Source of the DNA: Acidimicrobiia bacterium
GTDB taxonomy: Bacteria; Actinomycetota; Acidimicrobiia; Spongiisociales; Spongiisociaceae
DNA length: 64,000 bases
Assembly: GCA_009838635.1 (NCBI GenBank)
Contig: VXRE01000020.1
Span: 2,633-66,632, forward strand
Reading direction: 5' to 3'
Below the pieces are notes generated by a model, which did not search any database, was not told where the DNA came from, and saw only the letters and a list, made by a program, of their open reading frames with translations. A program made the translations under genes and the position numbers. Shown here piece after piece: positions 1 through 64,000 of this stretch. How positions within the stretch are numbered: the stretch's first letter is position 1; each line of letters starts with the position of its first letter.

Positions 1-1
1 G

Positions 2-175
2 GCCGACGACATCCAGTCCGGTATCGATGCCCTCTTCCAGGCCTCTGCCGTGCTGGCCCAGAAGATGTACGCATCGGAGGCCGAGGAACAGGCGGCCGCC
101 ACCGACGGTCAGGCGATGCCGGATGAAGAGGACATAGTGGAGGCCGAGATCATCGATGAGGGGGAGGACGCTTGA
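2..175 (+). CDS. dnaK: Chaperone DnaK (Hsp70), C-terminal end only; the gene begins upstream of the window
   Basis: Frame is open from the window edge to TGA at 173-175, reading ADDIQSGIDALFQASAVLAQKMYASEAEEQAAATDGQAMPDEEDIVEAEIIDEGEDA. This is an acidic Hsp70-type tail. It lies directly upstream of grpE-dnaJ-hspR. Confidence 0.8.
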   Translation, partial: ADDIQSGIDALFQASAVLAQKMYASEAEEQAAATDGQAMPDEEDIVEAEIIDEGEDA

Positions 176-834
176 CCGGTGCTACCCGGCCGGGTGCCGA
201 TCCTTCCGGCGCTCCGCCTGAGGAGGTGACGAAGCCAACGCCCGAGGAGGTGGTCGAGGCCGTCCTCGAAGACGACCCATGTGACCGGATCGATCACATG
301 GAGCTTCCCGAGGATCCGGACGAGGCCGTGGCGCTCCTGATCAACGAGCTGCTGGCGGCCCGGGAGGCTGCCGAGCAGGCGGAGGACAGGTGGAAGCGGT
401 CGGTTGCCGAGTTCGACAACTATCGCAAGCGCACCGCACGGGCCCGGCAGGAGTCGGTCGCGCGCGCGTCGGAGCGAGTGATGCTCCAGATCCTTCCGGT
501 GCTCGACAGCCTCGACGCCGCCCTGATCATGGAGAGCGCGGACGGGCCCTCGGACGGCGGCTTGCGCCGGGGAATGTCCAGCACGCGGGAGCTCCTGCTC
601 TCTACGCTGTCCCGGGAGGGCCTCGAGCCGATCGCGGCCCTGGGCGCCGGGTTCGATCCCACCCTCCATGAAGCGGCCCAGATGGCCGAGGGGAGCGGCA
701 AGATGGTGGTGACGGCCGAGTTACGGCGTGGCTACCTCCTCAAGGGGAGGGTTGTCAGGCCTGCCCTGGTCGCGGTGGGCTACGAGTCGACCTCACCTTC
801 CGAGGCGGAAGCCGGGGAGGAGGATCCGGCGTGA
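172..834 (+). CDS. grpE: Nucleotide exchange factor GrpE
   Basis: 220-aa ORF with GrpE signatures (AEFDNYRKRTARA, ILPVLDSLDAAL, GYLLKGRVVRPALVAV). The TTG start overlaps the dnaK stop. Confidence 0.9.
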   Translation: MTGATRPGADPSGAPPEEVTKPTPEEVVEAVLEDDPCDRIDHMELPEDPDEAVALLINELLAAREAAEQAEDRWKRSVAEFDNYRKRTARARQESVARASERVMLQILPVLDSLDAALIMESADGPSDGGLRRGMSSTRELLLSTLSREGLEPIAALGAGFDPTLHEAAQMAEGSGKMVVTAELRRGYLLKGRVVRPALVAVGYESTSPSEAEAGEEDPA

Positions 835-853
835 TCCTGTCCGGGGGTCGTCC

Positions 854-1945
854 ATGAACCGCGACTGGCTCGAGAAGGACTTCTACCGGCTCCTCGAGGT
901 GGGGAAGGATGCCGACCAGGCGACCATCAAGAAGGCGTACCGGCGGCTGGCCCAGAAGCTCCATCCGGACGCCAACCCGGACGATCCGAATGCCGCCGAG
1001 CGTTTCAAGGGGGTCTCGGAGGCCTATTCGGTGCTGTCGGACGCCGACCGGCGAAGGGAGTACGACCAGGTCCGCTCCATGGGAGCGCAGGGTTTCGGCC
1101 CGGGGGGCGGCCCATTCGCCGGAGGGCAGGTCCGGATCGAAGACCTGTTCGGCGGTGCGGGGGGCATCGGTGACCTGTTCAACTTCGGCCGGGGTCGCAG
1201 GGGTCCCCAGCGTGGCGCCGATATGTCGGCCACCCTGGACCTGACCTTCGAAGAGTCGATCCGGGGGACCACCAGTCCGGTGCCGGTGCAGGGCGCCGTC
1301 CAGTGCGGGCGCTGTTCGGGCTCGGGAGGGGAGCCCGGGACTCCGGTGGACGTGTGCGGGAACTGCGGTGGCACCGGCACGGTCGCTTCCAACCAGGGCT
1401 TCTTCTCCTTCACCAACCCGTGCCCGGTGTGCGGCGGCGCCGGCAGGAACGTGGAGTCGCATTGCCGCCAGTGCAGCGGCTCCGGCCAGGAAGTCCGGGC
1501 ACGCACCATCAAGGTGCGGATCCCTCCCGGCATCAGGGACGGAAACACGATCCGGCTGAGAGGTCGGGGAGCGCCCGGGCCGAGGGGCGGTCCCCCGGGA
1601 GATCTGCTGGTCAAGGTCAGGGTGGGTCAGCACTCTGTGTTCTCCCGTAAGGGCGACAACCTGACCATGCAGCTGCCGATCACGTTCACCGAGGCGGCGC
1701 TGGGCGCCAAGGTGAGGGTGATGACGCTGAACGGCCCCGTCACGCTCAAGATCCCGGCCGGCACGCCCTCCGGCAAGACCTTCCGGATACGCAAGGAGGG
1801 CGTGCGGAGGGACTCGGGGCGCCCCGGCGACCTGCTGGTCACGGCGCAGGTGACCGTCCCCGAGAAACTGCCGAGAGATGCCAGGAAGCTCCTGGAAGAG
1901 TTCAAGGACAAGTACGAGACCGCTGACCCGCGAGCGCATCTTTAA
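854..1945 (+). CDS. dnaJ: Co-chaperone DnaJ (J domain, G/F region, four CxxCxGxG zinc-finger repeats)
   Basis: From ATG 854: MNRDWLEKDFYRLLEVGKDADQATIKKAYRRLAQKLHPDANPDD (HPD motif). Zinc-finger repeats CGRCSGSG, CGNCGGTG, CPVCGGAG and CRQCSGSG are present. The ORF-track start at 728 is probably too far upstream. Confidence 0.93.
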   Translation: MNRDWLEKDFYRLLEVGKDADQATIKKAYRRLAQKLHPDANPDDPNAAERFKGVSEAYSVLSDADRRREYDQVRSMGAQGFGPGGGPFAGGQVRIEDLFGGAGGIGDLFNFGRGRRGPQRGADMSATLDLTFEESIRGTTSPVPVQGAVQCGRCSGSGGEPGTPVDVCGNCGGTGTVASNQGFFSFTNPCPVCGGAGRNVESHCRQCSGSGQEVRARTIKVRIPPGIRDGNTIRLRGRGAPGPRGGPPGDLLVKVRVGQHSVFSRKGDNLTMQLPITFTEAALGAKVRVMTLNGPVTLKIPAGTPSGKTFRIRKEGVRRDSGRPGDLLVTAQVTVPEKLPRDARKLLEEFKDKYETADPRAHL

Positions 1946-1959
1946 GAAGGAGGTTACGG

Positions 1960-2376
1960 ATGGCCGGCAAGAGAATCTCACCCGAACTGGAGGCGGTCTA
2001 CGTCATCTCGGTCGCAGCCTCGCTATCCGGCATGCATCCCCAGACCCTCCGCATCTACGAGCGAAGGGGGCTGATCGAGCCGTTCCGGACGCCCGGTGGT
2101 ACCCGCCGCTATTCGGATGCCGACCTCGAGCGCCTCTCCCTGATCCAGAATCTGACCGGCCAGGGCATCAACATCGAAGGGGTTAAGCGCATCATCGCCC
2201 TAGAAGAGGAGAACCAGTTCCTACGGGACGAGGTACGGAGGCTGCGCCGCCAGAGGAAGGCCGCTCAGGAGACCGCTATAGCGGCGACCGAAGCGCTGCA
2301 GGAGACGAGGCGCAGCCTGGCCGGCGAGATCCTGGTGCGCCGCGACATCCTCCGCTTCCCCGAGTTCCCGCGGTAG
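1960..2376 (+). CDS. hspR: MerR-family heat-shock repressor HspR
   Basis: 138 aa with a MerR HTH (YVISVAASLSGMHPQTLRIYERRGLIEPFRTPGGTRRYSDADLERL). It occupies the last position of the dnaK operon, as in Actinobacteria. Confidence 0.88.
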   Translation: MAGKRISPELEAVYVISVAASLSGMHPQTLRIYERRGLIEPFRTPGGTRRYSDADLERLSLIQNLTGQGINIEGVKRIIALEEENQFLRDEVRRLRRQRKAAQETAIAATEALQETRRSLAGEILVRRDILRFPEFPR

Positions 2377-2391
2377 CCGGGAGGAGAACAA

Positions 2392-2853
2392 ATGGAGTTC
2401 CAGCCGGTCGGCTTCGGTGGCAGCGAGCGCCCCAGAGTTGTATTGCCCGCCCCCGATCCCGGTTTGTCGGGCCGGATCGGCGCGGCCTCCACGCTCGATG
2501 AACTCGCCCGGGCGGTCGCTGCCCATCCCGACTCGATGGATGCCTGGGCGGCCCTGGGGCAGTGGTACGAGCGGAGCGAGGTTACGGTGGTGAACGCGGT
2601 CGCCGCCTATGCCTGTTTCCGGGTCGGTTACCACCGCGGGCTGGATGCGCTGCGCCGCAACGGCTGGAACGGCAGCCAGTCGGTCAGGTGGGAGGACGCG
2701 CCGAATCGGGGATTCCTGAGGTGCGTTTCAGGACTGGCGCGGATGGCCGACCGCCTCGGTGAGCTCCCCGAAGCCGAGCGATGCGCCCGGTTCCTGATCG
2801 ACCTGGATCCGGACTGGAATCAGTCAACCGGGATGGCGGAACCGGTGGGCTGA
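2392..2853 (+). CDS. Conserved actinobacterial protein, DUF3151-like
   Basis: 153 aa. The segment AYACFRVGYHRGLDALRRNGWNGSQSVRWEDAPNRGFLRCV matches my recollection of the DUF3151 family. The assignment is from memory only. Confidence 0.55.
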   Translation: MEFQPVGFGGSERPRVVLPAPDPGLSGRIGAASTLDELARAVAAHPDSMDAWAALGQWYERSEVTVVNAVAAYACFRVGYHRGLDALRRNGWNGSQSVRWEDAPNRGFLRCVSGLARMADRLGELPEAERCARFLIDLDPDWNQSTGMAEPVG

Positions 2854-2926
2854 TTGACTAGGATTCACCGAGCGGCCCTGCTACCAGGGCTGAACGCTAC
2901 GCGAACCTGAGAGGGGGAATGCATCA

Positions 2927-3172
2927 ATGGCATCTACCGCAGAACGACTCACCAATCTGGTCAACGAGAACATCGAGGTCGATGGCCAGAAGCTGGACAT
3001 CCCGGACGATCTGAACATCAGCCTCATGAACTCCGGTGTGTCCTCCTTGGAGGCCGTTGCCCTGGCGAAGCTGATAACTCAAGAGTTTGGTGTGGAGTTT
3101 GCTGTTGAGGACTGCTACGCGTTAGACACGTTGAAGGATGTCGCAGCCTTTATCGACAGCAATTCCGCCTAG
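2927..3172 (+). CDS. Stand-alone acyl/peptidyl carrier protein-like (phosphopantetheine-binding)
   Basis: 81 aa, acidic and four-helix-like. The candidate attachment serine lies in NSGVSSLEAVALAKLI (compare the DSL motif). Strong SD (gagaggggga) upstream. GC is clearly lower than the flanks. Confidence 0.6.
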   Translation: MASTAERLTNLVNENIEVDGQKLDIPDDLNISLMNSGVSSLEAVALAKLITQEFGVEFAVEDCYALDTLKDVAAFIDSNSA

Positions 3173-3187
3173 CTAGCCCGCAGATGT

Positions 3188-3206
3188 CGGAGCCGATCCG
3201 GCTCCG
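3188..3206. terminator. GC-rich hairpin between the convergent carrier-protein and hydrolase genes
   Basis: CGGAGCCG-atc-CGGCTCCG forms a perfect 8-bp stem with a 3-nt loop. There is no long T tract. Confidence 0.4.
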
Positions 3207-3241
3207 CTCTGCCCTCCTCAACCTCGCGATTCAACGCGACA

Positions 3242-4129
3242 TCAAGTCGTGACCGAGTTGATGTAGTCGCGTACTATCGCCGCGCACTGCTCCGGTTGTT
3301 CGAGCGGAAGAAAATGGGTGGCTTCAGGAAGGAAGTCGTAGTCGACACTCAGCATGTCACTGAGGTCGAGCGTGGGCAGGTACGAGTACGGTACCAATGG
3401 GTCAGCCCCTAAGACCTTGGTCGGGCACTCGAGATCGTTGAAATCCACCAGCACCGAGTACGAGCTGGCGTAGTCGATTATCTGTGCCTCAAATTCCCGG
3501 GGGCATCTAAGCCTGTACGTGTCGTCGGTTCGGTCTTCACGGAGAGTGGTCCTTGCCATCAGATCGAGAACACCCGGTACAACCTGACGGAAGACGGGTG
3601 AGAAGCCGAGAAGCCCCACGAACTCATCGTACGATCGGAACCGGTCGCTACGACGGCGTGCGATGGCCGCTGTACGGGTAGCGGCTATGTCGAACTCCTC
3701 GTAGCTCCTACCCGGAGTGCAAAGAGGTGGATCCAGCAGGATCCGTGCCGCGAAGCCGCTTCCCCGTGTAGGGGACAGGAGGCTTACCAGTCCCGACAAG
3801 GAATGGAAGACACCTATCTTCGGTTTCTGTCCATAGGTTTCATCAATGGCCTCTAGAATATTGTCATGATCCTTAATAAACGTAGGTATGGTGTGGGCTC
3901 TCAAAGAGCCTGTTTCGTTCCATCCATGGTTCCTTAAATCGTAGAGTATTATATCACAATCTTTGGCGAGTAACGACCAGAATGGTAAATATAGATCAAT
4001 AGCCAGTCCGTTACCGTGACTCAGTACGAGCCGCGGACCCGAGGCTCTTCCGTGGCGGCGCAGAGTGATTCGGGTGCCGTCCTCCAGACGGACACCGTGC
4101 ACCGAACTCGGTTCCGGAACCTTCCACAC
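3242..4129 (-). CDS. Alpha/beta-fold hydrolase
   Basis: 295 aa. It has an oxyanion-type LSHGNG, a nucleophile elbow VFHSLSGL, and a C-terminal EATHFLPLEQPE (catalytic His region). The 5' half of the gene is markedly AT-rich. Confidence 0.8.
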   Translation of the reverse strand: MWKVPEPSSVHGVRLEDGTRITLRRHGRASGPRLVLSHGNGLAIDLYLPFWSLLAKDCDIILYDLRNHGWNETGSLRAHTIPTFIKDHDNILEAIDETYGQKPKIGVFHSLSGLVSLLSPTRGSGFAARILLDPPLCTPGRSYEEFDIAATRTAAIARRRSDRFRSYDEFVGLLGFSPVFRQVVPGVLDLMARTTLREDRTDDTYRLRCPREFEAQIIDYASSYSVLVDFNDLECPTKVLGADPLVPYSYLPTLDLSDMLSVDYDFLPEATHFLPLEQPEQCAAIVRDYINSVTT

Positions 4130-4200
4130 AGGGTCCGAACCCTAACCAAGCCGACGACCCTGCATGTTCGTCCGGCTGATCGCCGATCTGGAAGGCTGCG

Positions 4201-5151
4201 ATGGATGGCGGGGCAACGTCCTACAATCGGCGCATGACCGAGACCGACCGCCGACCGATCGACTACATCGCCGTGACCAGGGAGACCTACGCCCAGCTGG
4301 GTTACCAGCCCTACCGCTGGGCCCTCAACGAAGACCCGCCTTCGTGGGCCACGCTCGGCAAGCCGCTCTCGGAAGCCCGGCTGGGCTTGATCGCCTCGGG
4401 TGGGATCTACCGGCACGGGCAGGTGGCCTTCACCCACCGCGATGACGTGACCCACCGGGAGATCCCCACCGACGTGGACAGCGCCGAAGTCCGGGTGACT
4501 CACTTCGCCTTCGATCCGGCCGCCGCCCGGCGGGATCCCAACGTGGTCTTCCCGATCGACACCCTTCGTCATCTGGTTGCCGAGGGCACTGTGGGGGAGC
4601 TGGCGCCGCTGGCGCTCACCTTCATGGGCGGCATTTACTCGCAGCGCCGGCTGGCCTCCGAACTGATCCCGGTACTAGTGGACCGTGTCCTCGAATTGGA
4701 GTTGGACGCGGTGCTGCTGGTACCTGTCTGACCGGTGTGCCACCAGTCAGTTGGGCTGGTCAGTAGGGCGATCGAGCGCAAGGGCGTGCCCACCCTGTCC
4801 ATGACCAGCGCCCACTCCATCACGGCATCGGCCAACCCGCCTCGGGCGGCCTTCACCGACTTCCCGCTGGGTCACACCTGCGGGCCGCCTGACCGGCCGG
4901 TGGAGCAGCGGTCGATCATGCGCGACGCCCTGGCGCTGTTCGAGACCATGGACCGGCCGGGAATCGTGGACCTGGGCTACACGTGGCCCGCGCCATGGAA
5001 GGAAGCAGCGCTGCGACCGGGGGATCATCGCACCCCTCGTCACGACACCCCCCAGTACCAGAATCGGGATGACCGGGAGGCCGCGGTGGTGGCATACGGG
5101 GTCGGGATCGCCTGCCGGGCCGGCATCCCGGGCGATGTGCCCCGCTGCTGA
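4201..5151 (+). CDS. Glycine/sarcosine/betaine reductase component B (GrdB)/PrdB-family protein with one in-frame TGA (4729-4731); candidate selenocysteine
   Basis: ORFs 4201..4731 and 4735..5151 are in the same frame, separated only by TGA plus one codon. Read-through gives ...AVLLVPV-U-PVCHQSVGLVSRAIERKGVPTLSM, a U-x-x-C redox motif. An alternative start is ATG 4234. Confidence 0.6.
4742..4760 (+). promoter_or_regulatory. Candidate bacterial SECIS-like hairpin downstream of the in-frame UGA
   Basis: A-CCAGUC / GGCUGG-U forms a 7-bp stem (one G-U pair) with apical loop AGUUG. It starts 11 nt after the UGA. Folded by eye only. Confidence 0.35.
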
Positions 5152-6050
5152 TGGTCTCCGAACTGTTCGATCCGCTTGCCTGGCGCCCGGTAGAGGGTCT
5201 CTCCTTCGACGACATCACCTACCACCGGGCGGTCGATCAGGGAACGGTACGGGTGGCTTTCGATCGACCCGAAGTGCGCAACGCCTTCCGGCCGCAGACG
5301 GTGGACGAGCTCTATGTCGCCCTCGATCATGCCCGCCAATGGAGCGACGTGGGGACCGTCCTGCTCACCGGGAACGGCCCGTCTCCCAAGGATGGAGGTT
5401 GGGCTTTCTCCTCAGGCGGGGACCAGCGCATCCGCGGTAGAGCCGGTTACATGTACGCCGAGGGTGAAGGCGCCGCGGACATCGACCCCGCCCGTCTCGG
5501 AAGGCTCCACATCCTCGAGGTCCAGCGCCTGATCCGGTTCATGCCCAAGGTGGTCATCGCGGTGGTGCCGGGTTGGGCGGTAGGGGGTGGTCATAGCCTC
5601 CACGTGGTCTGCGACCTGACCCTGGCCTCGGAGGAGCACGCCGTCTTCAAGCAGACCGACTCCGATGTGGCCTCGTTCGACGCCGGATTCGGGTCGGCCT
5701 ACCTGGCCCGCATGGTGGGCCAAAAGCGGGCTAGGGAGATCTTTTTCCTCGGCGCCGACTACTCGGCCACGGAAGCCTTTCGTATGGGGATGGTCAACAA
5801 GGTGGTGCCTCATGCGGACCTGGAGGAGACCGCGCTGGAGTGGGCGGGGATCATCAACGCCAAGAGCCCCATGTCGCAGCGGATGCTCAAATTCGCCTTC
5901 AACCTGATCGATGATGGTCTGGTGGGCCAGCAGGTCTTCGCCGGCGAGGCCACCCGCCTCGGCTACATGACCGAAGAGGCCCAGGAGGGGCGGGATGCCT
6001 TCGTGGAGAAGCGTCCCAAGGACTTCTCGCGCTTCCCCCGTTATTACTAG
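5151..6050 (+). CDS. menB: 1,4-dihydroxy-2-naphthoyl-CoA synthase
   Basis: 299 aa with a crotonase fold and MenB-specific stretches (GNGPSPKDGGWAFSSGGDQRIRG, VPGWAVGGGHSLHVVCDLTLAS, EGRDAFVEKRPKDFSRF). Its ATG overlaps the upstream TGA by 1 nt. Confidence 0.93.
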   Translation: MVSELFDPLAWRPVEGLSFDDITYHRAVDQGTVRVAFDRPEVRNAFRPQTVDELYVALDHARQWSDVGTVLLTGNGPSPKDGGWAFSSGGDQRIRGRAGYMYAEGEGAADIDPARLGRLHILEVQRLIRFMPKVVIAVVPGWAVGGGHSLHVVCDLTLASEEHAVFKQTDSDVASFDAGFGSAYLARMVGQKRAREIFFLGADYSATEAFRMGMVNKVVPHADLEETALEWAGIINAKSPMSQRMLKFAFNLIDDGLVGQQVFAGEATRLGYMTEEAQEGRDAFVEKRPKDFSRFPRYY

Positions 6051-6085
6051 TTTCTAGTTGTTAGTTACTAGTTGCTAGTTATTGG
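6048..6085. repeat. CTAG-heptad array, locus A (direct heptads only)
   Basis: TAG TTTCTAG TTGTTAG TTACTAG TTGCTAG TTATTGG. The first TAG is the menB stop. CTA at 6075-6077 is the stop of the minus-strand small ORF. Confidence 0.8.
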
Positions 6086-6257
6086 TGGAGTCGATTTTAC
6101 TTTGTTGCGCTAGGTAGAGCCAGCCGAGGCCATGAAGGGCCACGCCGATGAGCAGAACGAGGGTGACCAACCAGTGGCCGAGAACCGCGGCGAACAGGGC
6201 AGCGATCACCGCCAGCGTCACCAGCGCCGACCGTACACCGTTCAGGGGTCCGTACAT
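6075..6257 (-). CDS. Small hypothetical membrane protein (two predicted TM helices)
   Basis: 60 aa, hydrophobic (ALVTLAVIAALFAAVLGHWLVTLVLLIGVALHGLGWLYL), with GC-rich third positions except in the last ~12 codons, which run into the heptad array. No SD is visible. Confidence 0.45.
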   Translation of the reverse strand: MYGPLNGVRSALVTLAVIAALFAAVLGHWLVTLVLLIGVALHGLGWLYLAQQSKIDSTNN

Positions 6258-6266
6258 GCCGCCAGT

Positions 6267-6374
6267 CTAGGAGGGTGCTGAAAAAGACGGGGATTGGTTG
6301 CCCTCGGCTTCTTCACCTGGGGGTTCAATCGAGTCGTTCGGGCCACCTGGACGTTTTTCAGTACCCTCCTAAGG
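6267..6374. repeat. 108-bp element bounded by long inverted repeats (structured RNA or MITE-like)
   Basis: Left arm TAGGAGGGTGCTGAAAAAGACG (6268-6289) pairs with right arm CGTTTTTCAGTACCCTCCTA (6352-6371). That gives 18 contiguous pairs (one G-T), plus 2 more after a 2-nt bulge, enclosing 62 nt. Confidence 0.6.
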
Positions 6375-6501
6375 AGCGGGGCGTCAGTATCCTCAGCGGG
6401 GTATCCGCTAGCGACTTGACGGCTGGATTCACCGGAGCGAGGGTTTCAGGGGACTGGTGTGGCGACGGCGCCCGCCCGTCCTCATGTGGAGACTGGAGAC
6501 G

Positions 6502-6945
6502 ATGATGGACAACGAAGTCTGGAGATGGGTGTGGACCGGCCTGGCCCTGCTCATGGGTCTCGGGGAGATAGTCACGGCCGGGTTCTTCCTGCTCCCGTTC
6601 GCGATCGGCGCCGGCCTCGCCGCCATTGCTGCCTGGACAGGAGTGAGCGACATCGTCCAGTGGTTGCTCTTCTTCGTCGGTACCGGGATCTCCTTCCTGT
6701 ACGTGCGCCGCTTCATGAGGGCCCAGGATGAGGACGGGGGGCTGGTGGTGGGGCCCGGTCGCTACGTCGGGATGGAGGCCCTGGTGCTGGAGACGATCGA
6801 CACCGGCGCCAACACCGGGTTGATCAGGGTCGAGGCGGAGGAGTGGCGGGCCGTCACCGAAGGTGAGCCCATTGCCGAGGGTGGAAGGGTCGAAGTTGTG
6901 GACCTGCGAGGTACCCGCCTGGTTGTCAGACCACTAGACCGGTAG
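6502..6945 (+). CDS. NfeD-family membrane protein
   Basis: N-terminal TM helices ([37 protein letters not shown]) plus a C-terminal OB-like domain ([37 protein letters not shown]). It lies directly upstream of an SPFH gene, the classic pairing. ATG 6502 is preferred over the ORF-track start at 6457. Confidence 0.8.
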
Positions 6946-6970
6946 AGACCAACAAAGAAAGGACAATCCG

Positions 6971-7888
6971 ATGGAGGTAGCGGGCGTATTGCTCTTGGGC
7001 ATCATTGCCCTGGCGGTCTTGCTGATCGCAGCGAGCGGATTCCGTATCGTGCGGCCGTACGAGCAGGGTCTGATCGAGTTCCTCGGCAAGTACCAGAGGA
7101 CCGTCTCGCCCGGGCTCCGGTTCGTCATCCCGTTCGTGCAGAGAATCCTCAAGGTGGACATGCGCGAGCAGGTGGTGGACGTGCCGCCGCAGGAGGTCAT
7201 CACCAAGGACAACGTGGTGGTCACGGTGGACGCGGTGATCTACTTCGAGGCGACCGATCCGGTGAAGCTCAAGTACGCGGTCGGGAACTTCATCCTGGCC
7301 ATCACCAAGCTGGCCCAGACCAACCTGCGTAACGTGGTCGGCGACCTCCAGCTCGACGAGGCTCTGGTCTCCCGCGAGGTCATCAACAGCAAACTCCGCC
7401 AGATCCTCGACGACGCCACCGACAAGTGGGGCACCAGGGTGGTCAGGGTGGAGATCCAGCGGATCGAGCCGCCGCCGGACGTGACCGAAGCCATGCACCG
7501 CCAGATGAAGGCGGAGCGAGGCCGTCGGGCGGTGGTGACCGAAGCCGAGGGAGACAAACGATCCGCCATCCTCAAGGCCGAGGGCGTCAAGCAGGCCGCG
7601 ATCCTCCAGGCCGAGGGCGAGGCCGAGGCCATCAAGCGGGTGGCCGACGCAGACAAGTACCAGAAGCTGACAGTGGCCGAAGGTGAGGGACAGGCCATCG
7701 AACGGGTCTTCCTGGCGATCCACAACGGCGATCCGACCGATGACCTGATCGCTATCAAGTACCTGGAGGCCCTGCAGGGCGTAGCCGACGGTCAGGCCAC
7801 CAAGATATTCCTACCGCTCGACACGTCGGGCCTATTGGGCGCGGTGGCCGCGATCGGCGAGATGTTCAAGGAAGGCGCAACCGAATAG
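6971..7888 (+). CDS. SPFH/Band-7 (stomatin/prohibitin-like) protein
   Basis: 305 aa with an N-terminal TM helix, an SPFH core ([36 protein letters not shown] ... [12 protein letters not shown]) and a coiled-coil tail. Confidence 0.9.
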
Positions 7889-7973
7889 TTGCTAGTTGCT
7901 AGTCGTTAGCTAATGGTTACTAACCACGTGTTTTTCAACTAGCAACTAGCAACTACAAACTAGCAACTAGCTA
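7886..7973. repeat. CTAG-heptad inverted array, locus B (putative bidirectional terminator/insulator)
   Basis: Left arm: TAG TTGCTAG TTGCTAG TCGTTAG. Right arm: CAACTAG CAACTAG CAACTAC AAACTAG CAACTAG CTA. Positions 7886-7902 are perfectly complementary to 7939-7955 (17 bp). The outer TAG and CTA are the stops of the two convergent genes. Confidence 0.85.
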
Positions 7974-8714
7974 AAGGATCTGGCTGAGGAAGAGCTTGGT
8001 GCGGTCGTGCTGGGGGTTATGGAAGAAGTGCTCCGGAGTTCCCTCCTCCACCACCATCCCGTAGTCGAAGAAGAGCACCCGATCGGCGACTTCCCGGGCG
8101 AAGCCCATCTCGTGGGTGACCACGATCATCGTCATGCCCGACTCGGCCAGTTCCTTCATCACGTCGAGGACTTCCTTGATCATCTCGGGGTCGAGCGCCG
8201 AGGTGGGCTCGTCGAAGAGCATGATCTTCGGGTTCATGGCCAGGGCGCGGGCGATGGCCACCCGCTGTTGCTGGCCTCCCGATAGCTGGCCCGGGTACTT
8301 GTGCGCCTGCTCCGGTATGCCGACCCGCTCCAGCAGTTTCATGGCGGCGGCCTCGGAGGACGACCTGGTCCGGTTACGAGCCCAGATCGGCGCCAGGGTG
8401 ATGTTCTGCATGACCGTGAGATGGGGGAACAGGTTGAACTGCTGGAACACCATGCCGACCTCGCGGCGGATGGCGTCGATGTTGCGGAGGTCGTTGGTCA
8501 ACTCCATCCCATCGACCACGATCCGCCCTGCCTGATGGGCCTCGAGGCGGTTTATGCAACGGATGAAGGTGGACTTGCCGGAGCCGGAGGGTCCGATCAC
8601 CACCACCACCTCGCCCCAGCCGATCGAGGTTGACACCCCGCTCAGAGCCTGGAAGTCACCGAACCACTTCTTTACGTCCTCGCAGATGATCGCCTGGGAT
8701 CCGTTGGTGGTCAT
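7971..8714 (-). CDS. Polar amino-acid ABC transporter ATP-binding protein (AapP/GlnQ-like)
   Basis: 247 aa with Walker [10 protein letters not shown], signature [19 protein letters not shown], Walker [13 protein letters not shown] and an H-loop VTHEM. Confidence 0.92.
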
Positions 8715-8738
8715 TACATCCTCCTCAGTGATTCGGCA

Positions 8739-11225
8739 TCAGCGTTCTCCAAGACCGAGGCTGCGCTCGTAGCGCATGCTCAGCTTCGAGATCGTGAAGG
8801 TAACTATCCAGTAGAACAACGCCATGAAGAACATCATCTGGGGCAGGGTGCCCTGGAAGTTGGGGTCGCTCTGCTGAGGTATGAAGCTGCGAGCGATCAG
8901 CAGGATGTCGGCCAGCCCGATTATGGCCACCAGCGAGGTGTCCTTGAAGGCGACGATGATCGACCCGACCAGCGCCGGGATCACCGTCCGCACCGCCTGG
9001 GGCAGGATCACCAGCGAGGTGGACTGGACGATGCTCAGGCCGGCAGCCCTGGCCGCCTCGTACTGGCCCCGGTCGATGGCCTGCAGTCCCCCCCTGATGT
9101 TCTCGGCCACATAGGCCGAGTTGAAGATGGTGATGGCCGCGACTATCCGGACGATCTCGTCGAACTCCACTCCGGCCGGAAGGAAAGCGGTCAGCATGGC
9201 CGAGCCGAAGAACAGCCAGGTGATCATCGGCACGCTTCGGACCAGTTCGATGTACCCGGTGGCCAGCAGCCGGAAGATGGGCATCGAGGAGGTTCGCGCC
9301 AGGGCGAGGATCAGGCCGACGGGAAGGGACAGTGCGATGCCGCTGACGGCCAGCAGGATGGTCAGGTTGAAACCGCCCAGGAAGGTGGTTCCCTGGAACT
9401 CGAGGGATGTGCTGGCAGCGCCCAGCCGGAACCCCACCACTGTCAGCACCGCAACGACTGTCCAGGCTCGGACCAGGTTGGTCCTTCCCCGCTGGGTTCC
9501 TCCGAAGGTCGGCGTCACCAGCAGGAACAGGGTGAAGGCGACTATCAGTGTGCGGTAGAGGAAGGGCATCGGGATGAACCAGATCGACAGGCACACCACC
9601 GCAAGGCCCGCAGCCGATGCGCGAACCTTCTCCACCGGCTCTTTGATCGTGAAGGCGGCGGCAAGTATTGCCAGGCCGACCAGCACCAACCCCACGGTGA
9701 GCCAGAGCGGCTCCTCCCCGGAGGCGAATGGCAGGGCTGCTGTCACCAGCCCGATGGCCGCCACCACCGCGGTGGAGGCATGCCCTCTCGGGGGGAGGCC
9801 CAGGACCCAGAGCGCGCCGCCACCCAGTGTCACTGCCAGGAGGATGGAGACGACATCCGAGCGCACGAAGGCGGTCAGGCCCGATTCGTCGACGAACGTG
9901 GCACCCAGCCGGAACGCCACCACCGTCAGCACCGTGGCCGCCACCCAGACCCGGACCAGGTAGGTCCTCCCCCGCTGCGTTCGTCCCACGGTGGGCGTTA
10001 CGAGCAGGAACAGGGTGAAGGCGGTGACCAGGACCCGGAACAGGAACGGCATCGGGACGAGCCAGATCAACAGGCAAGCCAGGACAAGGCCGGCAGCCGC
10101 CGCCCTGACCGTCACCACCGGCTCCTTGATCGTCAGGGCGGCGATCAGTGTCGCCAACCCGATCAGCACCAACCCCGCCGCGACCCAGAGCGGCTCCTCG
10201 CCGGAAGTGAGTGGCAGGGCGGCTATCACCAGCCCGATAGCCGCCACCACCGCGGCGCCGGTCGGTCCTCTGGGCAGAGCGACCAGCACCCGGAGCGCGC
10301 CGGCGCCCAGCACTATGCCCAGCAGCAAGATCATGTCGGTCCAGTCGAGGACCGGGTTGCGCTGGATGATGAAGATGATCACCGGATAGGACAGGACCCA
10401 GGCCGAGATGAGGAACCGCCGGAAGGCGCGGGGCCAGATGCGTTCGATCAGGATCCCGAGGGGGTAGACGGCCACCGCCAGCACGAACAGAGTCGTCCAC
10501 GGGCCGGCGGTGGTGGCGGCTATCGGTGCGGTGGTCTGGTCGAACTGGCCCAACGGGACCGGGAGTTCCATGGTCCATAGGAGCGCGGCCACCGCCGCCA
10601 TGACCATCACCGGCACGCTCAGCAGCGGGATCGTCGGTGACGGATCGGCGGCGCGGCTCCACCGGACGCCGAAGTGGGCCAGGACGGCCACCAGGACCGC
10701 GGCCACGAGTATCCAGGCACGTACGCTGCTCCAGTTGGCGGGCGAGTCGAACTGCAGGCCGGGAATACCGAAGGTGCGCGCCTCGGCCGCATGGTGCATG
10801 ATCGCCGTCACCGCCACCAGGACAGCGCCGCTCCTCAAGCCTCCCGCGAAGGTGGTGAGCTCGAGCCGTCCTCCTACCTTCCAGGACGCCATGGACCAGA
10901 CCACCAGGACAATGAATATGCCCAGGGACGTCCAGATCCGGATCAGGTCGTCCTGCGGGAAGGCCTGGACCATCAGCAGCTTCGCATTGTGGGTGACCGC
11001 CGCCCACTTGCGTTCCGGAGCGAAGAGGTACGAGGTGATGAACCGCAGGATGTTCAGGAGCACCAGGGCGAATGCCAGGGTGAGGAACGAGTTGAAGGCG
11101 ATCTGTCCCCAGGTGTGGCCCGAGAAGAGGTTATCGCGCATCCAGCGCCACGGCCCGGTGGGCGGGGGCTCGGGAGCCCGCTCGGTCATGTCGGCGGCAA
11201 CGGCGGCGGATGCGGGGTCAGTCAT
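8739..11225 (-). CDS. Amino-acid ABC transporter permease (AapM/His-Glu-Gln-Arg-opine family core) with a ~600-aa polytopic N-terminal extension
   Basis: The C-terminal ~220 aa carry the canonical permease core (RTSSMPIFRLLATGYIELVRSVPMITWLFF ... EAARAAGLS ... ILPQAVRTVIPALVG). The preceding part is all TM helices and includes a tandem duplication. Confidence 0.8.
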   Translation of the reverse strand: MTDPASAAVAADMTERAPEPPPTGPWRWMRDNLFSGHTWGQIAFNSFLTLAFALVLLNILRFITSYLFAPERKWAAVTHNAKLLMVQAFPQDDLIRIWTSLGIFIVLVVWSMASWKVGGRLELTTFAGGLRSGAVLVAVTAIMHHAAEARTFGIPGLQFDSPANWSSVRAWILVAAVLVAVLAHFGVRWSRAADPSPTIPLLSVPVMVMAAVAALLWTMELPVPLGQFDQTTAPIAATTAGPWTTLFVLAVAVYPLGILIERIWPRAFRRFLISAWVLSYPVIIFIIQRNPVLDWTDMILLLGIVLGAGALRVLVALPRGPTGAAVVAAIGLVIAALPLTSGEEPLWVAAGLVLIGLATLIAALTIKEPVVTVRAAAAGLVLACLLIWLVPMPFLFRVLVTAFTLFLLVTPTVGRTQRGRTYLVRVWVAATVLTVVAFRLGATFVDESGLTAFVRSDVVSILLAVTLGGGALWVLGLPPRGHASTAVVAAIGLVTAALPFASGEEPLWLTVGLVLVGLAILAAAFTIKEPVEKVRASAAGLAVVCLSIWFIPMPFLYRTLIVAFTLFLLVTPTFGGTQRGRTNLVRAWTVVAVLTVVGFRLGAASTSLEFQGTTFLGGFNLTILLAVSGIALSLPVGLILALARTSSMPIFRLLATGYIELVRSVPMITWLFFGSAMLTAFLPAGVEFDEIVRIVAAITIFNSAYVAENIRGGLQAIDRGQYEAARAAGLSIVQSTSLVILPQAVRTVIPALVGSIIVAFKDTSLVAIIGLADILLIARSFIPQQSDPNFQGTLPQMMFFMALFYWIVTFTISKLSMRYERSLGLGER

Positions 11226-11226
11226 G

Positions 11227-12804
11227 TCAGCGCTCCACCAGAGCCATCTTGCGGTTGTAGTAGTTCACGATGCCCGACAGGATCAGGCTCACGAGCGAGT
11301 AGAAGCCCATCCAGAAGATGAACACCGCCAGCGCCTGGCCTTCCTGGTTGAAGATGGTCTGGCCGACCTGGACGATGTCGGCGTAGGCCACGGCGATACC
11401 CAAGGAGGTGTTCTTGGCCAGGTTCAGATACTGGGAACCGAGCGGGGGAAGGATGATCCGGAAGGCTTGGGGCAGCACGACCAGGCGCAGCACCTGGCCC
11501 CGGCGCAGACCGACCGCCGCGGCGGCCTCACCCTGACCGCGCGGCACGGCCATGATCCCGGCCCGCACGATCTCGGCGATGAAGGCGGCGGTGTAGAGCG
11601 TGACTCCCATCCAGACCGCCATGAAGCCCGGTGTGAGTGCCTTACCGACCTCGTGGGAGTACTGGGGGAATCTGGTGGGCACCACCACCTCGGGAAGGGT
11701 GAAGCGCAGGGGGGCGCCGCCGGCAAAGTCGAACCGTGACGCCAGGAAGTCGAAGAGCGGCTCGAATCCCCAGTTCATCTGGTACCAGAGCGTCCGTCCC
11801 AGAACACTGGAGAGGGTTGCCTGCCCGGCCCCGGATACGAAGAACAGCATCACCCCGACTCCCACCAAGGCCGCCACCGCCAAGCGGAAGTAGTCGTCAT
11901 CCGAGAGTTTGGCCATCCCGGCGGGCGACCGGAGCCGCCTCAGATAACGCACTATGTATAGGGCCGCCAGCACGACAGCGAGGGCGGCCAGTACCAGCTG
12001 GAGACCGATCACCGGTACCACCGCGGCCACCCAGGCGAGGGCGGTGAACAGCCATCCCAATACCCCGGCGGCGGGATGGGCGAACCATCCTCCCACCAGG
12101 AAGACGGCGAAAGTGGCAATCGACCAAGCGAAGGCGTGGGTATCGTGCCCCTCTCGCTCCTGGAGCGCGATCCGGCGCCGGTACACCCAGCGGGCCGCCA
12201 CCACGCCGAGGATCAGCACCACGGTGTACTGCCAGCGGCCGGCCAGGGGGGTGAGCCAGGGCATGGCGATGCCCTTGGGGCTGGCGAACAGCCACCGGGG
12301 CCCCTCCATCTCGGGGGTCAGGTCCGGCAGGAGGCCGACGATCAGCGCCTGCCAGAAGAGGATCTGGACGAGCAGCGGGATGTTGCGGAAGAACTCGATG
12401 TAGGCGTTGGCGATCCTGGAGACGATCCAGTTGGACGACAGCCTCGAGATCCCGATCACCGTGCCGAGGATGGTGGCAGCGATGACACCGCTCCAGGTGA
12501 CCCTCAGCATGTTCACCATTCCCACCGCCAGCGCCTCCAGGCCCGACTCGGGATCGGTGTTGAACCCCTCGCCGAGCTTGACGCCCAGTGGTTCGCCCAG
12601 GAAGTCCCACGAGAAAGGGATGCCGGTAGCCCGAAGATTGCTGGTGGCCTGGGTTATGACGACATAGCCCAGCCAGAGGAGGCCGACGAGGATGCCGATT
12701 TGCGTCGCCCATTTGATGACGACCACGTTGCGCCATATGGGTACGCGGGTCTGAGAGGATCGGTCGGGGGGCGTGACCAATTGACCTTCCGTTCTAGCCG
12801 GCAC
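11227..12804 (-). CDS. Amino-acid ABC transporter permease (AapQ-like), enlarged
   Basis: 525 aa. The N-terminus resembles AapQ (IWRNVVVIKWATQIGILVG ... FSWDFLGEPLGVKLGEGF). The C-terminal core has EAAAAVGLRRGQVLRLVVLPQAFRIILPPLGSQYLNLAKNTSLGIAVAY. Confidence 0.85.
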   Translation of the reverse strand: MPARTEGQLVTPPDRSSQTRVPIWRNVVVIKWATQIGILVGLLWLGYVVITQATSNLRATGIPFSWDFLGEPLGVKLGEGFNTDPESGLEALAVGMVNMLRVTWSGVIAATILGTVIGISRLSSNWIVSRIANAYIEFFRNIPLLVQILFWQALIVGLLPDLTPEMEGPRWLFASPKGIAMPWLTPLAGRWQYTVVLILGVVAARWVYRRRIALQEREGHDTHAFAWSIATFAVFLVGGWFAHPAAGVLGWLFTALAWVAAVVPVIGLQLVLAALAVVLAALYIVRYLRRLRSPAGMAKLSDDDYFRLAVAALVGVGVMLFFVSGAGQATLSSVLGRTLWYQMNWGFEPLFDFLASRFDFAGGAPLRFTLPEVVVPTRFPQYSHEVGKALTPGFMAVWMGVTLYTAAFIAEIVRAGIMAVPRGQGEAAAAVGLRRGQVLRLVVLPQAFRIILPPLGSQYLNLAKNTSLGIAVAYADIVQVGQTIFNQEGQALAVFIFWMGFYSLVSLILSGIVNYYNRKMALVER

Positions 12805-12923
12805 TCAGACAATACCAACTAGGAGGTGGTCTGGCTGTGGAACAGGGGAGCGGGGTGGCTTCGGCAGCGGCGCCGATGACTGCCAGAGCACGCCTGGTTG
12901 TTGACAGACAGAACGCATACGCG

Positions 12924-12954
12924 AGGAGGGGGCACCTGGCCGGTGCCCCCTCCT
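12924..12954 (-). terminator. Intercistronic 12-bp GC hairpin between the binding-protein gene and the permease genes (partial terminator or mRNA stabiliser)
   Basis: AGGAGGGGGCAC-ctggccg-GTGCCCCCTCCT forms a perfect 12-bp stem, 22 nt downstream of the binding-protein stop. Confidence 0.5.
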
Positions 12955-12975
12955 TGTTTCCGATTGACTTGGTTG

Positions 12976-14121
12976 CTACCGGGCCGGTGGTGCGTAGACC
13001 AGACCGCCCTCGGTCCAGCGGGCGTTGGCAGACCCGGCTCGGGCGAACCCGAGCGGGTGCAGGTTGTTGACGTAGATCTCGTCATAGTTGCCGACCTGCC
13101 GGATGGCCTGGGCATACGCGTCAGCCGCCAGACCCATCTTGGTCTGAAGCTCGTCCTCGCCTACGCCGAGGAAGCGACCCGCTTCGGGGTCGGGCGGGTT
13201 CGCCACCATCTCGTCGATGTTCTGGGAGGTGACTCCCTTCTCGTCGGCGATGATCAGGATGTACACCAACCAGTTCACCACGTCGGCCCACTGGCTGTCG
13301 TTCTGCCGGTACATGGGGCCGAGCGGCTCCTTGGAGATCGGGGTGGTCGGGAAGATGATCCAGTCTCCCTCGGCAATCTCGCCGTTCTGGATGGCGGCAT
13401 AGCGATGGCCGAAGAGGGCCGAGCCGTCGGTGGTCACCAGGTCGCAGGAACCCGCCCGGAAGAGATCCATGGCCTCCGGGAAGTTCTCCACGGTCACCAG
13501 CTCGATCTCGGCGCCGACCACGCGGGCGCCCTCGGTGATGTTCTTCTCGGTGGTGGTACCGGCGTTGGTGCAGAGCCTGGCGCCGTCCACGTCCACCAGA
13601 GTCGAGGCATCGTTGAATCCGAAGTCGGCCTTGCCCATGATCTGCTGTCCGTCGTAGAACGTGGTGGGCCCGAAGTCACCGCCGATCTCCGTATCCCGGC
13701 TCTGGGTCCAGGTGGTGTTACGGAACAGCACGTCGACCTCACCGGCGGCCAGCACGTTGAAGCGCTCGGCGGCGGTGGTGCCCACGAACTCGACGGCGTT
13801 GGCATCACCGAGCACGGCCGCGGCAAGAGCGCGGCAGTAGTCGGCGTCGAATCCGATGTAGGAGCCGTCGTCCTGGGGCTCGGCGAAGCCGATGGCGGCG
13901 GTCGACACGCCGCATCTCAGGCTACCGCGGGCCTGTATCTCGGCCAGCGTGCCGCCCTGACTGGGTACGACCACCACTTCCTCGGGCTGGGTGGTGGTTG
14001 CCTGGGTTGCCGCTGTGGTCGTCTCCTGGGCGGCTGTCGTGGCGGCCGGCTCGTCGTCGGCTCCGCACGAAGCAACGACCATCGCAAGCACCACGAACAG
14101 TGGTACGAGCCTTCGAGTCAT
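12976..14121 (-). CDS. Amino-acid ABC transporter substrate-binding lipoprotein (AapJ-like)
   Basis: From ATG 14121: MTRRLVPLFVVLAMVVASCGADDE, a signal peptide plus lipobox. The remainder is periplasmic-binding-protein family 3-like. The ORF-track start at 14280 is probably too long. Confidence 0.85.
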   Translation of the reverse strand: MTRRLVPLFVVLAMVVASCGADDEPAATTAAQETTTAATQATTTQPEEVVVVPSQGGTLAEIQARGSLRCGVSTAAIGFAEPQDDGSYIGFDADYCRALAAAVLGDANAVEFVGTTAAERFNVLAAGEVDVLFRNTTWTQSRDTEIGGDFGPTTFYDGQQIMGKADFGFNDASTLVDVDGARLCTNAGTTTEKNITEGARVVGAEIELVTVENFPEAMDLFRAGSCDLVTTDGSALFGHRYAAIQNGEIAEGDWIIFPTTPISKEPLGPMYRQNDSQWADVVNWLVYILIIADEKGVTSQNIDEMVANPPDPEAGRFLGVGEDELQTKMGLAADAYAQAIRQVGNYDEIYVNNLHPLGFARAGSANARWTEGGLVYAPPAR

Positions 14122-14185
14122 AAGTAGGCCCCTTTCGGTTCTCGCGTTTAGGTTCGGCATCATCCCCACCTGCCGGGACTTCTGG

Positions 14186-16036
14186 CTATAAAACCGCCGC
14201 ATGCTGGTGTTGCTTGACCGCCGAGACGATCCCAGAAGCGTCCATCCGGTAACGGGCGAGAATTTCATCGATCTTACCATGAGGCAAATGTGCAGTCGGG
14301 AGGCCGATCGTCACAACTTTCGCGGACCCGGCGCCGTCCACCTGGTCGCGGATCGCCTGCCCGATCCCACCGGCTCGCAGCCCGTCCTCGACGGTGACCA
14401 CCAGTCCGTGCTGGGCGGCGTCGGCGATCATCACCGGATCGAGCGGCTTCACCACCCTCGGGTCCCACACCGAGCAGCTGATTCCCTCGAGTTCGAGGAG
14501 GTCGGCCGCCTCGCAGGCGGTCTCCAGCATCTTGCCGATCCCGATGAGGCAGACGTCGGATCCCTCGCGGACCCGGCGGGCCGACAATCCGGATCCAACC
14601 TCGTCGATCGATGCTCGGAGGGGTGGCGTCTTGGGCCACCGGATGGCCGAGGGGCCGGAGGTTATCTCCATCGCGGTGTCGAGCATCACGGGGAGCTCCT
14701 CGTACGAGGAGGGGGCGAAGATGGTCATGCCCGGGATCTTGGACAGCAGGACCATGTCGAGGAGTCCGTGATGGGAGGCGCCGTCGTCTCCCGTGATGCC
14801 GGCCCGGTCGAGGCAGAAGATGACCGGGCAACCGTGGAGGGCGGTATCGAGGTTGATCTGGTCGAGCGCCCGGGTGAGGAAGGTGGAGTAGATGGCCACC
14901 ACCGGGCGGAGGCCTCCCATAGCCATGCCCGTGGCCATCGCCACGGCGTGCTGCTCCGCGATTCCGACATCGAAGACCCGGTCGGGGTACCGGTTCTGGA
15001 ACGGCAGCACGCCGGTCGAGTCGGGCATGGCGGCGGTGATCGCCACCAGCTCGGGATGGCGGTCGGCGAGCGCCAGCAAATGGTCGGCAAAGGCGGACGT
15101 GTAGCTCCCCTCCTTGATGGACGAGAGGTCATGCATCGCCTTGATGGGATCGTTCTCGGCGGGGGCGTAGCCGCGGCCCTTCTGGGTGATCACATGGACC
15201 ACGGTGGGTCCGCTCATCGCCCGGACGTTCTTGAGGATTCGTTCGAGCTCGGGCAGGTCGTGGCCGTTGAACGGACCGAAGTAGCGGATGCCGAACTGCT
15301 CGAAGATCTGGGGCGGTTCCCACATCTGGCGGATGGCCACCTCGGTGGCGTCTATCCCACGGCTCACCAGGTCCGCAACCCAGGGAATCGACTCGGCGAT
15401 CGAGCGGGCCACGCCCTGCCCGCGCTCGTAGACGTTGGTGGTCCGTAGCTTGATGAGGCTCTCGGACAGCCTCGAGATGGTTGGTGCGTAGGAACGGCCG
15501 TTGTCATTGAGGACGATGGTGACGTCGGCGCCGGAGTGACCGATGTTGTTGAGCCCCTCGAGCGCCATGCCTCCGGTCAGCGAGCCATCGCCCACCACCG
15601 CTACCACCTGCCGGTCATCACCCCCGGCCTGGAAGGCGGCGGCCAGACCGTGGGAGTAGGAGAGCGCGGTCGAGGCGTGGCTGTTCTCGATCCAGTCGTG
15701 CTCCGACTCGGCCCGGCTGGGATAACCGGACATTCCATCGGGAAGCCGGAGGGTGGCGAACTGGCGCCGTCGCCCGGTCAGCAGCTTGTGAGGGTAGGCC
15801 TGGTGCCCGGTGTCGAAGAGGATGGCGTCGTGGGGGGACCGGAAGACACGGTGCAGGGCCAGGGTGAGCTCGACTATGCCCAGGTTCGACCCCAGGTGGC
15901 CGCCGTTCCGGGTGACCGTGGCCACGATGAGGTGGCGGATCTCGGTGGACAGCTCCTCCAGCTCCTCGTAGCCGAGAGCTCGAAGGTCGGCGGGTCCCCG
16001 GATGGTCTCCAGGAGGGGCGTATCGGGAAGTGTCAT
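14186..16036 (-). CDS. dxs: 1-deoxy-D-xylulose-5-phosphate synthase
   Basis: MTLPDTPLLETIRGPADLRAL ... GHLGSNLGIVELTLALH ... GHQAYPHKLLTGRR ... VVAVVGDGSLTGGMALEGLNN. These are typical Dxs ThDP motifs. Confidence 0.95.
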   Translation of the reverse strand: MTLPDTPLLETIRGPADLRALGYEELEELSTEIRHLIVATVTRNGGHLGSNLGIVELTLALHRVFRSPHDAILFDTGHQAYPHKLLTGRRRQFATLRLPDGMSGYPSRAESEHDWIENSHASTALSYSHGLAAAFQAGGDDRQVVAVVGDGSLTGGMALEGLNNIGHSGADVTIVLNDNGRSYAPTISRLSESLIKLRTTNVYERGQGVARSIAESIPWVADLVSRGIDATEVAIRQMWEPPQIFEQFGIRYFGPFNGHDLPELERILKNVRAMSGPTVVHVITQKGRGYAPAENDPIKAMHDLSSIKEGSYTSAFADHLLALADRHPELVAITAAMPDSTGVLPFQNRYPDRVFDVGIAEQHAVAMATGMAMGGLRPVVAIYSTFLTRALDQINLDTALHGCPVIFCLDRAGITGDDGASHHGLLDMVLLSKIPGMTIFAPSSYEELPVMLDTAMEITSGPSAIRWPKTPPLRASIDEVGSGLSARRVREGSDVCLIGIGKMLETACEAADLLELEGISCSVWDPRVVKPLDPVMIADAAQHGLVVTVEDGLRAGGIGQAIRDQVDGAGSAKVVTIGLPTAHLPHGKIDEILARYRMDASGIVSAVKQHQHAAVL

Positions 16037-16115
16037 TGTCAATACTCTACAGGCGAAACCCGGTTCACCGCCCAACTTCGCAGGGTGACCGAAAATACCC
16101 GGGCAAATGGGCCTT

Positions 16116-16778
16116 TCAGCCTCCCGGTCCCTGACCGGGCGCCCGCTCCCGGGAGCGTTCCAGCATCTCGACCACCGTGGCGTCCGGAGTGGGGCGGAAG
16201 TCGCGGTAGAACATGCCGATGGCCGCGAACCGCCGCGGCGTGTGCGCCACCACCAACTCGTCAGCCACCTCCGCGAATATCGCCGATGCGTCGCGGGGAG
16301 CGACCGGCGCGGTCAATACGACCCGACCGGCCCCGAGGCGACGGGTGATCAGGCAGGCGGCCCGGGCTGTGGCCCCCGTGGCGATGCCGTCATCGACGAT
16401 CACCGCGGTCTTGCCCCCCAGGTCTGCGGGAGGGGCTTCGCCCCGGAACCGTTCCGCCTGGCGGGCCAACTCCCGGCGCTCTCGCCGTTCAACCCGTTCG
16501 ACGGCCTCCGGCCGGATCCCGAGCCTTTCGATCCGCCGCTCATCCAGGACGCGTACCCCGCCCTCCCCGATGGCGCCCATAGCAAGCTCCGGCTGGGTCG
16601 GTACTCCCAGCTTGCGGACCAGCAACACCTCCAGGGGGGCGGCAAGGTGCCGCGCGATCTCGTAGCCGACCGGGACCCCGCCCCTGGGCAGGCCCAGGAT
16701 CACGGTGGGCTCGTTGCCGAGGTGGTCCAGCATGCCTGCCAGCACCCGGCCGGCGTGCGACCGGTCGGTGAACCTCAT
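16116..16778 (-). CDS. Phosphoribosyltransferase-family protein
   Basis: MRFTDRSHAGRVLAGML ... ILGLPRGGVPVGYEIA ... VIVDDGIATGATARAA (PRPP-binding loop). Confidence 0.8.
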   Translation of the reverse strand: MRFTDRSHAGRVLAGMLDHLGNEPTVILGLPRGGVPVGYEIARHLAAPLEVLLVRKLGVPTQPELAMGAIGEGGVRVLDERRIERLGIRPEAVERVERRERRELARQAERFRGEAPPADLGGKTAVIVDDGIATGATARAACLITRRLGAGRVVLTAPVAPRDASAIFAEVADELVVAHTPRRFAAIGMFYRDFRPTPDATVVEMLERSRERAPGQGPGG

Positions 16779-16891
16779 GCCTCGTTCCGTGTCATGCGGT
16801 GATTGTGCCATCGGGCAGGGCTAACCTGCCCTCCGGGCCGGTACGGATACGGCCTCGAAGAACGTTCTTTCAATCGGAATGGTGGCACGAT

Positions 16892-17959
16892 ATGCCTTTC
16901 TACCTGATCGCTCAGTCCGTTGCGGACGCCTGCGGAGTCGATCCGGGGTCCGTATGCGGCCTCGTCTATGACTTGACCGGTAGCAGCGGGACCGCTCGCC
17001 TGGCCGATCTGGCGGCCCGTCCCCTCAAGGTCCTGCTCATCCTGTTGCTGGCCTGGGTCGTCAGCCGGATCGTGCGCCGGTGGCTGGACAGGCTGGTCGA
17101 GGGCTGGCTGACGAGGCGCTCCGAACTGGCGGAGGCCATCTCCGGCACCATCGAGCAGGATGACGACGGGCCGGGATTGGGCGAGGCCGCGCTCGAGAGG
17201 GCCCGCCGGATGGTGGACCAGCAGGAGCGGAGCGGCCAGCGGACGAGAACGCTCGGTTCGGTGCTCAGGTCGGTCTCCTCGGCAGTCATCTACGGCATGG
17301 CCCTGATGATGGCCCTGGCGGAGTTCGACGTGAACCTGGGCCCGCTGATCGCCGGCGCCGGTATAGCCGGCGTAGCGGTCGGTTTCGGCGCCCAGAGCCT
17401 GGTCAAGGACTTCCTCTCCGGTGTGTTCATGCTGCTGGAGGACCAGTACGGAGTGGGCGATGTGGTGGACGTGGGGGACACGGTCGGCGTCGTGGAGGAG
17501 GTCAAGCTCCGCACCACCCAGGTGCGCGACATCAACGGGACGCTCTGGTACATCCCCAACGGCGAGATCTCCCGGGTGGCCAACCTCACCCAGGACTGGG
17601 GCCAGGCCGTGGTCGACGTCGAAGTCGCCTACGACACCGACATCGCGGCGGCGATGGCCCTCATCAAGGAAGTGGCGGACGGGTTGTGGCGGGAGCAACT
17701 CGAGTCGTTCACGATCATCCAGGAGCCGACCATGGCCGGGGTTCAGGCCTTCGGGGACAACTCGATCGCCCTCCGCCTGATGGTCAGGACCGAGCCCGGA
17801 GAGCAGTTCGGCACGGCGCGGGAGTTGCGGAAGCGGCTCAAGTACGCGCTCGACGAGGCAGGGATCGAGATCCCGTTCCCGCAGCGCACCATCTGGGTAC
17901 GTTCCCAGCCGGCCACGGCGTTGCCGGATGAAGCAGGCGGTACGGACAGCTCCGGTTAG
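16892..17959 (+). CDS. Mechanosensitive ion channel (MscS family)
   Basis: TM helices followed by the MscS beta-domain motif (AQSLVKDFLSGVFMLLEDQYGVGDVVDVGDTVGVVEEVKLRTTQVRDINGTLWYIPNGEI). Start ATG 16892 is preferred. Confidence 0.88.
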   Translation: MPFYLIAQSVADACGVDPGSVCGLVYDLTGSSGTARLADLAARPLKVLLILLLAWVVSRIVRRWLDRLVEGWLTRRSELAEAISGTIEQDDDGPGLGEAALERARRMVDQQERSGQRTRTLGSVLRSVSSAVIYGMALMMALAEFDVNLGPLIAGAGIAGVAVGFGAQSLVKDFLSGVFMLLEDQYGVGDVVDVGDTVGVVEEVKLRTTQVRDINGTLWYIPNGEISRVANLTQDWGQAVVDVEVAYDTDIAAAMALIKEVADGLWREQLESFTIIQEPTMAGVQAFGDNSIALRLMVRTEPGEQFGTARELRKRLKYALDEAGIEIPFPQRTIWVRSQPATALPDEAGGTDSSG

Positions 17960-17967
17960 GGGCCTTA

Positions 17968-17991
17968 CCGCGGGGCGGTTGCGGCTTTTTT
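17968..17991 (+). terminator. Weak hairpin followed by T6 after the MscS gene
   Basis: CCGC-ggggcggtt-GCGG then C TTTTTT. The stem is short (4-6 bp). This is the only clear T tract in the neighbourhood. Confidence 0.35.
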
Positions 17992-18080
17992 CGCGGACTC
18001 GTTCGATCATGGCCCATCGCGGAACTTGTCCGGCCGGGCTGGGCTAAGGTTCCTGCCCGTGCTGGTTACCGCGGCTCGGT

Positions 18081-18944
18081 TTGGCTGACATGCAGCAAGT
18101 GCTCGCTGCGGTCGATCTGTCCCCGATGTCCCGCCGCGTGGCCGATCGAGGCCGGATTCTTGCAGAGGCTCACCAGACCGAGCTCAAGCTGGTGCATGTA
18201 GCGGAACCACCCGACGTCCCGCTCCCGGACGAGATGATGGAGCGGATCCACCTGTACCGCCAGAGCCAGGCGGAGGACCTGCTGACATGGATCAATGCCC
18301 GCGCCCGGTGCCGGGTGGATCTGGAGGTCCGGTCGGGGAACATGGCCATCGAACTGGCCAAGCTGTCCCACAAGGCCGGGCTGGTGATCACCGGCACCTC
18401 GTCGGTCGACCAGACGAGGATCGGCCCCCGCACCACCAGGCTGGCCCGCAAGCTGCATGCCTCGGTGCTCAGCGTGCGGAGGCTGCTGCGTTCCCCGTAT
18501 CGCCGGGCGATCGCAGCCGTGGACCTTTCCGAGGCCAGCACTTCGGCGGTCGATCTGGCCCTCCTCCTGGCGACGGGCGCCGACACGGTGACGGCGGTGG
18601 CGTCGTTGCCCACCGACGACGAGACCATGCTCTCGGATGCTGGGGTCATGCCCGAACGGCTCGATGTGTTGCGGCGGGAACGGCTTTCCCTGCTGGAGGA
18701 GCGCATGCAGAAGTTCGTAGCCGGCTGGGGCGGCCTGGTCACGCCGGTGGTCCTGGACGGCCCCCCGCCCCAGACCGTGGCCGAGTTCGCCCGCATCAGC
18801 AACGCCGACCTGGTGGTGGCGGCCAGCCGCGGCGCCGGCAACGCCAACATGGTCCTCCTGGGCAGCAACGCCGAAGCCCTGATGCGCACCGTCCCCTGCG
18901 ACGTGGCCATAGCCCGCGTGCCGGGTCGTTTCTACCGCCCCTAG
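18081..18944 (+). CDS. Universal stress protein, tandem USP domains
   Basis: 287 aa with two USP-like halves (VLAAVDLSPMS... and AIAAVDLSEAS...), ending in the ATP-binding-like DLVVAASRGAGNANMVLLGSNAEALMRTVPCDVAIARV. Confidence 0.8.
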   Translation: MADMQQVLAAVDLSPMSRRVADRGRILAEAHQTELKLVHVAEPPDVPLPDEMMERIHLYRQSQAEDLLTWINARARCRVDLEVRSGNMAIELAKLSHKAGLVITGTSSVDQTRIGPRTTRLARKLHASVLSVRRLLRSPYRRAIAAVDLSEASTSAVDLALLLATGADTVTAVASLPTDDETMLSDAGVMPERLDVLRRERLSLLEERMQKFVAGWGGLVTPVVLDGPPPQTVAEFARISNADLVVAASRGAGNANMVLLGSNAEALMRTVPCDVAIARVPGRFYRP

Positions 18945-18985
18945 CGCCAGATCAATCACCCGCCGGGAGTATCCTTCCCCCACAG

Positions 18986-19061
18986 GGCCCGTAGCTCAAC
19001 CGGTCAGAGCAGCGGACTCATAATCCGTTGGTTGCAGGTTCGAGTCCTGCCGGGCCCACCA
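18986..19061 (+). tRNA. tRNA with anticodon CAT (Met, or Ile2 if lysidine-modified), CCA encoded
   Basis: A perfect cloverleaf folded by hand: acceptor GGGCCCG/CGGGCCC, D arm GCTC-AACCGGTCA-GAGC, anticodon arm GCGGA-CTCATAA-TCCGT, variable loop TGGTT, T arm GCAGG-TTCGAGT-CCTGC, then discriminator A and CCA. Confidence 0.93.
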
Positions 19062-19310
19062 CGTGCTCTCAGTCGCTGGCCGTTATGGCTACCTATAGTC
19101 CCAGGTCAAGGGCCAGTTCTGTTCTCGTCTCCGGGGGTTGGCGAGCCACTTTGGTAGCCCTTCGTGACTTCTTGAGGCTCCTATTTGTTGTTACTCATCG
19201 TCGGTAGACTTGCCTGCGACACCACTCGATCATCGCTCCCTGGCTGGTGAAATCCGAAGAACGCTGCATGGATGCTCGGGTGTGGTCAACCTTGTGACAG
19301 AAAGGTAGCG

Positions 19311-20220
19311 ATGCCGCTATTCGAGATTGGAGAAGACGAACTGGTCCCGTTCCGACGGGTGCAGGCTGGACCGGACCTCTATGAGAAGGAAATCGAGGAG
19401 TTGCTGTGGGCCAACCCTGACGCGTTCGTCGGTACCCCTCTCTTCCCAGTCGCACGCCAGCCTGCCCTCAGCGGCAAGCTCCGCCCCGATGTTGTGGCGC
19501 TCGACGATCGAGGGCATGTGCACGTGATCGAAGTGAAGCGGGACATCGCCCGTGACCAGCTGGCGCAGTGCCTCGAGTATGCCGGCTGGGCGCTGGACAC
19601 CAGCCTCGACGTTTGCAGCGATGTTCCACGACGGCGAGACAGCGTTTTTCAATGCGTGGATGGAGTTCACGGACACCAAGTCGCCGCAGTTGATACGAAA
19701 GCCACCACAGCTCGTGCTCGTCGCCCGGGATTTCGATAGCCGGACCGATGCTGCGTTGCGCTATCTGGCAGAGAGTGGCCTCCCGATCACGGTGTTGGGG
19801 GCCACCGTCTATCAGGACCGGGAGGATCGCCGGTTCGTGGATATCGACGCTGACCATGAACCTGAGGTTCCCCTTACCGTTGGCAGTGGTGGTCAGGGTG
19901 GTCCGAAGAGTTTCAAAATCGACGGACGGCGTGTCGTGGTCAGTGACCTCTTGGATGCTGGTCTGATCGAACCGGGCACCATCTTGACGTGGACCCGTCC
20001 GAGAATCGGCGAGACCTATAAGGCTCGGGTTCTTGCGACCGGCGACATACGCCTCGACGACGATCGAACCTTTGCGTCGCCCTCGCGGGCAGCTCGCGAG
20101 GCAGCCGGCATTGTTGCTGCTCCCGGGTGGAGTTCCTGGGCAGCACCCGACGGGCGAACACTGTCGAAACTCCGCTCAGAATTGCTGGAACAACAAAGGT
20201 TGCTACACGCTGACAAATAG
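19311..20220 (+). pseudogene. PD-(D/E)XK (NucS/DUF91-like) nuclease fused to a RAMA-like C-terminal domain, interrupted by a 1-nt frameshift near 19611
   Basis: Frame A (from ATG 19311, SD aaagg) gives MPLFEIGEDELVPF ... RPDVVALDDRGHVHVIEVKRDIARDQLAQCLEYAGWALDTSLD. Frame B continues FAAMFHDGETAFFNAWMEF ... LVLVARDFDSRTDAALRYLAESGLPITV ... YKARVLATGDIRLDDDRTFASPSRAAREAAGIVAAPGWSSW. Confidence 0.6.
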
Positions 20221-20526
20221 AGTTTTACTCTCATATATCGACTCCTAGAGTCCTCTTCCCGGGTCCACATCGGCTGCCAGTTACCCGCCGTCGGGAGTCA
20301 TCGACCCTTGAATCCACCGGTGGTTCCTATCTGTCTGCGACACGAAACCACGGCGCTGCCCGGTCAGGAACTGTCGCTCCCGCCCGGGTCATGGGCGAGA
20401 GCCTGATCCGTTTCTCGGTCGACGTGCTGGCGCGCTCTGACCGGGAGGGGTCGCCAGCCGTTTCGCTGCTTCGGTCGGAGTGTCAATCCGGACGACGATG
20501 GCGGGTGGCCGGGAGACGAGTATCTC

Positions 20527-22233
20527 TCATCCGCGGAGGGTTGCCGTTCTTGCTGTGTCCACGCTGAAGGTGGCCGGGTCCACTGCTACGCCGTAGTCCC
20601 GCTCGGCTGCCTCGACCGACACGAAGCCGTTGCGGACGTCTTTCGCCACCAGCGCCGGATCGCGCTCGAAGGGGTTGCCCCAGCCGCCGCCTCCTCCGGT
20701 GTTGTTGGCGAGAACCTGTCCGGCTTCGAGGAAGTTGTAGCTGCCTGCCTTCCGCTCCTCGTTTTCCGTTCCCGGGTCGATCACGACGTGGTTGGGGTCG
20801 GCTTCCTTCCCGCCGTTGATGCCCCATGGAGGGCTCACGGTCTTGTACAGGATCGCTATGGCGGTGGCAGGGGCGAGGAACCGGTAGACCCTGCTGATAC
20901 CCACGCCGCCGCGGTGCTTACCGGGGCCTCCGGTGTCGGGCCGGTAGCCGTAGTGGTCGATCAGCAGCGGACCCTTGATCTCCAGCACCTCCACGGGATT
21001 GTTGCGGCAGCCGGGCTCGCTCAGATGCATGATGCCGTCCTCACCGTCTCCGCCGGCGTGGGCGCCGAAGCCGACCGCGTCGTTCATGCCCTCCAGCCAC
21101 GGTCCTCCGGTCCGGGGATCGTCTCCGAGAGCCATGACGGAGCACACGTCGCCCCCGGAACAGGCGGGCACGCGGTCCGGCATCCCCTGTGCCAGGGCCT
21201 TCAGCATCACCTCGCCGCCCAGCAATCCACCCCACAGGGTGAAGGTGGGCATGGGTGGAACGGCGTGCATCACCGATCCCTCCTTGGTGATCACCCGCAA
21301 CGGGCGGAAGTTGCCGGCAGTGACCGGCCATTCGGGAGTGGTGAGAGCCTTGAAGATCAGGCAGTTGAACGCCTCGGTCAAGCCCCGCGGTAGGTTGATC
21401 GGACCGCGAACTCCCTCGTCACTCCTGGTCCAGTCGACGATCATCTCGTCGTCGGTGATGGTGATGGTCACGGCCATCTTTACCTGTCTGTCGAGATCCA
21501 CCCCGTCGTTGTCCATGTAGTCCTCGGCGCTCCAAGTGCCCTTGGGCATGCGCCGCAAGGCCGCCCGCGCCAGGCGCTCGCCGTGGACGTTGATGGCGTC
21601 CATGGCGGCGGTGAGGGTCTCGACCCCGAACTTGTCGGCGATCTCACGGGTACGCCTGACCCCGGTGACGACAGCCGACACCTGGGCCTGCAAGTCCCCG
21701 ATCGTGTGGCTGGGCATCCGGCTGTTGAAGCGCACGATGTTGAATATGTCCTCGTTGATCTGGCCTTCCCGGTACAGCTTCACGACCGGGAAGAAGATCC
21801 CCTCCTGGTACATGTCGGTGGAGTCGAGTACGTATCCCGGGTCCTTCTGCTTGAGGTCGAGCACGTGGCACCGGCAGGACGCGAACCCGACCAGCCGCCC
21901 TTCGACGTGGATCGGAGCGAACACGAGCGTGTCGAGCGTGTGGGCCGACGACCAGTACGGATAGTTGTTTATGAACACGTCCCCGGGCTTCATCGACTCC
22001 GTTCCCAGGAACTCGATCGACCGCTTGATGCCGTAGTCGTTGCCGCGGGTGAACACGGCGATGCCCGGAGCGTCGGCAGCGATGTCCCCGTTCACATCGT
22101 GCAGTCCGATCCCGTAGTCGTGGGTTTCGTAGACGACCGTGTTGTAGGACGTCCGGCACAGGTTCCGGGCCATCTCCTCGCAGGCCGAGAGAAGCCCGTG
22201 ACGGATGATCTCGGTCGTTATGGCGTCAATCAT
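20527..22233 (-). CDS. hyuB: Hydantoinase B/oxoprolinase family protein
   Basis: 568 aa. MIDAITTEIIRHGLLSACEEMARNLCRTSYNTVVYETHDYGIGL is the typical HyuB N-terminus. It overlaps hyuA by 8 nt. Confidence 0.9.
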   Translation of the reverse strand: MIDAITTEIIRHGLLSACEEMARNLCRTSYNTVVYETHDYGIGLHDVNGDIAADAPGIAVFTRGNDYGIKRSIEFLGTESMKPGDVFINNYPYWSSAHTLDTLVFAPIHVEGRLVGFASCRCHVLDLKQKDPGYVLDSTDMYQEGIFFPVVKLYREGQINEDIFNIVRFNSRMPSHTIGDLQAQVSAVVTGVRRTREIADKFGVETLTAAMDAINVHGERLARAALRRMPKGTWSAEDYMDNDGVDLDRQVKMAVTITITDDEMIVDWTRSDEGVRGPINLPRGLTEAFNCLIFKALTTPEWPVTAGNFRPLRVITKEGSVMHAVPPMPTFTLWGGLLGGEVMLKALAQGMPDRVPACSGGDVCSVMALGDDPRTGGPWLEGMNDAVGFGAHAGGDGEDGIMHLSEPGCRNNPVEVLEIKGPLLIDHYGYRPDTGGPGKHRGGVGISRVYRFLAPATAIAILYKTVSPPWGINGGKEADPNHVVIDPGTENEERKAGSYNFLEAGQVLANNTGGGGGWGNPFERDPALVAKDVRNGFVSVEAAERDYGVAVDPATFSVDTARTATLRG

Positions 22234-24265
22234 CGGTAACCCCCAGCGTTATCACGAGCTCGCCATGCTCCCCCACCACCAGATGGTCGCCCGGATGGAT
22301 GACGGTGGTAGCGGTGTGCTCGACTATCACCGCCGGTCCGGCGACCTCGTCACCGCGGCAGAGGTCCTCCCTCCTGTACACCCCGGCAGGGACCCGGTGG
22401 GCGCCCCCGGCGTCAAGAACGGGCCGGGTTGCGAACGGCTCGGTCGTCCCGACCGTCCGGCGGGGGAGTGCCGGCAGCCTGGGTTGGTCCACCGTTCCGG
22501 TTGCGTTCAGGCGCAGCGTCGTGACCTCCACCGGATCGGTCATCGTATGGCCGTACTGGCGATGGTGGAGTTCGGTGAACCGCTGTCCCAGATATGCGAT
22601 CGGGTCCGCTGTCCCGGCCGGGAGGGGAATCGACACCGGATGTTCCTGGCCGGAGTACCTGACGTCGACCGAGCGCGCCAGCACCTGCCTCTCGACAGGG
22701 AATCCCTCTGACTGCAGCGTATCTACTGCTCGGGCCGACATCTCGGCGTACGAGCGTTCAAGCCGACCGGCGTCGAGCGACTCGAGCGGCATCAAGGCGG
22801 TCTGCGCGAAGTCGTGCTGGACGTCCGCCATCAGCATTCCCAGCGCGGAGAAGGCGCCCTGGCCCGGCGGGATGATGACGGTGCCCATGCCCAGCTCGCG
22901 GGCCACGTCGACCGCCACTATCCCCCCGGCGCCGCCGAACGCCAGGAGCGCGAAGTCCTTCGGGTCGCGGCCCAACTCGACGGTGATCGAGCGCACCGCT
23001 CCCATTACCTTGACCGCCGAGATCCGTACCACGCCGAGGGCGAGTTCCTCCACTGTTATGCCCATGCGCCCGGCTAGCGGTTCCAATGCGCCGCGGGCCA
23101 GGTCCTCTTCGAGGGTCAGGGTCCCTCCCAGCGGAGTCTCCCGGCCGAGATAGCCCACTATGAGGGCGGCGTCGGTGAAGGTGGCTTCGCTTCCGCCGGA
23201 TCCGTACGAGGCGGGCCCCGGATCCGCGCCGGCGCTGTGCGGTCCGACCTGGAGTCCTCCCGCTTCGTCGGTCCAGGCGATCGAGCCGCCGCCCGCCCCT
23301 ATCGTGTGGATGTAGAGGGACGAGATGTTTATGGGCAGGCTCTCGAACTCGGTGCCCTGGTGCATGACGGGTCGCCCTTCGATGACGAGCGAGGCGTCCA
23401 AACTGGTACCACCCATGTCGATTGTGACGAGGTTGGGCTCCCCGATCATCCGGGCGAAACCCGCCGCTCCGATCACGCCTCCGGCCGGTCCTGACAGGAT
23501 CAGGTTCACGGGGTTCTCGCGGGCGGAGGAGGCGGTCATCGCCCCGCCGCCGGACCGCATCATCAGGAACCGACCTTCGAAACCTCCGGACGCCAGTTCT
23601 CCGCCCAGGTCGTACAGGTAGGTCCGCACGATCGGCTTGATGTACGCGTCGAGTACTGCCGTACTGGTCCGCTCGTACTCCCTGTACTCGCGGGAGAGAT
23701 CCGACGAGATCGACACCTCCACTTCGGGGACGACCTCTGCCAGAACCTCCCGCATCGCCACTTCATGGGCAGGGTTGGTGTAGGAGTGCAGGAAGGCCAC
23801 GGCCACTGAGTCGTAGCCACCGTCCCTTATGAGCGCGGCGATCCGGCGGGCGTCGGCTTCATCGAATTCGGTGCGGACGGAGCCGTCGTACATGAGGCGC
23901 TCCGTCACCTCGAAGGTGTCGCACCGTTCCACCAGGCGGGGAGGGGTCCGGTAGAGGATGTCGTAGTTCCCCTCCCGGGAGGTCCGCCCCAGCAGGTAAA
24001 CGTCCCGGAACCCCGCCGTGGCCACCACGGCCGTCCGGGCGCCGGAGCGGGTCAGGAGCGCGTTGAGGGCCAGGGTGGTGCCGTGGGTGAACAGGGACGT
24101 GCGGTCAAGCGCTGCGTCGACCCGGGCGATGGAGTCGATCACCCCCTGGCTCGGGTCGTCCGGCGTGGTGGGTACCTTCTCGAACCGGATCTCTCCGCTG
24201 CCGTCGAGACTCACCACGTCCGTGAACGTGCCCCCCACGTCGATAGCGAGGCGGTTGGTGCTCAC
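22226..24265 (-). CDS. hyuA: Hydantoinase A/oxoprolinase family protein
   Basis: 679 aa with the LAIDVGGTFTDVV ATPase motif and DMGGTSLD. Confidence 0.9.
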   Translation of the reverse strand: MSTNRLAIDVGGTFTDVVSLDGSGEIRFEKVPTTPDDPSQGVIDSIARVDAALDRTSLFTHGTTLALNALLTRSGARTAVVATAGFRDVYLLGRTSREGNYDILYRTPPRLVERCDTFEVTERLMYDGSVRTEFDEADARRIAALIRDGGYDSVAVAFLHSYTNPAHEVAMREVLAEVVPEVEVSISSDLSREYREYERTSTAVLDAYIKPIVRTYLYDLGGELASGGFEGRFLMMRSGGGAMTASSARENPVNLILSGPAGGVIGAAGFARMIGEPNLVTIDMGGTSLDASLVIEGRPVMHQGTEFESLPINISSLYIHTIGAGGGSIAWTDEAGGLQVGPHSAGADPGPASYGSGGSEATFTDAALIVGYLGRETPLGGTLTLEEDLARGALEPLAGRMGITVEELALGVVRISAVKVMGAVRSITVELGRDPKDFALLAFGGAGGIVAVDVARELGMGTVIIPPGQGAFSALGMLMADVQHDFAQTALMPLESLDAGRLERSYAEMSARAVDTLQSEGFPVERQVLARSVDVRYSGQEHPVSIPLPAGTADPIAYLGQRFTELHHRQYGHTMTDPVEVTTLRLNATGTVDQPRLPALPRRTVGTTEPFATRPVLDAGGAHRVPAGVYRREDLCRGDEVAGPAVIVEHTATTVIHPGDHLVVGEHGELVITLGVTDD

Positions 24266-24293
24266 CTGCCTTCCTCGCCGATGAAGGTGCGCA

Positions 24294-25490
24294 TCATGGT
24301 TCCACTACCTCTCCCGATCGGATGACCAGCCGATCCGGTGACCAGAGCACGTCGGTCCGCTCGAAGGGGTTGCCTCCCAGCACCACCAGGTCGGCGATGG
24401 CGCCCTCCCGGATCACCCCCAGGTCCGGTCGCCGCAGGATGGATGCGTTGACCGAGGTGGCGGAGCGGAGGACGTCGCCTACCGTATCCACTTCGCACCG
24501 GTTCCTGAATTCGAGGAGCTGTTCGTCCTCCAAGTCGCCCACCAGGTCGGTTCCGAGACCGATGCGTACTCCGGCCCGGCGGGCGATGCCGATCGACGAC
24601 AGGCCCGCTTCCAGTACCTCGCGGTTCTTGCGCTCGGAGACCGGAGAGAGGCCGAGACCGGGGCCGCGGCGTCCCATGGCGTCGTAGGCGATCAGGGTGG
24701 GAACCAGATAGGCGCCGCGTTCCGCCATGAGCTCCGCTGTCTGCTGGTCGAGGAGGTTTCCGTGTTCGATGGTCCGCACGCCGTTCGTCACCGAGTGGGC
24801 GATCGCCTCGGGGGAGTACGCGTGGGCGGCTACGTAGGAATCCCGCCGGGATGCCTCGTCACAGACGGCCCGCACCTCTTCAGCGGAGTACTGCCTGCTA
24901 CGGAGCGGATCCGTGGGGGAGGCCACGCCCCCGGAGGTGAAGATCTTGATGGCGTGGGCGCCGGTCCGGAACCGTTCCCGCACTGCTCGCAGCAGGGCGT
25001 CGACACCGTCGGCGATCTCGCCGACATGGTGTCCGAGGACGTCGATGGCAAGGTGACCGGGACGGGCATCGCCGTGCCCTCCGGTCTGGGTGAGGCCGGG
25101 ACCGGTGAAGAAGTAGCGGGGGCCATCGATGAGTCCGTCCTCGATGGCCATGCGAAGGCCGATGTCGCCCCCCGCCACGTCCCGTACGGTGGTGAAGCCC
25201 CGGCGCAGGGCGCCTTCGAGGCGGCGAGCAGCCTTGGTGGCCACATAACTCATCGGCAACGCCTCGTTCTCCAGCAGGTCGACGCTCACCGTGTAGGCGT
25301 GCAAATGCGCGTCGATGAGGCCGGGAGTGACCAGTCGACCCTTGGCGTTGACTACCCGGGCCCCACCCGGAGGCGGGCCTTCCAGGCTGACGATCCGTCC
25401 CGCTTCCGTATGGATCGGGCACTCGACCGGCTCGGGACCCACGCCGTCGAACACCAGACCATCGATGACCGACAGCAGACCGGCGGTCAA
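24294..25490 (-). CDS. Metal-dependent amidohydrolase family protein
   Basis: 398 aa with PGLIDAHLH (HxH metal site) and AHAYSPEAI ... IEHGN. TTG start as given by the ORF track. It lies upstream of hyuAB in the same orientation. Confidence 0.8.
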   Translation of the reverse strand: MTAGLLSVIDGLVFDGVGPEPVECPIHTEAGRIVSLEGPPPGGARVVNAKGRLVTPGLIDAHLHAYTVSVDLLENEALPMSYVATKAARRLEGALRRGFTTVRDVAGGDIGLRMAIEDGLIDGPRYFFTGPGLTQTGGHGDARPGHLAIDVLGHHVGEIADGVDALLRAVRERFRTGAHAIKIFTSGGVASPTDPLRSRQYSAEEVRAVCDEASRRDSYVAAHAYSPEAIAHSVTNGVRTIEHGNLLDQQTAELMAERGAYLVPTLIAYDAMGRRGPGLGLSPVSERKNREVLEAGLSSIGIARRAGVRIGLGTDLVGDLEDEQLLEFRNRCEVDTVGDVLRSATSVNASILRRPDLGVIREGAIADLVVLGGNPFERTDVLWSPDRLVIRSGEVVEP

Positions 25491-25798
25491 CTAAGCCTCG
25501 CATCAGCAGGACACGCGATCTGCTCAACTCGTACGGGGCAGCTGGAACATGTCGTCCCGGCGCGGGGTGCAGCCATACGGTTCAACTCCTCACTCAAGAT
25601 GGAGTATCCGGTATTACGTTATTTGTCATTAATATACCGAACAGATTGGGTTGAGAGCGGGATGAGTCTAGACGGTGTGGCCACCACGCCGATCTGGTCA
25701 GCAGACGACCTTGCATCCGGCCTGTCGCGTGCCACCGGCGCCGTTGAACCTGCCTGAGCCGCGGCCGGAGACCGGGACCTATGACGATCAGGTTCGCA

Positions 25799-25834
25799 CT
25801 GACAGCAAGGCATCATTTGATGCTATGCTGTCAG
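25799..25834. promoter_or_regulatory. Nested palindrome immediately upstream of vapB (probable VapB/VapBC operator overlapping the promoter)
   Basis: CTGACAGCA-ag-GCATCA-tt-TGATGC-ta-TGCTGTCAG. The 9-bp outer and 6-bp inner arms are both perfect, and the palindrome ends 1 nt before the vapB ATG. A TATGCT -10-like hexamer lies inside it. Confidence 0.55.
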
Positions 25835-25835
25835 C

Positions 25836-26087
25836 ATGCGGACTACGGTGACACTCGACTCCGACACGGAGCAGATCGTCAGGCAGCGCATGACCGAACG
25901 TCGGGTCTCGTTCAAGCAGGCATTGAATGACCTGGTGCGTGAGGGCAGAGGCTTTGCCGATGGGCCCCGCGAATTCAGAACGACAACTCGGCCGATGGGA
26001 CGCGCCAGGGTCGACCTCGACAAGGCGTTGCGGATCGCCGGCGAACTAGAGGACGGCGACGTTGCGAATCTGGAGACCGGATCCTGA
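25836..26087 (+). CDS. vapB: Type II antitoxin, ribbon-helix-helix (VapB-like)
   Basis: 83 aa beginning MRTTVTLDSDTEQIVRQRMTERRVSFKQALNDLVREG. It lies immediately upstream of, and overlapping, a PIN-domain gene. Confidence 0.8.
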   Translation: MRTTVTLDSDTEQIVRQRMTERRVSFKQALNDLVREGRGFADGPREFRTTTRPMGRARVDLDKALRIAGELEDGDVANLETGS

Positions 26088-26524
26088 AGCTGGTCGACGC
26101 CAATGTCCTGTTGTACGCGGTAAACCGAGACTCGCTGCGGCATGCCTCGGCCCGGGGCTGGCTTGACGAGGCGCTCAGCGGCGGCGCTCGGGTGGCATTC
26201 TGCTGGGTTGTGTTGCTGGCGTTCCTGCGGTTGTCCACCAACGGACGGATCTTCGATGAGCCGTTGTCTGCAAGCGAGGCGATCACACAAGTCGAGGACT
26301 GGCTGGCTCAACCCTCGGCCGTCGTCGTAGAGCCGACGGCACGCCACCTCGGCATCGTCCAACAACTGCTGGTCCCGCCAGAGACGGGCGGCAATCTGGT
26401 CAACGACGCCCATCTGGCTGCCCTGGCCATCGAGCATCGATGCGCAGTGGTTTCCTACGACAGGGACTTTCTGCGCTTCGGCGGCGTGAAGCTGGAGACC
26501 CCACCCGCAGTCGATCCCACGTAG
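26084..26524 (+). CDS. vapC: PIN-domain ribonuclease toxin VapC; the start codon is uncertain (no ATG/GTG/TTG upstream of the first catalytic Asp)
   Basis: (L)KLVDANVLLYAVNRDS ... NLVNDAHLAALAIEHRCAVVSYDRDF carries the conserved PIN acidic residues. The ORF-track TTG at 26111 would delete the VDANV motif. CTG 26084 overlaps the vapB TGA as CTGA. Confidence 0.75.
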   Translation: MKLVDANVLLYAVNRDSLRHASARGWLDEALSGGARVAFCWVVLLAFLRLSTNGRIFDEPLSASEAITQVEDWLAQPSAVVVEPTARHLGIVQQLLVPPETGGNLVNDAHLAALAIEHRCAVVSYDRDFLRFGGVKLETPPAVDPT

Positions 26525-26770
26525 ACCGGGCTGGTTCCCACGCGCAAACGCCGCGGGAGCCTTGACATCCCATCGTTCACGGGCGGAGGTCGAAAACGGC
26601 GGAGTCGGCCTTGCTGCTGGGGGCGCTTCTTCGGGAACTCCCCGGCCTTCTGGATGGGGCTACAGGCCCAAAACGAATCTTGAGGTCACCCGAGACCGCC
26701 TAGCAGAACGGCTTGCCGGCGTGGTCGTTCACCCTGCCGCTCGCGCCTTAAAGACACGTCCCGGCTGGAC

Positions 26771-27565
26771 TCAGGGCGTAGGGCCGGGTTCGGGGAACTC
26801 GCTGACCGGGAACACGCTGTTGACGATCTGCAGGTCGGCATTGGGGCAGTGCGGAAGCCATGTCCGGCGCCACTCGCTTCCGGGGATGTGGTAGAGAAGC
26901 TCGTCGCCGGCAACGATCTCGGCCTCCAGTTCGTACCTGCTGTGGCGGCTGATCTGCACGCCTTCGTGGGGGAGTGAGAACTCGATCGGGAACCTGTCGA
27001 GGTCGCCCCGAACGGTCTCGGTGACCACGAGCCGGGTCTCGGGATCGGTGATGTCGATCAGCCGAACGTGGAGCACGGCCTCTTGGGGCAGGTCTTCCTC
27101 CTCCATCTCGACGTGAATCTGTCCCGGCAGGGGCTCGACGCAGGTGTCGAAGGGGTTGGTGGAGACGACCACCACATCGGAGTTGGCGGGAGCGCCCCCG
27201 GTGAGCACGAGGTGGACGGTGTCGTTGACGTACAGCAGGTCATCGCCGAGCCTGACATCGGCGCTCAGCGAGTACTCGTTGCCGCTGACGATCAGGTCGC
27301 GGTCGTACTCGATGCGGAAGCGGGTCGGGAGCCGGTCGGCGTTCTCGATGACATCGAGCCCCAGCTCCACGGAGGGGGCATCGGCCAGCGTGATGTCCAG
27401 CAGCCGGACGGTGATGACCGCGCCCTCGGGCAGCTCGACCTCGCGAGCAAACAGCACCTCGCCGGAGATGGATCCCGCAGACCCGCCTGGCGCACAGGCA
27501 ACTGTCGCTGCAAGCGCCGTGGCCAGGACCGCCATCGTGAATGGACGCGCCAAACGATGCGTCAC
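26771..27565 (-). CDS. Lipoprotein with two tandem YbaY/YscW-like domains
   Basis: Signal peptide plus lipobox (MAVLATALAATVAC). Two repeats follow the pattern GEVLFAREVELPEGAVITVRLLDITLADAPS ... FRIEY and LPQEAVLHVRLIDITDPET ... FPIEFSL. The GTG start overlaps the ctaB stop (GTGA). Confidence 0.65.
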   Translation of the reverse strand: MTHRLARPFTMAVLATALAATVACAPGGSAGSISGEVLFAREVELPEGAVITVRLLDITLADAPSVELGLDVIENADRLPTRFRIEYDRDLIVSGNEYSLSADVRLGDDLLYVNDTVHLVLTGGAPANSDVVVVSTNPFDTCVEPLPGQIHVEMEEEDLPQEAVLHVRLIDITDPETRLVVTETVRGDLDRFPIEFSLPHEGVQISRHSRYELEAEIVAGDELLYHIPGSEWRRTWLPHCPNADLQIVNSVFPVSEFPEPGPTP

Positions 27566-28452
27566 CGGTTCACCAGCGAGTCGGTTGCCACGGCGGCGAA
27601 GAGCAGTGCCAGATAGAGGAGCGAGAACAGGTACAGCGCCCTGGCCCCCTCGGTTCCCTCACCGCGTGCGAGGCGGACCGCCAGGACGATGAACCACGCG
27701 CCCGGGCCGACGGCGCCGACCAGGTAGATCCAACCGACGGCGCCCGTCGCGACGAACGTCGCGGAGAGCACCACCAGCACCACCGTGTAGACCAGGATCT
27801 GGCGCTTGGTCGCGGCCAGCGTGGCGACCACCGGCAGCATCGGGATCCCGGCGCGGGCGTAGTCGTCCTTGATCAGCAATGCCAGGGCCCAGAAGTGCGG
27901 CGGCGTCCATAGGAAGATGATGGCGAACAGGTAGACGGCCGGTAGCTCGACCGTCCCGGTCACCGCCGCCCAACCGACCAGGGGCGGGACCGCGCCGGCG
28001 GCGCCACCGATGACGATGTTCTGGGGCGTCGTCCGCTTGAGGCCCTTGGTGTACACGAACAGGTAGATGAGCGTGCCGGCCACGGCGAGCAGGCCGCTGA
28101 GGACGTTCACGAAGGCGGCCAGGATCACGAAGGCGCCCAGGTTGAGGAGGATTCCGAAGCCGTAGGCCTGCCATTTGGAGACCCTCCCGCCGGCAACGGG
28201 GCGGGCGCTGGTACGGGCCATCTTCTGGTCGATGTCGCGCTCGGCGCCGTGGTTGAGAGAGTTGGCACCGCCGGCTGCCAGGTAGCCGGAGACGATGACA
28301 AGGGCGGTCACCAGGGGATCGGGCCGGCCCTCGGCGGCCAGGAACATGCTCCCCACGGCCGTGATGAGCAGCAGGGCCGTGATCCGGGGTTTGGTGAGCG
28401 CGACGTAGTCGCTCACAACCCTGGACGCGCGCATGCCTGGAGCGAGCATCAA
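27562..28452 (-). CDS. ctaB: Protoheme IX farnesyltransferase (heme O synthase)
   Basis: 296 aa, UbiA family: YVALTKPRITALLLITAVGSM ... NHGAERDIDQKMARTSARP ... FLWTPPHFWALA. Confidence 0.93.
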   Translation of the reverse strand: MMLAPGMRASRVVSDYVALTKPRITALLLITAVGSMFLAAEGRPDPLVTALVIVSGYLAAGGANSLNHGAERDIDQKMARTSARPVAGGRVSKWQAYGFGILLNLGAFVILAAFVNVLSGLLAVAGTLIYLFVYTKGLKRTTPQNIVIGGAAGAVPPLVGWAAVTGTVELPAVYLFAIIFLWTPPHFWALALLIKDDYARAGIPMLPVVATLAATKRQILVYTVVLVVLSATFVATGAVGWIYLVGAVGPGAWFIVLAVRLARGEGTEGARALYLFSLLYLALLFAAVATDSLVNR

Positions 28453-29453
28453 CCCGCGCGCCCCGGGTACCGGGACCTCACCCGGAAGGTTTCAGGATCG
28501 AACTGCACCGCGACCATCAGCACCATCGACACCCAGGACATCGTCGCGAAGACCAGATGCAGGGATGCTATGAGCGGAGTCGAACCCATCCATGCCGTCA
28601 GCGCGCCCACCCCGATCTCGATCACCAGGAACCCGGCCGTGAGCGCGGCCAGCCAACGAAGCTGTCCCCGTGCCGCCCCCTGTCTCCACGCCACGAAGCA
28701 GGTACGGAACACCACCACGGCCACGATGGCCACCATGTATCGGTGGGTCATGTTGATGACGAACGGCGTACCTCCGGGGATGCTGGTGCCTACGCAGAGC
28801 GGCCAGCTCGGACAGGCGGCCCCGTAGTTCATCCCCACCATGTAGGACCCGAAGAGGATGGTCACCAGCAGACCGCTCAAGCCGGCCCATGCCAGCCTCC
28901 GATCCCGCCTGGAGCCCCCGGTGTCGAGGTCCTGCGGGTCATCGGACCCATCATCAGGCGGACCGGCCAGCCAGGCGACGGCGAGGCCGGCCACGGTCAG
29001 CTCGGCCAGCCCCAGGTGGATCAGGCGCGTCCACCAGGAGAGCTCGCTCAGGACGGTGATGCCACCGAGGACCGCCGCCGCCACCACCAGTACCGTGCTC
29101 GCGCCCGTGGCGACGAGCGCGGGCTTCGATGCCCGCAAGTGTCGCCAAGCCAGCACGAGCGAAGCCACCACCAGGAAGCCCACCGCGGTCGCCGCCAGGC
29201 GGTGGGTGAACTCGAGCCAGATGTGGTAGTCGAAGGGCGGGATTATCTGTCCGTGGCAGAGCGGCCAATCCGGGCAAGCATCTCCCGAGCCGGTCACCCG
29301 GACGACCCCTCCGAGAGCGACTTGAGCGATGGCCGCTACCAGGCTTGCCAGCGTCACCGTTCTGTATCTGGCCCGGCCCGCTCGTGTACCCGCGGCGACA
29401 TGTGGCATGGCTGATCGCTCCGAGATTCGAATGGGGGATTCCCTCTGTGCCAT
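28449..29453 (-). CDS. ctaA: Heme A synthase (COX15/CtaA family)
   Basis: Polytopic protein with the paired Cys/His motifs of CtaA (GSGDACPDWPLCHG ... FTHRL ... GAACPSWPLC ... MTHRY). An alternative start is ATG 29408. It overlaps ctaB by 4 nt. Confidence 0.85.
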   Translation of the reverse strand: MAQRESPIRISERSAMPHVAAGTRAGRARYRTVTLASLVAAIAQVALGGVVRVTGSGDACPDWPLCHGQIIPPFDYHIWLEFTHRLAATAVGFLVVASLVLAWRHLRASKPALVATGASTVLVVAAAVLGGITVLSELSWWTRLIHLGLAELTVAGLAVAWLAGPPDDGSDDPQDLDTGGSRRDRRLAWAGLSGLLVTILFGSYMVGMNYGAACPSWPLCVGTSIPGGTPFVINMTHRYMVAIVAVVVFRTCFVAWRQGAARGQLRWLAALTAGFLVIEIGVGALTAWMGSTPLIASLHLVFATMSWVSMVLMVAVQFDPETFRVRSRYPGRAG

Positions 29454-29700
29454 CCTGAATTCGCGGTTGCAGGAGGCTCCCGGAAGCTACCGGATCGGAT
29501 CCCCTCCAATTCTAATCCGCCCTGGGGCATCGAGAGGTCGCCGAGGACGGTCTGCCGGAGCCGCGGTTCCGCCACGCCGCAGGCCGTACGTATCGGCCTC
29601 GCGGACCCGAGCCGTTCAGGGATCTCGACCAGGACATGGGGCCCTATATAGTGGCCAAAGTGGAGGGACTCACCATCATCGGCCGACCTGATCGGCATCT

Positions 29701-30225
29701 GTGGTGAACCCGCGATCGGCGTTTCCCGCCGCGCCCGAGTTGGCGGTCACCCGCTGGTTCAATACCGCCGCCAACCCGACTCTGGCCGACCTGCTGGGCG
29801 AGGTCGTGGTCATCGAGGCGTTCCAGATGCTCTGTCCCGGTTGTGTCTCCCACGGACTGCCGCAGGCCAAGCGCATCCAGCACGCCTTCGGCGACGACGT
29901 CACCCTGCTCGGGCTCCACTGCGTGTTCGAGCATCACGAGGCCATGACGCCGGTCTCGCTCGAGGCGTTCCTCTACGAATACCGCCTCACCTTCCCGGTC
30001 GGTGTCGATGCCCACGATCCCGGGTCGGCTCTGCCCATCACGATGCGCCGGTTCCAGCTGCGGGGAACCCCGAGCCTGGTTGCCATAGACCGGGCAGGGC
30101 GTATCCGTCTCAACGCGTTCGGCCAGGTCGACGACATCGTCGTAGGTGCCACCCTCGCCCGTCTCATCGACGAGCCCCGGCCGTCGGCTGCGGATGAATG
30201 CGAGCCCGACGAAGGAAACGCGTAG
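29701..30225 (+). CDS. Thioredoxin-fold redoxin (TlpA/AhpC-TSA-like) with a CPGC motif
   Basis: 174 aa with VVVIEAFQMLCPGCVSHGLPQ and a LRGTPSLVAIDRAGRI cis-Pro region. Confidence 0.75.
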   Translation: MVNPRSAFPAAPELAVTRWFNTAANPTLADLLGEVVVIEAFQMLCPGCVSHGLPQAKRIQHAFGDDVTLLGLHCVFEHHEAMTPVSLEAFLYEYRLTFPVGVDAHDPGSALPITMRRFQLRGTPSLVAIDRAGRIRLNAFGQVDDIVVGATLARLIDEPRPSAADECEPDEGNA

Positions 30226-30270
30226 CCCGGAGTTCGGAACGCACCCCGGTCGGGGTAGAGTTCGCGGACC

Positions 30271-31287
30271 GTGATCCTCTCTTCTGGTACGAGTTCCCGC
30301 TCTCTGGGCTTCCTGGGACCTGCCGGTACTTTTACCGAGGAGGCGCTGGTCACCCGGCAATACCTGGCAGCGATGCGCCGCCAACCGTTCAACTCGATGC
30401 TGCAGGTCCTGAAGTCCGTGGAGTCCGGCGTGGTGGACGTCGGGTTCGTTCCGATCGAGAACATGATCGAGGGGGCCGTCACCTCCAGCATCGACACCCT
30501 GGCCTTCGGAACCGGCCTGTTGATCCAGGACGAGGTGATAATGGATGTCAGCCTGGCGCTGATGGCGCTTCCCGGCACGGACCTCCAGAACGTCAAGTAC
30601 ATCCTCTCCTACCCCCTCGCCTCGGCACAGTGCAGCCGGTTCATCACCCGGCGTCTACCCGGCGCGGTGATGGTGGCGGCCAACTCGACGGCCGGCGCCG
30701 CCCGCGACCTGGTCGCCCGGGGGGACATGGACACGGTGGTGATCGCTCCACAGAGAGCCGCCGAGGTCTACGGCTTGGAGGTTCTCGAGGCGGGCATAGA
30801 GGATCGGTCCGGCAACCAGACGCGCTTCCTGCTGGTGGGCCGCGACACCGTTCCCCCACCGACGGGACGGGATAAGACCAGCCTGGTCGTGTACCAGCGC
30901 GCCGACGCACCGGGGTCCCTGGTGGGGATCCTGGGCGAATTCGTGGCCCGGTCCATCAACATCACCAGCCTGCAGAGCCGTCCCACCAAGGCCAGCCTCG
31001 GGAGCTACTGCTTCCTCATCGACTGCGAGGGTCACGTGATGGACGAGAAGCTGGGCGACGCGCTACGCAACCTCCAGATGAGGGCGGCCAGCGTCAAGTT
31101 CCTCGGCTCCTACCCGGCGGACTCGGTCAGCCCGGTGGACGGTCCGGCCAACCGAGCATTGCGCGAGGACGTGGATGCCTCCTACGTGGACGATGAGGGA
31201 TACCTGGTCCTGGCGGGCGTGCCCGACCAGACGAGCCGCGAAGAGGCCGATGCGTGGCTGGCCGACGTGCGCTCCAGAGTCGTCTGA
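30271..31287 (+). CDS. pheA: Prephenate dehydratase (with ACT domain and a ~55-aa C-terminal extension)
   Basis: LGFLGPAGTFTEEA ... VPIENMIEGAV ... NQTRFLLV ... ACT region GSLVGILGEFVARSINITSLQSRPTK ... YCFLIDCEGH. Confidence 0.9.
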   Translation: MILSSGTSSRSLGFLGPAGTFTEEALVTRQYLAAMRRQPFNSMLQVLKSVESGVVDVGFVPIENMIEGAVTSSIDTLAFGTGLLIQDEVIMDVSLALMALPGTDLQNVKYILSYPLASAQCSRFITRRLPGAVMVAANSTAGAARDLVARGDMDTVVIAPQRAAEVYGLEVLEAGIEDRSGNQTRFLLVGRDTVPPPTGRDKTSLVVYQRADAPGSLVGILGEFVARSINITSLQSRPTKASLGSYCFLIDCEGHVMDEKLGDALRNLQMRAASVKFLGSYPADSVSPVDGPANRALREDVDASYVDDEGYLVLAGVPDQTSREEADAWLADVRSRVV

Positions 31288-31309
31288 CGATGAGTCGGGG
31301 CGTCCGGGC

Positions 31310-32998
31310 TCAGGACTCGATCAGACCCTCCTGAGGCCGCGTCCAGGGCAGTGTGTTGACATACGCGGCCAGCGGGGCCGATGGGATCTTCATGGTGCCG
31401 AAGGGCACGTCGATGACCACCGGCGCGGCGCGTTCCAGGGCAAGCGGTATCAACGTCTCGAGATCGTGAGGGTCGTCCGCTCTCATCCCTACCGCTCCGA
31501 ATGACTCCGCGAACTTGACGAAGTCCGGGTTGTGCAGGTCGGTCCCGTAGGTTGCGCCGAACGACTCCTCGAGGTCGCGGGCCACGTTGCCGTAGGAGTC
31601 GTTCCGGAAGACCACGACCACCACGTCGAGACCGTACTGGACCGCAGTGGCGAGTTCCGAGGAGTTGTACATGAAGCCTCCGTCTCCGGCCACGCACACC
31701 ACGGGGCGGTCCGGGTTCGCGACCTTGACCCCCAGAGCCGTCGGGAAGGCGTAGCCGAGGTTGAACGAGTAGCCGGAGTCGATGTACGTCTTGGGCCGGT
31801 CCACCTGGTAGTGCGTGCGGGCGTAGAAGCCGAACTGCGTCACGTCCCACACCACGAACGCCTCCTCCGGGATGCCGCGCTGCATCGCCTCCAGGACGGC
31901 GTACTGGGGTTCCTTGAGCCGGATGTCGTAGTAGGCGATGAGGCGGCGGGCCGCCGCGACGGCCTCGGTCGGTGACGGGCGCTCGCCCGCGCCGGCCTTG
32001 GCCAGGAGAGGAAGCAGGGCATGGATGGTGGCTCTGGCATCGCCGTGCAGGGGGATGGTGTTGGACTGGATCCTGGCGAGTTCGCCGTCGTCGATGTTGA
32101 TGTTCACCAGAGTGGACGACTCGCCGGCCGGATTGCCGAGCGAGAATCGTGAGCCGACTCCTATGACCACGTCAGCGGCCTGCATCACCTCGTAGAGCTG
32201 GTTCATCTCCTGCCGCTCGCCCCTGGGGCTGAAGCACGAGCCGTAGGACAGTTCATGGCTGTCCGGGATGGTCCCCTTGCCTCCGCTGGACGTCACCACC
32301 GGTATGTTGGTGGCCTCCGCCAGCTCGACCAGGGCGTCCTCCGCGTTCGAGCGCGCCACACCGCCGCCGGCGAATATCAGCGGCGTGCGCGAGGCGGCGA
32401 TGACCCGGGCGGCCTCCCGGAGGTCTTCTGCGCTCGGCACGATCCGGGGAATACGGGCGGGGTTCCGCAACCGGACCTCTTCCCGTTCCACTCCGGTGTC
32501 GGGCGGGATCTCGATCAGGACCGGACGCGGTCGGCCCGTACGCATCTGCCTGAACGCTTCGAACACCGCATCCGGCACTTCGCGGGGTCGGAGCACCCGC
32601 CGCTGCCACTTGGTGACCGAGCGCACCGTGCCCGGCTGGTCCATCACCTCATGGACGGCCCCGGCATTCTTGCCGATAGCGCCGCGCGGGATCTGGCCGG
32701 CGATCACGAGCACCGGCGAGGAGCGCGCGTACGCGTTGGTCAATCCGGACGCCGCGTTGTACAGGCCCGCCCCCGGAACCACGAGAGCTACCCCCGGTCT
32801 TCCGGAGGAGCGGGCGTATCCGTCGGCCATGAAGGTGGTGGCCTGCTCGTGCCGGGTGGTGATCATCCGGATGCCGGGCTCGTCCCGCAGCGCCGCGACG
32901 ATCCCGTATATCTGTATGCCGGGTACGCCGAAGACGACCTCGACACCCTCGTTCGCGAGGGACTTGACGAGTGCTTCGCCGCCGCTCAGACTCACCAT
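31310..32998 (-). CDS. Thiamine-diphosphate-dependent enzyme (acetolactate synthase large-subunit-like)
   Basis: 562 aa. N-terminal GGEALVKSLANEGVEVVFGVPGIQIY and a ThDP-binding motif VCVAGDGGFMYNSSELATAV ... NDSYGNV. Confidence 0.85.
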   Translation of the reverse strand: MVSLSGGEALVKSLANEGVEVVFGVPGIQIYGIVAALRDEPGIRMITTRHEQATTFMADGYARSSGRPGVALVVPGAGLYNAASGLTNAYARSSPVLVIAGQIPRGAIGKNAGAVHEVMDQPGTVRSVTKWQRRVLRPREVPDAVFEAFRQMRTGRPRPVLIEIPPDTGVEREEVRLRNPARIPRIVPSAEDLREAARVIAASRTPLIFAGGGVARSNAEDALVELAEATNIPVVTSSGGKGTIPDSHELSYGSCFSPRGERQEMNQLYEVMQAADVVIGVGSRFSLGNPAGESSTLVNINIDDGELARIQSNTIPLHGDARATIHALLPLLAKAGAGERPSPTEAVAAARRLIAYYDIRLKEPQYAVLEAMQRGIPEEAFVVWDVTQFGFYARTHYQVDRPKTYIDSGYSFNLGYAFPTALGVKVANPDRPVVCVAGDGGFMYNSSELATAVQYGLDVVVVVFRNDSYGNVARDLEESFGATYGTDLHNPDFVKFAESFGAVGMRADDPHDLETLIPLALERAAPVVIDVPFGTMKIPSAPLAAYVNTLPWTRPQEGLIES

Positions 32999-33156
32999 CG
33001 GGACATCACAACCAGGCTTCCACCCAGATCAAGCATGCTCGCTCCGCAGGATCGACCGCGAACAGCGGAATCGGGCACTACATCGCACTCGAGACGCTCT
33101 CCAATACTCAGCAGGACACGGGGCACACTACAACACGGTTCAGCGAGCTGACTGGT

Positions 33157-35634
33157 TTAGGACGTCTCCTCGGTGGCCTCGTTGCGGCGGTATATGGCAT
33201 CGATCGCCTCGTCGAGTTCGTCTGCCCAACGCTGCGTCCGCGATCGGAGTCGCATGTTCTGGTAGGCGCCCCACAGGGTCATGGCGGGTGGCACCAGCAC
33301 GATGGAGACGATCAGCGAGTAGGCGATCGTAATGGCCGCCGTGATGGCGAACTGCTGGGACGCGGCCAGCGGCGAGAACACCAGCACTCCGAGTCCTAGC
33401 GCGGTCGTCATGGCGGAGCCCAGCAGCGCCGATCCCGTGACGGAGAGCGTCTGGATCGCCGCTCGCTCAGGGTTGCGGTGGTACCCGTACTCCTCGCGGT
33501 AGCGATGGATCATGTGGATGGTGTAGTCCACCCCGATCCCGATCGAGAGCGCGGTGATGATGGACGTGATGAGCGTGTACGGGATGTCCAGCAACGCCAT
33601 CGTGCCCAGCACCGAGATCAGAACGAGCACAATCGGGAACACGGCCACGAATCCCAGTGCGGGCTGGCGGACGGTGACCCAGAAGAAGAGGGCGAGGACG
33701 GTCAGGGCCACCGCGATGGTGGTGCTGATGGCCTCGGTCTGCTGCTCGGTGATGGCGTCGGTGACGGTGAACGAGATGATGCTCGACGAAGTCGCCGTGA
33801 GCGCGCTGTCGTCGCCGAACCAAAGTTCCTCGATCTCCCGCTGGGTGTTCCTCGCCTGCGCGGTGTCGCCCGCGAAGGCCGGGAACTGGAGCAGCATGGC
33901 ATCGATTCCGTCCGGGTTGTTGACCAGGAGACGCCCCATGATGGGATCGACCGCCACCACCCGGTCGAGTACCTCCTGCATGAGGGCCGTATCGAGTTCG
34001 ATTCCGGCGGAGGCCTCCTGGAACAGGGCGGCGAGCTCCGGGTCGTACTTGTCACCCGGTTGGCCGCTGTCGTTGATCCAGTCGTGCACGACAAGGTCGA
34101 AGGACGCCTGGATCGGCCCTGCCGCCGCTCCCGGACGGCGCGTCTCGTCCGCGAAGGCGGTGGTGAGGTCATGAAGGTCGATGAACGTGCGGGTCTCGGT
34201 GGCCTCGGCCTTCACCAGCAGGCTGACCATCTCCGTCGAGCCGCCGATAGCCACGTCGAGCGCCTCCATGTCGGCCAGCAACCCGCCACCTCTCGGGAGG
34301 ATGTCGCGGATGCTGAACTCCGACTCGAGGTCCCGGGCCGCGAAACCGAGCCCGATCGTGATCGCGATCACGGCGACAATGTAGGGCGTGGGATTGCGGG
34401 TCACCCCTTTCCCCAGCAGTTCCGCCACCCGGCTGACTCCGGGCAGGGCGGTCGCTATCGGGCGCGGCTCCTTCAACTTGCCGCGAGCCGCCCGCCTCCG
34501 ATCGATGATCGTACGTCCGGCGGGAATGAGCGTCAGCATCACCAGGAGGGCCATCCCCACGCCGAGTCCCGCGATGATGCCGAAGTCGTTGACGATCCCG
34601 ATCGGGGAGAACAGGCTCACCAGGAGGCTCACGATGGTGGTGACGGCGGCCAGCGTGAGGGGCAGGCTGACGTGCCGCAGCCCCATCTGGACCGCTCCGA
34701 CTACATCCTCGCCGGCGAGGCGTTGCTCGCGGTAATGGGAGACGATCTGTATGGCGTAGTCCACCGTGAGGCCGATCAGGATGATCGGCACCATCGTGGT
34801 GAGGGAGTTGGGAGGGCCGACCAGCCCCAGCGCGTTGGGTCCGAGCCATCCTTCCGCGCCGACGACCCAGATAATCGCCAGCAGGAGCCCTCCGAGAGTG
34901 AGAAGGAGATCCGAGGCCGTGCGCATGAAGAGCAGGATCAGCACCGCAATGAGGAGGAACGCCGCACCCACCAGCGGGGCCATCCCTTCCTCGGTAGCCT
35001 TCTTGTACTCGTCCTCCACCACCACGGGCGAGATGCTGCTCACCCGCAGCGGGCCCTCGTCCGCATTCGCCAACTGGTCGACCGTCCGCGAGGCGGTATA
35101 GATCCGTTCGTCACCCGTGTCTCTCAGGTTGACGGTGGCGATGGCGATGGGTGTCCCGTCGGCGTCGAGTCCGGTCATGGCGTCGAGCGCCACCCCGATG
35201 CCCGGGACGTTGCGGACGGAATCGATTTCCGCCTGCGTGACCGACCCGAGGGTGTCCACCTGGAGCACCGCCTTGACCAGCAACGAGGGCGCGAAGACGG
35301 GATCGGGAGCCGCCAGCATGTCCCTTACGGAGGGATCGCTGACGATGTCGGTGATCAGGCTGTCCATCTGGGAGAGCCCTTCGGGCGTGAGCGCCTCGCC
35401 GCGGAAGATGAGCGTCGCGACGTCCGCCTCGGCCTCGCCCCCGAAGAGCTCGTCTATCTCGTCCAAAGCCTGGGCGACGGCGCTGCCGTCGGGAAGGGTC
35501 TCGGCGGTCTCCGGCGGCTCCGCGCGCTGCGCCGCGCCGGCCCCCAGGGCAACGGTGACGACAAGGAGGGCGGCGATGGTGACCCATGGGTAGCCGGTCA
35601 CCAGCCGGCGCAGCCGGTCGAGTGCCTTGCTCAC
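33157..35634 (-). CDS. MMPL/RND-superfamily membrane transporter
   Basis: 825 aa with two 6-TM bundles. Both show the MMPL-type pattern (GLTVDYAIQIVSHYREQ ... and GIGVDYTIHMIHRYREE) and are separated by soluble loops. Confidence 0.88.
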   Translation of the reverse strand: MSKALDRLRRLVTGYPWVTIAALLVVTVALGAGAAQRAEPPETAETLPDGSAVAQALDEIDELFGGEAEADVATLIFRGEALTPEGLSQMDSLITDIVSDPSVRDMLAAPDPVFAPSLLVKAVLQVDTLGSVTQAEIDSVRNVPGIGVALDAMTGLDADGTPIAIATVNLRDTGDERIYTASRTVDQLANADEGPLRVSSISPVVVEDEYKKATEEGMAPLVGAAFLLIAVLILLFMRTASDLLLTLGGLLLAIIWVVGAEGWLGPNALGLVGPPNSLTTMVPIILIGLTVDYAIQIVSHYREQRLAGEDVVGAVQMGLRHVSLPLTLAAVTTIVSLLVSLFSPIGIVNDFGIIAGLGVGMALLVMLTLIPAGRTIIDRRRAARGKLKEPRPIATALPGVSRVAELLGKGVTRNPTPYIVAVIAITIGLGFAARDLESEFSIRDILPRGGGLLADMEALDVAIGGSTEMVSLLVKAEATETRTFIDLHDLTTAFADETRRPGAAAGPIQASFDLVVHDWINDSGQPGDKYDPELAALFQEASAGIELDTALMQEVLDRVVAVDPIMGRLLVNNPDGIDAMLLQFPAFAGDTAQARNTQREIEELWFGDDSALTATSSSIISFTVTDAITEQQTEAISTTIAVALTVLALFFWVTVRQPALGFVAVFPIVLVLISVLGTMALLDIPYTLITSIITALSIGIGVDYTIHMIHRYREEYGYHRNPERAAIQTLSVTGSALLGSAMTTALGLGVLVFSPLAASQQFAITAAITIAYSLIVSIVLVPPAMTLWGAYQNMRLRSRTQRWADELDEAIDAIYRRNEATEETS

Positions 35635-35784
35635 GGCTTAAGAAGGATCGCGTCGCTACTAATCATCCCAACTTCCCCTAAGAGCGGACCTTTTCATGAG
35701 CTGGAAGCCAAACGCGGATTCACCGCGAAGCCATGATTCAGCGTCACGAATCCTAACAGTGACATGACTCGGCCATCGGTCGTG

Positions 35785-37149
35785 TCATCGCCTAGCCTTC
35801 TTGAATCGCCAGCCGTGCATAAGGCTCCCGTAGTGGTTGAACGATCGCTTGGCCTCCGGATCATCGAAGGGGTAGTCCGCGCCCATCTGGGTCGCGGCTG
35901 CGAGTCCGCTAACGAAGCAGGTCTCCTGGCTGTTAATCAGCGTGTGGGCTCCGCAGTGCCAGGTTCTTCTCTTTCCCTGGATGAATCGGAACAGGTAGAT
36001 GAGGAGTGTGGCCTGGCGCACGTCGTGTACGATGTGTTGAAACCACCACCTCCCTACGATCTTCTTTTCATCGATCCTGCTTATCGGGTTGTAGGTAACC
36101 AGGCAGGGTTTGTCGGACTGGTTGACCCACGGCTGCTGGTTGTGCATGATGTACGTTATTTCATAGTTGTCGGGCCTGGCACCGTATTGTTCGATGTGGT
36201 TACTCCGCGTCTCCAGCGGTCTCACCTCATTGTCCGGGAGGACCGTGAAATCCGAGTGCACCACCGTATGGTTGTGGAGCTCGCTCTCGTAGCGTATCGA
36301 AGACAAGATATAGCGTTCCAGCATTGTGGGTTTGTCGAGGATCATCATCGTCTGGTTGGCATTACACGCCAGAATCACGTCATCGAAAGTTTCTTTCACA
36401 CCGTCCTCATCCTCGATCACGACGCAGGATGCCTGGCGATACACCTTCCGGACCGGCCGGTTGAGATAGATCTTGTCCCTGAATTCGGCCGACAGGTGCT
36501 CGTAGATCCGTCGCGTGCCTCGGTCCCATGTCTGCATGGGAGTCGCCACTTCGATGTCGAAGAACTCGAGGTACCTCGAGAACAGGGCCGCAGGCATGTC
36601 GAACACATTGGTCGCCATCAGGAAATTGACGAACATGGGCTTCAGTATCTTGTACCGGAAGTCCCCGGAGAACCCACCCAGGTTCAGGACTGTGCCCATA
36701 CTGATGTAGTTGAACGGGTTGAGAGCGTTCATCAGCTTTGACCGGGAACGGCTCAGTCGACCGATCCTATGCAGGCGCCTCAGGACCCGTTGGAACTTCT
36801 GGATCTCGGATCGGAGCTGCGTCCTGATCTCGGAGTCGAAGTCGTGGGCGTAGACCTCGCCGCGGTATTTCACGCTGTAGCTGAACCTGGTGTCGACCAA
36901 CTCGATCCCGAATTGCTCCATCAGCAGCACGATGTGGTGGTAGACCGACGGGATGCAGGCGGTCACGGAGATATCGAACGGGATCGAACCCCCATCATCC
37001 TGGGGCATCTCTACCGTCACCGCATTCCCCCCGAGCCGGTCCCGAGCCTCGAACAGCCTGAAGTCGAAGCGGTCCGGATGGTGATGCAGTCCCCAGGCTG
37101 CGCCCAGCCCGGAGATCCCTCCGCCAACAACAGCAATGCGCCTCGACAT
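35785..37149 (-). CDS. NAD(P)/FAD-dependent oxidoreductase (amine-oxidase-like flavoprotein)
   Basis: MSRRIAVVGGGISGLGAAWGL ... FEARDRLGGNA (dinucleotide fold). GC is visibly lower than in neighbouring genes (hand counts of about 50-58% on three 60-nt lines). Confidence 0.8.
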   Translation of the reverse strand: MSRRIAVVGGGISGLGAAWGLHHHPDRFDFRLFEARDRLGGNAVTVEMPQDDGGSIPFDISVTACIPSVYHHIVLLMEQFGIELVDTRFSYSVKYRGEVYAHDFDSEIRTQLRSEIQKFQRVLRRLHRIGRLSRSRSKLMNALNPFNYISMGTVLNLGGFSGDFRYKILKPMFVNFLMATNVFDMPAALFSRYLEFFDIEVATPMQTWDRGTRRIYEHLSAEFRDKIYLNRPVRKVYRQASCVVIEDEDGVKETFDDVILACNANQTMMILDKPTMLERYILSSIRYESELHNHTVVHSDFTVLPDNEVRPLETRSNHIEQYGARPDNYEITYIMHNQQPWVNQSDKPCLVTYNPISRIDEKKIVGRWWFQHIVHDVRQATLLIYLFRFIQGKRRTWHCGAHTLINSQETCFVSGLAAATQMGADYPFDDPEAKRSFNHYGSLMHGWRFKKARR

Positions 37150-37157
37150 CGGTTAGC

Positions 37158-38627
37158 TCAGCCTTCGGAGCGGCTCTCCGTCATCCCGGTGTCCTCCAAC
37201 TTCATCGACAGCGCCGGCAGGATGGCCAGGAGGGAGAATATCCCGGCCACCCTGAACAGGCTCTGGAACACCGCCACACCGGCCTCGATCAGGGGAGCCG
37301 CCGTCTCTTCGTACGACCCGCCGATCGTCACATCGGCGGTCATGCTGTAGAACTGCTCTATCCCCCAGGTGGACAGGGCCGCCAGGCCCAGGGCCATACC
37401 CACCATCCGGGCCGCGGTGATCAACGAGGCGGCGGTGCCCCAGTAGTGGCTGGGGGCTGCGCTGAGAGCCGTGACGCTGATGGGGGGGATGACCAGCCCG
37501 AATCCCAGGCCCGCCGTCACGAGCGGCGCCGTCAGCTCGAATTGACCCACCTCGGTCTCCCAGCCACCCATGAAGATCAGGCCCACCCCGATGAGCACCA
37601 GCCCGGCGATGGTGGCGGCCCTCACTCCTGTCCAGCGCATGATGTAGCCGCCTATCAACGCTCCCGGCGGGATGGCGGCCGTGAGGCGGACCAGATGGAG
37701 GGCGGCCTCCCAGGTCGGCTTCTCCATGACGGTGTTGGCCATCAGGGGAACGGCGACCAGGCCGATGATCAGGGCTATACCCACCACGAACTGGACGGCG
37801 TTGGCGGTTACGAACGCCTTGGAGCGGTGCAGGAACGCGGCCACCAGCGGCTGCTCGGCGCGCTTCTCCACCCTGACCAGAAGGGCTACGAGGCATACAC
37901 CCACGGCCAGCATCAGGTACGGGACGATGGACTCGAGAGAGAATATGGCCCGCTGGGACAGTGCGGCGGTGATAATCAGGAGAGCCGCTCCCAGGAGTAG
38001 CGCGCCGAGGTAGTCCATCTTGGCCTCGCGGTTGGGACGGTTCGGCAGGACGGCCAGAAGCGCCATCAGCAGCAGGCTCTGCGGTACGTCGAACCAGAAG
38101 ATCCACCTCCAGCCGATCCACTCGATGATGGCGCCCCCGTAGAGAGGACCGAGGACCGACCCGGCCTCGGCCGCGGCGGCCACCAGACCCAGCGTCACCC
38201 CCCGGTGGCGGGCCGGGACGGCCGCCACCGCCATGGCCATGGCGATCGGCACAGTGGCGCCGCCGCCGGCGGCCTGGAGCACCCTGGCGGAGACGATCCA
38301 GGGGAAGTTGGGCGCCACCGCCACCAATGCCGACCCGATGGCGAACACGAGCAGCGCCAGCTGGAATATCCGGACCCGGCCATGGACGTCGGACAGGCGC
38401 CCGGCCAGCGGCATGGCGACGGTGTAGCTGACCAGGTACCCGGTGATGATCCAGGAAGCCGAGTCCAGGTCCGTCAGGGGGATCTTCAACTCCAGCATGA
38501 CGGTGGGCAATGCCGTGTTGACCACCGTCTGATCCAGGGCGGTCGAGAAGACCCCCAGGCAGATGATGGTGAGGATCCCCGTCTGGGAGGATCCCCACGC
38601 GACGAGGCGAGACCTGACCGCGTTCAC
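37158..38627 (-). CDS. MFS transporter, DHA2 (EmrB/QacA, 14-TMS)-like; P55-like by context
   Basis: 489 aa. LDQTVVNTALPTVMLEL ... ITGYLVSYTVAMPLAGRLSDVHGR (MFS motif A region). It lies directly downstream of an LprG-like lipoprotein gene with a 2-nt gap. Confidence 0.88.
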   Translation of the reverse strand: MNAVRSRLVAWGSSQTGILTIICLGVFSTALDQTVVNTALPTVMLELKIPLTDLDSASWIITGYLVSYTVAMPLAGRLSDVHGRVRIFQLALLVFAIGSALVAVAPNFPWIVSARVLQAAGGGATVPIAMAMAVAAVPARHRGVTLGLVAAAAEAGSVLGPLYGGAIIEWIGWRWIFWFDVPQSLLLMALLAVLPNRPNREAKMDYLGALLLGAALLIITAALSQRAIFSLESIVPYLMLAVGVCLVALLVRVEKRAEQPLVAAFLHRSKAFVTANAVQFVVGIALIIGLVAVPLMANTVMEKPTWEAALHLVRLTAAIPPGALIGGYIMRWTGVRAATIAGLVLIGVGLIFMGGWETEVGQFELTAPLVTAGLGFGLVIPPISVTALSAAPSHYWGTAASLITAARMVGMALGLAALSTWGIEQFYSMTADVTIGGSYEETAAPLIEAGVAVFQSLFRVAGIFSLLAILPALSMKLEDTGMTESRSEG

Positions 38628-38629
38628 AC

Positions 38630-39370
38630 TCAGGCGGAGGTATCCGGAAGTTGAATGTCGACAGGTGTGTTGTAGTCCGAGAGGATGATCAGACGGCTGG
38701 TGCCCTCGCCGTCGTCATCGAAGATCTGGCCGGCTATGCGGATCTGCCGCAGTTCATGGTCCGCCTCTCCGATCCATAGGCTCAGGTCGATCGGATGCCC
38801 GGTATCCGCGGACGTGATAAGGGTGGACAGGTCCTCGGACATGAGCGTTCCGTCAACCCGGAGGGCCGGGCCACCCCCGACCGACTCCGTGGCCGCGATG
38901 GCAGCGTCCTGGACTAGGGGCAACAGGTTGCTCAGAGTGACGCCCAGCCCGACGAAGTTGAAGGGAACCTGGTCCAGCGGCAGGGGGTTCCAGGGCGCGC
39001 CCGCCGAGAACTTCATGAAAGCGACGTCGCCGACGGCGACGATCTCGATCTCCGCGAACCCCATTGCGGACTCGACTTCCACGACTATGTGGGCGCTGTC
39101 GGGAGACTCGACTTCTCCGTCCACGTTCTTCAACGTCGCGCCGAAGAACTTCGCTCCCGTCTCGTTCTCGTCGATCATCTGGAAGGTCGCCGTAGAGAAG
39201 CTGGCCAGATTCTCCCCCGTGCGCGCCAGCACCTCCTCCAACGACAACTCGGGTTCCGGCTCGGTCGTCGTGGGAGCGGGGTCGCTCCCGCAGGCGGCAA
39301 CGAGGAGCAGGAAGGCCATTGCCAAGGCTGCGAGCGATGGGCTCCGGATAGCTGATCCGACTACGTTCAT
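38630..39370 (-). CDS. LppX/LprA/LprF/LprG-family lipoprotein
   Basis: From ATG 39370: MNVVGSAIRSPSLAALAMAFLLLVAACGS (lipobox). The remainder resembles the LprG lipid-binding fold family. The lprG-MFS pairing matches that of mycobacterial Rv1411c-Rv1410c. Confidence 0.75.
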   Translation of the reverse strand: MNVVGSAIRSPSLAALAMAFLLLVAACGSDPAPTTTEPEPELSLEEVLARTGENLASFSTATFQMIDENETGAKFFGATLKNVDGEVESPDSAHIVVEVESAMGFAEIEIVAVGDVAFMKFSAGAPWNPLPLDQVPFNFVGLGVTLSNLLPLVQDAAIAATESVGGGPALRVDGTLMSEDLSTLITSADTGHPIDLSLWIGEADHELRQIRIAGQIFDDDGEGTSRLIILSDYNTPVDIQLPDTSA

Positions 39371-39544
39371 CCGCCCACCTCCGTGACCATATCGGTACCG
39401 CCCCGGCATCGAGGCCCTGGTCCGACACGATAGCCGCCGGAACTGCGCGAGGCGGACGGCTTCGGCCCTCGACACTGTTCACCGTGTCGGGTTAGGCCAC
39501 CGCGGGTAGACTCCCTGATCGGTAGCCAGACACGTCAGCGAAAG

Positions 39545-40687
39545 GTGGTTGCCGTGGCGGACACACGCCCCGACGCGCACGGATCTCGTGAGCACGATCC
39601 TCCCGGCCACGATCACCAGGGGCATGATCATTCCGGCCACGATCACTCCGACCATGATCACCATGACCATTCCGGGCATGATCATGACGAACACGACGAC
39701 CACTCCGGGCATGACCACCACGGCCACGGCCACGGCCACGGGCACGGGGGCCATGACCACTCCCATGACCTGCGAGGCATCAGCAAGCGTGCCCTGACCA
39801 TTGCGCTGATACTCATAGCCGGGTTCATGTTCGCCGAGGTCATCGGCGGCATTCTCACGAAGAGCCTGGCCCTGCTATCAGACGCGGGTCACATGGTCTC
39901 GGACGCCATGTCGATAGCCCTTGCTCTTGTGGCCCTTCGCTTCGCCGAGCGGGAAGCCACCGTTGAGCGCACCTTCGGCTACCAGCGCCTGGAGGCTCTC
40001 GCCGCCATGGTGAACGCCCTCACCCTCTGGATCGTGGGTTTTTGGGTGCTGATCGAGGCCTATCACCGGGTGCAGGACGTCCCGGATGTGGAGGGCTTGG
40101 GCATGCTCATCGTGGGCGTGCTGGGGTTGCTGGTCAACGTGTTGGCGGCGTGGGTGCTCCACAGTTCTGCCAAGGACAGCATCAACGTAGAGGGCGCCTT
40201 CCAGCACGTCATGGCCGACCTGCTGGGATCGGTAGGTGTGGTCATCTCGGGCATCGTCATCCTCACGACCGGATGGAACATGATCGATCCCATCCTCAGC
40301 GTGGTCATCGCGCTACTGATCCTCCGGAGCGCCTGGCCGCTGTCCGTCAAGGTTTTCCACGTTCTGGTGGATTCTGTTCCGGCGGACATCGACGTCTACA
40401 AGTTGGGGAGCGACCTCGAGGTCGAGGGGGTCACCCTGATCCACGATATCCATGTCCGGGCCGTCAGCTCGGATGAGACAACGTTCTCCGGCCACATCAT
40501 GATCGACCCGGATTACGAAGGAGATACCAACGAGCTGCTTCGCCGGCTCCGCGACATCATCAAGGGACACGACATCAACCACATCACCATCCAGGTCGAC
40601 AAGACCATGTCACCAAGTGGCGAGTTGGGCTGCGAGGAGAACCACCACGTCAACTACTTGGCAGCGCGATCGAGAACCCGACCGTAG
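39545..40687 (+). CDS. Cation diffusion facilitator (CzcD/ZitB-like) with a His-rich N-terminal tail
   Basis: 380 aa. The CDF core has LLSDAGHMVSDAMSIALAL ... FQHVMADLLGSVGVV (the HxxxD pairs). The N-terminal ~65 aa are dominated by GHDH-type repeats. Confidence 0.9.
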   Translation: MVAVADTRPDAHGSREHDPPGHDHQGHDHSGHDHSDHDHHDHSGHDHDEHDDHSGHDHHGHGHGHGHGGHDHSHDLRGISKRALTIALILIAGFMFAEVIGGILTKSLALLSDAGHMVSDAMSIALALVALRFAEREATVERTFGYQRLEALAAMVNALTLWIVGFWVLIEAYHRVQDVPDVEGLGMLIVGVLGLLVNVLAAWVLHSSAKDSINVEGAFQHVMADLLGSVGVVISGIVILTTGWNMIDPILSVVIALLILRSAWPLSVKVFHVLVDSVPADIDVYKLGSDLEVEGVTLIHDIHVRAVSSDETTFSGHIMIDPDYEGDTNELLRRLRDIIKGHDINHITIQVDKTMSPSGELGCEENHHVNYLAARSRTRP

Positions 40688-40705
40688 CCCTCGGTCAGGT
40701 GGCTC

Positions 40706-40742
40706 CTGGTCGGGTGGTTACCAACAGCAACGCCCCGACCAG
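40706..40742. terminator. GC hairpin between the convergent CDF and amt genes
   Basis: CTGGTCGGG-(19 nt)-CCCGACCAG forms a perfect 9-bp stem. The loop and 3' flank carry a CAAC-every-7-nt pattern. Confidence 0.4.
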
Positions 40743-40765
40743 CAACCGGCAACTACCAACTAGGT

Positions 40766-42157
40766 CTACTCGTCGTCGAAGTTCTCCGGCATGAGGACGA
40801 ACTCGGGATAGGACTCCATACCGAGTTCGGCCACGTCCTGGCCCATCTGCTCGGCCTGTACGGATACCCGCAGCCCGATGGTCCGCGCGATGAGGGTCCA
40901 GACCGCCCAAGAGACGGCGAACACGAACGCTCCGACCGAAATGATCCCGACTAACTGTACGCCGAGGTTGGTACCGGGATCGGCGATAGTGGCGGCCAGG
41001 GTTCCCCAGATGCCGCAGACGAGGTGGGCGGGAATCGCTCCCACCACGTCATCGATCTTGAGCTGCTCGAGGAGCTTGATCCCCAGCGTGCAGAGGACGC
41101 CGCCCACGGCCCCGATGATGACCGCCCAGTAGAGATCGCTGTGGGTCGGGGCTGCGGTGATCGAAACGAGGCCGGCGATGGCGCCGTTCAGCCCGGCGAA
41201 CAGGTCGATCCGCCCCAGGAGCGGTCTGGAGACCGCCAGGGCGGCCAGCACGCCGGCGCACGCCGCCAGGTTGGTGTTGACCAGCACGGTGCCCATGGCC
41301 ACGGCATCGAGAGCTGACCCGAGAGCCAGCTGGGACCCGCCGTTGAACCCGAACCAACCCAGCCACAGAATGAACACCCCGAGTGTCACCAGCAGAACGT
41401 TCGAGGGTGGAGTGGGCTTGACCGTTCCGTCCTTGCGGAACTTGCCCAGCCGGGGTCCGATGACCAGCACGCCGGCCAGGGCCGCCCAGCCGCCGACACT
41501 GTGCACGATGGTCGACCCCGCGAAGTCGGCGAACCCCATCTCGGCCAGCCATCCTCCGCCCCATGTCCATGCACCCACGATCGGGTAGATGAACGCGGCG
41601 AGAACGAGTGTGAATCCGAAGAAGGGCCAGAGCTTGGCCCGCTCCGCGATCGCTCCTGACACGATGGACGCGGTAGTGGCGACGAACACCATCTGGAAGA
41701 ACCAGTCGGACAGGACGCTGTAGCCATTCGAGACGACATCCCCGACTGCCCCGTCGGCGCCGGAGAGCAGGTTGATCTCCGCGCTCGATGACGAGTAGAA
41801 GAACTGGAACGAGCCGATCAGATTGCCCACGTCCACGTACATGAGGTTGTAGCCGATCACGTAGAAGGCAAGGCATGCGATCGAGTAGATCCCGATGTTC
41901 TTGAGACAGATCATCGACGAGTTCTTGGTGCGGACCGCGCCCGACTCGAGCATGGTGAAGCCGGCGCACATCCACATCACCAGGGCACCCCAGATCAGGA
42001 ATGAGAACGTGTTGAGGATGAAGGCGACCTCGCCGTCGGCCATCTCGGCAGCCGAGGCCACGGTGGGGCGCAGGAGGAGCAACCCGAGAGTCAGTATCCC
42101 CGCCACCACGATCCTGGTTCTCGACTTGGAGCGCCCCCGCTGCGCAACTAGGTCCAT
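40766..42157 (-). CDS. amt: Ammonium transporter (Amt family)
   Basis: 463 aa. [34 protein letters not shown] ... [30 protein letters not shown] ... these are Amt signatures. Confidence 0.93.
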
Positions 42158-42306
42158 GCGAAATCCTCCCTCGACAGAACGGACGCACAGAGCTTAGAGG
42201 ATGGAGGCGCTGGGAGCCGGGGTTGCGGGCCGCCGTTCTCGTGTTGCGATTGCAATTTCCCCTTCTAAACTTGTGGCCCCAACCCGCACCGATCCGTGGA
42301 GTCGAC

Positions 42307-42543
42307 ATGTCCAGAATCTGCATGGTCACCGGCAAGAAGCCGACCTTCGGCAAGAAAGTGTCGTTCTCCCACAAGCGGTCCAACCGGCGCTGGACCCCGA
42401 ACATCCAGAAGAAGCGCTACTGGGTTCCCTCGCAGCGCCGCTACGTGACCCTCACGGTCAGCACCAAGGGGATCAAGACGATCGACAAGAAAGGGATCGA
42501 GGCGGTGATGGCGGACCTCAAGCGGCGGGGCATCAAGGTCTAG
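42307..42543 (+). CDS. rpmB: 50S ribosomal protein L28
   Basis: [66 protein letters not shown] 42307 is preferred over the ORF-track start at 42223. Confidence 0.93.
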
Positions 42544-42644
42544 TTGCTAGTTGCTAGTTGCTAGTTTTTTATCTGACCGGGTCTTTAACTCTAATAGCTT
42601 ATAAGCACCAAACTAGCAACTACAAGCTAGAGACTAGAAACTAG
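42541..42644. repeat. CTAG-heptad inverted array, locus C
   Basis: Left arm: TAG (TTGCTAG)x3 followed by T6. Right arm: AAACTAG CAACTAC AAGCTAG AGACTAG AAACTAG. Positions 42555-42567 are complementary to 42610-42622 (13 bp). The rpmB stop is the first TAG. The ABC ATPase stop is CTA at 42627-42629, and its last codons are made of heptads. Confidence 0.85.
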
Positions 42645-43424
42645 CATTGCCTGATAGCGACCGTTCGACGACTCGACCACCAGGGGCATGCCGTAGATGG
42701 CGGTCAGGGTCGCTCCCGTCAGTACCTTCCGGACCGGACCCGACGCCCGTACCCTCCCCCCGGCCAGGATCAGGATGTCATCGAAGCCGGGCGGGATCTC
42801 CTCCGCATGGTGCGTCACCAGGATGACCGTGAGTCTCCCGGCTCCTTCTCCCATGGCGGCCAGGGAGGCGATCAGGCGTTCCCGGGCTCCGAGATCCAGG
42901 CCGGTTCCGGGCTCGTCCAGCAGCAGCAGTTCGGGTCGCGCCATCAGTGCCCGGGCGATCAGCACGCGCTTCATTTCGCCTTCCGAGAGGGTGGCGAACT
43001 CCCGGTCCGCCATGCCGGCCACGCCCATCACCTCCATCTGCTGCTCGGCGTAGCACCGGTCCTCCGGTGTGTAGGAGTGCCATCTGGTGTCCACGAAGGC
43101 GGCGTGGAGTCCGGTCAACACCACGTCCCGGCAAGGCAGGTAGCGCCGTACCAGCGCGGACGGGGCGGGTCCCACGTATCCGATCCGGGGCCGGAGCCGG
43201 CGGACGTCGGTGCGTCCCATACGTTCGCCCAGGATGGTGGCGGTGCCGCCGGTCGGGAACTGGTAGGTCGATATGACCTGGAGGAGGGTGGTCTTCCCGG
43301 CGCCGTTGGGTCCGAACAGCACCCAGCGTTCACCGGTCCCTACCCTCCAGTCGATGCCGGAGACGAGCTGCTTGCCGGCCTTCTTGACCGTCACGCCTCG
43401 CAGGTCGATGGCCGGGACGCCCAA
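42627..43424 (-). CDS. ABC transporter ATP-binding protein (stand-alone ATPase, YlmA/ModF-like)
   Basis: 265 aa with Walker A GPNGAGKTT, signature LSEGEMKRVLIARAL, Walker B LLLLDEPGTGLD and VTHH. Confidence 0.85.
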   Translation of the reverse strand: MGVPAIDLRGVTVKKAGKQLVSGIDWRVGTGERWVLFGPNGAGKTTLLQVISTYQFPTGGTATILGERMGRTDVRRLRPRIGYVGPAPSALVRRYLPCRDVVLTGLHAAFVDTRWHSYTPEDRCYAEQQMEVMGVAGMADREFATLSEGEMKRVLIARALMARPELLLLDEPGTGLDLGARERLIASLAAMGEGAGRLTVILVTHHAEEIPPGFDDILILAGGRVRASGPVRKVLTGATLTAIYGMPLVVESSNGRYQAMLVSSL

Positions 43425-43433
43425 TCCGGGGCC

Positions 43434-44345
43434 TCAGTAGCCCCGGCGCGGGTCGTAGAGGGGGAAGGGCTGCTCCCCGCGCTGGATGCGCCGGATGTTG
43501 GCCGCGATGAGGGGTGCCGCCGTCGATGCTCTGGTGAAGCCGCTGGTGTGTGGGGTGATCCGGACCCGAGGGTGTTCCCAGAGCGGGGATCCGGGGGGGA
43601 GGGGCTCGGTCTCCGTGACGTCCAGCACCGCGGCGGACAGGATGCCGTCGTCGAGGGCCGATACGAGGTCGGGTTCGACGGTCGTCGCGCCTCGACCCAG
43701 GGAGACGTAGACCGAACCGGGCGCGAAGTGCGCCAGGACCCCCGCGTCGATCAGCCCTCGTGTCTCGGGCGTGTCGGGCAGGATGTTGACGACTGCTCTG
43801 GAGGTGGACACCATTCCCTTGAGACCGTCGCGGCCCCGGTAGTGGGTGATGCCCTCCTCTTCGCCTCCGGATCGGGTCCAGGCGTTGATCGGGTAGCCGA
43901 GCCCGGCCAGGCACTTCCCGATGTGCCGACCGATGGCGCCGAAGCCGAGGATGCCGACCGGAAAGTCACCTGTGGCGGCGGTTCGGATCGGCCGCCACAC
44001 CTTCGCGGCCTGCTGGTCGATGTAGGCGTCCAGCTTGCGATGGAAGTGCACCACCCAATGAGCAGCGTACGCGGCCATTTCCCCCGCCATCGCCTCGTCG
44101 GCCAGGCGCACGATGGGAACGTCGGGGTAGTCGCCGCCGGCGAACTGCTCCACCCCCGCCGTCACCGCCAGGATGGCGCGCAGGTTCGGATAGCGGCGCA
44201 TGTCTTCCGTGTCATGGACCCAGAAGACGGCGTACTCGACGGAGTCGGGGTCGTAGATGTCGGGGTAGAACTGGATGTTCATGTCCGGCAGTTCCCGAGT
44301 CAGCATCTCCAACCACTCGGCCCGCTCCGAATAAGGGTTCAGCAT
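43434..44345 (-). CDS. D-isomer-specific 2-hydroxyacid dehydrogenase (glyoxylate/hydroxypyruvate reductase A-like)
   Basis: GILGFGAIGRHIGKCLAGLGYPINAW (NAD fold) ... ILPDTPETRGLI ... LGRG ... LDVTETEPLPPGSPLWEHPRVRITPHTSG. Start ATG 44345 is preferred. Confidence 0.85.
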   Translation of the reverse strand: MLNPYSERAEWLEMLTRELPDMNIQFYPDIYDPDSVEYAVFWVHDTEDMRRYPNLRAILAVTAGVEQFAGGDYPDVPIVRLADEAMAGEMAAYAAHWVVHFHRKLDAYIDQQAAKVWRPIRTAATGDFPVGILGFGAIGRHIGKCLAGLGYPINAWTRSGGEEEGITHYRGRDGLKGMVSTSRAVVNILPDTPETRGLIDAGVLAHFAPGSVYVSLGRGATTVEPDLVSALDDGILSAAVLDVTETEPLPPGSPLWEHPRVRITPHTSGFTRASTAAPLIAANIRRIQRGEQPFPLYDPRRGY

Positions 44346-44486
44346 GATCGACACGGGACAAGTCAACCAGATTGTCGGGACCGTTACCCTATTGGCTCGA
44401 AGAGCGCGCACGGCTTCGGGCCCTACCTGGACGACCCGAATCGATCCGGCGAAACCGGGCGCTCGCTCTCAAGAAGGGAGGATTCA

Positions 44487-45056
44487 ATGCCCGAGGTGCT
44501 TCCGTGGACCTCTTCGGAGGATGCCAACCGGCTTCTTGCCACCAGCCCGCTGGCTCTCATGATCGGGATGCTGCTGGACCAGCAGGTGAGGATGGAGGTG
44601 GCCTTCCATTCCCCTCACGCCCTTCAGGAACGGCTGGGGCAGCCGTTGGACGCGGCCCGGATCGCCGCAGTCGACGGGGACGAACTGGAGACGATCTTCC
44701 GGGGACCGCCGGCCCTCCACCGGTTTCCCAACGCCATGGCTCGGCGCACGCAGGCGCTGTGCCAGGCGCTCTCCGACCAGTACGACGGCGACGCGGCCGC
44801 CATCTGGAGGACTGCCGCGGATGGCCGCGAGCTGCTGAAGCGGCTCAAGAAGCTCCCCGGATTCGGCGACGCCAAGGCCCGCATCTTTGCGGGCATCGTC
44901 GGCAAGCGGCTCGGCGAGGGCCCTCCGGGCTGGGAGGAGGTAGCCGCCGACTGGCCGTCCATCGCCGACATCGCCGAGTTCGACCAGATCGACGCTCTGC
45001 GCCAGGCCAAGGCGCGCATGAAGGCGGAGCAGAAGGCGGCCAAGGGCAGGCGGTGA
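44487..45056 (+). CDS. HhH-GPD-type base-excision DNA repair family protein
   Basis: 189 aa from ATG 44487 (SD gggagg). LALMIGMLLDQQVRMEVAF ... PPALHRFPNAMARRTQALCQAL ... LKKLPGFGDAKARIF (helix-hairpin-helix). Only this last part of the long ORF 42807..45056 is real. Confidence 0.7.
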   Translation: MPEVLPWTSSEDANRLLATSPLALMIGMLLDQQVRMEVAFHSPHALQERLGQPLDAARIAAVDGDELETIFRGPPALHRFPNAMARRTQALCQALSDQYDGDAAAIWRTAADGRELLKRLKKLPGFGDAKARIFAGIVGKRLGEGPPGWEEVAADWPSIADIAEFDQIDALRQAKARMKAEQKAAKGRR

Positions 45057-45724
45057 GGGCATCCGGCCGGGTCCGGGTCAGGGAGGAGAACCAGGACCGG
45101 TCGGAGGGGCGTCCCTTCGTAGTCGGTGTAGCGGGCGGGTCGGGCTCGGGCAAGAGCACGATCTGCGAAGCGATCGTCGAGCGGATCGGCGCTGAGCACG
45201 TGGCGCTGATCGCCCATGATGCCTACTACCGGCACCGGCCCGAGATCTCCTACGAGGAGCGGACCAAGGTCAACTACGACCATCCCGACTCGCTGGAGAC
45301 CGAGTTGCTCCTGACCCACCTGGAGAGCCTGGCGGCGGGGCAGACGATCCAGCACCCGCTGTACGACTTCACCCGCCACCTGCGCCGGTCCCGGACCCTG
45401 CCAATCCCGCCACGGCCGGTGATCCTGATCGAGGGCATACTGACGCTGGTGGAGCCCGACCTGCGGGAGATGCTGGACCTTCGGGTCTTCGTGGACACAG
45501 ACGCCGACTTGAGGGTGCTGCGCCGGGTGGGCCGGGACATGCGGGAGAGGGGGCGATCGCTCGAATCGGTAGTCGCCCAGTACCAGGGCACCGTGAAGCC
45601 CATGCACGAGCGGTTCGTGGAACCCTCGAAGCGGTACGCCGACCTGATCATTCCCGAGGGATACAACCGCCAGGCGGTCGGCGCGCTGGTGGCCATGATC
45701 CGCGAGGTCCTCGACCGTCGATAG
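45053..45724 (+). CDS. udk: Uridine kinase
   Basis: VVGVAGGSGSGKSTICEAI (P-loop) ... NYDHPDSLE ... HPLYDF ... VILIEGIL ... FVDTDADLRVLRRVGRD. The GTG start overlaps the upstream TGA (GTGA). Confidence 0.9.
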   Translation: MRASGRVRVREENQDRSEGRPFVVGVAGGSGSGKSTICEAIVERIGAEHVALIAHDAYYRHRPEISYEERTKVNYDHPDSLETELLLTHLESLAAGQTIQHPLYDFTRHLRRSRTLPIPPRPVILIEGILTLVEPDLREMLDLRVFVDTDADLRVLRRVGRDMRERGRSLESVVAQYQGTVKPMHERFVEPSKRYADLIIPEGYNRQAVGALVAMIREVLDRR

Positions 45725-45787
45725 TCCCCCCGAGACGAAGTCCTGGCGAAGCCGGATCGGTCCTGCGGCGCGCCATATACTCCGACC

Positions 45788-46606
45788 ATGGATCGGTCCT
45801 CCATCGCAATCGTCGGGGTCGGCGCCATGGGCGGCGCCCTCTTGTCCGGCCTCCTCGAGGCCGGCTGGACTCCCGCTGACCTGACACTGATCGAGGCCTA
45901 CGAACCTCGGGCCGCGGAGTTGCGGGAAGCCACCGGCTGCCGCACCGTGACCGTGCCGTCCGATGGCATCGACGGCCAGGATATCGTGGTCCTGGCGGTC
46001 AAACCCCAGGACATCCACGGTGCCCTGCTTCAACTGGCCGAGGTCTTGACCGCGGATCAAGTACTCGTGGCGCTGGTCGCCGGGGTTCCGATCAGCGTGT
46101 ACGAGCGGGCTCTCGGCGAGGTGCCGGTGATCCGGACCATGCCCAACACGCCCGCACTGGTAGGTGAGGGGATCACCGCCTGCGCGGCCGGCGCCCACGC
46201 CACCGCCGGTCACCTGGCTATGGCCCGGACCGTACTGTCGGCCGTGGGCCTGGTGGAGGAGGTCGAAGAGGCCCTGATGGATGCGGTGACCGCGGTGTCG
46301 GGGAGCGGACCGGCCTATGCCTACCTGCTCGCCGAGGCGATGGTTGCCGAGGGAATCCGCCAGGGACTCGATCCGGCGACAGCGCTGCGGCTGACGGCCC
46401 GGACCATCAGGGGCGCAGGGACGATGATGGAGACCTCCGATGACGACCCGTCCGTGCTGCGTGAACGGGTGGCGTCCCCGGGCGGCACCACCGCCGAGGC
46501 CCTGGCGGTCATGGACCGGCGCGGCTTCGTGGACGTGGTCCGTGAGGCGGTAGCCGCCGCGACGGACCGCTCCATAGAGCTCGGAGAGATCGCCGCCGGC
46601 TCGTAA
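45788..46606 (+). CDS. proC: Pyrroline-5-carboxylate reductase
   Basis: IAIVGVGAMGGALLSGL ... VLAVKPQD ... IRTMPNTPALVGEGITA ... SGSGPAYAYLLAEAM ... VASPGGTTAEAL. Confidence 0.93.
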   Translation: MDRSSIAIVGVGAMGGALLSGLLEAGWTPADLTLIEAYEPRAAELREATGCRTVTVPSDGIDGQDIVVLAVKPQDIHGALLQLAEVLTADQVLVALVAGVPISVYERALGEVPVIRTMPNTPALVGEGITACAAGAHATAGHLAMARTVLSAVGLVEEVEEALMDAVTAVSGSGPAYAYLLAEAMVAEGIRQGLDPATALRLTARTIRGAGTMMETSDDDPSVLRERVASPGGTTAEALAVMDRRGFVDVVREAVAAATDRSIELGEIAAGS

Positions 46607-46679
46607 CCGTTTGGTCGACAAGTCCGGCAAGGCTGCGCTCTACACTCGGGCGACCGTCCGAAACACGGAGGGAGCCTGG

Positions 46680-48824
46680 ATGCGCCGCAAGTTCACCGCC
46701 GCCGAGATACTGGTGTTCCTGGGAGTGCTGGCGGTGGTCGGAACCCTGGCGAGTTGGTTTGCCGGACAGTTTCCGGGCCACGCCGAGAGCCCCGTATCCC
46801 GCAAGGTGTTCGTCAACATCCCGGCCGCGGTGGAAGGCATGTTCTACGTGGCGGTGGCGGGCTTCCTCTTCCTTACCTTCTACCTGTTCTCGCTCCGCGC
46901 CAAGAACTGGCAGCGGGGCGCGCCCGACCGGCGCACCGGTCACTGGAGGGAGCGGCTGGAGGCCATGGGCGCCGGACTCCGGATGCAGACGCTCATGCGC
47001 GACCGCGGCGCCGGCCTCATGCACTCCATGGTCTACTACGGGTTCCTGGTGCTGTTCCTGGGTACCGTGACCCTGGAGATCGACCATCTGCTGCCGGCCG
47101 GTCTCAAGTTCCTCCAGGACGACGTATACCGGGCCTATTCCTTCATCCTGGATGCGGCGGCTCTGGTGTTCCTCGGGGGCTTGGCCTGGGCCTTCGTGAG
47201 AAGGTATGGACAGGCCCCGTGGCGCCTGCGGTCCAAGACCCGACCCGAGGACTTCTGGATCCTCGTCACCCTGGCCCTGATCGGCGTCAGCGGGCTGGCC
47301 ACCGAAGCGGCCCGGATCGCGGTCGAGAACCGGCCGTCCTACGAGGTGTGGTCGTTCGTGGGCTATCCGCTCTCGCTCTTGGTGCCGCAAGGGCCGGCAG
47401 CGGGGATCCATCAGGTCATCTGGGTGATCCACGTGGCCTCCTTCCTGGCGTTCCTGGTCGTGCTGCCCACTACCAAGCTCCGGCACATGGTCACCTCGCC
47501 GGTCAACATGTTCCTCGGTCCCAAGGAGCGGCCACCTGGCGCCATGCGTGAGATGCCCAACCTGATGGAGGTTGACGACATCGAGACCGTGGGCGCGTCG
47601 CTCGTGGGGGAGTTCACCTGGAAACAGCTGCTCGACACCGACGCATGCACGGTGTGCGGGCGGTGCACATCGGTGTGCCCTGCCACCGCCACGGGCAAAC
47701 CGCTGGATCCGCGCGAGATCGTGCTCAAGCTCGGCGAGGTGGCGGCCCGCACGGCCGATCCGGCCGTGACGCCCCCGGTCTCGGTGGACGAGGCCATAAC
47801 CGTGTCCGCCGACAACGTGTTCGAGCGGATCACCCCCGAGGAGCTCTGGGCCTGCACATCGTGCAAGGCATGCGACGAGATCTGCCCGGTCGACATCGAG
47901 ATCCTGGACAAGATCCTCGACATGCGCCGCTACCTGGCGTTGATGGAAGCGGACTTCCCGGCCGAGCTGGGGAAGGCCTACCTGTCGATGGAGAACTCCT
48001 CCAATCCGTACGGTATGGCCCAGGCGGACCGAGCGGCGTGGACCGCCGAACTGGACTTCGAGGTGCCGATCCTCGGCCAGGATGTGGAGACGGCCGAGTA
48101 TCTCTACTGGGTGGGGTGTGCCGGCTCGTTCGATGACCGTAACCGGAAGGTGACGGTGGCGACTGCCCGCCTCCTCCATGAGGCCGGGGTCAGCTTCGCC
48201 ATCCTGGGTCCCGCCGAGCTATGCACCGGTGATCCGGCCCGGCGGTCGGGAAACGAGTTCGTCTTCCAGATGCTCGCCATCCAGAATGTCGAGACGCTCG
48301 AGGACCGCGGGGTCCGCAAGGTCATCACCCAGTGCCCGCATTGCTTCAACACCCTGAAGAACGAGTACCCGCAGTTCGGTGGCGACTACGAGGTGATCCA
48401 CCACAGCCAAGTCCTGTCCGACCTGGTGAGCCAGGGCCTGCTCAGGACGAGGAACGGGCAGTCCAAGACGGTGACCTACCACGATTCTTGCTACCTCGGG
48501 CGCCATAACGGCGTGTACATGGCCCCCCGGGGAGTGGTGGCCTCCATCGGCGGGATCAACGTGGTGGAGATGGGCCGCTCCGGGACCCGCTCGTTCTGTT
48601 GCGGGGCCGGCGGTTCGCAGATGTGGATGGAGGAACGGGTCGGCAAGAAGGTCAACATCGACCGGGCCGAGGAGGCGGTGGCAACCGGAGCGGACGAGGT
48701 AGCCGTGGCATGCCCCTTCTGCTTCGTGATGCTCGATGACGGCGTCCGCGAGCTCGGCCAGGAGGAATCGGTGGCCGTCCGGGACATCTCGATGATCCTG
48801 GCCGACTCCGTCTTCGAAGACTAG
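46680..48824 (+). CDS. Membrane-anchored (Fe-S)-binding reductase (NarI-like TM domain + 2x[4Fe-4S] + two CCG domains; HdrD/GlpC-like, Rv0338c-like)
   Basis: N-terminal TM helices, then CTVCGRCTSVCP and CTSCKACDEICP ferredoxin motifs, then CCG-type motifs (WVGCAGSFD ... ITQCPHCFNTL ... HDSCYLGR ... CCGAGG ... ACPFC). Start ATG 46680 with SD ggaggga. Confidence 0.85.
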   Translation: MRRKFTAAEILVFLGVLAVVGTLASWFAGQFPGHAESPVSRKVFVNIPAAVEGMFYVAVAGFLFLTFYLFSLRAKNWQRGAPDRRTGHWRERLEAMGAGLRMQTLMRDRGAGLMHSMVYYGFLVLFLGTVTLEIDHLLPAGLKFLQDDVYRAYSFILDAAALVFLGGLAWAFVRRYGQAPWRLRSKTRPEDFWILVTLALIGVSGLATEAARIAVENRPSYEVWSFVGYPLSLLVPQGPAAGIHQVIWVIHVASFLAFLVVLPTTKLRHMVTSPVNMFLGPKERPPGAMREMPNLMEVDDIETVGASLVGEFTWKQLLDTDACTVCGRCTSVCPATATGKPLDPREIVLKLGEVAARTADPAVTPPVSVDEAITVSADNVFERITPEELWACTSCKACDEICPVDIEILDKILDMRRYLALMEADFPAELGKAYLSMENSSNPYGMAQADRAAWTAELDFEVPILGQDVETAEYLYWVGCAGSFDDRNRKVTVATARLLHEAGVSFAILGPAELCTGDPARRSGNEFVFQMLAIQNVETLEDRGVRKVITQCPHCFNTLKNEYPQFGGDYEVIHHSQVLSDLVSQGLLRTRNGQSKTVTYHDSCYLGRHNGVYMAPRGVVASIGGINVVEMGRSGTRSFCCGAGGSQMWMEERVGKKVNIDRAEEAVATGADEVAVACPFCFVMLDDGVRELGQEESVAVRDISMILADSVFED

Positions 48825-48883
48825 TTTCTAGTTACTTGCGACTAGTCACTAATAAAAGCTAGCAACTAGCAACTAGCAACTAG
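48822..48883. repeat. CTAG-heptad inverted array, locus D
   Basis: Left arm (degenerate): TAG TTTCTAG TTACTTG CGACTAG TCACTAA. Then TAAAAG. Right arm: CTAG (CAACTAG)x3. The first TAG is the stop of the Fe-S reductase gene. CTA at 48880-48882 is the stop of the minus-strand ORF. Confidence 0.85.
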
Positions 48884-49515
48884 ACATGCGGTGGGAGTGA
48901 CTGCCAGAGGTCGTCGAGCTGCTTGTCCAGGAGGTCGGCCTCTGGCGCCACGTATCCGGCGACACCGCGGCGCTTGACGATGGCTCCCACCTGCCTCAGC
49001 CAACCCAGCACGACATGGCCCTGGTAGGCAGGAGGCGTCGCTCCGTCCACGGAGAGGGCCGTGAAGATGCGCCGGGTGGGGATCGGGTTGTCGGGCCCTC
49101 CGTTGGCCGCGAGGTAGCGGACGATGGCCTCCACCTGCTGCCTGGACGCCCGCACTGTGTAACGGTTCCCACTCTTCTTCGAAGTCACGGTCTTGACGAG
49201 GATGTCGCGGTCCCGGGTGTAGTAGGCCGGTCGTCCGGTGCTTCTCGACAGGTATGAGGCCAGCCACGGGTCCTCGAACTGAACGTACGAGGGGGCCTGG
49301 TGGTTGCCGGATGCCTTGGACAGCCGCACGCTCTCGGCGCGTGTGGCGGTCTCCTTGACCGATCTGGCGAAGGAGGCCAGGTGGACCGCGTCGTCGTACC
49401 GCCCTTCGGACAGGGCGGTCTCGGCCCTCACCCTCAGCGTTTCTTCACAATCGCGAAGGGCGGCCTCGGCCGAGGCCATACTGTCGATTGGTGTCGAAGT
49501 GTTCCGGCGTGTCAT
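48880..49515 (-). CDS. Hypothetical protein (no family recognised)
   Basis: 211-aa ORF with host-like GC and codon pattern. No motif I can name. Confidence 0.5.
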   Translation of the reverse strand: MTRRNTSTPIDSMASAEAALRDCEETLRVRAETALSEGRYDDAVHLASFARSVKETATRAESVRLSKASGNHQAPSYVQFEDPWLASYLSRSTGRPAYYTRDRDILVKTVTSKKSGNRYTVRASRQQVEAIVRYLAANGGPDNPIPTRRIFTALSVDGATPPAYQGHVVLGWLRQVGAIVKRRGVAGYVAPEADLLDKQLDDLWQSLPPHV

Positions 49516-49792
49516 GCTTGTCCGAGACTGTTGAACGTGTCAGGTCTCCATGAGGCTCAATTAACTGCGTGGTAGGGCGGTTCGGGAGTGGTGGCCCGGC
49601 TCGCGAGCCCTGTATTCGCGAAGAATCAGCCTCTCGAACACGCGCCGGATCAGCGGAGCTACCTGATGCGTGCCGCCGCAAATTACCACGGCCTAGACCG
49701 CGAAGGTAGCACCGAACGGACCCCGTTCACAGGATTTACACACCCGTACTCGCCTTAGCGGATGGACATTCGTAGCGAGTACCCTCCGGCCC

Positions 49793-50608
49793 ATGAAGAT
49801 CGGTTATCAAGGCGAAGGCCTCTCGTACTCGGACCAGGTGGCGATCCGACTCTTCCCGGATGCGCAGCGGGTCGGTTTCGGCAGCTTCGCCCGAGCCTTC
49901 CTGGCGCTCGGGCACGGTGATGTTGATCGGCTGGTGCTGCCGATCGAGAACTCCACCGTCGGGAGCATCTTGCCGGTTCTCGACCGGCTGGCCCGTCACC
50001 CGGTCTCGATCATCGGCGAACACCTCATCGAGGTGCGCCATGCCCTGATCGGCCTTCCCGGATCGACCATCGACGGTATCAAAGAGGTCTGGTCGCATCC
50101 CCAAGCTCTCGCACAGGCGGATGACCGCATCGAGCAGGCAGGATGGAGCCCGATTCCTTTCTACGACACGGCCGGTGCGGTTCGGGCTGTTGTCGAGAGA
50201 GGTGATCCTTCGGTGGCTGCTCTGGCCCCTCTGCACACTGCCCGGCGGCATGGCGCGCAGGTACTCCAGGAGGAGTTCCTGGATCGGGACCACAACACCA
50301 CCCGGTTCGTGATCCTGGCCGCGGACGGATGGGAGGTGAGCGACGACGCCAACAAGACCTCCATGGTGTTCGAGACGGCTCACTCACCCGGCGCGCTGGC
50401 CCTTGCCCTCACCGAACTCGGCCTGCGCGGCGCCAACCTGACGCACTTGCAGTCACGGCCCGCGGACGAGGCCTGGAAGTACCGGTTCTACGCCGACATG
50501 ATCCATGAACCCGGTCCGCGAGGAGTCAAGGACATCCTGGAGCCCCGTCCGGCCACCCTGGCTGCGTTGCGCGTACTGGGTACCTACCCGGCGGCCGAGG
50601 TTCCCTGA
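49793..50608 (+). CDS. pheA: Prephenate dehydratase, second paralog
   Basis: MKIGYQGEGLSYSDQVA ... LPIENSTVGSI ... VWSHPQALAQ ... NTTRFVIL ... ACT region PGALALALTELGLRGANLTHLQSRP ... YRFYADM. Confidence 0.88.
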   Translation: MKIGYQGEGLSYSDQVAIRLFPDAQRVGFGSFARAFLALGHGDVDRLVLPIENSTVGSILPVLDRLARHPVSIIGEHLIEVRHALIGLPGSTIDGIKEVWSHPQALAQADDRIEQAGWSPIPFYDTAGAVRAVVERGDPSVAALAPLHTARRHGAQVLQEEFLDRDHNTTRFVILAADGWEVSDDANKTSMVFETAHSPGALALALTELGLRGANLTHLQSRPADEAWKYRFYADMIHEPGPRGVKDILEPRPATLAALRVLGTYPAAEVP

Positions 50609-50633
50609 TCGCAAGCCCGACGTAGGGATTCAT

Positions 50634-50657
50634 CAAGGGGCGACCTTGTCGCCCTTG
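50634..50657. terminator. GC hairpin between convergent genes
   Basis: CAAGGGGCGAC-ctt-GTCGCCCTTG forms a ~10-bp stem with one bulged G. There is no T tract. Confidence 0.4.
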
Positions 50658-50668
50658 AGTCGGTGGGA

Positions 50669-50989
50669 TCAGGCCTGGCCGGCAGTCTCGTGGAGGCCGA
50701 CGCTCTCGATGTAGAAGAGGGCGACATCGATCGGACCGGCGCCGGTCTGTATCTCGGCGAAGTCGACCCCCACCTCGGTCAGCACGCCGGTGAAGGACCT
50801 GCCGCCGGTGGTGCGGAGGCGCACCGGATAGCGGAGCTGTTCAGCCTCGATCAGCGAGTCCCGGAGGGTCCGCCGCAGCGGTGGGGTACGGGCTGGGAGG
50901 TCTTGGTCATGTGTGGTACTCATGACATAAGCGTGCCCGCTGTCAGGCCGGGTTTCAAGACCCATGTCTCCGGCGCGATCCGTACCCAT
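50669..50989 (-). CDS. Small hypothetical protein (start uncertain; ATG 50923 gives 84 aa)
   Basis: The ORF has coding-like GC3. The segment YPVRLRTTGGRSFTGVLTEVGVDFAEIQTGAGPIDVALFYIESV is beta-rich. No family recognised. Confidence 0.45.
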   Translation of the reverse strand: MGTDRAGDMGLETRPDSGHAYVMSTTHDQDLPARTPPLRRTLRDSLIEAEQLRYPVRLRTTGGRSFTGVLTEVGVDFAEIQTGAGPIDVALFYIESVGLHETAGQA

Positions 50990-51015
50990 GGCCGGCGCCC
51001 GGATATCCTGAGACC

Positions 51016-51342
51016 ATGGACCCGATCAGGACGAGGACCGCGGGGTTCTCGGCCGCCACCATCGCGCCCGAGCGGACCGATGCCCCGGAGGTGGAGGATC
51101 GAGCCGGTCACGATCGTGGCTGGAACGTGGTGGTCTGGAACGACCCTGTCAACCTCATGTCCTACGTGGTGCTGGTGTTCCGCCGGATCTTCGGGTACTC
51201 GGAGGAGAAGGCGACCCGGTTGATGCTCGAGGTGCACCACGAGGGCCGCTCGATCGTCAGCACCGCACCGCGCGAGAAGGCGGAGATCGATTGCTACACC
51301 CTGCATCGCTACGCCTTGTGGGCGACCATCGAACGGGCGTGA
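51016..51342 (+). CDS. clpS: ATP-dependent Clp protease adaptor ClpS
   Basis: WNVVVWNDPVNLMSYVVLVFRRIFGYSEEKATRLMLEVHHEGRSIV is the ClpS core. Confidence 0.92.
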   Translation: MDPIRTRTAGFSAATIAPERTDAPEVEDRAGHDRGWNVVVWNDPVNLMSYVVLVFRRIFGYSEEKATRLMLEVHHEGRSIVSTAPREKAEIDCYTLHRYALWATIERA

Positions 51343-51818
51343 TGCCACGGTTCAAGGTCTTGGCGGATCGCATCGAGATGCGTCCCGTGGGAGACGACCT
51401 GATGGCCCTTTCCCTCATGCAGGAGATGCTCGCGTCACTGGGTGAGGAGCCCGACGACCCGGCGGTCGAGCGGCTGTCGGTGGCGGCATACCCGGATGAC
51501 GGGGACGCTCAATCCGAGTACGAACGCCTCATGAACCCGGAGTTGGATCGCCAGCGCCGGATGGACCGGGACGCGGTGGCTTCCGTGCTCAAGGCGGCCG
51601 AGAGCGGGAGCGTGGACCTCACCCCTCCGGAGGCGGAGGCGCTGTTGATGGTGCTCAACGAGGCTCGGCTGGCCCTCGGCGCCCGGCTGGGGATCGTGGA
51701 GGATGGCTGGGGGTCCGACGAGAGGCGAACGTCCGATCCGGTCGCGTTGCTCCTCCGCTACCTGACCGGCTACCAGGACGATCTGATTCGGGCGCTGGCA
51801 AAGCGGATCGAGCCCTAG
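51342..51818 (+). CDS. DUF2017-family protein (the conserved actinobacterial partner downstream of clpS)
   Basis: Its ATG overlaps the clpS TGA. An acidic protein with RLSVAAYPDDGDAQSEYERLMNPELDRQRRMD ... LTPPEAEALLMVLNEARLALGARLGI. Confidence 0.7.
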   Translation: MPRFKVLADRIEMRPVGDDLMALSLMQEMLASLGEEPDDPAVERLSVAAYPDDGDAQSEYERLMNPELDRQRRMDRDAVASVLKAAESGSVDLTPPEAEALLMVLNEARLALGARLGIVEDGWGSDERRTSDPVALLLRYLTGYQDDLIRALAKRIEP

Positions 51819-51871
51819 TTTCCACGTCATCTAGGATCGTTGGTTGTCCATCTTCGCCTCGGGAGGTACCG

Positions 51872-52738
51872 GTGACCAGCAGCGCCATTCGTTACGGGAT
51901 CTGCACCGATCAGTCGCTGCCCTATCGCACCCTCGTGGACCGGTGGCAGTACTACGAGGAGCTGGGCTTCGACAGCATCTGGGATTGCGACCATTTCATC
52001 CGACCCAGCGATCCCACCAACGACTATTTCGAGGGTTGGACGCTCCTGACCGCGATGGCGGCGGTCACCAGCCGGATCCGGGTCGGTTGCCTGGTCGCCA
52101 GCAACACCTTCCGCCATCCGGCCTTGCTGGCCCAGCAGGCCATCACGATCGACCACGTCTCCGATGGCCGGCTGGAGTTCGGGATCGGAGCGGGGTGGTT
52201 CGTGGAGGAGCACGAGCGCTTCGGGATACCGTTCGGCGAGCCCGGCGAACTGGTTACCAGGTTCCATGAGGCGGTCGAAGTGGTCGATTCCCTGCTTCGA
52301 GGCGAGGCCACAACTTACGAGGGCCGTCACTACCAGCTCCAAGGGGCGCGCCTGCGTCCTCAACCCGTGCAAAGGCCTCGGCCGCCGTTGACCATGGGCG
52401 CCCACCGGCCCCGCATGCTGCGGATTTGCGCCAGGTTCGCCGATCGCTGGAACTCGTACGGGACGCTCGACGAGATGGCCGAGCGCAACCGTATCCTCGA
52501 CGAGGCCTGCCTGGAGATCGGGCGGGACCCGGGTGAGATCATCAGGTCCTTCTACGGGTGGATACCCAACCTGACCACCTTTGACATGCCCGATCCGTGG
52601 ACCGGGCCGGAGGCGTTCGCGGAGGTGGTGGGCCGCTACGCGGAGGTCGGCGTGAACGAGTTCATCTTCGATCAGCCCCGGGCCGACCAACTGGACAATG
52701 CGGCGGACATCGCCGCCGAGGTTCTCCAGAGCCCGTAA
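51872..52738 (+). CDS. LLM-class (luciferase-like) oxidoreductase, probably F420-dependent
   Basis: 288 aa. FDSIWDCDHF ... RIRVGCLVASNTFRHPALLAQQAITIDHVSDGRLEFGIGAGW. Confidence 0.8.
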   Translation: MTSSAIRYGICTDQSLPYRTLVDRWQYYEELGFDSIWDCDHFIRPSDPTNDYFEGWTLLTAMAAVTSRIRVGCLVASNTFRHPALLAQQAITIDHVSDGRLEFGIGAGWFVEEHERFGIPFGEPGELVTRFHEAVEVVDSLLRGEATTYEGRHYQLQGARLRPQPVQRPRPPLTMGAHRPRMLRICARFADRWNSYGTLDEMAERNRILDEACLEIGRDPGEIIRSFYGWIPNLTTFDMPDPWTGPEAFAEVVGRYAEVGVNEFIFDQPRADQLDNAADIAAEVLQSP

Positions 52739-52872
52739 GCGCCATTCCCCGATTCTTGCTTGGCGCGGAGCTGATCCACCCCGGCGACGGGCCAAAACAC
52801 CGGGCAAATCTCGACAAGAATCCGGCGGTTTTGATACCGTTTGGGTAGCCAGCCGCTCCGAAAGGAAGACGC

Positions 52873-53373
52873 TTGATGAAGGTGTCCATGTCAGTCAATG
52901 GAAGGCAGGTCTCCGGGGAAGCAGAACCACGTACGCTGCTGGTTCACTTCCTACGGGAGAACCTGGGGTTGACGGGCACGCATGTGGGATGCGAATCGTC
53001 CTATTGCGGTGCCTGCACTATCAGCCTCGACGGCCAGGCCGTGCTCTCCTGCACCATGCTGGCCGCCCAGGCCGATGGTGCGGATATCACCACCGTCGAG
53101 GGTCTGGCCCGCAACGGTGAACTGCATCCGGTCCAGGAGGGCTTCTGGGAGCGCCACGGCCTCCAGTGCGGCTTCTGCACACCGGGGATGATCATGTCGG
53201 CCGTAACCCTCCTCGAGGAGAACGACAATCCCTCAGAAGAGGAGATCCGGCGCGGCATCGAAGGCAACCTGTGCCGCTGCACCGGCTACCACAACATCGT
53301 GCGGGCAATCGAATACGCCGGCGCCAAGATGCGCGGCGAAGAGCCCGCCCCGGCCGAATGGGAGAACGCATGA
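52873..53373 (+). CDS. coxS: (2Fe-2S)-binding small subunit of a molybdenum hydroxylase (CoxS/CutS-like)
   Basis: [11 protein letters not shown] and [11 protein letters not shown] ... [12 protein letters not shown] are the two [2Fe-2S] motifs. Confidence 0.92.
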
Positions 53374-55745
53374 GCTCGACAAGTGTGCTGGGCGGCGTCG
53401 TAAGGCGCCGGGAGGATCCGGCCCTGATCCAGGGTGGCGGCCGCTACACGGACGATGTGAAGCTGGCGGGCACCGCCCACGTGGCCTTCGTCCGGAGCCC
53501 TTTCGCTCACGCCGACGTCCTGTCAGTCGACACGTCCGCCGCCGAGGCGATGGACGGCGTCCTGGCCGTCTACACCGCAGCCGACGTGGAGCACCTCGGC
53601 TCTCTGGTGGCGCAGGTGCCGGTCGGCGCCCTGCGGCCGCTGCTCAACAACGGCACCGTGAAGCACGTCGGCGAAGCGGTGGCCATGGTGGTCGCGGAAG
53701 ATCCGTACGTGGCGCGCGACGCCGCCGATGCGGTCGATGTCGACTACGACGCCCTAGCGGCGGTCGTGGACCTGAAGCACTCGCTTAGTGACGAGATGCT
53801 CGTTCACGAGGACATGGAGTCGAACACCCTGATTTCGTGGACCGGCCCGTTCGGCGCGGACGCCGATGCCCTGGCGGCCGTCAAGGCGGGTATCGATGAG
53901 CAGAAGTCGAGGGACGACGTGGTGGTGGTCTCCCAGGAGATGATCAACCAACGGCTCATCCCGGTTCCCATCGAGCCCCGTTCGGTCATGGCCGACTACC
54001 AGGTCGGCTACGGCCGCTTCGATGTCTACTCGTCCACCCAGATCCCGTCGGCGCTGGCCGGGGCCATCGGCAAGTACTTCGGTATGGCCCTCAACCAGGT
54101 GACCGTCAAGGCGATGGAGGTGGGCGGCGGTTTCGGCTGCAAGCTCAACGTCTACAACGACGAGGTGCTCGTGGCCTTTGCCTCGAAGCAACTGGGCTGC
54201 CCGGTCAAGTGGACCGAGACCCGCCGCGAGGCGGCCAACTCGACCATCCAGGGTCGCGGCTGGATAGCCACCGCCACCATGACCGGCACGACGGACGGTG
54301 AGATCCTCGGATTCGAGTTGGACGGCATCGCCGACATGGGCGCCTACTCGCAGAACTTTACCGTCGCCATCCCGTTCCTAGGGGTGTTCGTCGGGTCGGG
54401 CCAGTACTCCTTCCCCACGCACTGGAAGATGGACTGCGTCACCACCCACACGATGACCACGGACGCTTACCGGGGCGCCGGCCGACCGGAGGCCGCCTAC
54501 TACCTGGAGCGGGTCCTCGACATGTACGCGAGGAAGATCGGGGTGGACCCGGCCGAGGTGCGCCGCAAGAACTACATCTCGGCGAGCGAGTTCCCCGGGG
54601 CGGTCTCGCCCATGGGGTTCCCTATGGACACGGGTGACTACGAGACCAACCTGGATGCCGCCCTCGAGTCGGCCGGTTGGTCCGGCCTGCTGGCCGAGCG
54701 GGACGCCGCCCGGGCCGAGGGACGTCACGTCGGGGTCGGGATCGCCACCTATGTCGAGGTGTGCGGCTTCGGACCCTCGGGCCTGGTGGACCTCGGTTTC
54801 TCATGGGCCGAGTACCAGATGCCGTCGGCGTTCAACGGTTCGAGCCTGGTCAGAGTACATCCTGACGGATCGGCCACCGTATCGATCGGGACCGGACCCT
54901 CAGGCCAGGGCCACCAGACGACGTGGGCGCAGATCGTCGGCGACGGCCTCGGAATGGATGTCGACCGGATCCGGGTGATCCACGGCGACACCGAGGAGGC
55001 CCCGCCCAGCATCGGCACCTTCGGGTCCAGGTCCGCAGCGGTGGATGGCTCCGCCTGCTACGAGGCCACCCAGAAGGTCCAGGCCAAAGCTGCCAGGATC
55101 GCGGCCCACCTGCTCGAAGCGTCCGAGGATGACATCGAGTTCGCCGACGGAGGCGCCCATGTGGCCGGGACCGACAGTTCGGTCGGTTGGGACGAGATCG
55201 CCAAGGCGGCCTACCAGCCCCACGTCCTGCCGGAAGGCATGGAGGGGGGCTTGGAGGCGCATGCCATCTTCAGCCCCGGCAACGCCACGTGGCCGTTCGG
55301 GACCCACATCGCCATGGTGGAGGTCGATGCCGACACCGGGGACGTGAGGCTGTTGCGATACATCGGGATGGACGACTGCGGCAATGTGATCAGTCCGATG
55401 ATCGTGGACGGTCAGATCCACGGTGGCATTGCCCAGGGTGTCGGCCAGGCCATGTTCGAGGACGCGGTCTACGACATGGACGGGAACCTGCTGTCGGCCT
55501 CGCTGGTGGACTACATCCTGCCTACCGCGGTCGACCTGCCCTCGTTCGAGTTGGGCCGCACGGTGACGCCCACCGATATCAACCCGCTCGGGGTGAAGGG
55601 CATCGGCGAGGCGGGCACCATCGGCGCCGCGCAGACGGTTGTCAACGCGGTGGTAGACGCCTTGGAGTCGTTGGGGGTGACCCATATCGACATGCCTTTA
55701 CGCCCGCAACGGGTGTGGCAGGCCATCCAGGACGCCCAGGCGTAG
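53370..55745 (+). CDS. coxL: Molybdopterin-binding large subunit, form II CO-dehydrogenase-like (CoxL-II)
   Basis: 791 aa from ATG 53370, which overlaps the coxS stop. The active-site loop AYRGAGR at 54465-54485 is the form II signature, not the AYxCSFR of form I. Confidence 0.88.
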
Positions 55746-55758
55746 GGAGGAGGAGCCC

Positions 55759-56625
55759 ATGTATCCACGACAGTTCGACTACGTAGCGCCCTCCAGCCTG
55801 GATGAGGCGCTGGCGGCTCTCGATGCGAATCCGGGAGCCAAGGTGCTGGCCGGCGGCATGAGCCTGCTGCCGATGATGAAGATGCGGCTGCTGTCGCCCG
55901 ACATGGTGGTGGACATCGGCCGGATCGGCGGGTTGGGTGACATCACCGACAACGGTGATTCCATCTCGATCGGTGCGCTGGTGACCCATAGCGAGGTTGC
56001 GGCCAGCGGCCTGGTCCAGGACCACGGCGCGGCGCTGGCCACTGCTGCTTCCTGGACGGGTGATCGCCAGGTCCGTAACCGGGGTACGTGTTGCGGGTCG
56101 ATGGTCCATGCCGATGTGGCGGCCGACCAGCCGGTCGCGGCGCTCGCTCTGGGCGCCACGATGGTGGCGGCGTCGTCGGGAGGCACGCGTGAGATCGCGG
56201 CCGCCGACTTCTTCGTGGACACGTTGATGTCCGCGTTGGAGCCCGGTGAGATCCTCACCGAGATGCGGATTCCCAAGGTCGGCGCCGGCACGGGTTCGGC
56301 CTATGACAAGCTGGGCCGCCGGGGTGGTCACACGGACTATGCGGTGGCCGGCGTGGCCGCTTCGGTGACCCGTTCCAACGGTTCGGTCAGCGCGGCCACC
56401 GTCGCGGTGACCGGTGTGGGCAGCCGTCCGGTCCTGGCCGCCGGAGTGGCCGATGCTCTGGTCGGTTCCGATGGTTCCGACGCCGCCGTCGAGGCAGCTG
56501 CGGCCCATGCGACCGCCGGGATCGACGTGCTGGAGGACCTGTACGGGTCGGTGGCCTACAAGACCCACCTGGCCCAGGTGTTCACAGCCCGGGCCGTGAA
56601 GGCAGCCCTGGCTGCGGCCGGGTAG
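55759..56625 (+). CDS. coxM: FAD-binding medium subunit (CoxM/CutM-like)
   Basis: 288 aa. MYPRQFDYVAPSSLDEALAAL ... KVLAGGMSLLPMMKMRL ... AYDKLGRR is typical of a FAD_binding_5/CO-dehydrogenase flavoprotein. Confidence 0.9.
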   Translation: MYPRQFDYVAPSSLDEALAALDANPGAKVLAGGMSLLPMMKMRLLSPDMVVDIGRIGGLGDITDNGDSISIGALVTHSEVAASGLVQDHGAALATAASWTGDRQVRNRGTCCGSMVHADVAADQPVAALALGATMVAASSGGTREIAAADFFVDTLMSALEPGEILTEMRIPKVGAGTGSAYDKLGRRGGHTDYAVAGVAASVTRSNGSVSAATVAVTGVGSRPVLAAGVADALVGSDGSDAAVEAAAAHATAGIDVLEDLYGSVAYKTHLAQVFTARAVKAALAAAG

Positions 56626-56700
56626 CTCCGAGGGAGGTACGTCCCGGCAGACCCTGCTGAGGCCGGCCGCCCGCATCATGAGGGCGTGTAACCTGGCGGA

Positions 56701-57585
<885 letters not shown>

Positions 57586-57592
57586 TCCTCTG

Positions 57593-58762
57593 ATGGCTGT
57601 CGGTGTGTTCGCCCAGAACGTGATCCACTTCGCGCGCTACCTGCGCGCCAAGGGCCTCGAGGTCGATCCGCGCACCGGCATGGAATTGCTCACCTCGGCC
57701 CACGTGTTGGGTCTCGAAGATGTTCGGGACATCAGGTGCGGGTTCCGGTCGCTGGTGGTAACCCGTCCCGATCAGCTGCCGGTGTTCGACGAGGCGTTCG
57801 AGCTGTTCTTCGGGTCGGGAGGGCGGAAGCGGACCCCCGTGGAGGCGGAGTCCGACCGGATGGTTCAGTCCTACCTCCCCGTGCTGACCTCGGCCGGCCA
57901 GCTCGACGAGGAGGATACGGAGGACAGCAGCGAACAGATGGGGGCTTCTCACGCGGAGCGTCTCGGCACCCGCGACTTCGGCGAACTGACAGCCGACGAG
58001 ATGGCCGAGGTGCGGAGGCTGATCTCTCGCATGGTGTGGAGACCGGCCGAGGCGCTGAGTCGCCGCTGGATGCCCGACTCGATGGGAAGCCGCCCCGACA
58101 TGCGCAGGACCCTCCGGAATGCGGTCGGTCCCCGCGGCGAGCTGCTGGAGATGGAGTTCCGATCCCGCCGGCCGCGCCGGCGCCCGCTGGTGATCATCGC
58201 TGACGTGAGCGGATCGATGGAGAAGTACGTGGAATTGCTGCTGTACTTCGCCCACTCCGCCCCGGCGCGGATGGGCCGGGTCGAGACCTTCGTGTTCTCC
58301 ACCCGGCTGACCCGCATCACCCACGAGCTCCGCCGCCGGGATCCGGCCATGGCGCTCCGCCTGGTGGCAGGCCGCGTACACGACTGGTCGGGCGGGACGC
58401 GGATCGGAGAAGCTCTGGCAACCTACAATCGGCACTGGAGTCGACGGGTGGCCAGAGGTGGTCCGATCGGAATTATCATCAGCGACGGATGGGACCGCGG
58501 AGATCCGGAACTGCTGAGCCAGGAGATGGCGCGGTTCTCGCGCTCCGTCCATCGAACCATCTGGCTGAATCCCCTGGCGGGCCGCAAGGGGTATTCGCCG
58601 GAGACCCGAGGGCTTAAGGCGGCGTTGCCGTACGTGGACGACTTCCTGCCCGCCGCCCGGCTGGTGGATCTGGGTGGAGTCATCCGGCTGTTGGAGTCGA
58701 TACCTCCCCACCCGAGCCAGGCCACGAGAGGATCGCCTAGACGAGGAGCCCGGGCATCATGA
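57593..58762 (+). CDS. coxE: VWA domain-containing protein (CoxE-like)
   Basis: [14 protein letters not shown] (MIDAS DxSxS) ... [11 protein letters not shown] ... [11 protein letters not shown]. Confidence 0.85.
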
Positions 58763-59067
58763 AGGATGCGCTGAGTGTCTACAACCGATGGATCGAGGAA
58801 GGGAAGCAGGTCGCGGTGGCGACGGTGGTGCGGGTCAAGGGCTCGGCTCCCCGCCCCGAGGGCGCCAAGTTCCTGGTGTCATCCGAAGGTGACATGGAGG
58901 GCTCGGTGAGCGGTGGCTGCGTCGAGAACGACGTGTTCCTCCACGCCCAGGAGGTGCTCGCAACGGGAGAACCTCGCCTGGTGACCTACGGCATCGCCGA
59001 CGAAGACGCCTTCGAGGTGGGTCTGGCGTGCGGAGGGACCATCCAGGTGCTGGTCGAGAAATGGTAA
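58759..59067 (+). CDS. XdhC/CoxI-family N-terminal-domain protein (stand-alone)
   Basis: 102 aa. [40 protein letters not shown] ... is the XdhC_CoxI domain. Confidence 0.8.
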
Positions 59068-59849
59068 GCACCCAGCTGGAGGCGGTCCGTAGGCTCGTCG
59101 AGGAGGAGCGGCTGGGGGCCGTCACCACCGTGGTCGAAGGCCCCGCCGCCGGCGCCAAGGCGGTGCTGGATCGGGCGGACGGGCTGGTGGCCGGGACCAT
59201 CCCCGCCGAGATACTCGACGCCGTGCAGGCCGACGCGGCCAGCCTCATGGACCGTGAGCAGAGCCGTACCCTCGGATACGGGGAGCACGAGGTGTACATC
59301 GAAACGGTGGCGCCCCAACCACGGCTCCTGATCATCGGGGCGGTTCACATCGCGCAGGAGCTGTGCCGGATCGCTCACGGCCTGGGCTTCAGGGTGGTCG
59401 TCACCGACTCCCGTCCGTTCTTCACCACGCCCGAGCGCTTTCCCGAGGCCCATCAGGTGATCGTCGGGTGGCCGGGAGAGATCGAGGACCAACTGGACAT
59501 CGACCGCCGGACCTATGTGGTGATGCTCAGCCATGACGCCCGTTTCGAGGATCCGATGCTGCCGCTCGTACTACCCAGTGAAGTCAAGTACATCGGGGTC
59601 ATGGGAAGCCGCCGCACCCACCGGAAGCGGGTGGAACGGCTGCGCAAGGCCGGGTTCCCCGAGGATCAGATCGCCAGGATCCGCGGCCCGGTCGGGCTCG
59701 ACATCGGCGCCGAGCAACCCGGCGAGGTGGCCATATCCATCCTGGCCGAGATGATCCAGGTCCGGTACGGGTCGGGTACCGGGGAGTCTCTCGTCGGGCG
59801 GAGGGGCCGGGTCCACCTTCAACGCACGGAGGATGCCGGAGACCTATGA
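59061..59849 (+). CDS. XdhC-family molybdenum-cofactor insertion accessory protein (N-domain plus Rossmann domain)
   Basis: ATG 59061 overlaps the upstream [22 protein letters not shown] ... [33 protein letters not shown] ... [14 protein letters not shown]. Confidence 0.85.
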
Positions 59850-59898
59850 CCGTTCCTGGTCGGGTTCCGTCCAACCGTCAACGCTCGTTCGCCCGGTC

Positions 59899-60492
59899 AT
59901 GATGACTGCGGCGCTCGTCCTGGCCGGAGGTGAGTCGAAGCGCTTCGGCAGTTCCAAACAGCTCGCCGAGTGGAGAGGGAAGCCGCTTTTGGCGCACGTG
60001 GTGGCGCTGGTGAAGGGTTGGCCGGAGGTGGGCGCGGTCTACGTGGTGCTTGGCGCCCGTGCCGAACAGATCATGGAAGCGGTCGATCTCGGCGATGCCG
60101 CGGTCATAGAGAACCTGGAGTGGCGGGAAGGGATGGGTTCCTCGCTACGGGTCGGGCTGGACTTCCTGGTGGGCGAGCGCTCGGTCGATCAGGCCCTGGT
60201 GGTGCTCGGGGACCAACCGAACGTGCCCGGCGACGTCGTGCCCCGGCTTCTCGAGGCGCGGAAGCGGTCACGGCGACCGGTGGTCATCCCCCGGTACCGC
60301 TTGACCCGCGGACACCCGGTGCTGATCCATCGATCCCTGTGGCCGACCCTGATTACCGGGCTGAGCGGTGACCGTGGGGCTCGCAATCTCTTCCTGGCCC
60401 ATCCCGACTGGGTGGAGGAGGTGCACGTGGACGCCATGCCGCCCGGAGACGTCGACACGCCCGAGGATCTCCGCCGCCTGGACAGGTCCTGA
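59899..60492 (+). CDS. MobA/MocA-like nucleotidyltransferase (molybdenum cofactor cytidylyl/guanylyl-transferase)
   Basis: MMTAALVLAGGESKRFGSSKQLAEWRGKPLL ... VVLGDQPNV ... DVDTPEDL. Confidence 0.85.
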   Translation: MMTAALVLAGGESKRFGSSKQLAEWRGKPLLAHVVALVKGWPEVGAVYVVLGARAEQIMEAVDLGDAAVIENLEWREGMGSSLRVGLDFLVGERSVDQALVVLGDQPNVPGDVVPRLLEARKRSRRPVVIPRYRLTRGHPVLIHRSLWPTLITGLSGDRGARNLFLAHPDWVEEVHVDAMPPGDVDTPEDLRRLDRS

Positions 60493-60653
60493 CAGCCGGG
60501 CACGTCACGATGTGCTCGATCTGGTTGGCCTCGACTCCTCATGGACAGGACTCTGGAGGCGGAGTGGGGTGGAGTTCGGCCTCCTCAGCGGGGGTCAGCG
60601 ATCTCGATGACTCCGATCGGGTCTATCCTCTCTGAGTAACGCGTGGAGGATGC

Positions 60654-61670
60654 TTGATGATCATCGTCATGAAGTCGGGGGCTACACAAGAGCACATCGA
60701 CAAGGTGGTGCGGCGCCTGGCCGCGATCGGCTCCGAAGCCCACATCTCGGTGGGACAGGTCCGCACTGTCATCGGTGCTATCGGGGACCGGGAGGTGATC
60801 CAGCAACAGCCGTGGCTGGCCATGCCCGGAGTGGAGCGGGCGGTACCGGTGCTGAAGCCGTACAAGTTCGTGTCCCGTGAGTTCCAGGCTGAGGACACGG
60901 TCATAAAGGTGAGAAACGCCCAGGTCGGAGGCGGCGTCTTCGCCCCGATCGCCGGTCCGTGCGCGGTCGAGACGCGGGACCAACTGTTTCGCACGGCCGA
61001 GGCGGTGCTCGATGCGGGCGCCACCATCCTGCGAGGGGATGCCTTCAAGCCCAGGACGAGCCCCTTCTCCTTCCAGGGCTTGGCCGAGGACGGCCTCCAG
61101 CTCATGGCCGAGGCGCGCGAGGAGTTCGGCCTTCCGTTCGTCGCCGAGGTGCTCGATCCGCGGGATGTGGACCTGGTCGCCGGCTACGCGGACATGTTGC
61201 GGATCGGCACCAGGAACATGGCGAACTACGCGCTGCTCTCAGAGGTGGGCCGGGTTCACAAGCCGGTGCAGCTCAAGCGAGGTTTCACAGCCACCATCGA
61301 TGAGTGGCTCAATGCCGCCGAGTACATATACAAGGAAGGGAATCACGAGGTCGTCCTGGTGGAACGGGGGATCCGGACCTTCGAGACGGCCACCCGGAAC
61401 ACGCTCGACATATCGGCGGCGCCGGTGATCAAGCACATGTCCCACCTACCGGTGATCATCGATCCCTCCCATTCGTCAGGCCGTCGCCATCTGGTTGCCC
61501 CCCTGGCTCGAGCCGCCATCGCGGTGGGCGCCGATGGGTTCATCGTGGATGTGCATCCCACCCCCGAGACAGCCCAGGTCGACGGCGACCAGGCGTTGCT
61601 ACCGGCCGAATTCGCCGAGTTGATGGACCAGATGCGAGGTCTGGCCGCAGCTCTCGGCGTCGCGATATAG
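60654..61670 (+). CDS. 3-deoxy-7-phosphoheptulonate (DAHP) synthase, type I-beta, with an N-terminal ferredoxin-like regulatory domain
   Basis: N-terminal MIIVMKSGATQEHIDKVVRRLAAIG (ACT/FL-like). Then the catalytic core IAGPCAVETRDQL ... LRGDAFKPRTSPFSFQGL ... IGTRNMANY ... VVLVERGIRTFE ... DPSHSSGRR. Confidence 0.9.
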   Translation: MMIIVMKSGATQEHIDKVVRRLAAIGSEAHISVGQVRTVIGAIGDREVIQQQPWLAMPGVERAVPVLKPYKFVSREFQAEDTVIKVRNAQVGGGVFAPIAGPCAVETRDQLFRTAEAVLDAGATILRGDAFKPRTSPFSFQGLAEDGLQLMAEAREEFGLPFVAEVLDPRDVDLVAGYADMLRIGTRNMANYALLSEVGRVHKPVQLKRGFTATIDEWLNAAEYIYKEGNHEVVLVERGIRTFETATRNTLDISAAPVIKHMSHLPVIIDPSHSSGRRHLVAPLARAAIAVGADGFIVDVHPTPETAQVDGDQALLPAEFAELMDQMRGLAAALGVAI

Positions 61671-61688
61671 ATCTGACCAGCAGTCCGG

Positions 61689-62711
61689 ATGCGTCGAGCC
61701 GCAATCTTCGGCACGGGGTTGATCGGGGCGTCCCTCGGCATGGCCCTCCGGCGGGTCGGCTGGACGGTTGCCGGGTGGGATCCCGATCGCACTGCGCTGG
61801 AAGTGGCGGCGGAGCGGGGCGCGGTGGACGAGGCGTGCGAGAGCCGGGAGGATGCCCTTCCGGGCTCGGATATGGTGGTCCTGGCCGGACCTCTCACCGC
61901 CACCCTCGAGACCCTGCCGGGCTTGCGTACCGACGCCCTGGTGACGGATGTGGCCGGGGTGAAGCGACCCGTGGTCGACGCACGGCCGGCAGGCATGCGA
62001 ATGGTGGCCGGGCATCCGATGGCGGGTCTCGAGCAGGCCGGTCCGGCAGCCGCCTCGCCCTCTCTCTTCAAGGGCGCCGCCTGGGTCATCTGTCCCGACA
62101 AGGCTGATGCGGACGATGTCGAGACGCTCGAATCGATAGTCGAATCGGTGGGCGCCATGCCGTACCGGCTTCCGGCTGCCGAGCACGATCGGGTGGTGGC
62201 CGACATCTCGCACCTTCCCCAGGTACTCGCCGTCTCGTTGATCAACCTGATCACGCGCCGGGATCCGGCCGCCGCGCGCCTGGTGGCAGGCTCCTTCCGC
62301 GACCTGACCCGGGTGGCTGCCTCCGAGCCGCGCTGGTGGCCGGAGGTCCTGGCCGCCAACGAGGCCAACGTCAGCGACTCCATCGAACGGCTGATGAGAC
62401 TGCTCGAAGAGGTTCGTCAGGAGGTGGCGCATGGTGATTCCGGCCCGCTGACCGCTCGGATCGAAGAGGCCAGGAGCAGGCGGCAGGCCATGGCGCCCCC
62501 GGTGGTGAGGGTAGGCGTGGTGCTCCAGGACCGCCCGGGCGAGATCGCCAAGGTGGGACGGGCGCTCGAGCACAGCGGTGTGGATGTCCGCGACCTCCAA
62601 CTCCGCCATGCCCTCCACGGGGGAGGCGGCATCCTCACGCTGTCAGTACGACCGGCGGAGGCGGACCCGCTACGCGCCGCGTTGCTGGAGGCGGACTTCT
62701 CGCTGGAGTAA
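61689..62711 (+). CDS. tyrA: Prephenate dehydrogenase with a C-terminal ACT domain
   Basis: AAIFGTGLIGASLGMAL (NAD fold) ... DVAGVKRP ... VAGHPMAG ... HDRVVADISHLPQVLA, then an ACT-like tail (VVLQDRPGEIAKVGRALEHSGVDVRDL). Confidence 0.88.
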   Translation: MRRAAIFGTGLIGASLGMALRRVGWTVAGWDPDRTALEVAAERGAVDEACESREDALPGSDMVVLAGPLTATLETLPGLRTDALVTDVAGVKRPVVDARPAGMRMVAGHPMAGLEQAGPAAASPSLFKGAAWVICPDKADADDVETLESIVESVGAMPYRLPAAEHDRVVADISHLPQVLAVSLINLITRRDPAAARLVAGSFRDLTRVAASEPRWWPEVLAANEANVSDSIERLMRLLEEVRQEVAHGDSGPLTARIEEARSRRQAMAPPVVRVGVVLQDRPGEIAKVGRALEHSGVDVRDLQLRHALHGGGGILTLSVRPAEADPLRAALLEADFSLE

Positions 62712-62871
62712 CCGTCCCAGGGTGAACGAAGGTGGCTCTGGTCCGTTCACAGCGGCAGTTCTCGGCGGGCCTGTTCGAGGCCTTGCGCGGCCGGGGGCCT
62801 CGGGCATGGCTTTCCTGGGTGCGTTCCAGAAGCCCTGGGAGTGGCTGGGTTGAATGAGGTCGGGTAGCCCC

Positions 62872-63081
62872 TCAGGTGGAGACGAGATGGGCCGTGGCTT
62901 GGGGTTCCGGGACGAGGTCTCCATTCGCCCGGAGCATCTCGATGTGATAGCCGACGGCTTCACGGATCAGGGATTCCGTTTCCTCCAAGGTGTCGCCGGC
63001 GGTGATGCATCCCGGCAGATCCGGAACGTATGCGCCGTAGCCGTTGCCGGTTCGTTCGATGACCGCGATGTAACTCGTCAT
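62872..63081 (-). CDS. hicB: HicB-family antitoxin (UPF0150-type, short form)
   Basis: 69 aa from ATG 63081: MTSYIAVIERTGNGYGAYVPDLPGCITAGDTLEETESLIREAVGYHIEML. Confidence 0.8.
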   Translation of the reverse strand: MTSYIAVIERTGNGYGAYVPDLPGCITAGDTLEETESLIREAVGYHIEMLRANGDLVPEPQATAHLVST

Positions 63082-63230
63082 AGGGACCCTTTCTCGAGGC
63101 CGGCTTGCTTGACGATGCTGGCTCTCATGTCCGGCAAGAGGTCTTTGCCCATGTGCCCGGCAATCGTAACGGTGCCCGGCTTGTCCGAGTGGTGGATTGC
63201 CGCATGAGCCCTCCGGCTCCGTAGCGCCTC
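63078..63230 (-). pseudogene. hicA: hicA toxin remnant (the C-terminal ~50 codons only, with no usable start)
   Basis: The minus-strand frame reads EALRSRRAHAAIHHSDKPGTVTIAGHMGKDLLPDMRASIVKQAGLEKGSL-stop. Its TGA overlaps the hicB ATG (ATGA). An in-frame TAG lies at 63231-63233. There is no ATG/GTG/TTG before the internal Met. Confidence 0.6.
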
Positions 63231-63246
63231 CTAGACTCCGCGGACT

Positions 63247-64000
63247 ATGGAGACCATCCGGGTTGCCGGGGCGCAGATCAACCTCCGGGTCGGCGACCTT
63301 GCTCACAACGAAGCCCGGATCCGAGACGCCATGAGCTGGGCGGAAGCAGAGGGCGCTGACGTCCTTCTCCTTCCCGAGTTGGCCATTCCCGGCTATCCGC
63401 CAGAGGACCTGGTGATCCGAAGGGGTTTCGTGGATGCCAACCTGGGCGTGCTGGACGAGCTTGCCGGCCATGCCGGGTCGACGGTCACCGTGGTGGGGGT
63501 CGTTAGTCGGGTACGGCCCGGCGGTTCGGCGACCGACGGTCGTGATTCCTTTCCGGTGGCGAACGCGGCAGCCCTACTCCACCAGGGTCAGATCAGAGGC
63601 ATCTACAACAAGGTTCTCTTGCCCAACTACGGCGTGTTCGACGAACAACGCTACTTCGTGGCGGGTTCCGTACCGGGGGCGGTCTGGAATGTCGGCGGCG
63701 TGGCGGTGGGAGTCTCCATATGCGAGGACATTTGGGTTCCCGATGGACCACCTTCTGCTCAGGTCGCCGCGGGAGCCCAGGTACTTCTCAACATCAACGG
63801 ATCGCCCTTCCACGTCTCGAAGGACGCGGAGCGGGTTCGCCACATCGAGCGGGAAGCGGTCAATGCCCGGGTGCCCGTGGTCTATCTCAACCTGGTGGGC
63901 GGGCAGGATGAGCTGGTCTTCGACGGCGGGTCGATCGTGATGGACCGGGAGGGTTCCATCCAGTACCGGGCCCCGCGCTTCGAAGAGGACCTGTTCGTGG
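63247..64000 (+). CDS. nadE: Glutamine-dependent NAD+ synthetase, N-terminal CN-hydrolase domain (runs off the window)
   Basis: Not in the ORF track because there is no stop inside the window. METIRVAGAQINLRVGDLAHNEARIRDAMSWAEAEGADVLLLPELAIPGYPPEDL ... VSICEDIW ... LLNINGSPF. Confidence 0.85.
   Translation, partial: METIRVAGAQINLRVGDLAHNEARIRDAMSWAEAEGADVLLLPELAIPGYPPEDLVIRRGFVDANLGVLDELAGHAGSTVTVVGVVSRVRPGGSATDGRDSFPVANAAALLHQGQIRGIYNKVLLPNYGVFDEQRYFVAGSVPGAVWNVGGVAVGVSICEDIWVPDGPPSAQVAAGAQVLLNINGSPFHVSKDAERVRHIEREAVNARVPVVYLNLVGGQDELVFDGGSIVMDREGSIQYRAPRFEEDLFV

Follow-up and report, generated by a model that had tools for sequence, protein, structure and literature searches.

The closest described relatives of the protein analyzed here are PrdB of the D-proline reductases of Clostridium/Acetoanaerobium sticklandii, C. 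difficile and Terrisporobacter, and the proteins GrdB/GrdF/GrdH. PrdB is 241 aa long and contains a selenocysteine (Sec) that is encoded by an in-gene UGA; GrdB/GrdF/GrdH are about 430 aa long. In bacterial SECIS elements of the E. coli fdhF type, a stem-loop with a small apical loop containing G-U is located directly after the UGA, inside the open reading frame. PrdB-type pfam07355 UxxC proteins are among the most abundant selenoproteins in marine metagenomes: Zhang, Gladyshev and co-workers reported 42 genes of "Proline reductase PrdB, pfam07355, UxxC" for the Sargasso Sea in 2005 (PMC1088965), and 235 Sec forms versus 110 Cys forms for the GOS data in 2008 (PMC2398784), and labelled the family proline reductase. 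The locus described below shares with this marine family the pfam07355 domain, the UxxC motif, the prevalence of Sec over Cys forms and the abundance in oxic marine habitats, although the two are equated on domain, motif and habitat and not on the published sequences themselves. The view of the first-pass annotation that this is not a described system was therefore mistaken: the gene is an ordinary member of the catalogued PrdB-like selenoprotein family, and nothing beyond.

Positions 4201..5151 of the window, which is the whole 64-kb stretch of DNA that was analyzed, very probably encode one ~34 kDa protein of the GrdB/PrdB superfamily in which UGA-177 is decoded as selenocysteine, forming a U-x-x-C redox pair, and which belongs to an orphan clade. 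The selenoprotein gene, its hairpin and signals, and menB are on the plus strand. As proposed at first pass, ORFs 4201..4731 (176 aa) and 4735..5151 share one reading frame and are separated by the TGA at 4729-4731, at which the former ends, plus the codon CCG. Direct reading of the sequence through the TGA, the predicted codon of Sec177, gives ...LDAVLLVPV-U-PVCHQSVGLVSRAIERKGVPTLSMTSAHS... and a single gene of 316 codons. The codon of Cys180, the predicted resolving Cys of the U-P-V-C motif, is the TGC at 4738..4740 and is invariant in the aligned homologs. A Shine-Dalgarno-like GGAAGG, read from the sequence, is located at 4190..4195, 5 nt 5′ of the ATG at 4201. Since the upstream gene (3242-4129) is on the opposite strand, the selenoprotein gene begins a transcription unit. 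A scan for other gene pairs in the window that are joined by an in-frame TGA yielded just two adjacent ABC-transporter genes sharing a frame, with a filter so strict that it also missed the selenoprotein gene.

The placement of the gene in the GrdB/PrdB family, with a U-x-x-C motif, is borne out by Pfam and NCBIfam scores and by the alignment with PrdB. The Pfam GRDB domain (PF07355) is matched at aa 54-173 with 36.8 bits (gathering cut-off 22), and the best NCBIfam match, PrdB (TIGR04483), reaches 144.3 bits over aa 46-255. GrdB/GrdF/GrdH-type models score 49-59 bits against cut-offs of 65-800 (TIGR01917, 49 bits versus 602; TIGR01918, 53 bits versus 65.45). The similarity of the window protein to these is confined to their C-terminal part (model positions ~220-385, Sec site included), their N-terminal 220 residues being absent, and grdA, grdE, grdC and grdD are missing from the vicinity of the window gene. 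Similarity to PrdB extends over ~220 residues with 34% identity. In the alignment with the annotated PrdB of Terrisporobacter mayombei (34% identity, E = 1e-42), whose gene is part of a prdC-prdA-prdB cluster, residue 177 of the window protein is paired with the TGA-encoded residue 151. Sec and the Cys at +3 align exactly, a UGA inside the gene encoding Sec in PrdB and, as predicted, in the window protein, and the following helix, ...RAIE..G.PT..., is common to both. The motifs differ, however (U-P-V-C-H-Q in the window protein versus U-G-T-C-H-R in PrdB), and the window protein has ~45 extra N-terminal and ~60 extra C-terminal residues.

Full-length homologs, which are rarer, have Cys at the position of the Sec codon, and a few have Thr. 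Homologs P0005-P0034 read LLVP(V/A/M/F)-C-P(V/I)-CHQ, and the codon is TGC in loci L087, L105, L111, L171 and L172. The alignment check suggested at first pass thus showed that the Cys of homologs, like the Sec of real PrdB, aligns exactly at the TGA codon. A sequence search of the PDB with the window protein gave no match, and neither did Foldseek, at an E of 0.001 or lower, with the structure model of the Cys-form homolog P0008 (52% identical to the window protein; pLDDT 92). In this model, which shows a single compact fold, the motif is central and sits where a beta-strand is succeeded by a helix, at the N-terminal end of the latter. Beyond this location, the structural comparisons yielded no clue to function. 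In species genomes, the orphan PrdB-like family is represented by at least 581 relatives; at 50% identity, 1,074 cluster representatives match with E up to 0.001. The window protein belongs to this large, mostly Sec-containing clade, whose members occur in a wide range of aerobic bacteria, marine, soil-dwelling and symbiotic.

Downstream, the gene is followed by menB (5151..6050), which encodes 1,4-dihydroxy-2-naphthoyl-CoA synthase (NF006186, 572 bits, cut-off 378; TIGR01929, 411 bits). The stop codon TGA at 5149-5151 and the menB ATG at 5151-5153 overlap by one base in a TGATG (5149..5153). Of the translational coupling to menB that had been put forward at first pass, the overlap and the identity of menB stood; a functional link is weak, the adjacency being lineage-specific. 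Only 19 loci, all from related Acidimicrobiia, have menB behind the gene, and the TGATG spacing (relative start 422) is found in the window and eight other loci, all closest relatives. Apart from menB, no further men gene was found in the window. The neighbours in other lineages are unrelated (PEP carboxylase, MTS methyltransferase, AAA ATPase, acyl-CoA synthetase): an ADP-forming acyl-CoA synthetase adjoins the gene in 13 Deferrimicrobia-type loci and one Thr-form locus, and an AMP-dependent ligase does so in one Cys-form locus. Two passes of ORF clustering on up to 165 loci revealed lineage-specific neighbours only; the largest cluster of the second pass was rejected as it consisted of spurious alternative-frame ORFs overlapping the selenoprotein gene itself. 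The adjacency of menB is synteny within one Acidimicrobiia family.

These neighbourhoods also bear on whether the protein could be a true D-proline reductase PrdB subunit whose PrdA proprotein, PrdC and other partners are encoded elsewhere in the genome. A true prd cluster was found in locus L168. In the lineage of the window (L001-L004 and the window), however, no PrdA, PrdC, PrdD or GrdA-like gene is present within 10 kb, prdE is likewise missing next to the window gene, and the 165 loci taken together have no conserved partner. In addition, the window encodes heme A and heme O synthases and a CoxL-type Mo hydroxylase, which makes the hosts look aerobic. The rank of TIGR04483 as best NCBIfam match, the 34% identity to annotated PrdB with aligned Sec and Cys, and the literature, which files the marine relatives as "proline reductase PrdB", would all fit a true PrdB, but a score under half of the equivalog cut-off of 300, a length of 316 instead of 241 aa with extensions at both ends, the missing partners and the aerobic-looking hosts make it an unlikely identity. 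As the clade lacks, in the loci compared, the pyruvoyl subunit PrdA, the window protein is probably not a D-proline reductase, and the customary "proline reductase" label is probably wrong for the orphan PrdB-like clade.

The hairpin noticed at first pass downstream of the UGA was confirmed. Its core (4742..4760; -8.9 kcal/mol) consists of 7 bp, formed by 4742-4748 with 4754-4760, and the loop AGUUG (4749-4753). A 3-bp lower stem (4738-4740 with 4763-4765) extends the predicted fold to 4738..4765 and -10.2 kcal/mol; this lower stem (pairs 16-42, 17-41 and 18-40) is less conserved across the family than the core. The hairpin resembles the fdhF-type elements in its position directly after the UGA inside the ORF and in its small apical loop with G-U, but its sequence is unrelated to that of E. 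coli fdhF, and its binding by SelB is predicted. It starts at the 11th nucleotide after the UGA, near the spacing of the minimal E. coli element. The bSECIS consensus (PMC13188914, Fig. 2) has a loop of 3-9 nt, an upper stem of 4-16 bp, a G in the first two loop positions, 16-37 nt between UGA and loop, and a minimum free energy of -7.5 kcal/mol or lower. With a 5-nt loop, a 7-bp stem, a G at loop position 2 that is followed by U, a spacing of 17 nt and -8.9 kcal/mol, the hairpin falls within this consensus, in agreement with the earlier claim that it lies at the distance of bacterial SECIS elements. Scanned at gathering cut-offs, Rfam gave a tRNA-Met as the sole match, and a permissive scan of 4650-4850 returned no SECIS family, just chance miRNA/lncRNA matches with E > 4, an unsurprising outcome given the sparse coverage of bacterial SECIS elements in Rfam.

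Judged on the window sequence alone, the hairpin stands out only moderately: for the 19-nt core z is -3.07, and none of 200 shuffles was equally stable, whereas the 62-nt stretch around it has a z of -0.23. Comparison with relatives places the TGA-hairpin arrangement far more clearly beyond chance. In a set of 140 distinct sequences of the Sec type, columns 24-34 form a GC pair in 132, AU in 6 and GU in 2 and are never unpaired; columns 21-37 form UA in 84, CG in 34 and UG in 3. Compensatory changes occur (CAG/CTG to CAA/TTG; CAC/GTY to CAT/ATY): the Gln codon CAA is found solely with the Leu codon TTG (6/6), and His CAY covaries with Val/Ile RTY. The observed covariation score of 0.157 was matched by none of 500 shuffles, and pairing is 91% at the hairpin versus 20-38% in slid controls. 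Codon usage inside the hairpin is biased as well. Its Gly codon is GGA/GGG in 133 of the 140 sequences and GGC in none, against a background of 45% GGC, and its Leu codon is CTG/TTG in all 140, against a background of 34% CTC. Loops in the family are GUG, GUC, AGUUG, GUU, GGUCG and GAUCG. Sec forms have a median core energy of -9.7 kcal/mol, versus 0 to -4.6 in nine Cys/Thr forms, in which the hairpin is lost; one Thr form has the same peptide, HQSVGLI, yet uses the codons GGC CTC. These comparative patterns indicate that the hairpin is kept by selection beyond the needs of the protein sequence.

The conserved peptide HQSVGL accounts for part of the conservation of the hairpin.

Genes for Sec decoding were searched for in the window and in 166 related loci that add up to ~1.9 Mb. 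tblastn with E. coli SelA, SelB and SelD detected no selA, selB or selD, and ARAGORN detected no tRNA-Sec. A weak SelD match (E = 0.016; 55344-55604 of the window) was discarded as a chance match inside the ORF of the Mo-hydroxylase large subunit. When SelA of the selD-selA-selB operon of the actinobacterium Miltoncostaea oceani was the query, the best 120 database matches were all at least 60% identical, and none was matched to a contig with a PrdB-like gene. Sec machinery has been reported in Actinomarina, which belongs to another order of the Acidimicrobiia (preprint 10.64898/2026.04.03.716425). We infer that selA, selB, selC and selD are located elsewhere in the genome.

Since the Sec machinery of this genome is placed by inference, a selenium-free read-through of the UGA, by near-cognate Trp or Cys insertion or another recoding signal, has to be weighed. 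The hairpin would then be merely a read-through stimulator, an effect that downstream hairpins in general can have. Such read-through is very improbable, however, given that the codon occupies the position of the catalytic Sec of PrdB, which is Cys in homologs, and that the hairpin has the apical G-U and the distance from the UGA that characterize SelB-dependent elements. Moreover, TGA serves as a normal stop: it is the most frequent ordinary stop codon in the window (20 of 41) and also ends the selenoprotein gene itself, so the genetic code is not reassigned.

Conservation of the codon is difficult to reconcile with a nonsense-mutated or split pseudogene in which translation would end at the TGA, leaving the sequence beyond it to decay. 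The aligned codon is TGA in all of the 80 best relatives in species-representative genomes, which represent at least six phyla and include Acidimicrobiia, Anaerolineales, Deltaproteobacteria/Deferrimicrobia, Binatia, Pseudomonadales, Entotheonella and Verrucomicrobiales. It is also TGA in 73 of 79 metagenome loci that were retrieved with a Cys-form query; the others have TGC (4) or ACN (2). Sec forms thus make up 153 of 159 environmental or genome relatives. The frame stays open for another 121-159 codons past the TGA in 80/80 species genomes, whose proteins are 60% identical to the window protein before the TGA and 59% after it. The concern raised at first pass that the TGA might be an assembly error was addressed by database comparison: 4201-5151, including the TGA at 4729-4731, is base-for-base the same in three further public records, the NCBI MAG GCA_009843115.1 and two metagenome scaffolds in ENA that stem from different samples, and so the TGA did not arise as an error in a single assembly. 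Close orthologs are also present on the complete chromosomes OZ241858.1 (Ca. Spongiisocius sp., 88% identity), OZ219922.1 and OY760694.1. At codon 177, gene callers split or truncate the gene, callers and databases reporting just the 176-aa N-terminal ORF, and dozens of database proteins with 50-92% identity terminate exactly at ...LLVPV. This truncation and the lack of Sec machinery genes in the 64-kb window are what a pseudogene would predict, but decay is rendered extremely improbable by the identical TGA in over 150 distinct sequences from different phyla and by a downstream half that is free of frameshifts and stops, equals the upstream half in conservation and retains its GC3 (0.85 versus 0.84). 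Equally remote is the production of two polypeptides, the 176-aa N-terminal one and another that would cover the C-terminal part from GTG 4735 on: in the window this GTG could serve as a start codon, but it lacks a preceding ribosome-binding site, most relatives have GTC, GTT or GTA there, so that the C-terminal part has no conserved start of its own, and the Cys-form homologs are single chains, modeled as one compact fold around the motif.

Together, the sequence comparisons strongly support the selenoprotein reading. By analogy with the known bacterial mechanism, the hairpin at 4742-4760 would present its apical G-U 17 nt past the UGA during translation, and SelB with Sec-tRNA(Sec) and GTP would bind it and deliver Sec in place of release factor 2, which would require selA, selB, selC and selD from elsewhere in the genome. 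From the homology with PrdB and GrdB, a U-x-x-C redox pair of Sec177 and Cys180 is expected where a helix begins. Through its selenol, Sec177 may attack a substrate or partner, after which Cys180 would resolve the adduct to a selenenylsulfide that a dithiol donor, e.g. thioredoxin, could re-reduce.

Our literature search on "Spongiisocius" returned no publication. More speculatively, and with little probability, the orphan PrdB-like clade may represent a self-contained selenoenzyme whose chemistry is unrelated to Stickland proline reduction and may touch carboxylate/acyl-CoA metabolism. In this reading, the one-base overlap with menB, a gene that lacks a Shine-Dalgarno sequence, would in the Spongiisocius lineage tie menaquinone synthesis to successful Sec decoding, and hence to selenium supply. 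For databases, the selenoprotein reading means that this gene and hundreds of similar ones in species-representative genomes are stored as truncated proteins of ~175 aa, sometimes with a spurious downstream ORF. For the organism, the corrected reading adds a selenoprotein to the genome of a sponge-symbiont member of the Acidimicrobiia and implies a Sec-decoding system there, and the orphan PrdB-like family is one of the most widespread Sec-dominated families of oxic habitats.

Window 4201-5151 (+) is very probably read correctly as a selenoprotein gene, with selenocysteine (Sec) predicted at an internal UGA. With GGAAGG (4190-4195) in front of its ATG at 4201, the frame first reaches a TGA at 4729-4731 and is then free of stops up to the final TGA at 5149-5151. 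Translation of the window through the internal TGA gives a product of 316 residues with the motif LLVPV-U-PVC-HQSVGLVSRAIERKGVPT. GC3 is similar on both sides of the TGA (0.84 upstream, 0.85 downstream), indicating that both halves are coding-like. The elements named in the first-pass annotation, two ORFs in one frame, the TGA, a hairpin and a TGATG overlap with menB, were all confirmed on reading the window.

Reassignment of the genetic code is excluded, because TGA serves as a normal terminator more often than any other stop codon, in 20 of the window's 41 ORFs, and also terminates the PrdB-like gene itself. An assembly error in a single record as the source of the TGA is excluded as well, since 4201-5151 is identical in other records, namely the NCBI MAG GCA_009843115.1 (contig VYEC01000001.1) and two ENA metagenome scaffolds from separate samples.

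A pseudogene, a split gene or a sequencing error could also interrupt a frame in this way; each is incompatible with a conserved TGA followed by an open and equally conserved frame. Searching GTDB with every species represented by a single genome yielded at least 581 relatives, of which the best 80 were examined. These span Acidimicrobiia, Anaerolineales, Deltaproteobacteria/Deferrimicrobia, Binatia, Pseudomonadales, Entotheonella, Verrucomicrobiales and others, the closest being sponge-associated Ca. Spongiisocius and Spongiisociaceae MAGs (86-92% identity). In 80 of the 80 genomes TGA occupies exactly the aligned codon and the frame beyond it is open for 121-159 codons; downstream of the TGA these relatives share a median 59% of residues with the window protein, versus 60% upstream. 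The GTG at 4735, a possible restart codon, is GTC, GTT or GTA in most relatives. Among metagenome loci from a scan seeded with Cys forms, the codon was TGA in 73 of 79, TGC in four and ACN in two. Homologs do carry predicted Sec or Cys at this position, as the first-pass annotation had looked for: TGA in all 80 genomes, Cys in ~300-aa homologs and Thr in a few.

A search covering ~5.8 billion proteins returned two classes of relatives: short ones of 173-200 aa, numbering in the dozens (50-92% identity), every one stopping exactly at ...LLVPV, and fewer of ~300 aa (41-53% identity) running on as LLVPV-C-PVCHQ. One ~300-aa homolog, P0007, has Thr at this position. Such a mixture is classically seen in Sec/Cys families in which gene callers truncate the Sec members. 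Among the best 150 of 1,074 50%-identity cluster representatives (E up to 0.001), 65 stop at the strict ..VP. motif and only 3 show a Cys continuation under the same motif test; of the remainder, some stop there with variant motifs and others are fragments or frameshifted calls.

The read-through protein matched the Pfam model GRDB (PF07355) at 36.8 bits (cut-off 22). Its top NCBIfam model was D-proline reductase PrdB, TIGR04483 (144 bits, residues 46-255); GrdB, GrdF and GrdH models were matched at 49-59 bits through their C-terminal parts only. Annotated prd clusters are present in the plasmid collection, and on Terrisporobacter mayombei pTM1 prdB follows prdC and prdA and translates as ...GVLLTAG*GTCHRSAVLVQRAIEEAGIPT. 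BLASTP of the window protein against this PrdB (34% identity, 221 residues, E = 1e-42) aligned residue 177 to the TGA-encoded residue and Cys180 to a PrdB Cys, which verifies the Sec motif context given in the first-pass annotation. Two defining features of D-proline reductase are missing, so that the protein is probably not this enzyme: the score is far under the equivalog cut-off (144 versus 300 bits), and prdA and the other prd genes, co-located in D-proline reductase clusters, were not found within 10 kb in the window lineage.

Plasmid pTM1 (NZ_CP101638.1, 21.9 kb) carries prdD, prdC, prdA and the Sec-containing prdB alongside the selenium genes selD and selA, and is a portable module for proline reductase and selenocysteine synthesis; the same prdB match came from eight Terrisporobacter plasmids of ~21-22 kb. 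A more distant Cys form (CPICHQ, 35% identity) lies at 4962-5888 of the locus from Haematobacter massiliensis plasmid pOT1-1, with a 900-aa class-III aminotransferase-fold protein on one side and cobalamin biosynthesis genes on the other.

Downstream of the UGA, the segments 4742-4748 and 4754-4760 (+) form a stem closed by the loop AGUUG, and this core is lengthened by a lower stem of 3 bp (4738-4740 with 4763-4765, +). Taken alone, the core folds at -8.9 kcal/mol with z = -3.07, a fairly unusual value, but for the wider region z is an unexceptional -0.23. The hairpin agrees in every respect with the bacterial SECIS consensus (PMC13188914): an apical loop of 5 nt (consensus 3-9), an upper stem of 7 bp (4-16), a G at loop position 2 followed by U (G required within the first two positions, usually then G or U), a UGA-to-loop spacing of 17 nt (16-37) and an MFE of -8.9 kcal/mol (-7.5 or lower).

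Comparison of 140 distinct Sec-type sequences (alignment A3) provides what is, at the sequence level, decisive evidence for the predicted hairpin. Standard pairing was found in 90.9% of cells for the ten pairs tested, and in 20-38% after the 3' partner was slid by 1-3 columns. The pair between the Gln wobble base and the first Leu base was GC in 132 sequences, AU in 6, GU in 2 and never mismatched, Gln CAA occurring solely together with Leu TTG; that between the His wobble base and the first base of Val or Ile was UA in 84, CG in 34 and UG in 3, with 19 sequences unpaired. The codons used in the hairpin are strongly unlike those in the remainder of the same genes: Gly is GGA (98), GGG (35) or GGT (7) and never GGC (45% in the background), Leu is CTG (132) or TTG (8) and never CTC (34%), and Ser is TCN in all 140 (AGC 23%). 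Family loops are GUG, GUC, AGUUG, GUU, GGUCG or GAUCG, so that G-U is presented in every case. Median core energy is -9.7 kcal/mol for Sec forms versus 0 to -4.6 for nine Cys/Thr forms, and in the Thr form at locus L170 the peptide HQSVGLI is identical but GGC CTC codons break the stem. This loss shows selection acting on the RNA hairpin in its own right, and solely in genes with UGA at this codon. Thr (ACN) replaces Sec/Cys at the catalytic position in L170 (6001-7044, encoding P0007) and in loci L159 and L162; in L162, 6 of 7 stem pairs remain, as if conversion were recent.

The comparisons establish one ORF with a conserved UGA, a SECIS-type hairpin under selection and PrdB homology in which the catalytic residues align. 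By the established bacterial pathway, SelA would make Sec-tRNA(Sec) from Ser-tRNA(Sec) with selenophosphate supplied by SelD, and SelB with Sec-tRNA(Sec) and GTP would bind the hairpin and decode the UGA. A Cys-form homolog model (pLDDT 92) places a strand at 169-173 and a helix from 177; together with PrdB/GrdB homology, it suggests that Sec177 and Cys180 would form a selenol/thiol redox pair at the helix N-terminus. No solved or structurally similar protein was found for the family. Sec machinery genes were found neither in the 64-kb window nor in ~1.9 Mb of related loci, and the best 120 protein-database matches to an actinobacterial SelA (Miltoncostaea oceani) did not extend to Acidimicrobiia. 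In another Acidimicrobiia order, selA, selB, selC and selD are reported from all 84 complete Actinomarina genomes (preprint 10.64898/2026.04.03.716425), so Sec use is documented for aerobic marine Acidimicrobiia. A weak SelD tblastn match at 55344-55604 is a chance one within the large subunit of a CoxL/xanthine-dehydrogenase-type molybdenum hydroxylase, whose cluster (53121-60492, +) also encodes an FAD subunit, a CoxD-like AAA ATPase, a CoxE-like VWA protein and a MobA-like nucleotidyltransferase.

Directly downstream lies a true menB (NF006186, 572 bits, cut-off 378; TIGR01929, 411 bits), its ATG overlapping the stop of the PrdB-like gene by one base (TGATG). The emphasis that the first-pass annotation had placed on this coupling is not supported: the 19 related Acidimicrobiia loci in which menB comes next differ in spacing, from the one-base overlap (window and eight other loci) up to ~1.4 kb from the stop to the menB start, a pattern that points to synteny and not to conserved coupling. 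Within 5125-5153 no recognisable Shine-Dalgarno sequence precedes the menB ATG, and given the start/stop overlap, menB translation in the window lineage may depend on ribosomes finishing the selenoprotein ORF. No other men gene was found within the window. At 27562-29486 (-) a UbiA-family prenyltransferase adjoins a COX15/CtaA homolog and is therefore probably CtaB, not MenA; this heme O/heme A synthase pair indicates aerobic respiration.

In the window lineage the gene order is dnaK-grpE-dnaJ-hspR, DUF3151, an ACP-like ORF, an alpha/beta hydrolase (other strand), the PrdB-like gene, menB, nfeD/band-7 and an ABC transporter. In other Acidimicrobiales the gene is preceded by an MTS methyltransferase and an AAA ATPase and followed by PEP carboxylase, and in Deferrimicrobia-type loci its neighbour is an ADP-forming acyl-CoA synthetase; no partner gene conserved across lineages was found among the compared loci. 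Acyl-CoA metabolism genes (menB, ADP-forming acyl-CoA synthetase, AMP-dependent ligase; none universal) recur beside PrdB-like genes in separate lineages (loci L037-L062, L170 and L172, and window 5151-6050), a weak hint to function. Elsewhere the window encodes a 748-aa protein (46578-48824, +) with a NarI-like membrane domain, a 4Fe-4S dicluster domain and two CCG cysteine-rich domains (HdrD/GlpC-like); two prephenate dehydratase paralogs, DAHP synthase and prephenate dehydrogenase (30259-31287, 49697-50608 and 60636-62711, all +); and its sole tRNA, tRNA-Met (CAT) (18985-19061, +), downstream of a tandem universal-stress-protein gene.

The first-pass annotation had regarded such a system as undescribed, a claim that earlier listings do not support. 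"Proline reductase PrdB" (pfam07355, UxxC) ranks among the top selenoprotein families of surface-ocean metagenomes, with 42 genes in Zhang et al. 2005 (PMC1088965) and 235 Sec versus 110 Cys forms in Zhang and Gladyshev 2008 (PMC2398784); "Proline reductase" selenoproteins are also on record for Anaeromyxobacter and Geobacter (PMC1794560). These metagenome and genome listings mean that the selenoprotein status of the PrdB-type pfam07355 family is already established, and the PrdB-like gene is a real feature and an ordinary member of this known family. The window contributes a new PrdB-like member from a sponge-symbiont Acidimicrobiia, and of mild interest is the role of this PrdA-less, Sec-dominated PrdB-like clade in aerobes.

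Follow-up and report, generated by a model that had tools for sequence, protein, structure and literature searches.

What kind of element lies between two genes that run toward each other and supplies the stop codons of both? This question is raised by an inverted array of CTAG-containing heptanucleotides in a 64-kb stretch of a sponge-symbiont genome, the whole of which was analyzed and is referred to here as the window. At the junction concerned, the array and its neighbors are laid out as follows.

6971 to 7888, plus strand: Band_7/SPFH gene, whose TAG stop (7886 to 7888) is the first unit of the left arm
7886 to 7909: left arm, TAGTTGC TAGTTGC TAGTCGT TAG
7910 to 7935: AT-rich spacer or loop of 26 nt with a small internal hairpin and T5 at its end
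7936 to 7973: right arm, CAACTAG CAACTAG CAACTAC AAACTAG CAACTAG CTA (five CAACTAG units, two of them degenerate, plus CTA)
7971 to 8714, minus strand: ABC-transporter ATPase gene, whose stop, CTA (7971 to 7973), lies in the right arm

The letters of this site were exactly those given in a preliminary description of the sequence, including the perfect reverse complementarity of positions 7886-7902 and 7939-7955 (17 bp). The whole of 7886-7973 folded to -36.8 kcal/mol as plus-strand RNA and to -41.6 kcal/mol as minus-strand RNA, with z at about -5.9.

The repeat family proposed in that description is real. Tandem CTAGTTG/CAACTAG heptads were found at four sites in the window (6047-6081, 7886-7973, 42540-42647, and 48821-48883), and the inverted architecture does recur at the last two. 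The array at 6047-6081, previously listed as a half-copy, proved to have one arm only. The features of these sites, and of a degenerate fifth one, are listed below.

42223 to 42543, plus strand: ribosomal protein L28 gene, with its TAG stop (42541 to 42543) within the first CTAG
42540 to 42567: left arm, three CTAGTTG units and CTAGTTT
42568 to 42609: AT-rich spacer of 42 nt
42610 to 42644: right arm, AAACTAG CAACTAC AAGCTAG AGACTAG AAACTAG
42627 to 43424, minus strand: ABC-transporter ATPase gene, its 3′ end overwritten by the array, with its stop at CTA (42627 to 42629)
46611 to 48824, plus strand: Fe-S/CCG-domain oxidoreductase gene, with its TAG stop (48822 to 48824) within the first CTAG
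48821 to 48848: degenerate left arm, CTAGTTT CTAGTTA CTTGCGA CTAGTCA
48859 to 48883: right arm, three CTAGCAA units and CTAG, 10 nt from the left arm
48880 to 49515, minus strand: gene for 211 amino acids without a Pfam hit, with its stop, CTA (48880 to 48882), in the right arm
5151 to 6050, plus strand: enoyl-CoA hydratase gene, with its stop inside the array
6047 to 6081: one-armed array, CTAGTTT CTAGTTG TTAGTTA CTAGTTG CTAGTTA, with no partner arm and a weak fold
6075 to 6257, minus strand: predicted ORF of 60 amino acids without a Pfam hit, with its stop inside the same array
40721 to 40765: GC-rich degenerate heptad series, xCAACxx six times, ending in CTAG (40760 to 40763), in a GC-rich hairpin between a cation-efflux gene (plus strand) and an Amt gene (minus strand)

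The three inverted-pair sites folded to between -29 and -42 kcal/mol (z down to -5.9) with stems of 38 to 44% GC. The L28/ABC array reached -35.9 and -34 kcal/mol (z of -2.4 and -2.1), and 48821-48883 reached -17 kcal/mol as plus-strand RNA (z of -1.4) and -28.7 kcal/mol as minus-strand RNA (z of -4.1). The series at 40721-40765 is likely a decayed array. Minus-strand RNA of 40688-40765 folded to -39.7 kcal/mol (z of -2.9), and in species L190, whose Amt protein is 90% identical, the orthologous Amt/cation-efflux junction carries a canonical inverted array, which bears out the earlier idea of a relic at 40721-40763. At loci with 65 to 70% Amt identity, no arrays were found.

Stop codons are present in all six frames at each of the four sites, as had been claimed. 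With a period of 7, which is not a multiple of 3, and a CTAG core that gives TAG on either strand, an array of at least three units stops every frame. For the same reason the arrays can never lie inside genes, and we rejected this absence as a circular piece of evidence. That the outermost TAG and CTA are the stops of the flanking genes in every copy was correct for seven of the eight stops, which lie at the first unit. The exception is the ABC-transporter gene beside L28, which stops two heptads inside the array, so that the last two right-arm units encode its C terminus (...AMLVSSL*).

An assembly or vector artifact might be suspected, since the sequence comes from a metagenome-assembled genome and repeats of low complexity can be misassembled. 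Against this, the same arrays, identical or differing by heptads, recur in independent assemblies of several samples (an NCBI MAG, three ENA assemblies from different samples, and a Logan run), and the flanking housekeeping genes are intact, with reading frames that end in the arrays. An artifact has a negligible probability and is excluded.

Tandem Repeats Finder (TRF) placed period-7 arrays of at least three copies at those four sites only; the sole further period-7 row in the window was GAGGACC, with 2.3 copies, at 38144. Copy numbers per arm at the four sites ranged from 2.6 to 5.1, in agreement with direct reading. The units are contiguous, lacking the intervening spacers of a CRISPR array. 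CTAG occurs 56 times in the 64 kb, compared to 203 occurrences expected from base composition and 90 from a Markov model, and 25 of the 56 fall inside the four sites, which make up ∼0.5% of the window length. The arrays have a GC content of 31 to 44%, compared to 66% in the genome. Unrelated metagenome loci totaling 858 kb contained no period-7 arrays of three or more units, compared to four to five sites in the 64-kb window; abundance in the host genome itself was read from the 64 kb and a further 8.7 kb.

We mapped genes with our own codon-score caller, which missed a few genes, with the true number of convergent junctions in the range of ∼10 to 13. On this map, arrays occupied 4 of ∼10 convergent junctions and none of ∼48 others (Fisher P = 0.0005), which upholds the proposed tie to convergent junctions within the window. 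The enrichment persisted when only gaps of at least 20 nt were counted (P = 0.0026). None of 10 divergent junctions and none of 20 tandem gaps of at least 20 nt in the window held an array. The 8.7 kb outside the window includes two convergent junctions, both array-free.

The preliminary description had suggested a comparison of heptad copy number among related genomes, and whole-unit differences were indeed seen between close strains. Strains with ∼98% identity differ by whole-heptad insertions and deletions in either arm. At 7886-7973, with identical flanks, the left arm is one heptad shorter in strain L003, and in strain L004 the left arm is one heptad longer and the right arm one heptad shorter. 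Such whole 7-nt gains, losses, and differences are what replication slippage would produce. The array at 6047-6081 is strongly diverged in L003, and that at 48821-48883 is identical in four related assemblies. Overall, array divergence amounted to 0.13 to 0.18 differences per nt, compared to 0.021 to 0.027 in the surrounding DNA, i.e., a 5- to 9-fold-higher rate. CTAG is the constant core and the remaining three bases vary (TTG, TTT, TTA, TGG, or GGG); in places the core itself decays to CTGG, CCGG, or GTAG with its position kept, and across species the position of the arrays is conserved while their sequence turns over. All three strain variants keep a stable hairpin (-31 to -42 kcal/mol). 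This retention needs no selection, because inverted arrays of one repeat automatically pair in many registers.

At the L28/ABC junction of strain L123, which is 98 to 99% identical, the whole array is absent, and the difference is a replacement of 456 nt versus 103 nt that alters both gene ends rather than a clean insertion. The L28 stop is TGA in strain L123 and in species L190 and TAG in the window; comparison of TGACTG in L190 with TAGTTG in the window indicates that the stop was overwritten in register. The C terminus of the ABC protein likewise changes from ...AMG(A/S)G* to ...AMLVSSL* where the array overwrites the gene end. Heptads are already present at this junction in species L190, and the array is therefore older than the strain split. 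We conclude that the arrays represent a heptanucleotide simple-sequence repeat specific to the lineage, with the unit CTAGTTG and its one-mutation neighbors, located in short gaps after gene 3′ ends.

The preliminary description had named no described family with this heptad. The CTAGTTG unit was indeed not found in the literature searched (as the heptad and as 14-mers), but the class of intergenic heptameric repeats near stop codons has been described (PMC4692102, PMC4679880). What is novel is the CTAGTTG sequence type; the class of bacterial 7-base repeats is not. The arrays share the features of that class, being made of at least three head-to-tail 7-nt units, varying by whole units, occurring at many loci, lying between genes near stops, and avoiding divergent junctions. 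The GGGAATC heptamers of Xanthomonas (with GGGGA(C/T)T in Nostoc; Rehm et al. 2015) are rarely found outside intergenic gaps, where they sit nearest the stop codon of the upstream gene, with 70 to 75 inverted array pairs per genome able to form stem-loops, 16% of arrays between convergent genes, and ∼65 to 70% between co-oriented genes (PMC4692102). They resemble the window arrays as tandem 7-nt intergenic units near stops, with inverted pairs, under-represented in divergent gaps, and extensively variable in length and sequence among close relatives at conserved positions. Unlike the window arrays, they are G rich, form G-quadruplexes, lack a palindromic CTAG core and six-frame stops, and are not reported as a source of both stop codons.

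TAACTGA direct repeats are known from marine Beggiatoaceae, Cyanobacteria, and Bacteroidetes (MacGregor 2015, PMC4679880). They too are intergenic heptamers that carry a stop and so cannot extend far into genes, with variable copy number and a patchy distribution over distant phyla. However, their stops are on one strand only, 169 sets are direct and one is indirect, and they lie shortly before start codons, have no predicted structure, and were proposed as translational regulator sites. In the studies of cyanobacterial short tandemly repeated repetitive (STRR) sequences and of long repeats by Mrazek et al. (2007), as summarized in PMC4679880 and PMC4692102, heptanucleotides form the most frequent class among long repeats in many genomes, with lineage-specific unit sequences attributed to polymerase slippage. 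Those repeats have other units, and neither convergent junctions nor stop codons are linked to them in the summaries.

REP/BIME elements are a further parallel, as repeated extragenic hairpins of strain-variable location after gene 3′ ends, including those of convergent genes. Unlike the window arrays, a REP is not built as a tandem microsatellite and plays no part in stop codons: it is an imperfect but conserved palindrome of ∼35 nt, whose movement is attributed to RAYT transposases. In the window there is no such palindrome, the arms being variable-number heptads around unrelated spacers (26, 42, and 10 nt). In E. coli, REP elements serve as dual terminators and mRNA stabilizers, also between convergent genes (bioRxiv 10.64898/2026.03.23.713779).

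We then compared the arrays with terminators. A bidirectional intrinsic terminator is a single hairpin that serves both transcripts of a convergent pair; in its canonical form the stem is GC rich, with A- and U-tracts beside it, and hairpins without U-tracts occur at actinobacterial gene ends. At the three inverted sites, a stable stem-loop lies directly downstream of the gene, but the stems are AT rich, and no site has a U-tract after the stem, where sequences such as CUAAAGG and UAUUCGG are found. A terminator scan of positions 1 to 20000 did not flag the array sites, and the terminator-like sites it found in that region (7, with 7.8 expected) were not above chance. Rfam contained no family matching any array, its sole hit in the window being tRNA-Met at 18985-19058. 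A single (CUAGUUG)6 RNA folds on itself (-17.9 kcal/mol; z of -3.7), and with DNA parameters (CTAGTTG)6 and (CAACTAG)6 reached -2.9 and -3.3 kcal/mol, no better than shuffled sequences. Convergent junctions free of arrays have GC-rich hairpins instead, at 50609-50668 (z of about -2) and at 40688-40765 (z of -2.9 on the minus strand).

The unit is not confined to this lineage. Exact (CTAGTTG)n arrays were found in at least 13 phyla, mostly unpaired (16 inverted pairs versus 121 unpaired arrays of at least three units) and mostly, in ∼70% of cases, at tandem junctions, so convergent-only placement is not supported as a property of the repeat as such. Divergent junctions held 7 of 98 arrays in these phyla, compared to a background of 15%, and in several of them convergent gaps are taken up entirely by single arrays. 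Loci selected for the CTAGTTG unit contained 178 period-7 arrays, compared to 3 to 11 for periods 5, 6, 8, and 9. An unrelated alphaproteobacterium (L110) has inverted CTAG-heptad arrays after stop codons; the one inspected closely resembles an intrinsic terminator in having a T-rich tract downstream of its stem. The arrays of a Thermoguttaceae genome (L013) are attached to a conserved GC-rich hairpin motif, an arrangement reminiscent of a composite dispersed element. The idea of a sense-strand (CUAGUUG)n tail on every gene was rejected: tandem-junction arrays in other phyla were CUAGUUG-sense in 28 cases and CAACUAG-sense in 42, and the rule was dropped because the inverted pairs showed only a weak order bias (11 CTAGTTG-then-CAACTAG versus 5 in reverse). 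Nor, in viral contigs, is CTAGTTG an unusually common heptad, with 14 loci compared to 4, 12, 24, and 9 for controls of the same composition; there, GGGAATC had 7 loci and TAACTGA at least 120.

Given these data, we lean toward the view that the arrays are slippage-driven repeats whose inverted pairs may act as bidirectional 3′-end hairpins. Stopping all six frames, an array can adjoin or overwrite the stops of two facing genes harmlessly. In a facing pair (CTAGTTG... then ...CAACTAG), the transcript from each side would fold into an AT-rich hairpin of 17 to 27 bp right after its stop codon. Such a hairpin could be a pause or termination signal and a block to 3′ exonucleases, and would prevent transcription of one gene from running into the gene opposite, with the TAGs of the array catching read-through ribosomes. 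The niche would be that of the REP elements of E. coli and, elsewhere in this genome, of GC-rich hairpins between convergent genes. A bidirectional terminator or insulator role of the inverted arrays, as envisaged in the preliminary description, is plausible. In its favor are the strong folds and their persistence among strain variants, the confinement of arrays in the window to convergent junctions, the GC-rich hairpins of array-free convergent junctions, the position kept across species, the arrays of L110, and the Xanthomonas and REP precedents. The missing U-tract, the AT-rich stems, the one-armed site at 6047, and the array-free L28/ABC junction of strain L123 count against it, as do the prevalence of unpaired and tandem-junction arrays in other phyla and the small size of the sample, with 10 to 13 convergent junctions in the window and two array-free ones in the 8.7 kb beyond it.

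The most serious competitor, though a rather doubtful one, is a neutral or selfish microsatellite without function, which arises by slippage wherever it is seeded and survives only between convergent genes, where the gaps hold no promoter, ribosome-binding site, or operon read-through; the hairpins would be a by-product of opposed arrays. Rapid turnover and copy-number change agree with this, as do the loss of an array in strain L123 with no visible consequence, the single arm at 6047, the mostly unpaired arrays of other phyla, the single arrays that fill whole convergent gaps, and the viral-contig count within the range of scrambled heptads (4 to 24). Independent seeding, however, would rarely place both arms within 100 nt and in the same order, as found at three of the four window sites and at the Amt site of L190. 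The absence of arrays from tandem gaps (0 of 20) implies harm at such places and hence polar or termination activity, and positions persist across species, with the decayed copy keeping a strong hairpin. It seems unlikely that CTAG-core heptads are a recurrent gene-end device selected repeatedly or spread horizontally in those 13 or more phyla. The advantage would then be that a palindromic amber core with a period of seven uniquely joins six-frame stops to a self-pairing, easily resized hairpin.

Recognition of CTAG (or YAG) at 7-nt spacing by a protein that binds DNA or RNA (a nucleoid-associated protein preferring AT-rich DNA, say, or an RNA-binding regulator) is quite improbable. The constant core beside three variable bases and the low-GC islands formed by the arrays would suit it, as would the match, by our reckoning, of three heptads to two helical turns, and RNA-binding proteins have been proposed for TAACTGA repeats (PMC4679880). 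Yet no candidate for such a protein is known, strains differ freely in the number and sequence of the units, and positions are retained where the core decays. Still less convincing, and highly improbable, is the earlier suggestion of a small mobile palindromic element of the MITE or REP kind, moved to gene 3′ ends by a transposase. Presence or absence at the L28/ABC junction of nearly identical strains, the composite arrays of the Thermoguttaceae genome, and the spread of the unit over many phyla fit such an element. The window copies, however, share no core or spacer sequence, terminal inverted repeats, or target duplication, they vary by whole heptads, and the L28/ABC polymorphism is a replacement in a lineage where heptads predate the strain split. 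No RAYT/Y1 or other transposase was found by Pfam among the window genes scanned or annotated.

Whatever their role, the arrays are hypervariable strain markers for uncultured symbionts, and gene callers should treat stop codons and C termini beside them as unstable. If neutral, they would still show cleanly in which places heptad repeats are tolerated by selection; if a cross-phylum device, they would give bacteria an insulator that works in both directions and can be tuned and evolve, perhaps together with a protein dedicated to binding or generating the arrays. If, as we favor, the inverted pairs act as 3′-end hairpins, a plain microsatellite would serve as a compact two-way gene-end signal whose length is retuned by slippage in each strain and whose sequence can rewrite the stops of its neighbors and even their last residues (the TGA-to-TAG change in L28 and the ABC C terminus). 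The arrays would then offer a natural cassette that combines a six-frame stop with a hairpin, and they would bear on how transcription ends between convergent genes in high-GC bacteria with few canonical terminators.

The sequence at 7886-7973 proved identical to its transcription in the preliminary description, and its design was found again at 42540-42647 and 48821-48883. Using TRF, we detected period-7 arrays with at least three copies at only four sites of the window, these three and 6047-6081. The components are as follows.

6047-6081: one-armed array
7886-7973, left arm: TAGTTGC TAGTTGC TAGTCGT TAG
7886-7973, spacer: 26 nt, AT-rich, with T5 at its end
7886-7973, right arm: CAACTAG CAACTAG CAACTAC AAACTAG CAACTAG CTA
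40721-40763: GC-rich xCAACxx series

Stops occur in all six frames at all four sites, and TAG terminates each of the eight flanking ORFs. The outermost TAG or CTA had been taken for the flanking stop in every case; this holds for seven ORFs, which end at the first unit, but not for the ABC ATPase gene 42627..43424(-), which extends two heptads into the array before stopping. The arrays rewrite adjoining stop codons. The window has a G+C content of ∼66%, at which TGA is expected as the dominant stop, and its TAG usage seems high for such a genome (25 of 58 called genes, or 43%; 17 of 50 once the genes flanking arrays are excluded). At a tandem junction, CTAGTTTCCACGTCATCTAG (51815-51834) includes and directly follows the stop of gene 51291..51818; it begins with TAGTTT, the first unit of two arrays, and may be an array seed or remnant.

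In this lineage, the arrays are confined to convergent gene ends. They occupy 4 of ∼10 convergent junctions in the window, compared to 0 of 38 tandem and 0 of 10 divergent ones (Fisher P = 0.0005; 0.0026 for gaps of at least 20 nt only); our own codon-score gene caller, which produced the gene map, overlooked a few genes, such as 3242..4129(-), which puts the actual count of convergent junctions at 10 to 13. Two further convergent junctions within 8.7 kb outside the window are both array-free. The window shows strong avoidance of CTAG, which occurs 56 times where base composition predicts 203 and a Markov model 90, yet 25 of these 56 fall within ∼330 nt. No period-7 array of at least three units was present in an unrelated 858-kb sample of loci chosen solely for an Amt gene.

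The window carries housekeeping genes (dxs, MscS, hydantoinase, UbiA, CtaA, MMPL, LppX_LprAFG, and F420-type enzymes), a content suggestive of an actinobacterium (Acidimicrobiia-like). Genes of toxin-antitoxin type encode a PIN-domain protein (26111-26524) and, at ∼62870-63200, a HicB-like antitoxin accompanied by a short HicA-like ORF (annotation in L270/L271). Cation-efflux gene 39545..40687 has in-frame tandem repeats at its 5′ end (39593-39747; period 15/30, CACGATCATCCCGGC-like, plus CCACGG ×5), probably a repetitive N-terminal tract of the protein. About 6.7 kb past the right end of the window, the convergent PDZ-protease(+)/FtsH(-) junction holds a composite repeat of ∼275 nt (L270:18966-19245), with a ∼30-nt direct repeat, ccataccacaccgccattacccagacagac, present twice, inverted gtggtctgtctg copies, and a terminal CTAG on either side. 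It belongs to another repeat type that occupies the same niche.

Comparison with relatives is the most informative evidence. Whole-heptad differences separate the window from strains whose flanks are 97 to 98% identical: at 7886, the left arm is one unit shorter in strain L003, while strain L004 has one unit more on the left and one fewer on the right. L003 also shows an extensively altered 6047 array. Arrays diverge by 0.13 to 0.18 differences per nt, compared to 0.021 to 0.027 in the surrounding DNA. These are slippage-prone heptad repeats. In strain L123 (98 to 99% identical), the junction between the L28 and ABC ATPase genes has no array; a 456-nt GC-rich noncoding spacer (L123:16871-17328) lies opposite the window's 103-nt array (42541-42645), and the genes end in TGA (L28) and ...AMGAG* (ABC), as opposed to TAG and ...AMLVSSL* in the window. 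The spacer could derive from an insertion, from gene decay, or from some other element. In L190, a species whose Amt protein is 90% identical, the same junction has a short heptad series, (YAGTGGN)4 followed by (CAACTAS)2, with L28 again ending in TGA and ABC in ...AMGSG*. Together, these comparisons indicate that the window's L28 TAG and ABC C terminus are derived through in-register array spread. L190 also carries a canonical inverted array (−33/−34.6 kcal/mol; z = −6.2/−7.3) at its Amt/cation-efflux junction, the ortholog of the window junction with 40721-40763, which supports the earlier reading of that series as a relic. From one species to the next, junctions keep their arrays even as the array sequence turns over. 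Arrays were absent from relatives with 65 to 70% Amt identity. In L198, a more distant relative that lacks heptad arrays, a perfect palindromic hairpin has CTAG on either side (CTAGtgtcctgtctggttgattaaccagacaggacaCTAG; 2861-2900).

When paired, the arrays form strong hairpins.

RNA folding of the array sites (kcal/mol)
7886: + strand −36.8, z −5.9; − strand −41.6, z −5.9
42540: + strand −35.9, z −2.4; − strand −34.0, z −2.1
48821: + strand −17.0, z −1.4; − strand −28.7, z −4.1
6047: weak on + strand and on − strand

At array-free convergent junctions, GC-rich hairpins replace them (50609-50668, z ∼ −2; 40688-40765, minus-strand z = −2.9).

Scanning species-representative genomes for an exact 18-mer of the repeat returned at least 118 loci.

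Loci among the matches listed, by taxonomic group from record titles
Acidobacteriota: 30
Planctomycetota: 21
Bacteroidota (including Ignavibacteria): 20
Gammaproteobacteria: 14
Cyanobacteria: 8
Firmicutes: 6
Alphaproteobacteria: 4
Actinomycetota: 4
Patescibacteria: 3
Betaproteobacteria: 2
Chloroflexota: 2
Verrucomicrobiota: 1
Archaea: 1
Unplaced: 2

Among these matches, period 7 prevails (178 arrays versus 3 to 11 for periods 5, 6, 8, and 9), and units other than CTAGTTG are mostly one-mutation neighbors. Array junctions among the matches listed were tandem in 70 cases, convergent in 21 (4 of them the window's own), and divergent in 7, against a background of 70/15/15%; convergent specificity therefore belongs to this lineage rather than to the repeat as such. 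The matches listed include 16 inverted pairs versus 121 unpaired arrays, 11 pairs running CTAGTTG then CAACTAG and 5 the opposite way. In several phyla, a single array exactly fills a convergent gap and supplies both stops. In L110, tandem junctions carry inverted arrays 3′ of stop codons, with a T-rich tract after the stem in the one array examined closely. In L013, L106, and L110, almost all gaps across an 8-kb stretch contain arrays.

CTGG or CCGG replaces CTAG in arrays of L108 (1677-1796; Verrucomicrobiia MAG), L011, and window positions 40721-40763; CTGGTTG and CCGGTTG units are matched by CAACCAG on the other arm, making these GC-richer versions of the CTAG heptad with corresponding changes in the two arms. 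In a Thermoguttaceae MAG (L013:203-303, 1380-1468, 6318-6424, and 6830-6900), four junctions within 8 kb share a conserved GC-rich hairpin motif (CTAG tgacgcgctggcgcggg...) to which the arrays are fused, and the whole looks like a composite dispersed element.

The observation in the preliminary description thus stands with small corrections, and its interpretation is partly supported. We somewhat favor slippage repeats acting as putative bidirectional 3′-end hairpins: paired arrays would serve in termination, stabilization, or both, and the six-frame stops may be a by-product or a safeguard. The 7886 hairpin holds −31 to −42 kcal/mol across all strain variants. No U-tract follows the stem at any of the window's arrays, a simple terminator scan of 1-20000 did not pick up the sites there, and no Rfam family matches any of the arrays. 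Repeats that are neutral and tolerated only where a gap contains no promoter are a possible though less convincing explanation.

The other two readings proposed earlier seem improbable: we consider a protein-binding array unlikely and a mobile element slightly less likely still. In viral contigs, CTAGTTG was found at 14 loci and was no commoner than same-composition controls (4 to 24 loci). Exact TAACTGA ×2.6 arrays, the Beggiatoaceae/cyanobacterial heptamer, occur at at least 120 IMG/VR loci (from L274 on; 4 to 24 for the other six heptads tested), several contigs holding multiple dispersed copies. The window is matched by contigs of GCA_009843115.1, a metagenome-assembled genome, and by several assemblies from ENA and Logan labeled ENGE20-1, a label that we take to belong to a marine-sponge metagenome study. 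An assembly artifact is barely credible.

The functional analogue of the arrays at gene 3′ ends is the REP element, convergent junctions included (bioRxiv 10.64898/2026.03.23.713779). As a class, heptameric simple-sequence repeats have been described before (PMC4679880, PMC4692102). In MacGregor's summary, Mrazek et al. (2007) identified heptanucleotides as the most frequent long repeat of the majority of genomes and suggested that they arise by polymerase slippage (PMC4679880); MacGregor's TAACTGA repeats carry stops and are scattered across three phyla (PMC4679880). Rehm et al. also remark that heptamers are overrepresented and cite the three heptanucleotide repeats reported in Calothrix (PMC4692102). 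Their Xanthomonas GGGAATC arrays are 89 to 93% intergenic, lie nearest the stop codon of the upstream gene, with 16% at convergent and 7 to 8% at divergent junctions, differ between close species, and form 70 to 75 inverted pairs per genome (PMC4692102). In the literature searched, we found no paper on the CTAGTTG unit. CTAGTTG is a new unit within a known repeat class, unusual in its palindromic amber core, its six-frame stops, the way it directly abuts both stop codons, and, by an uncontrolled count, its wide phyletic spread.
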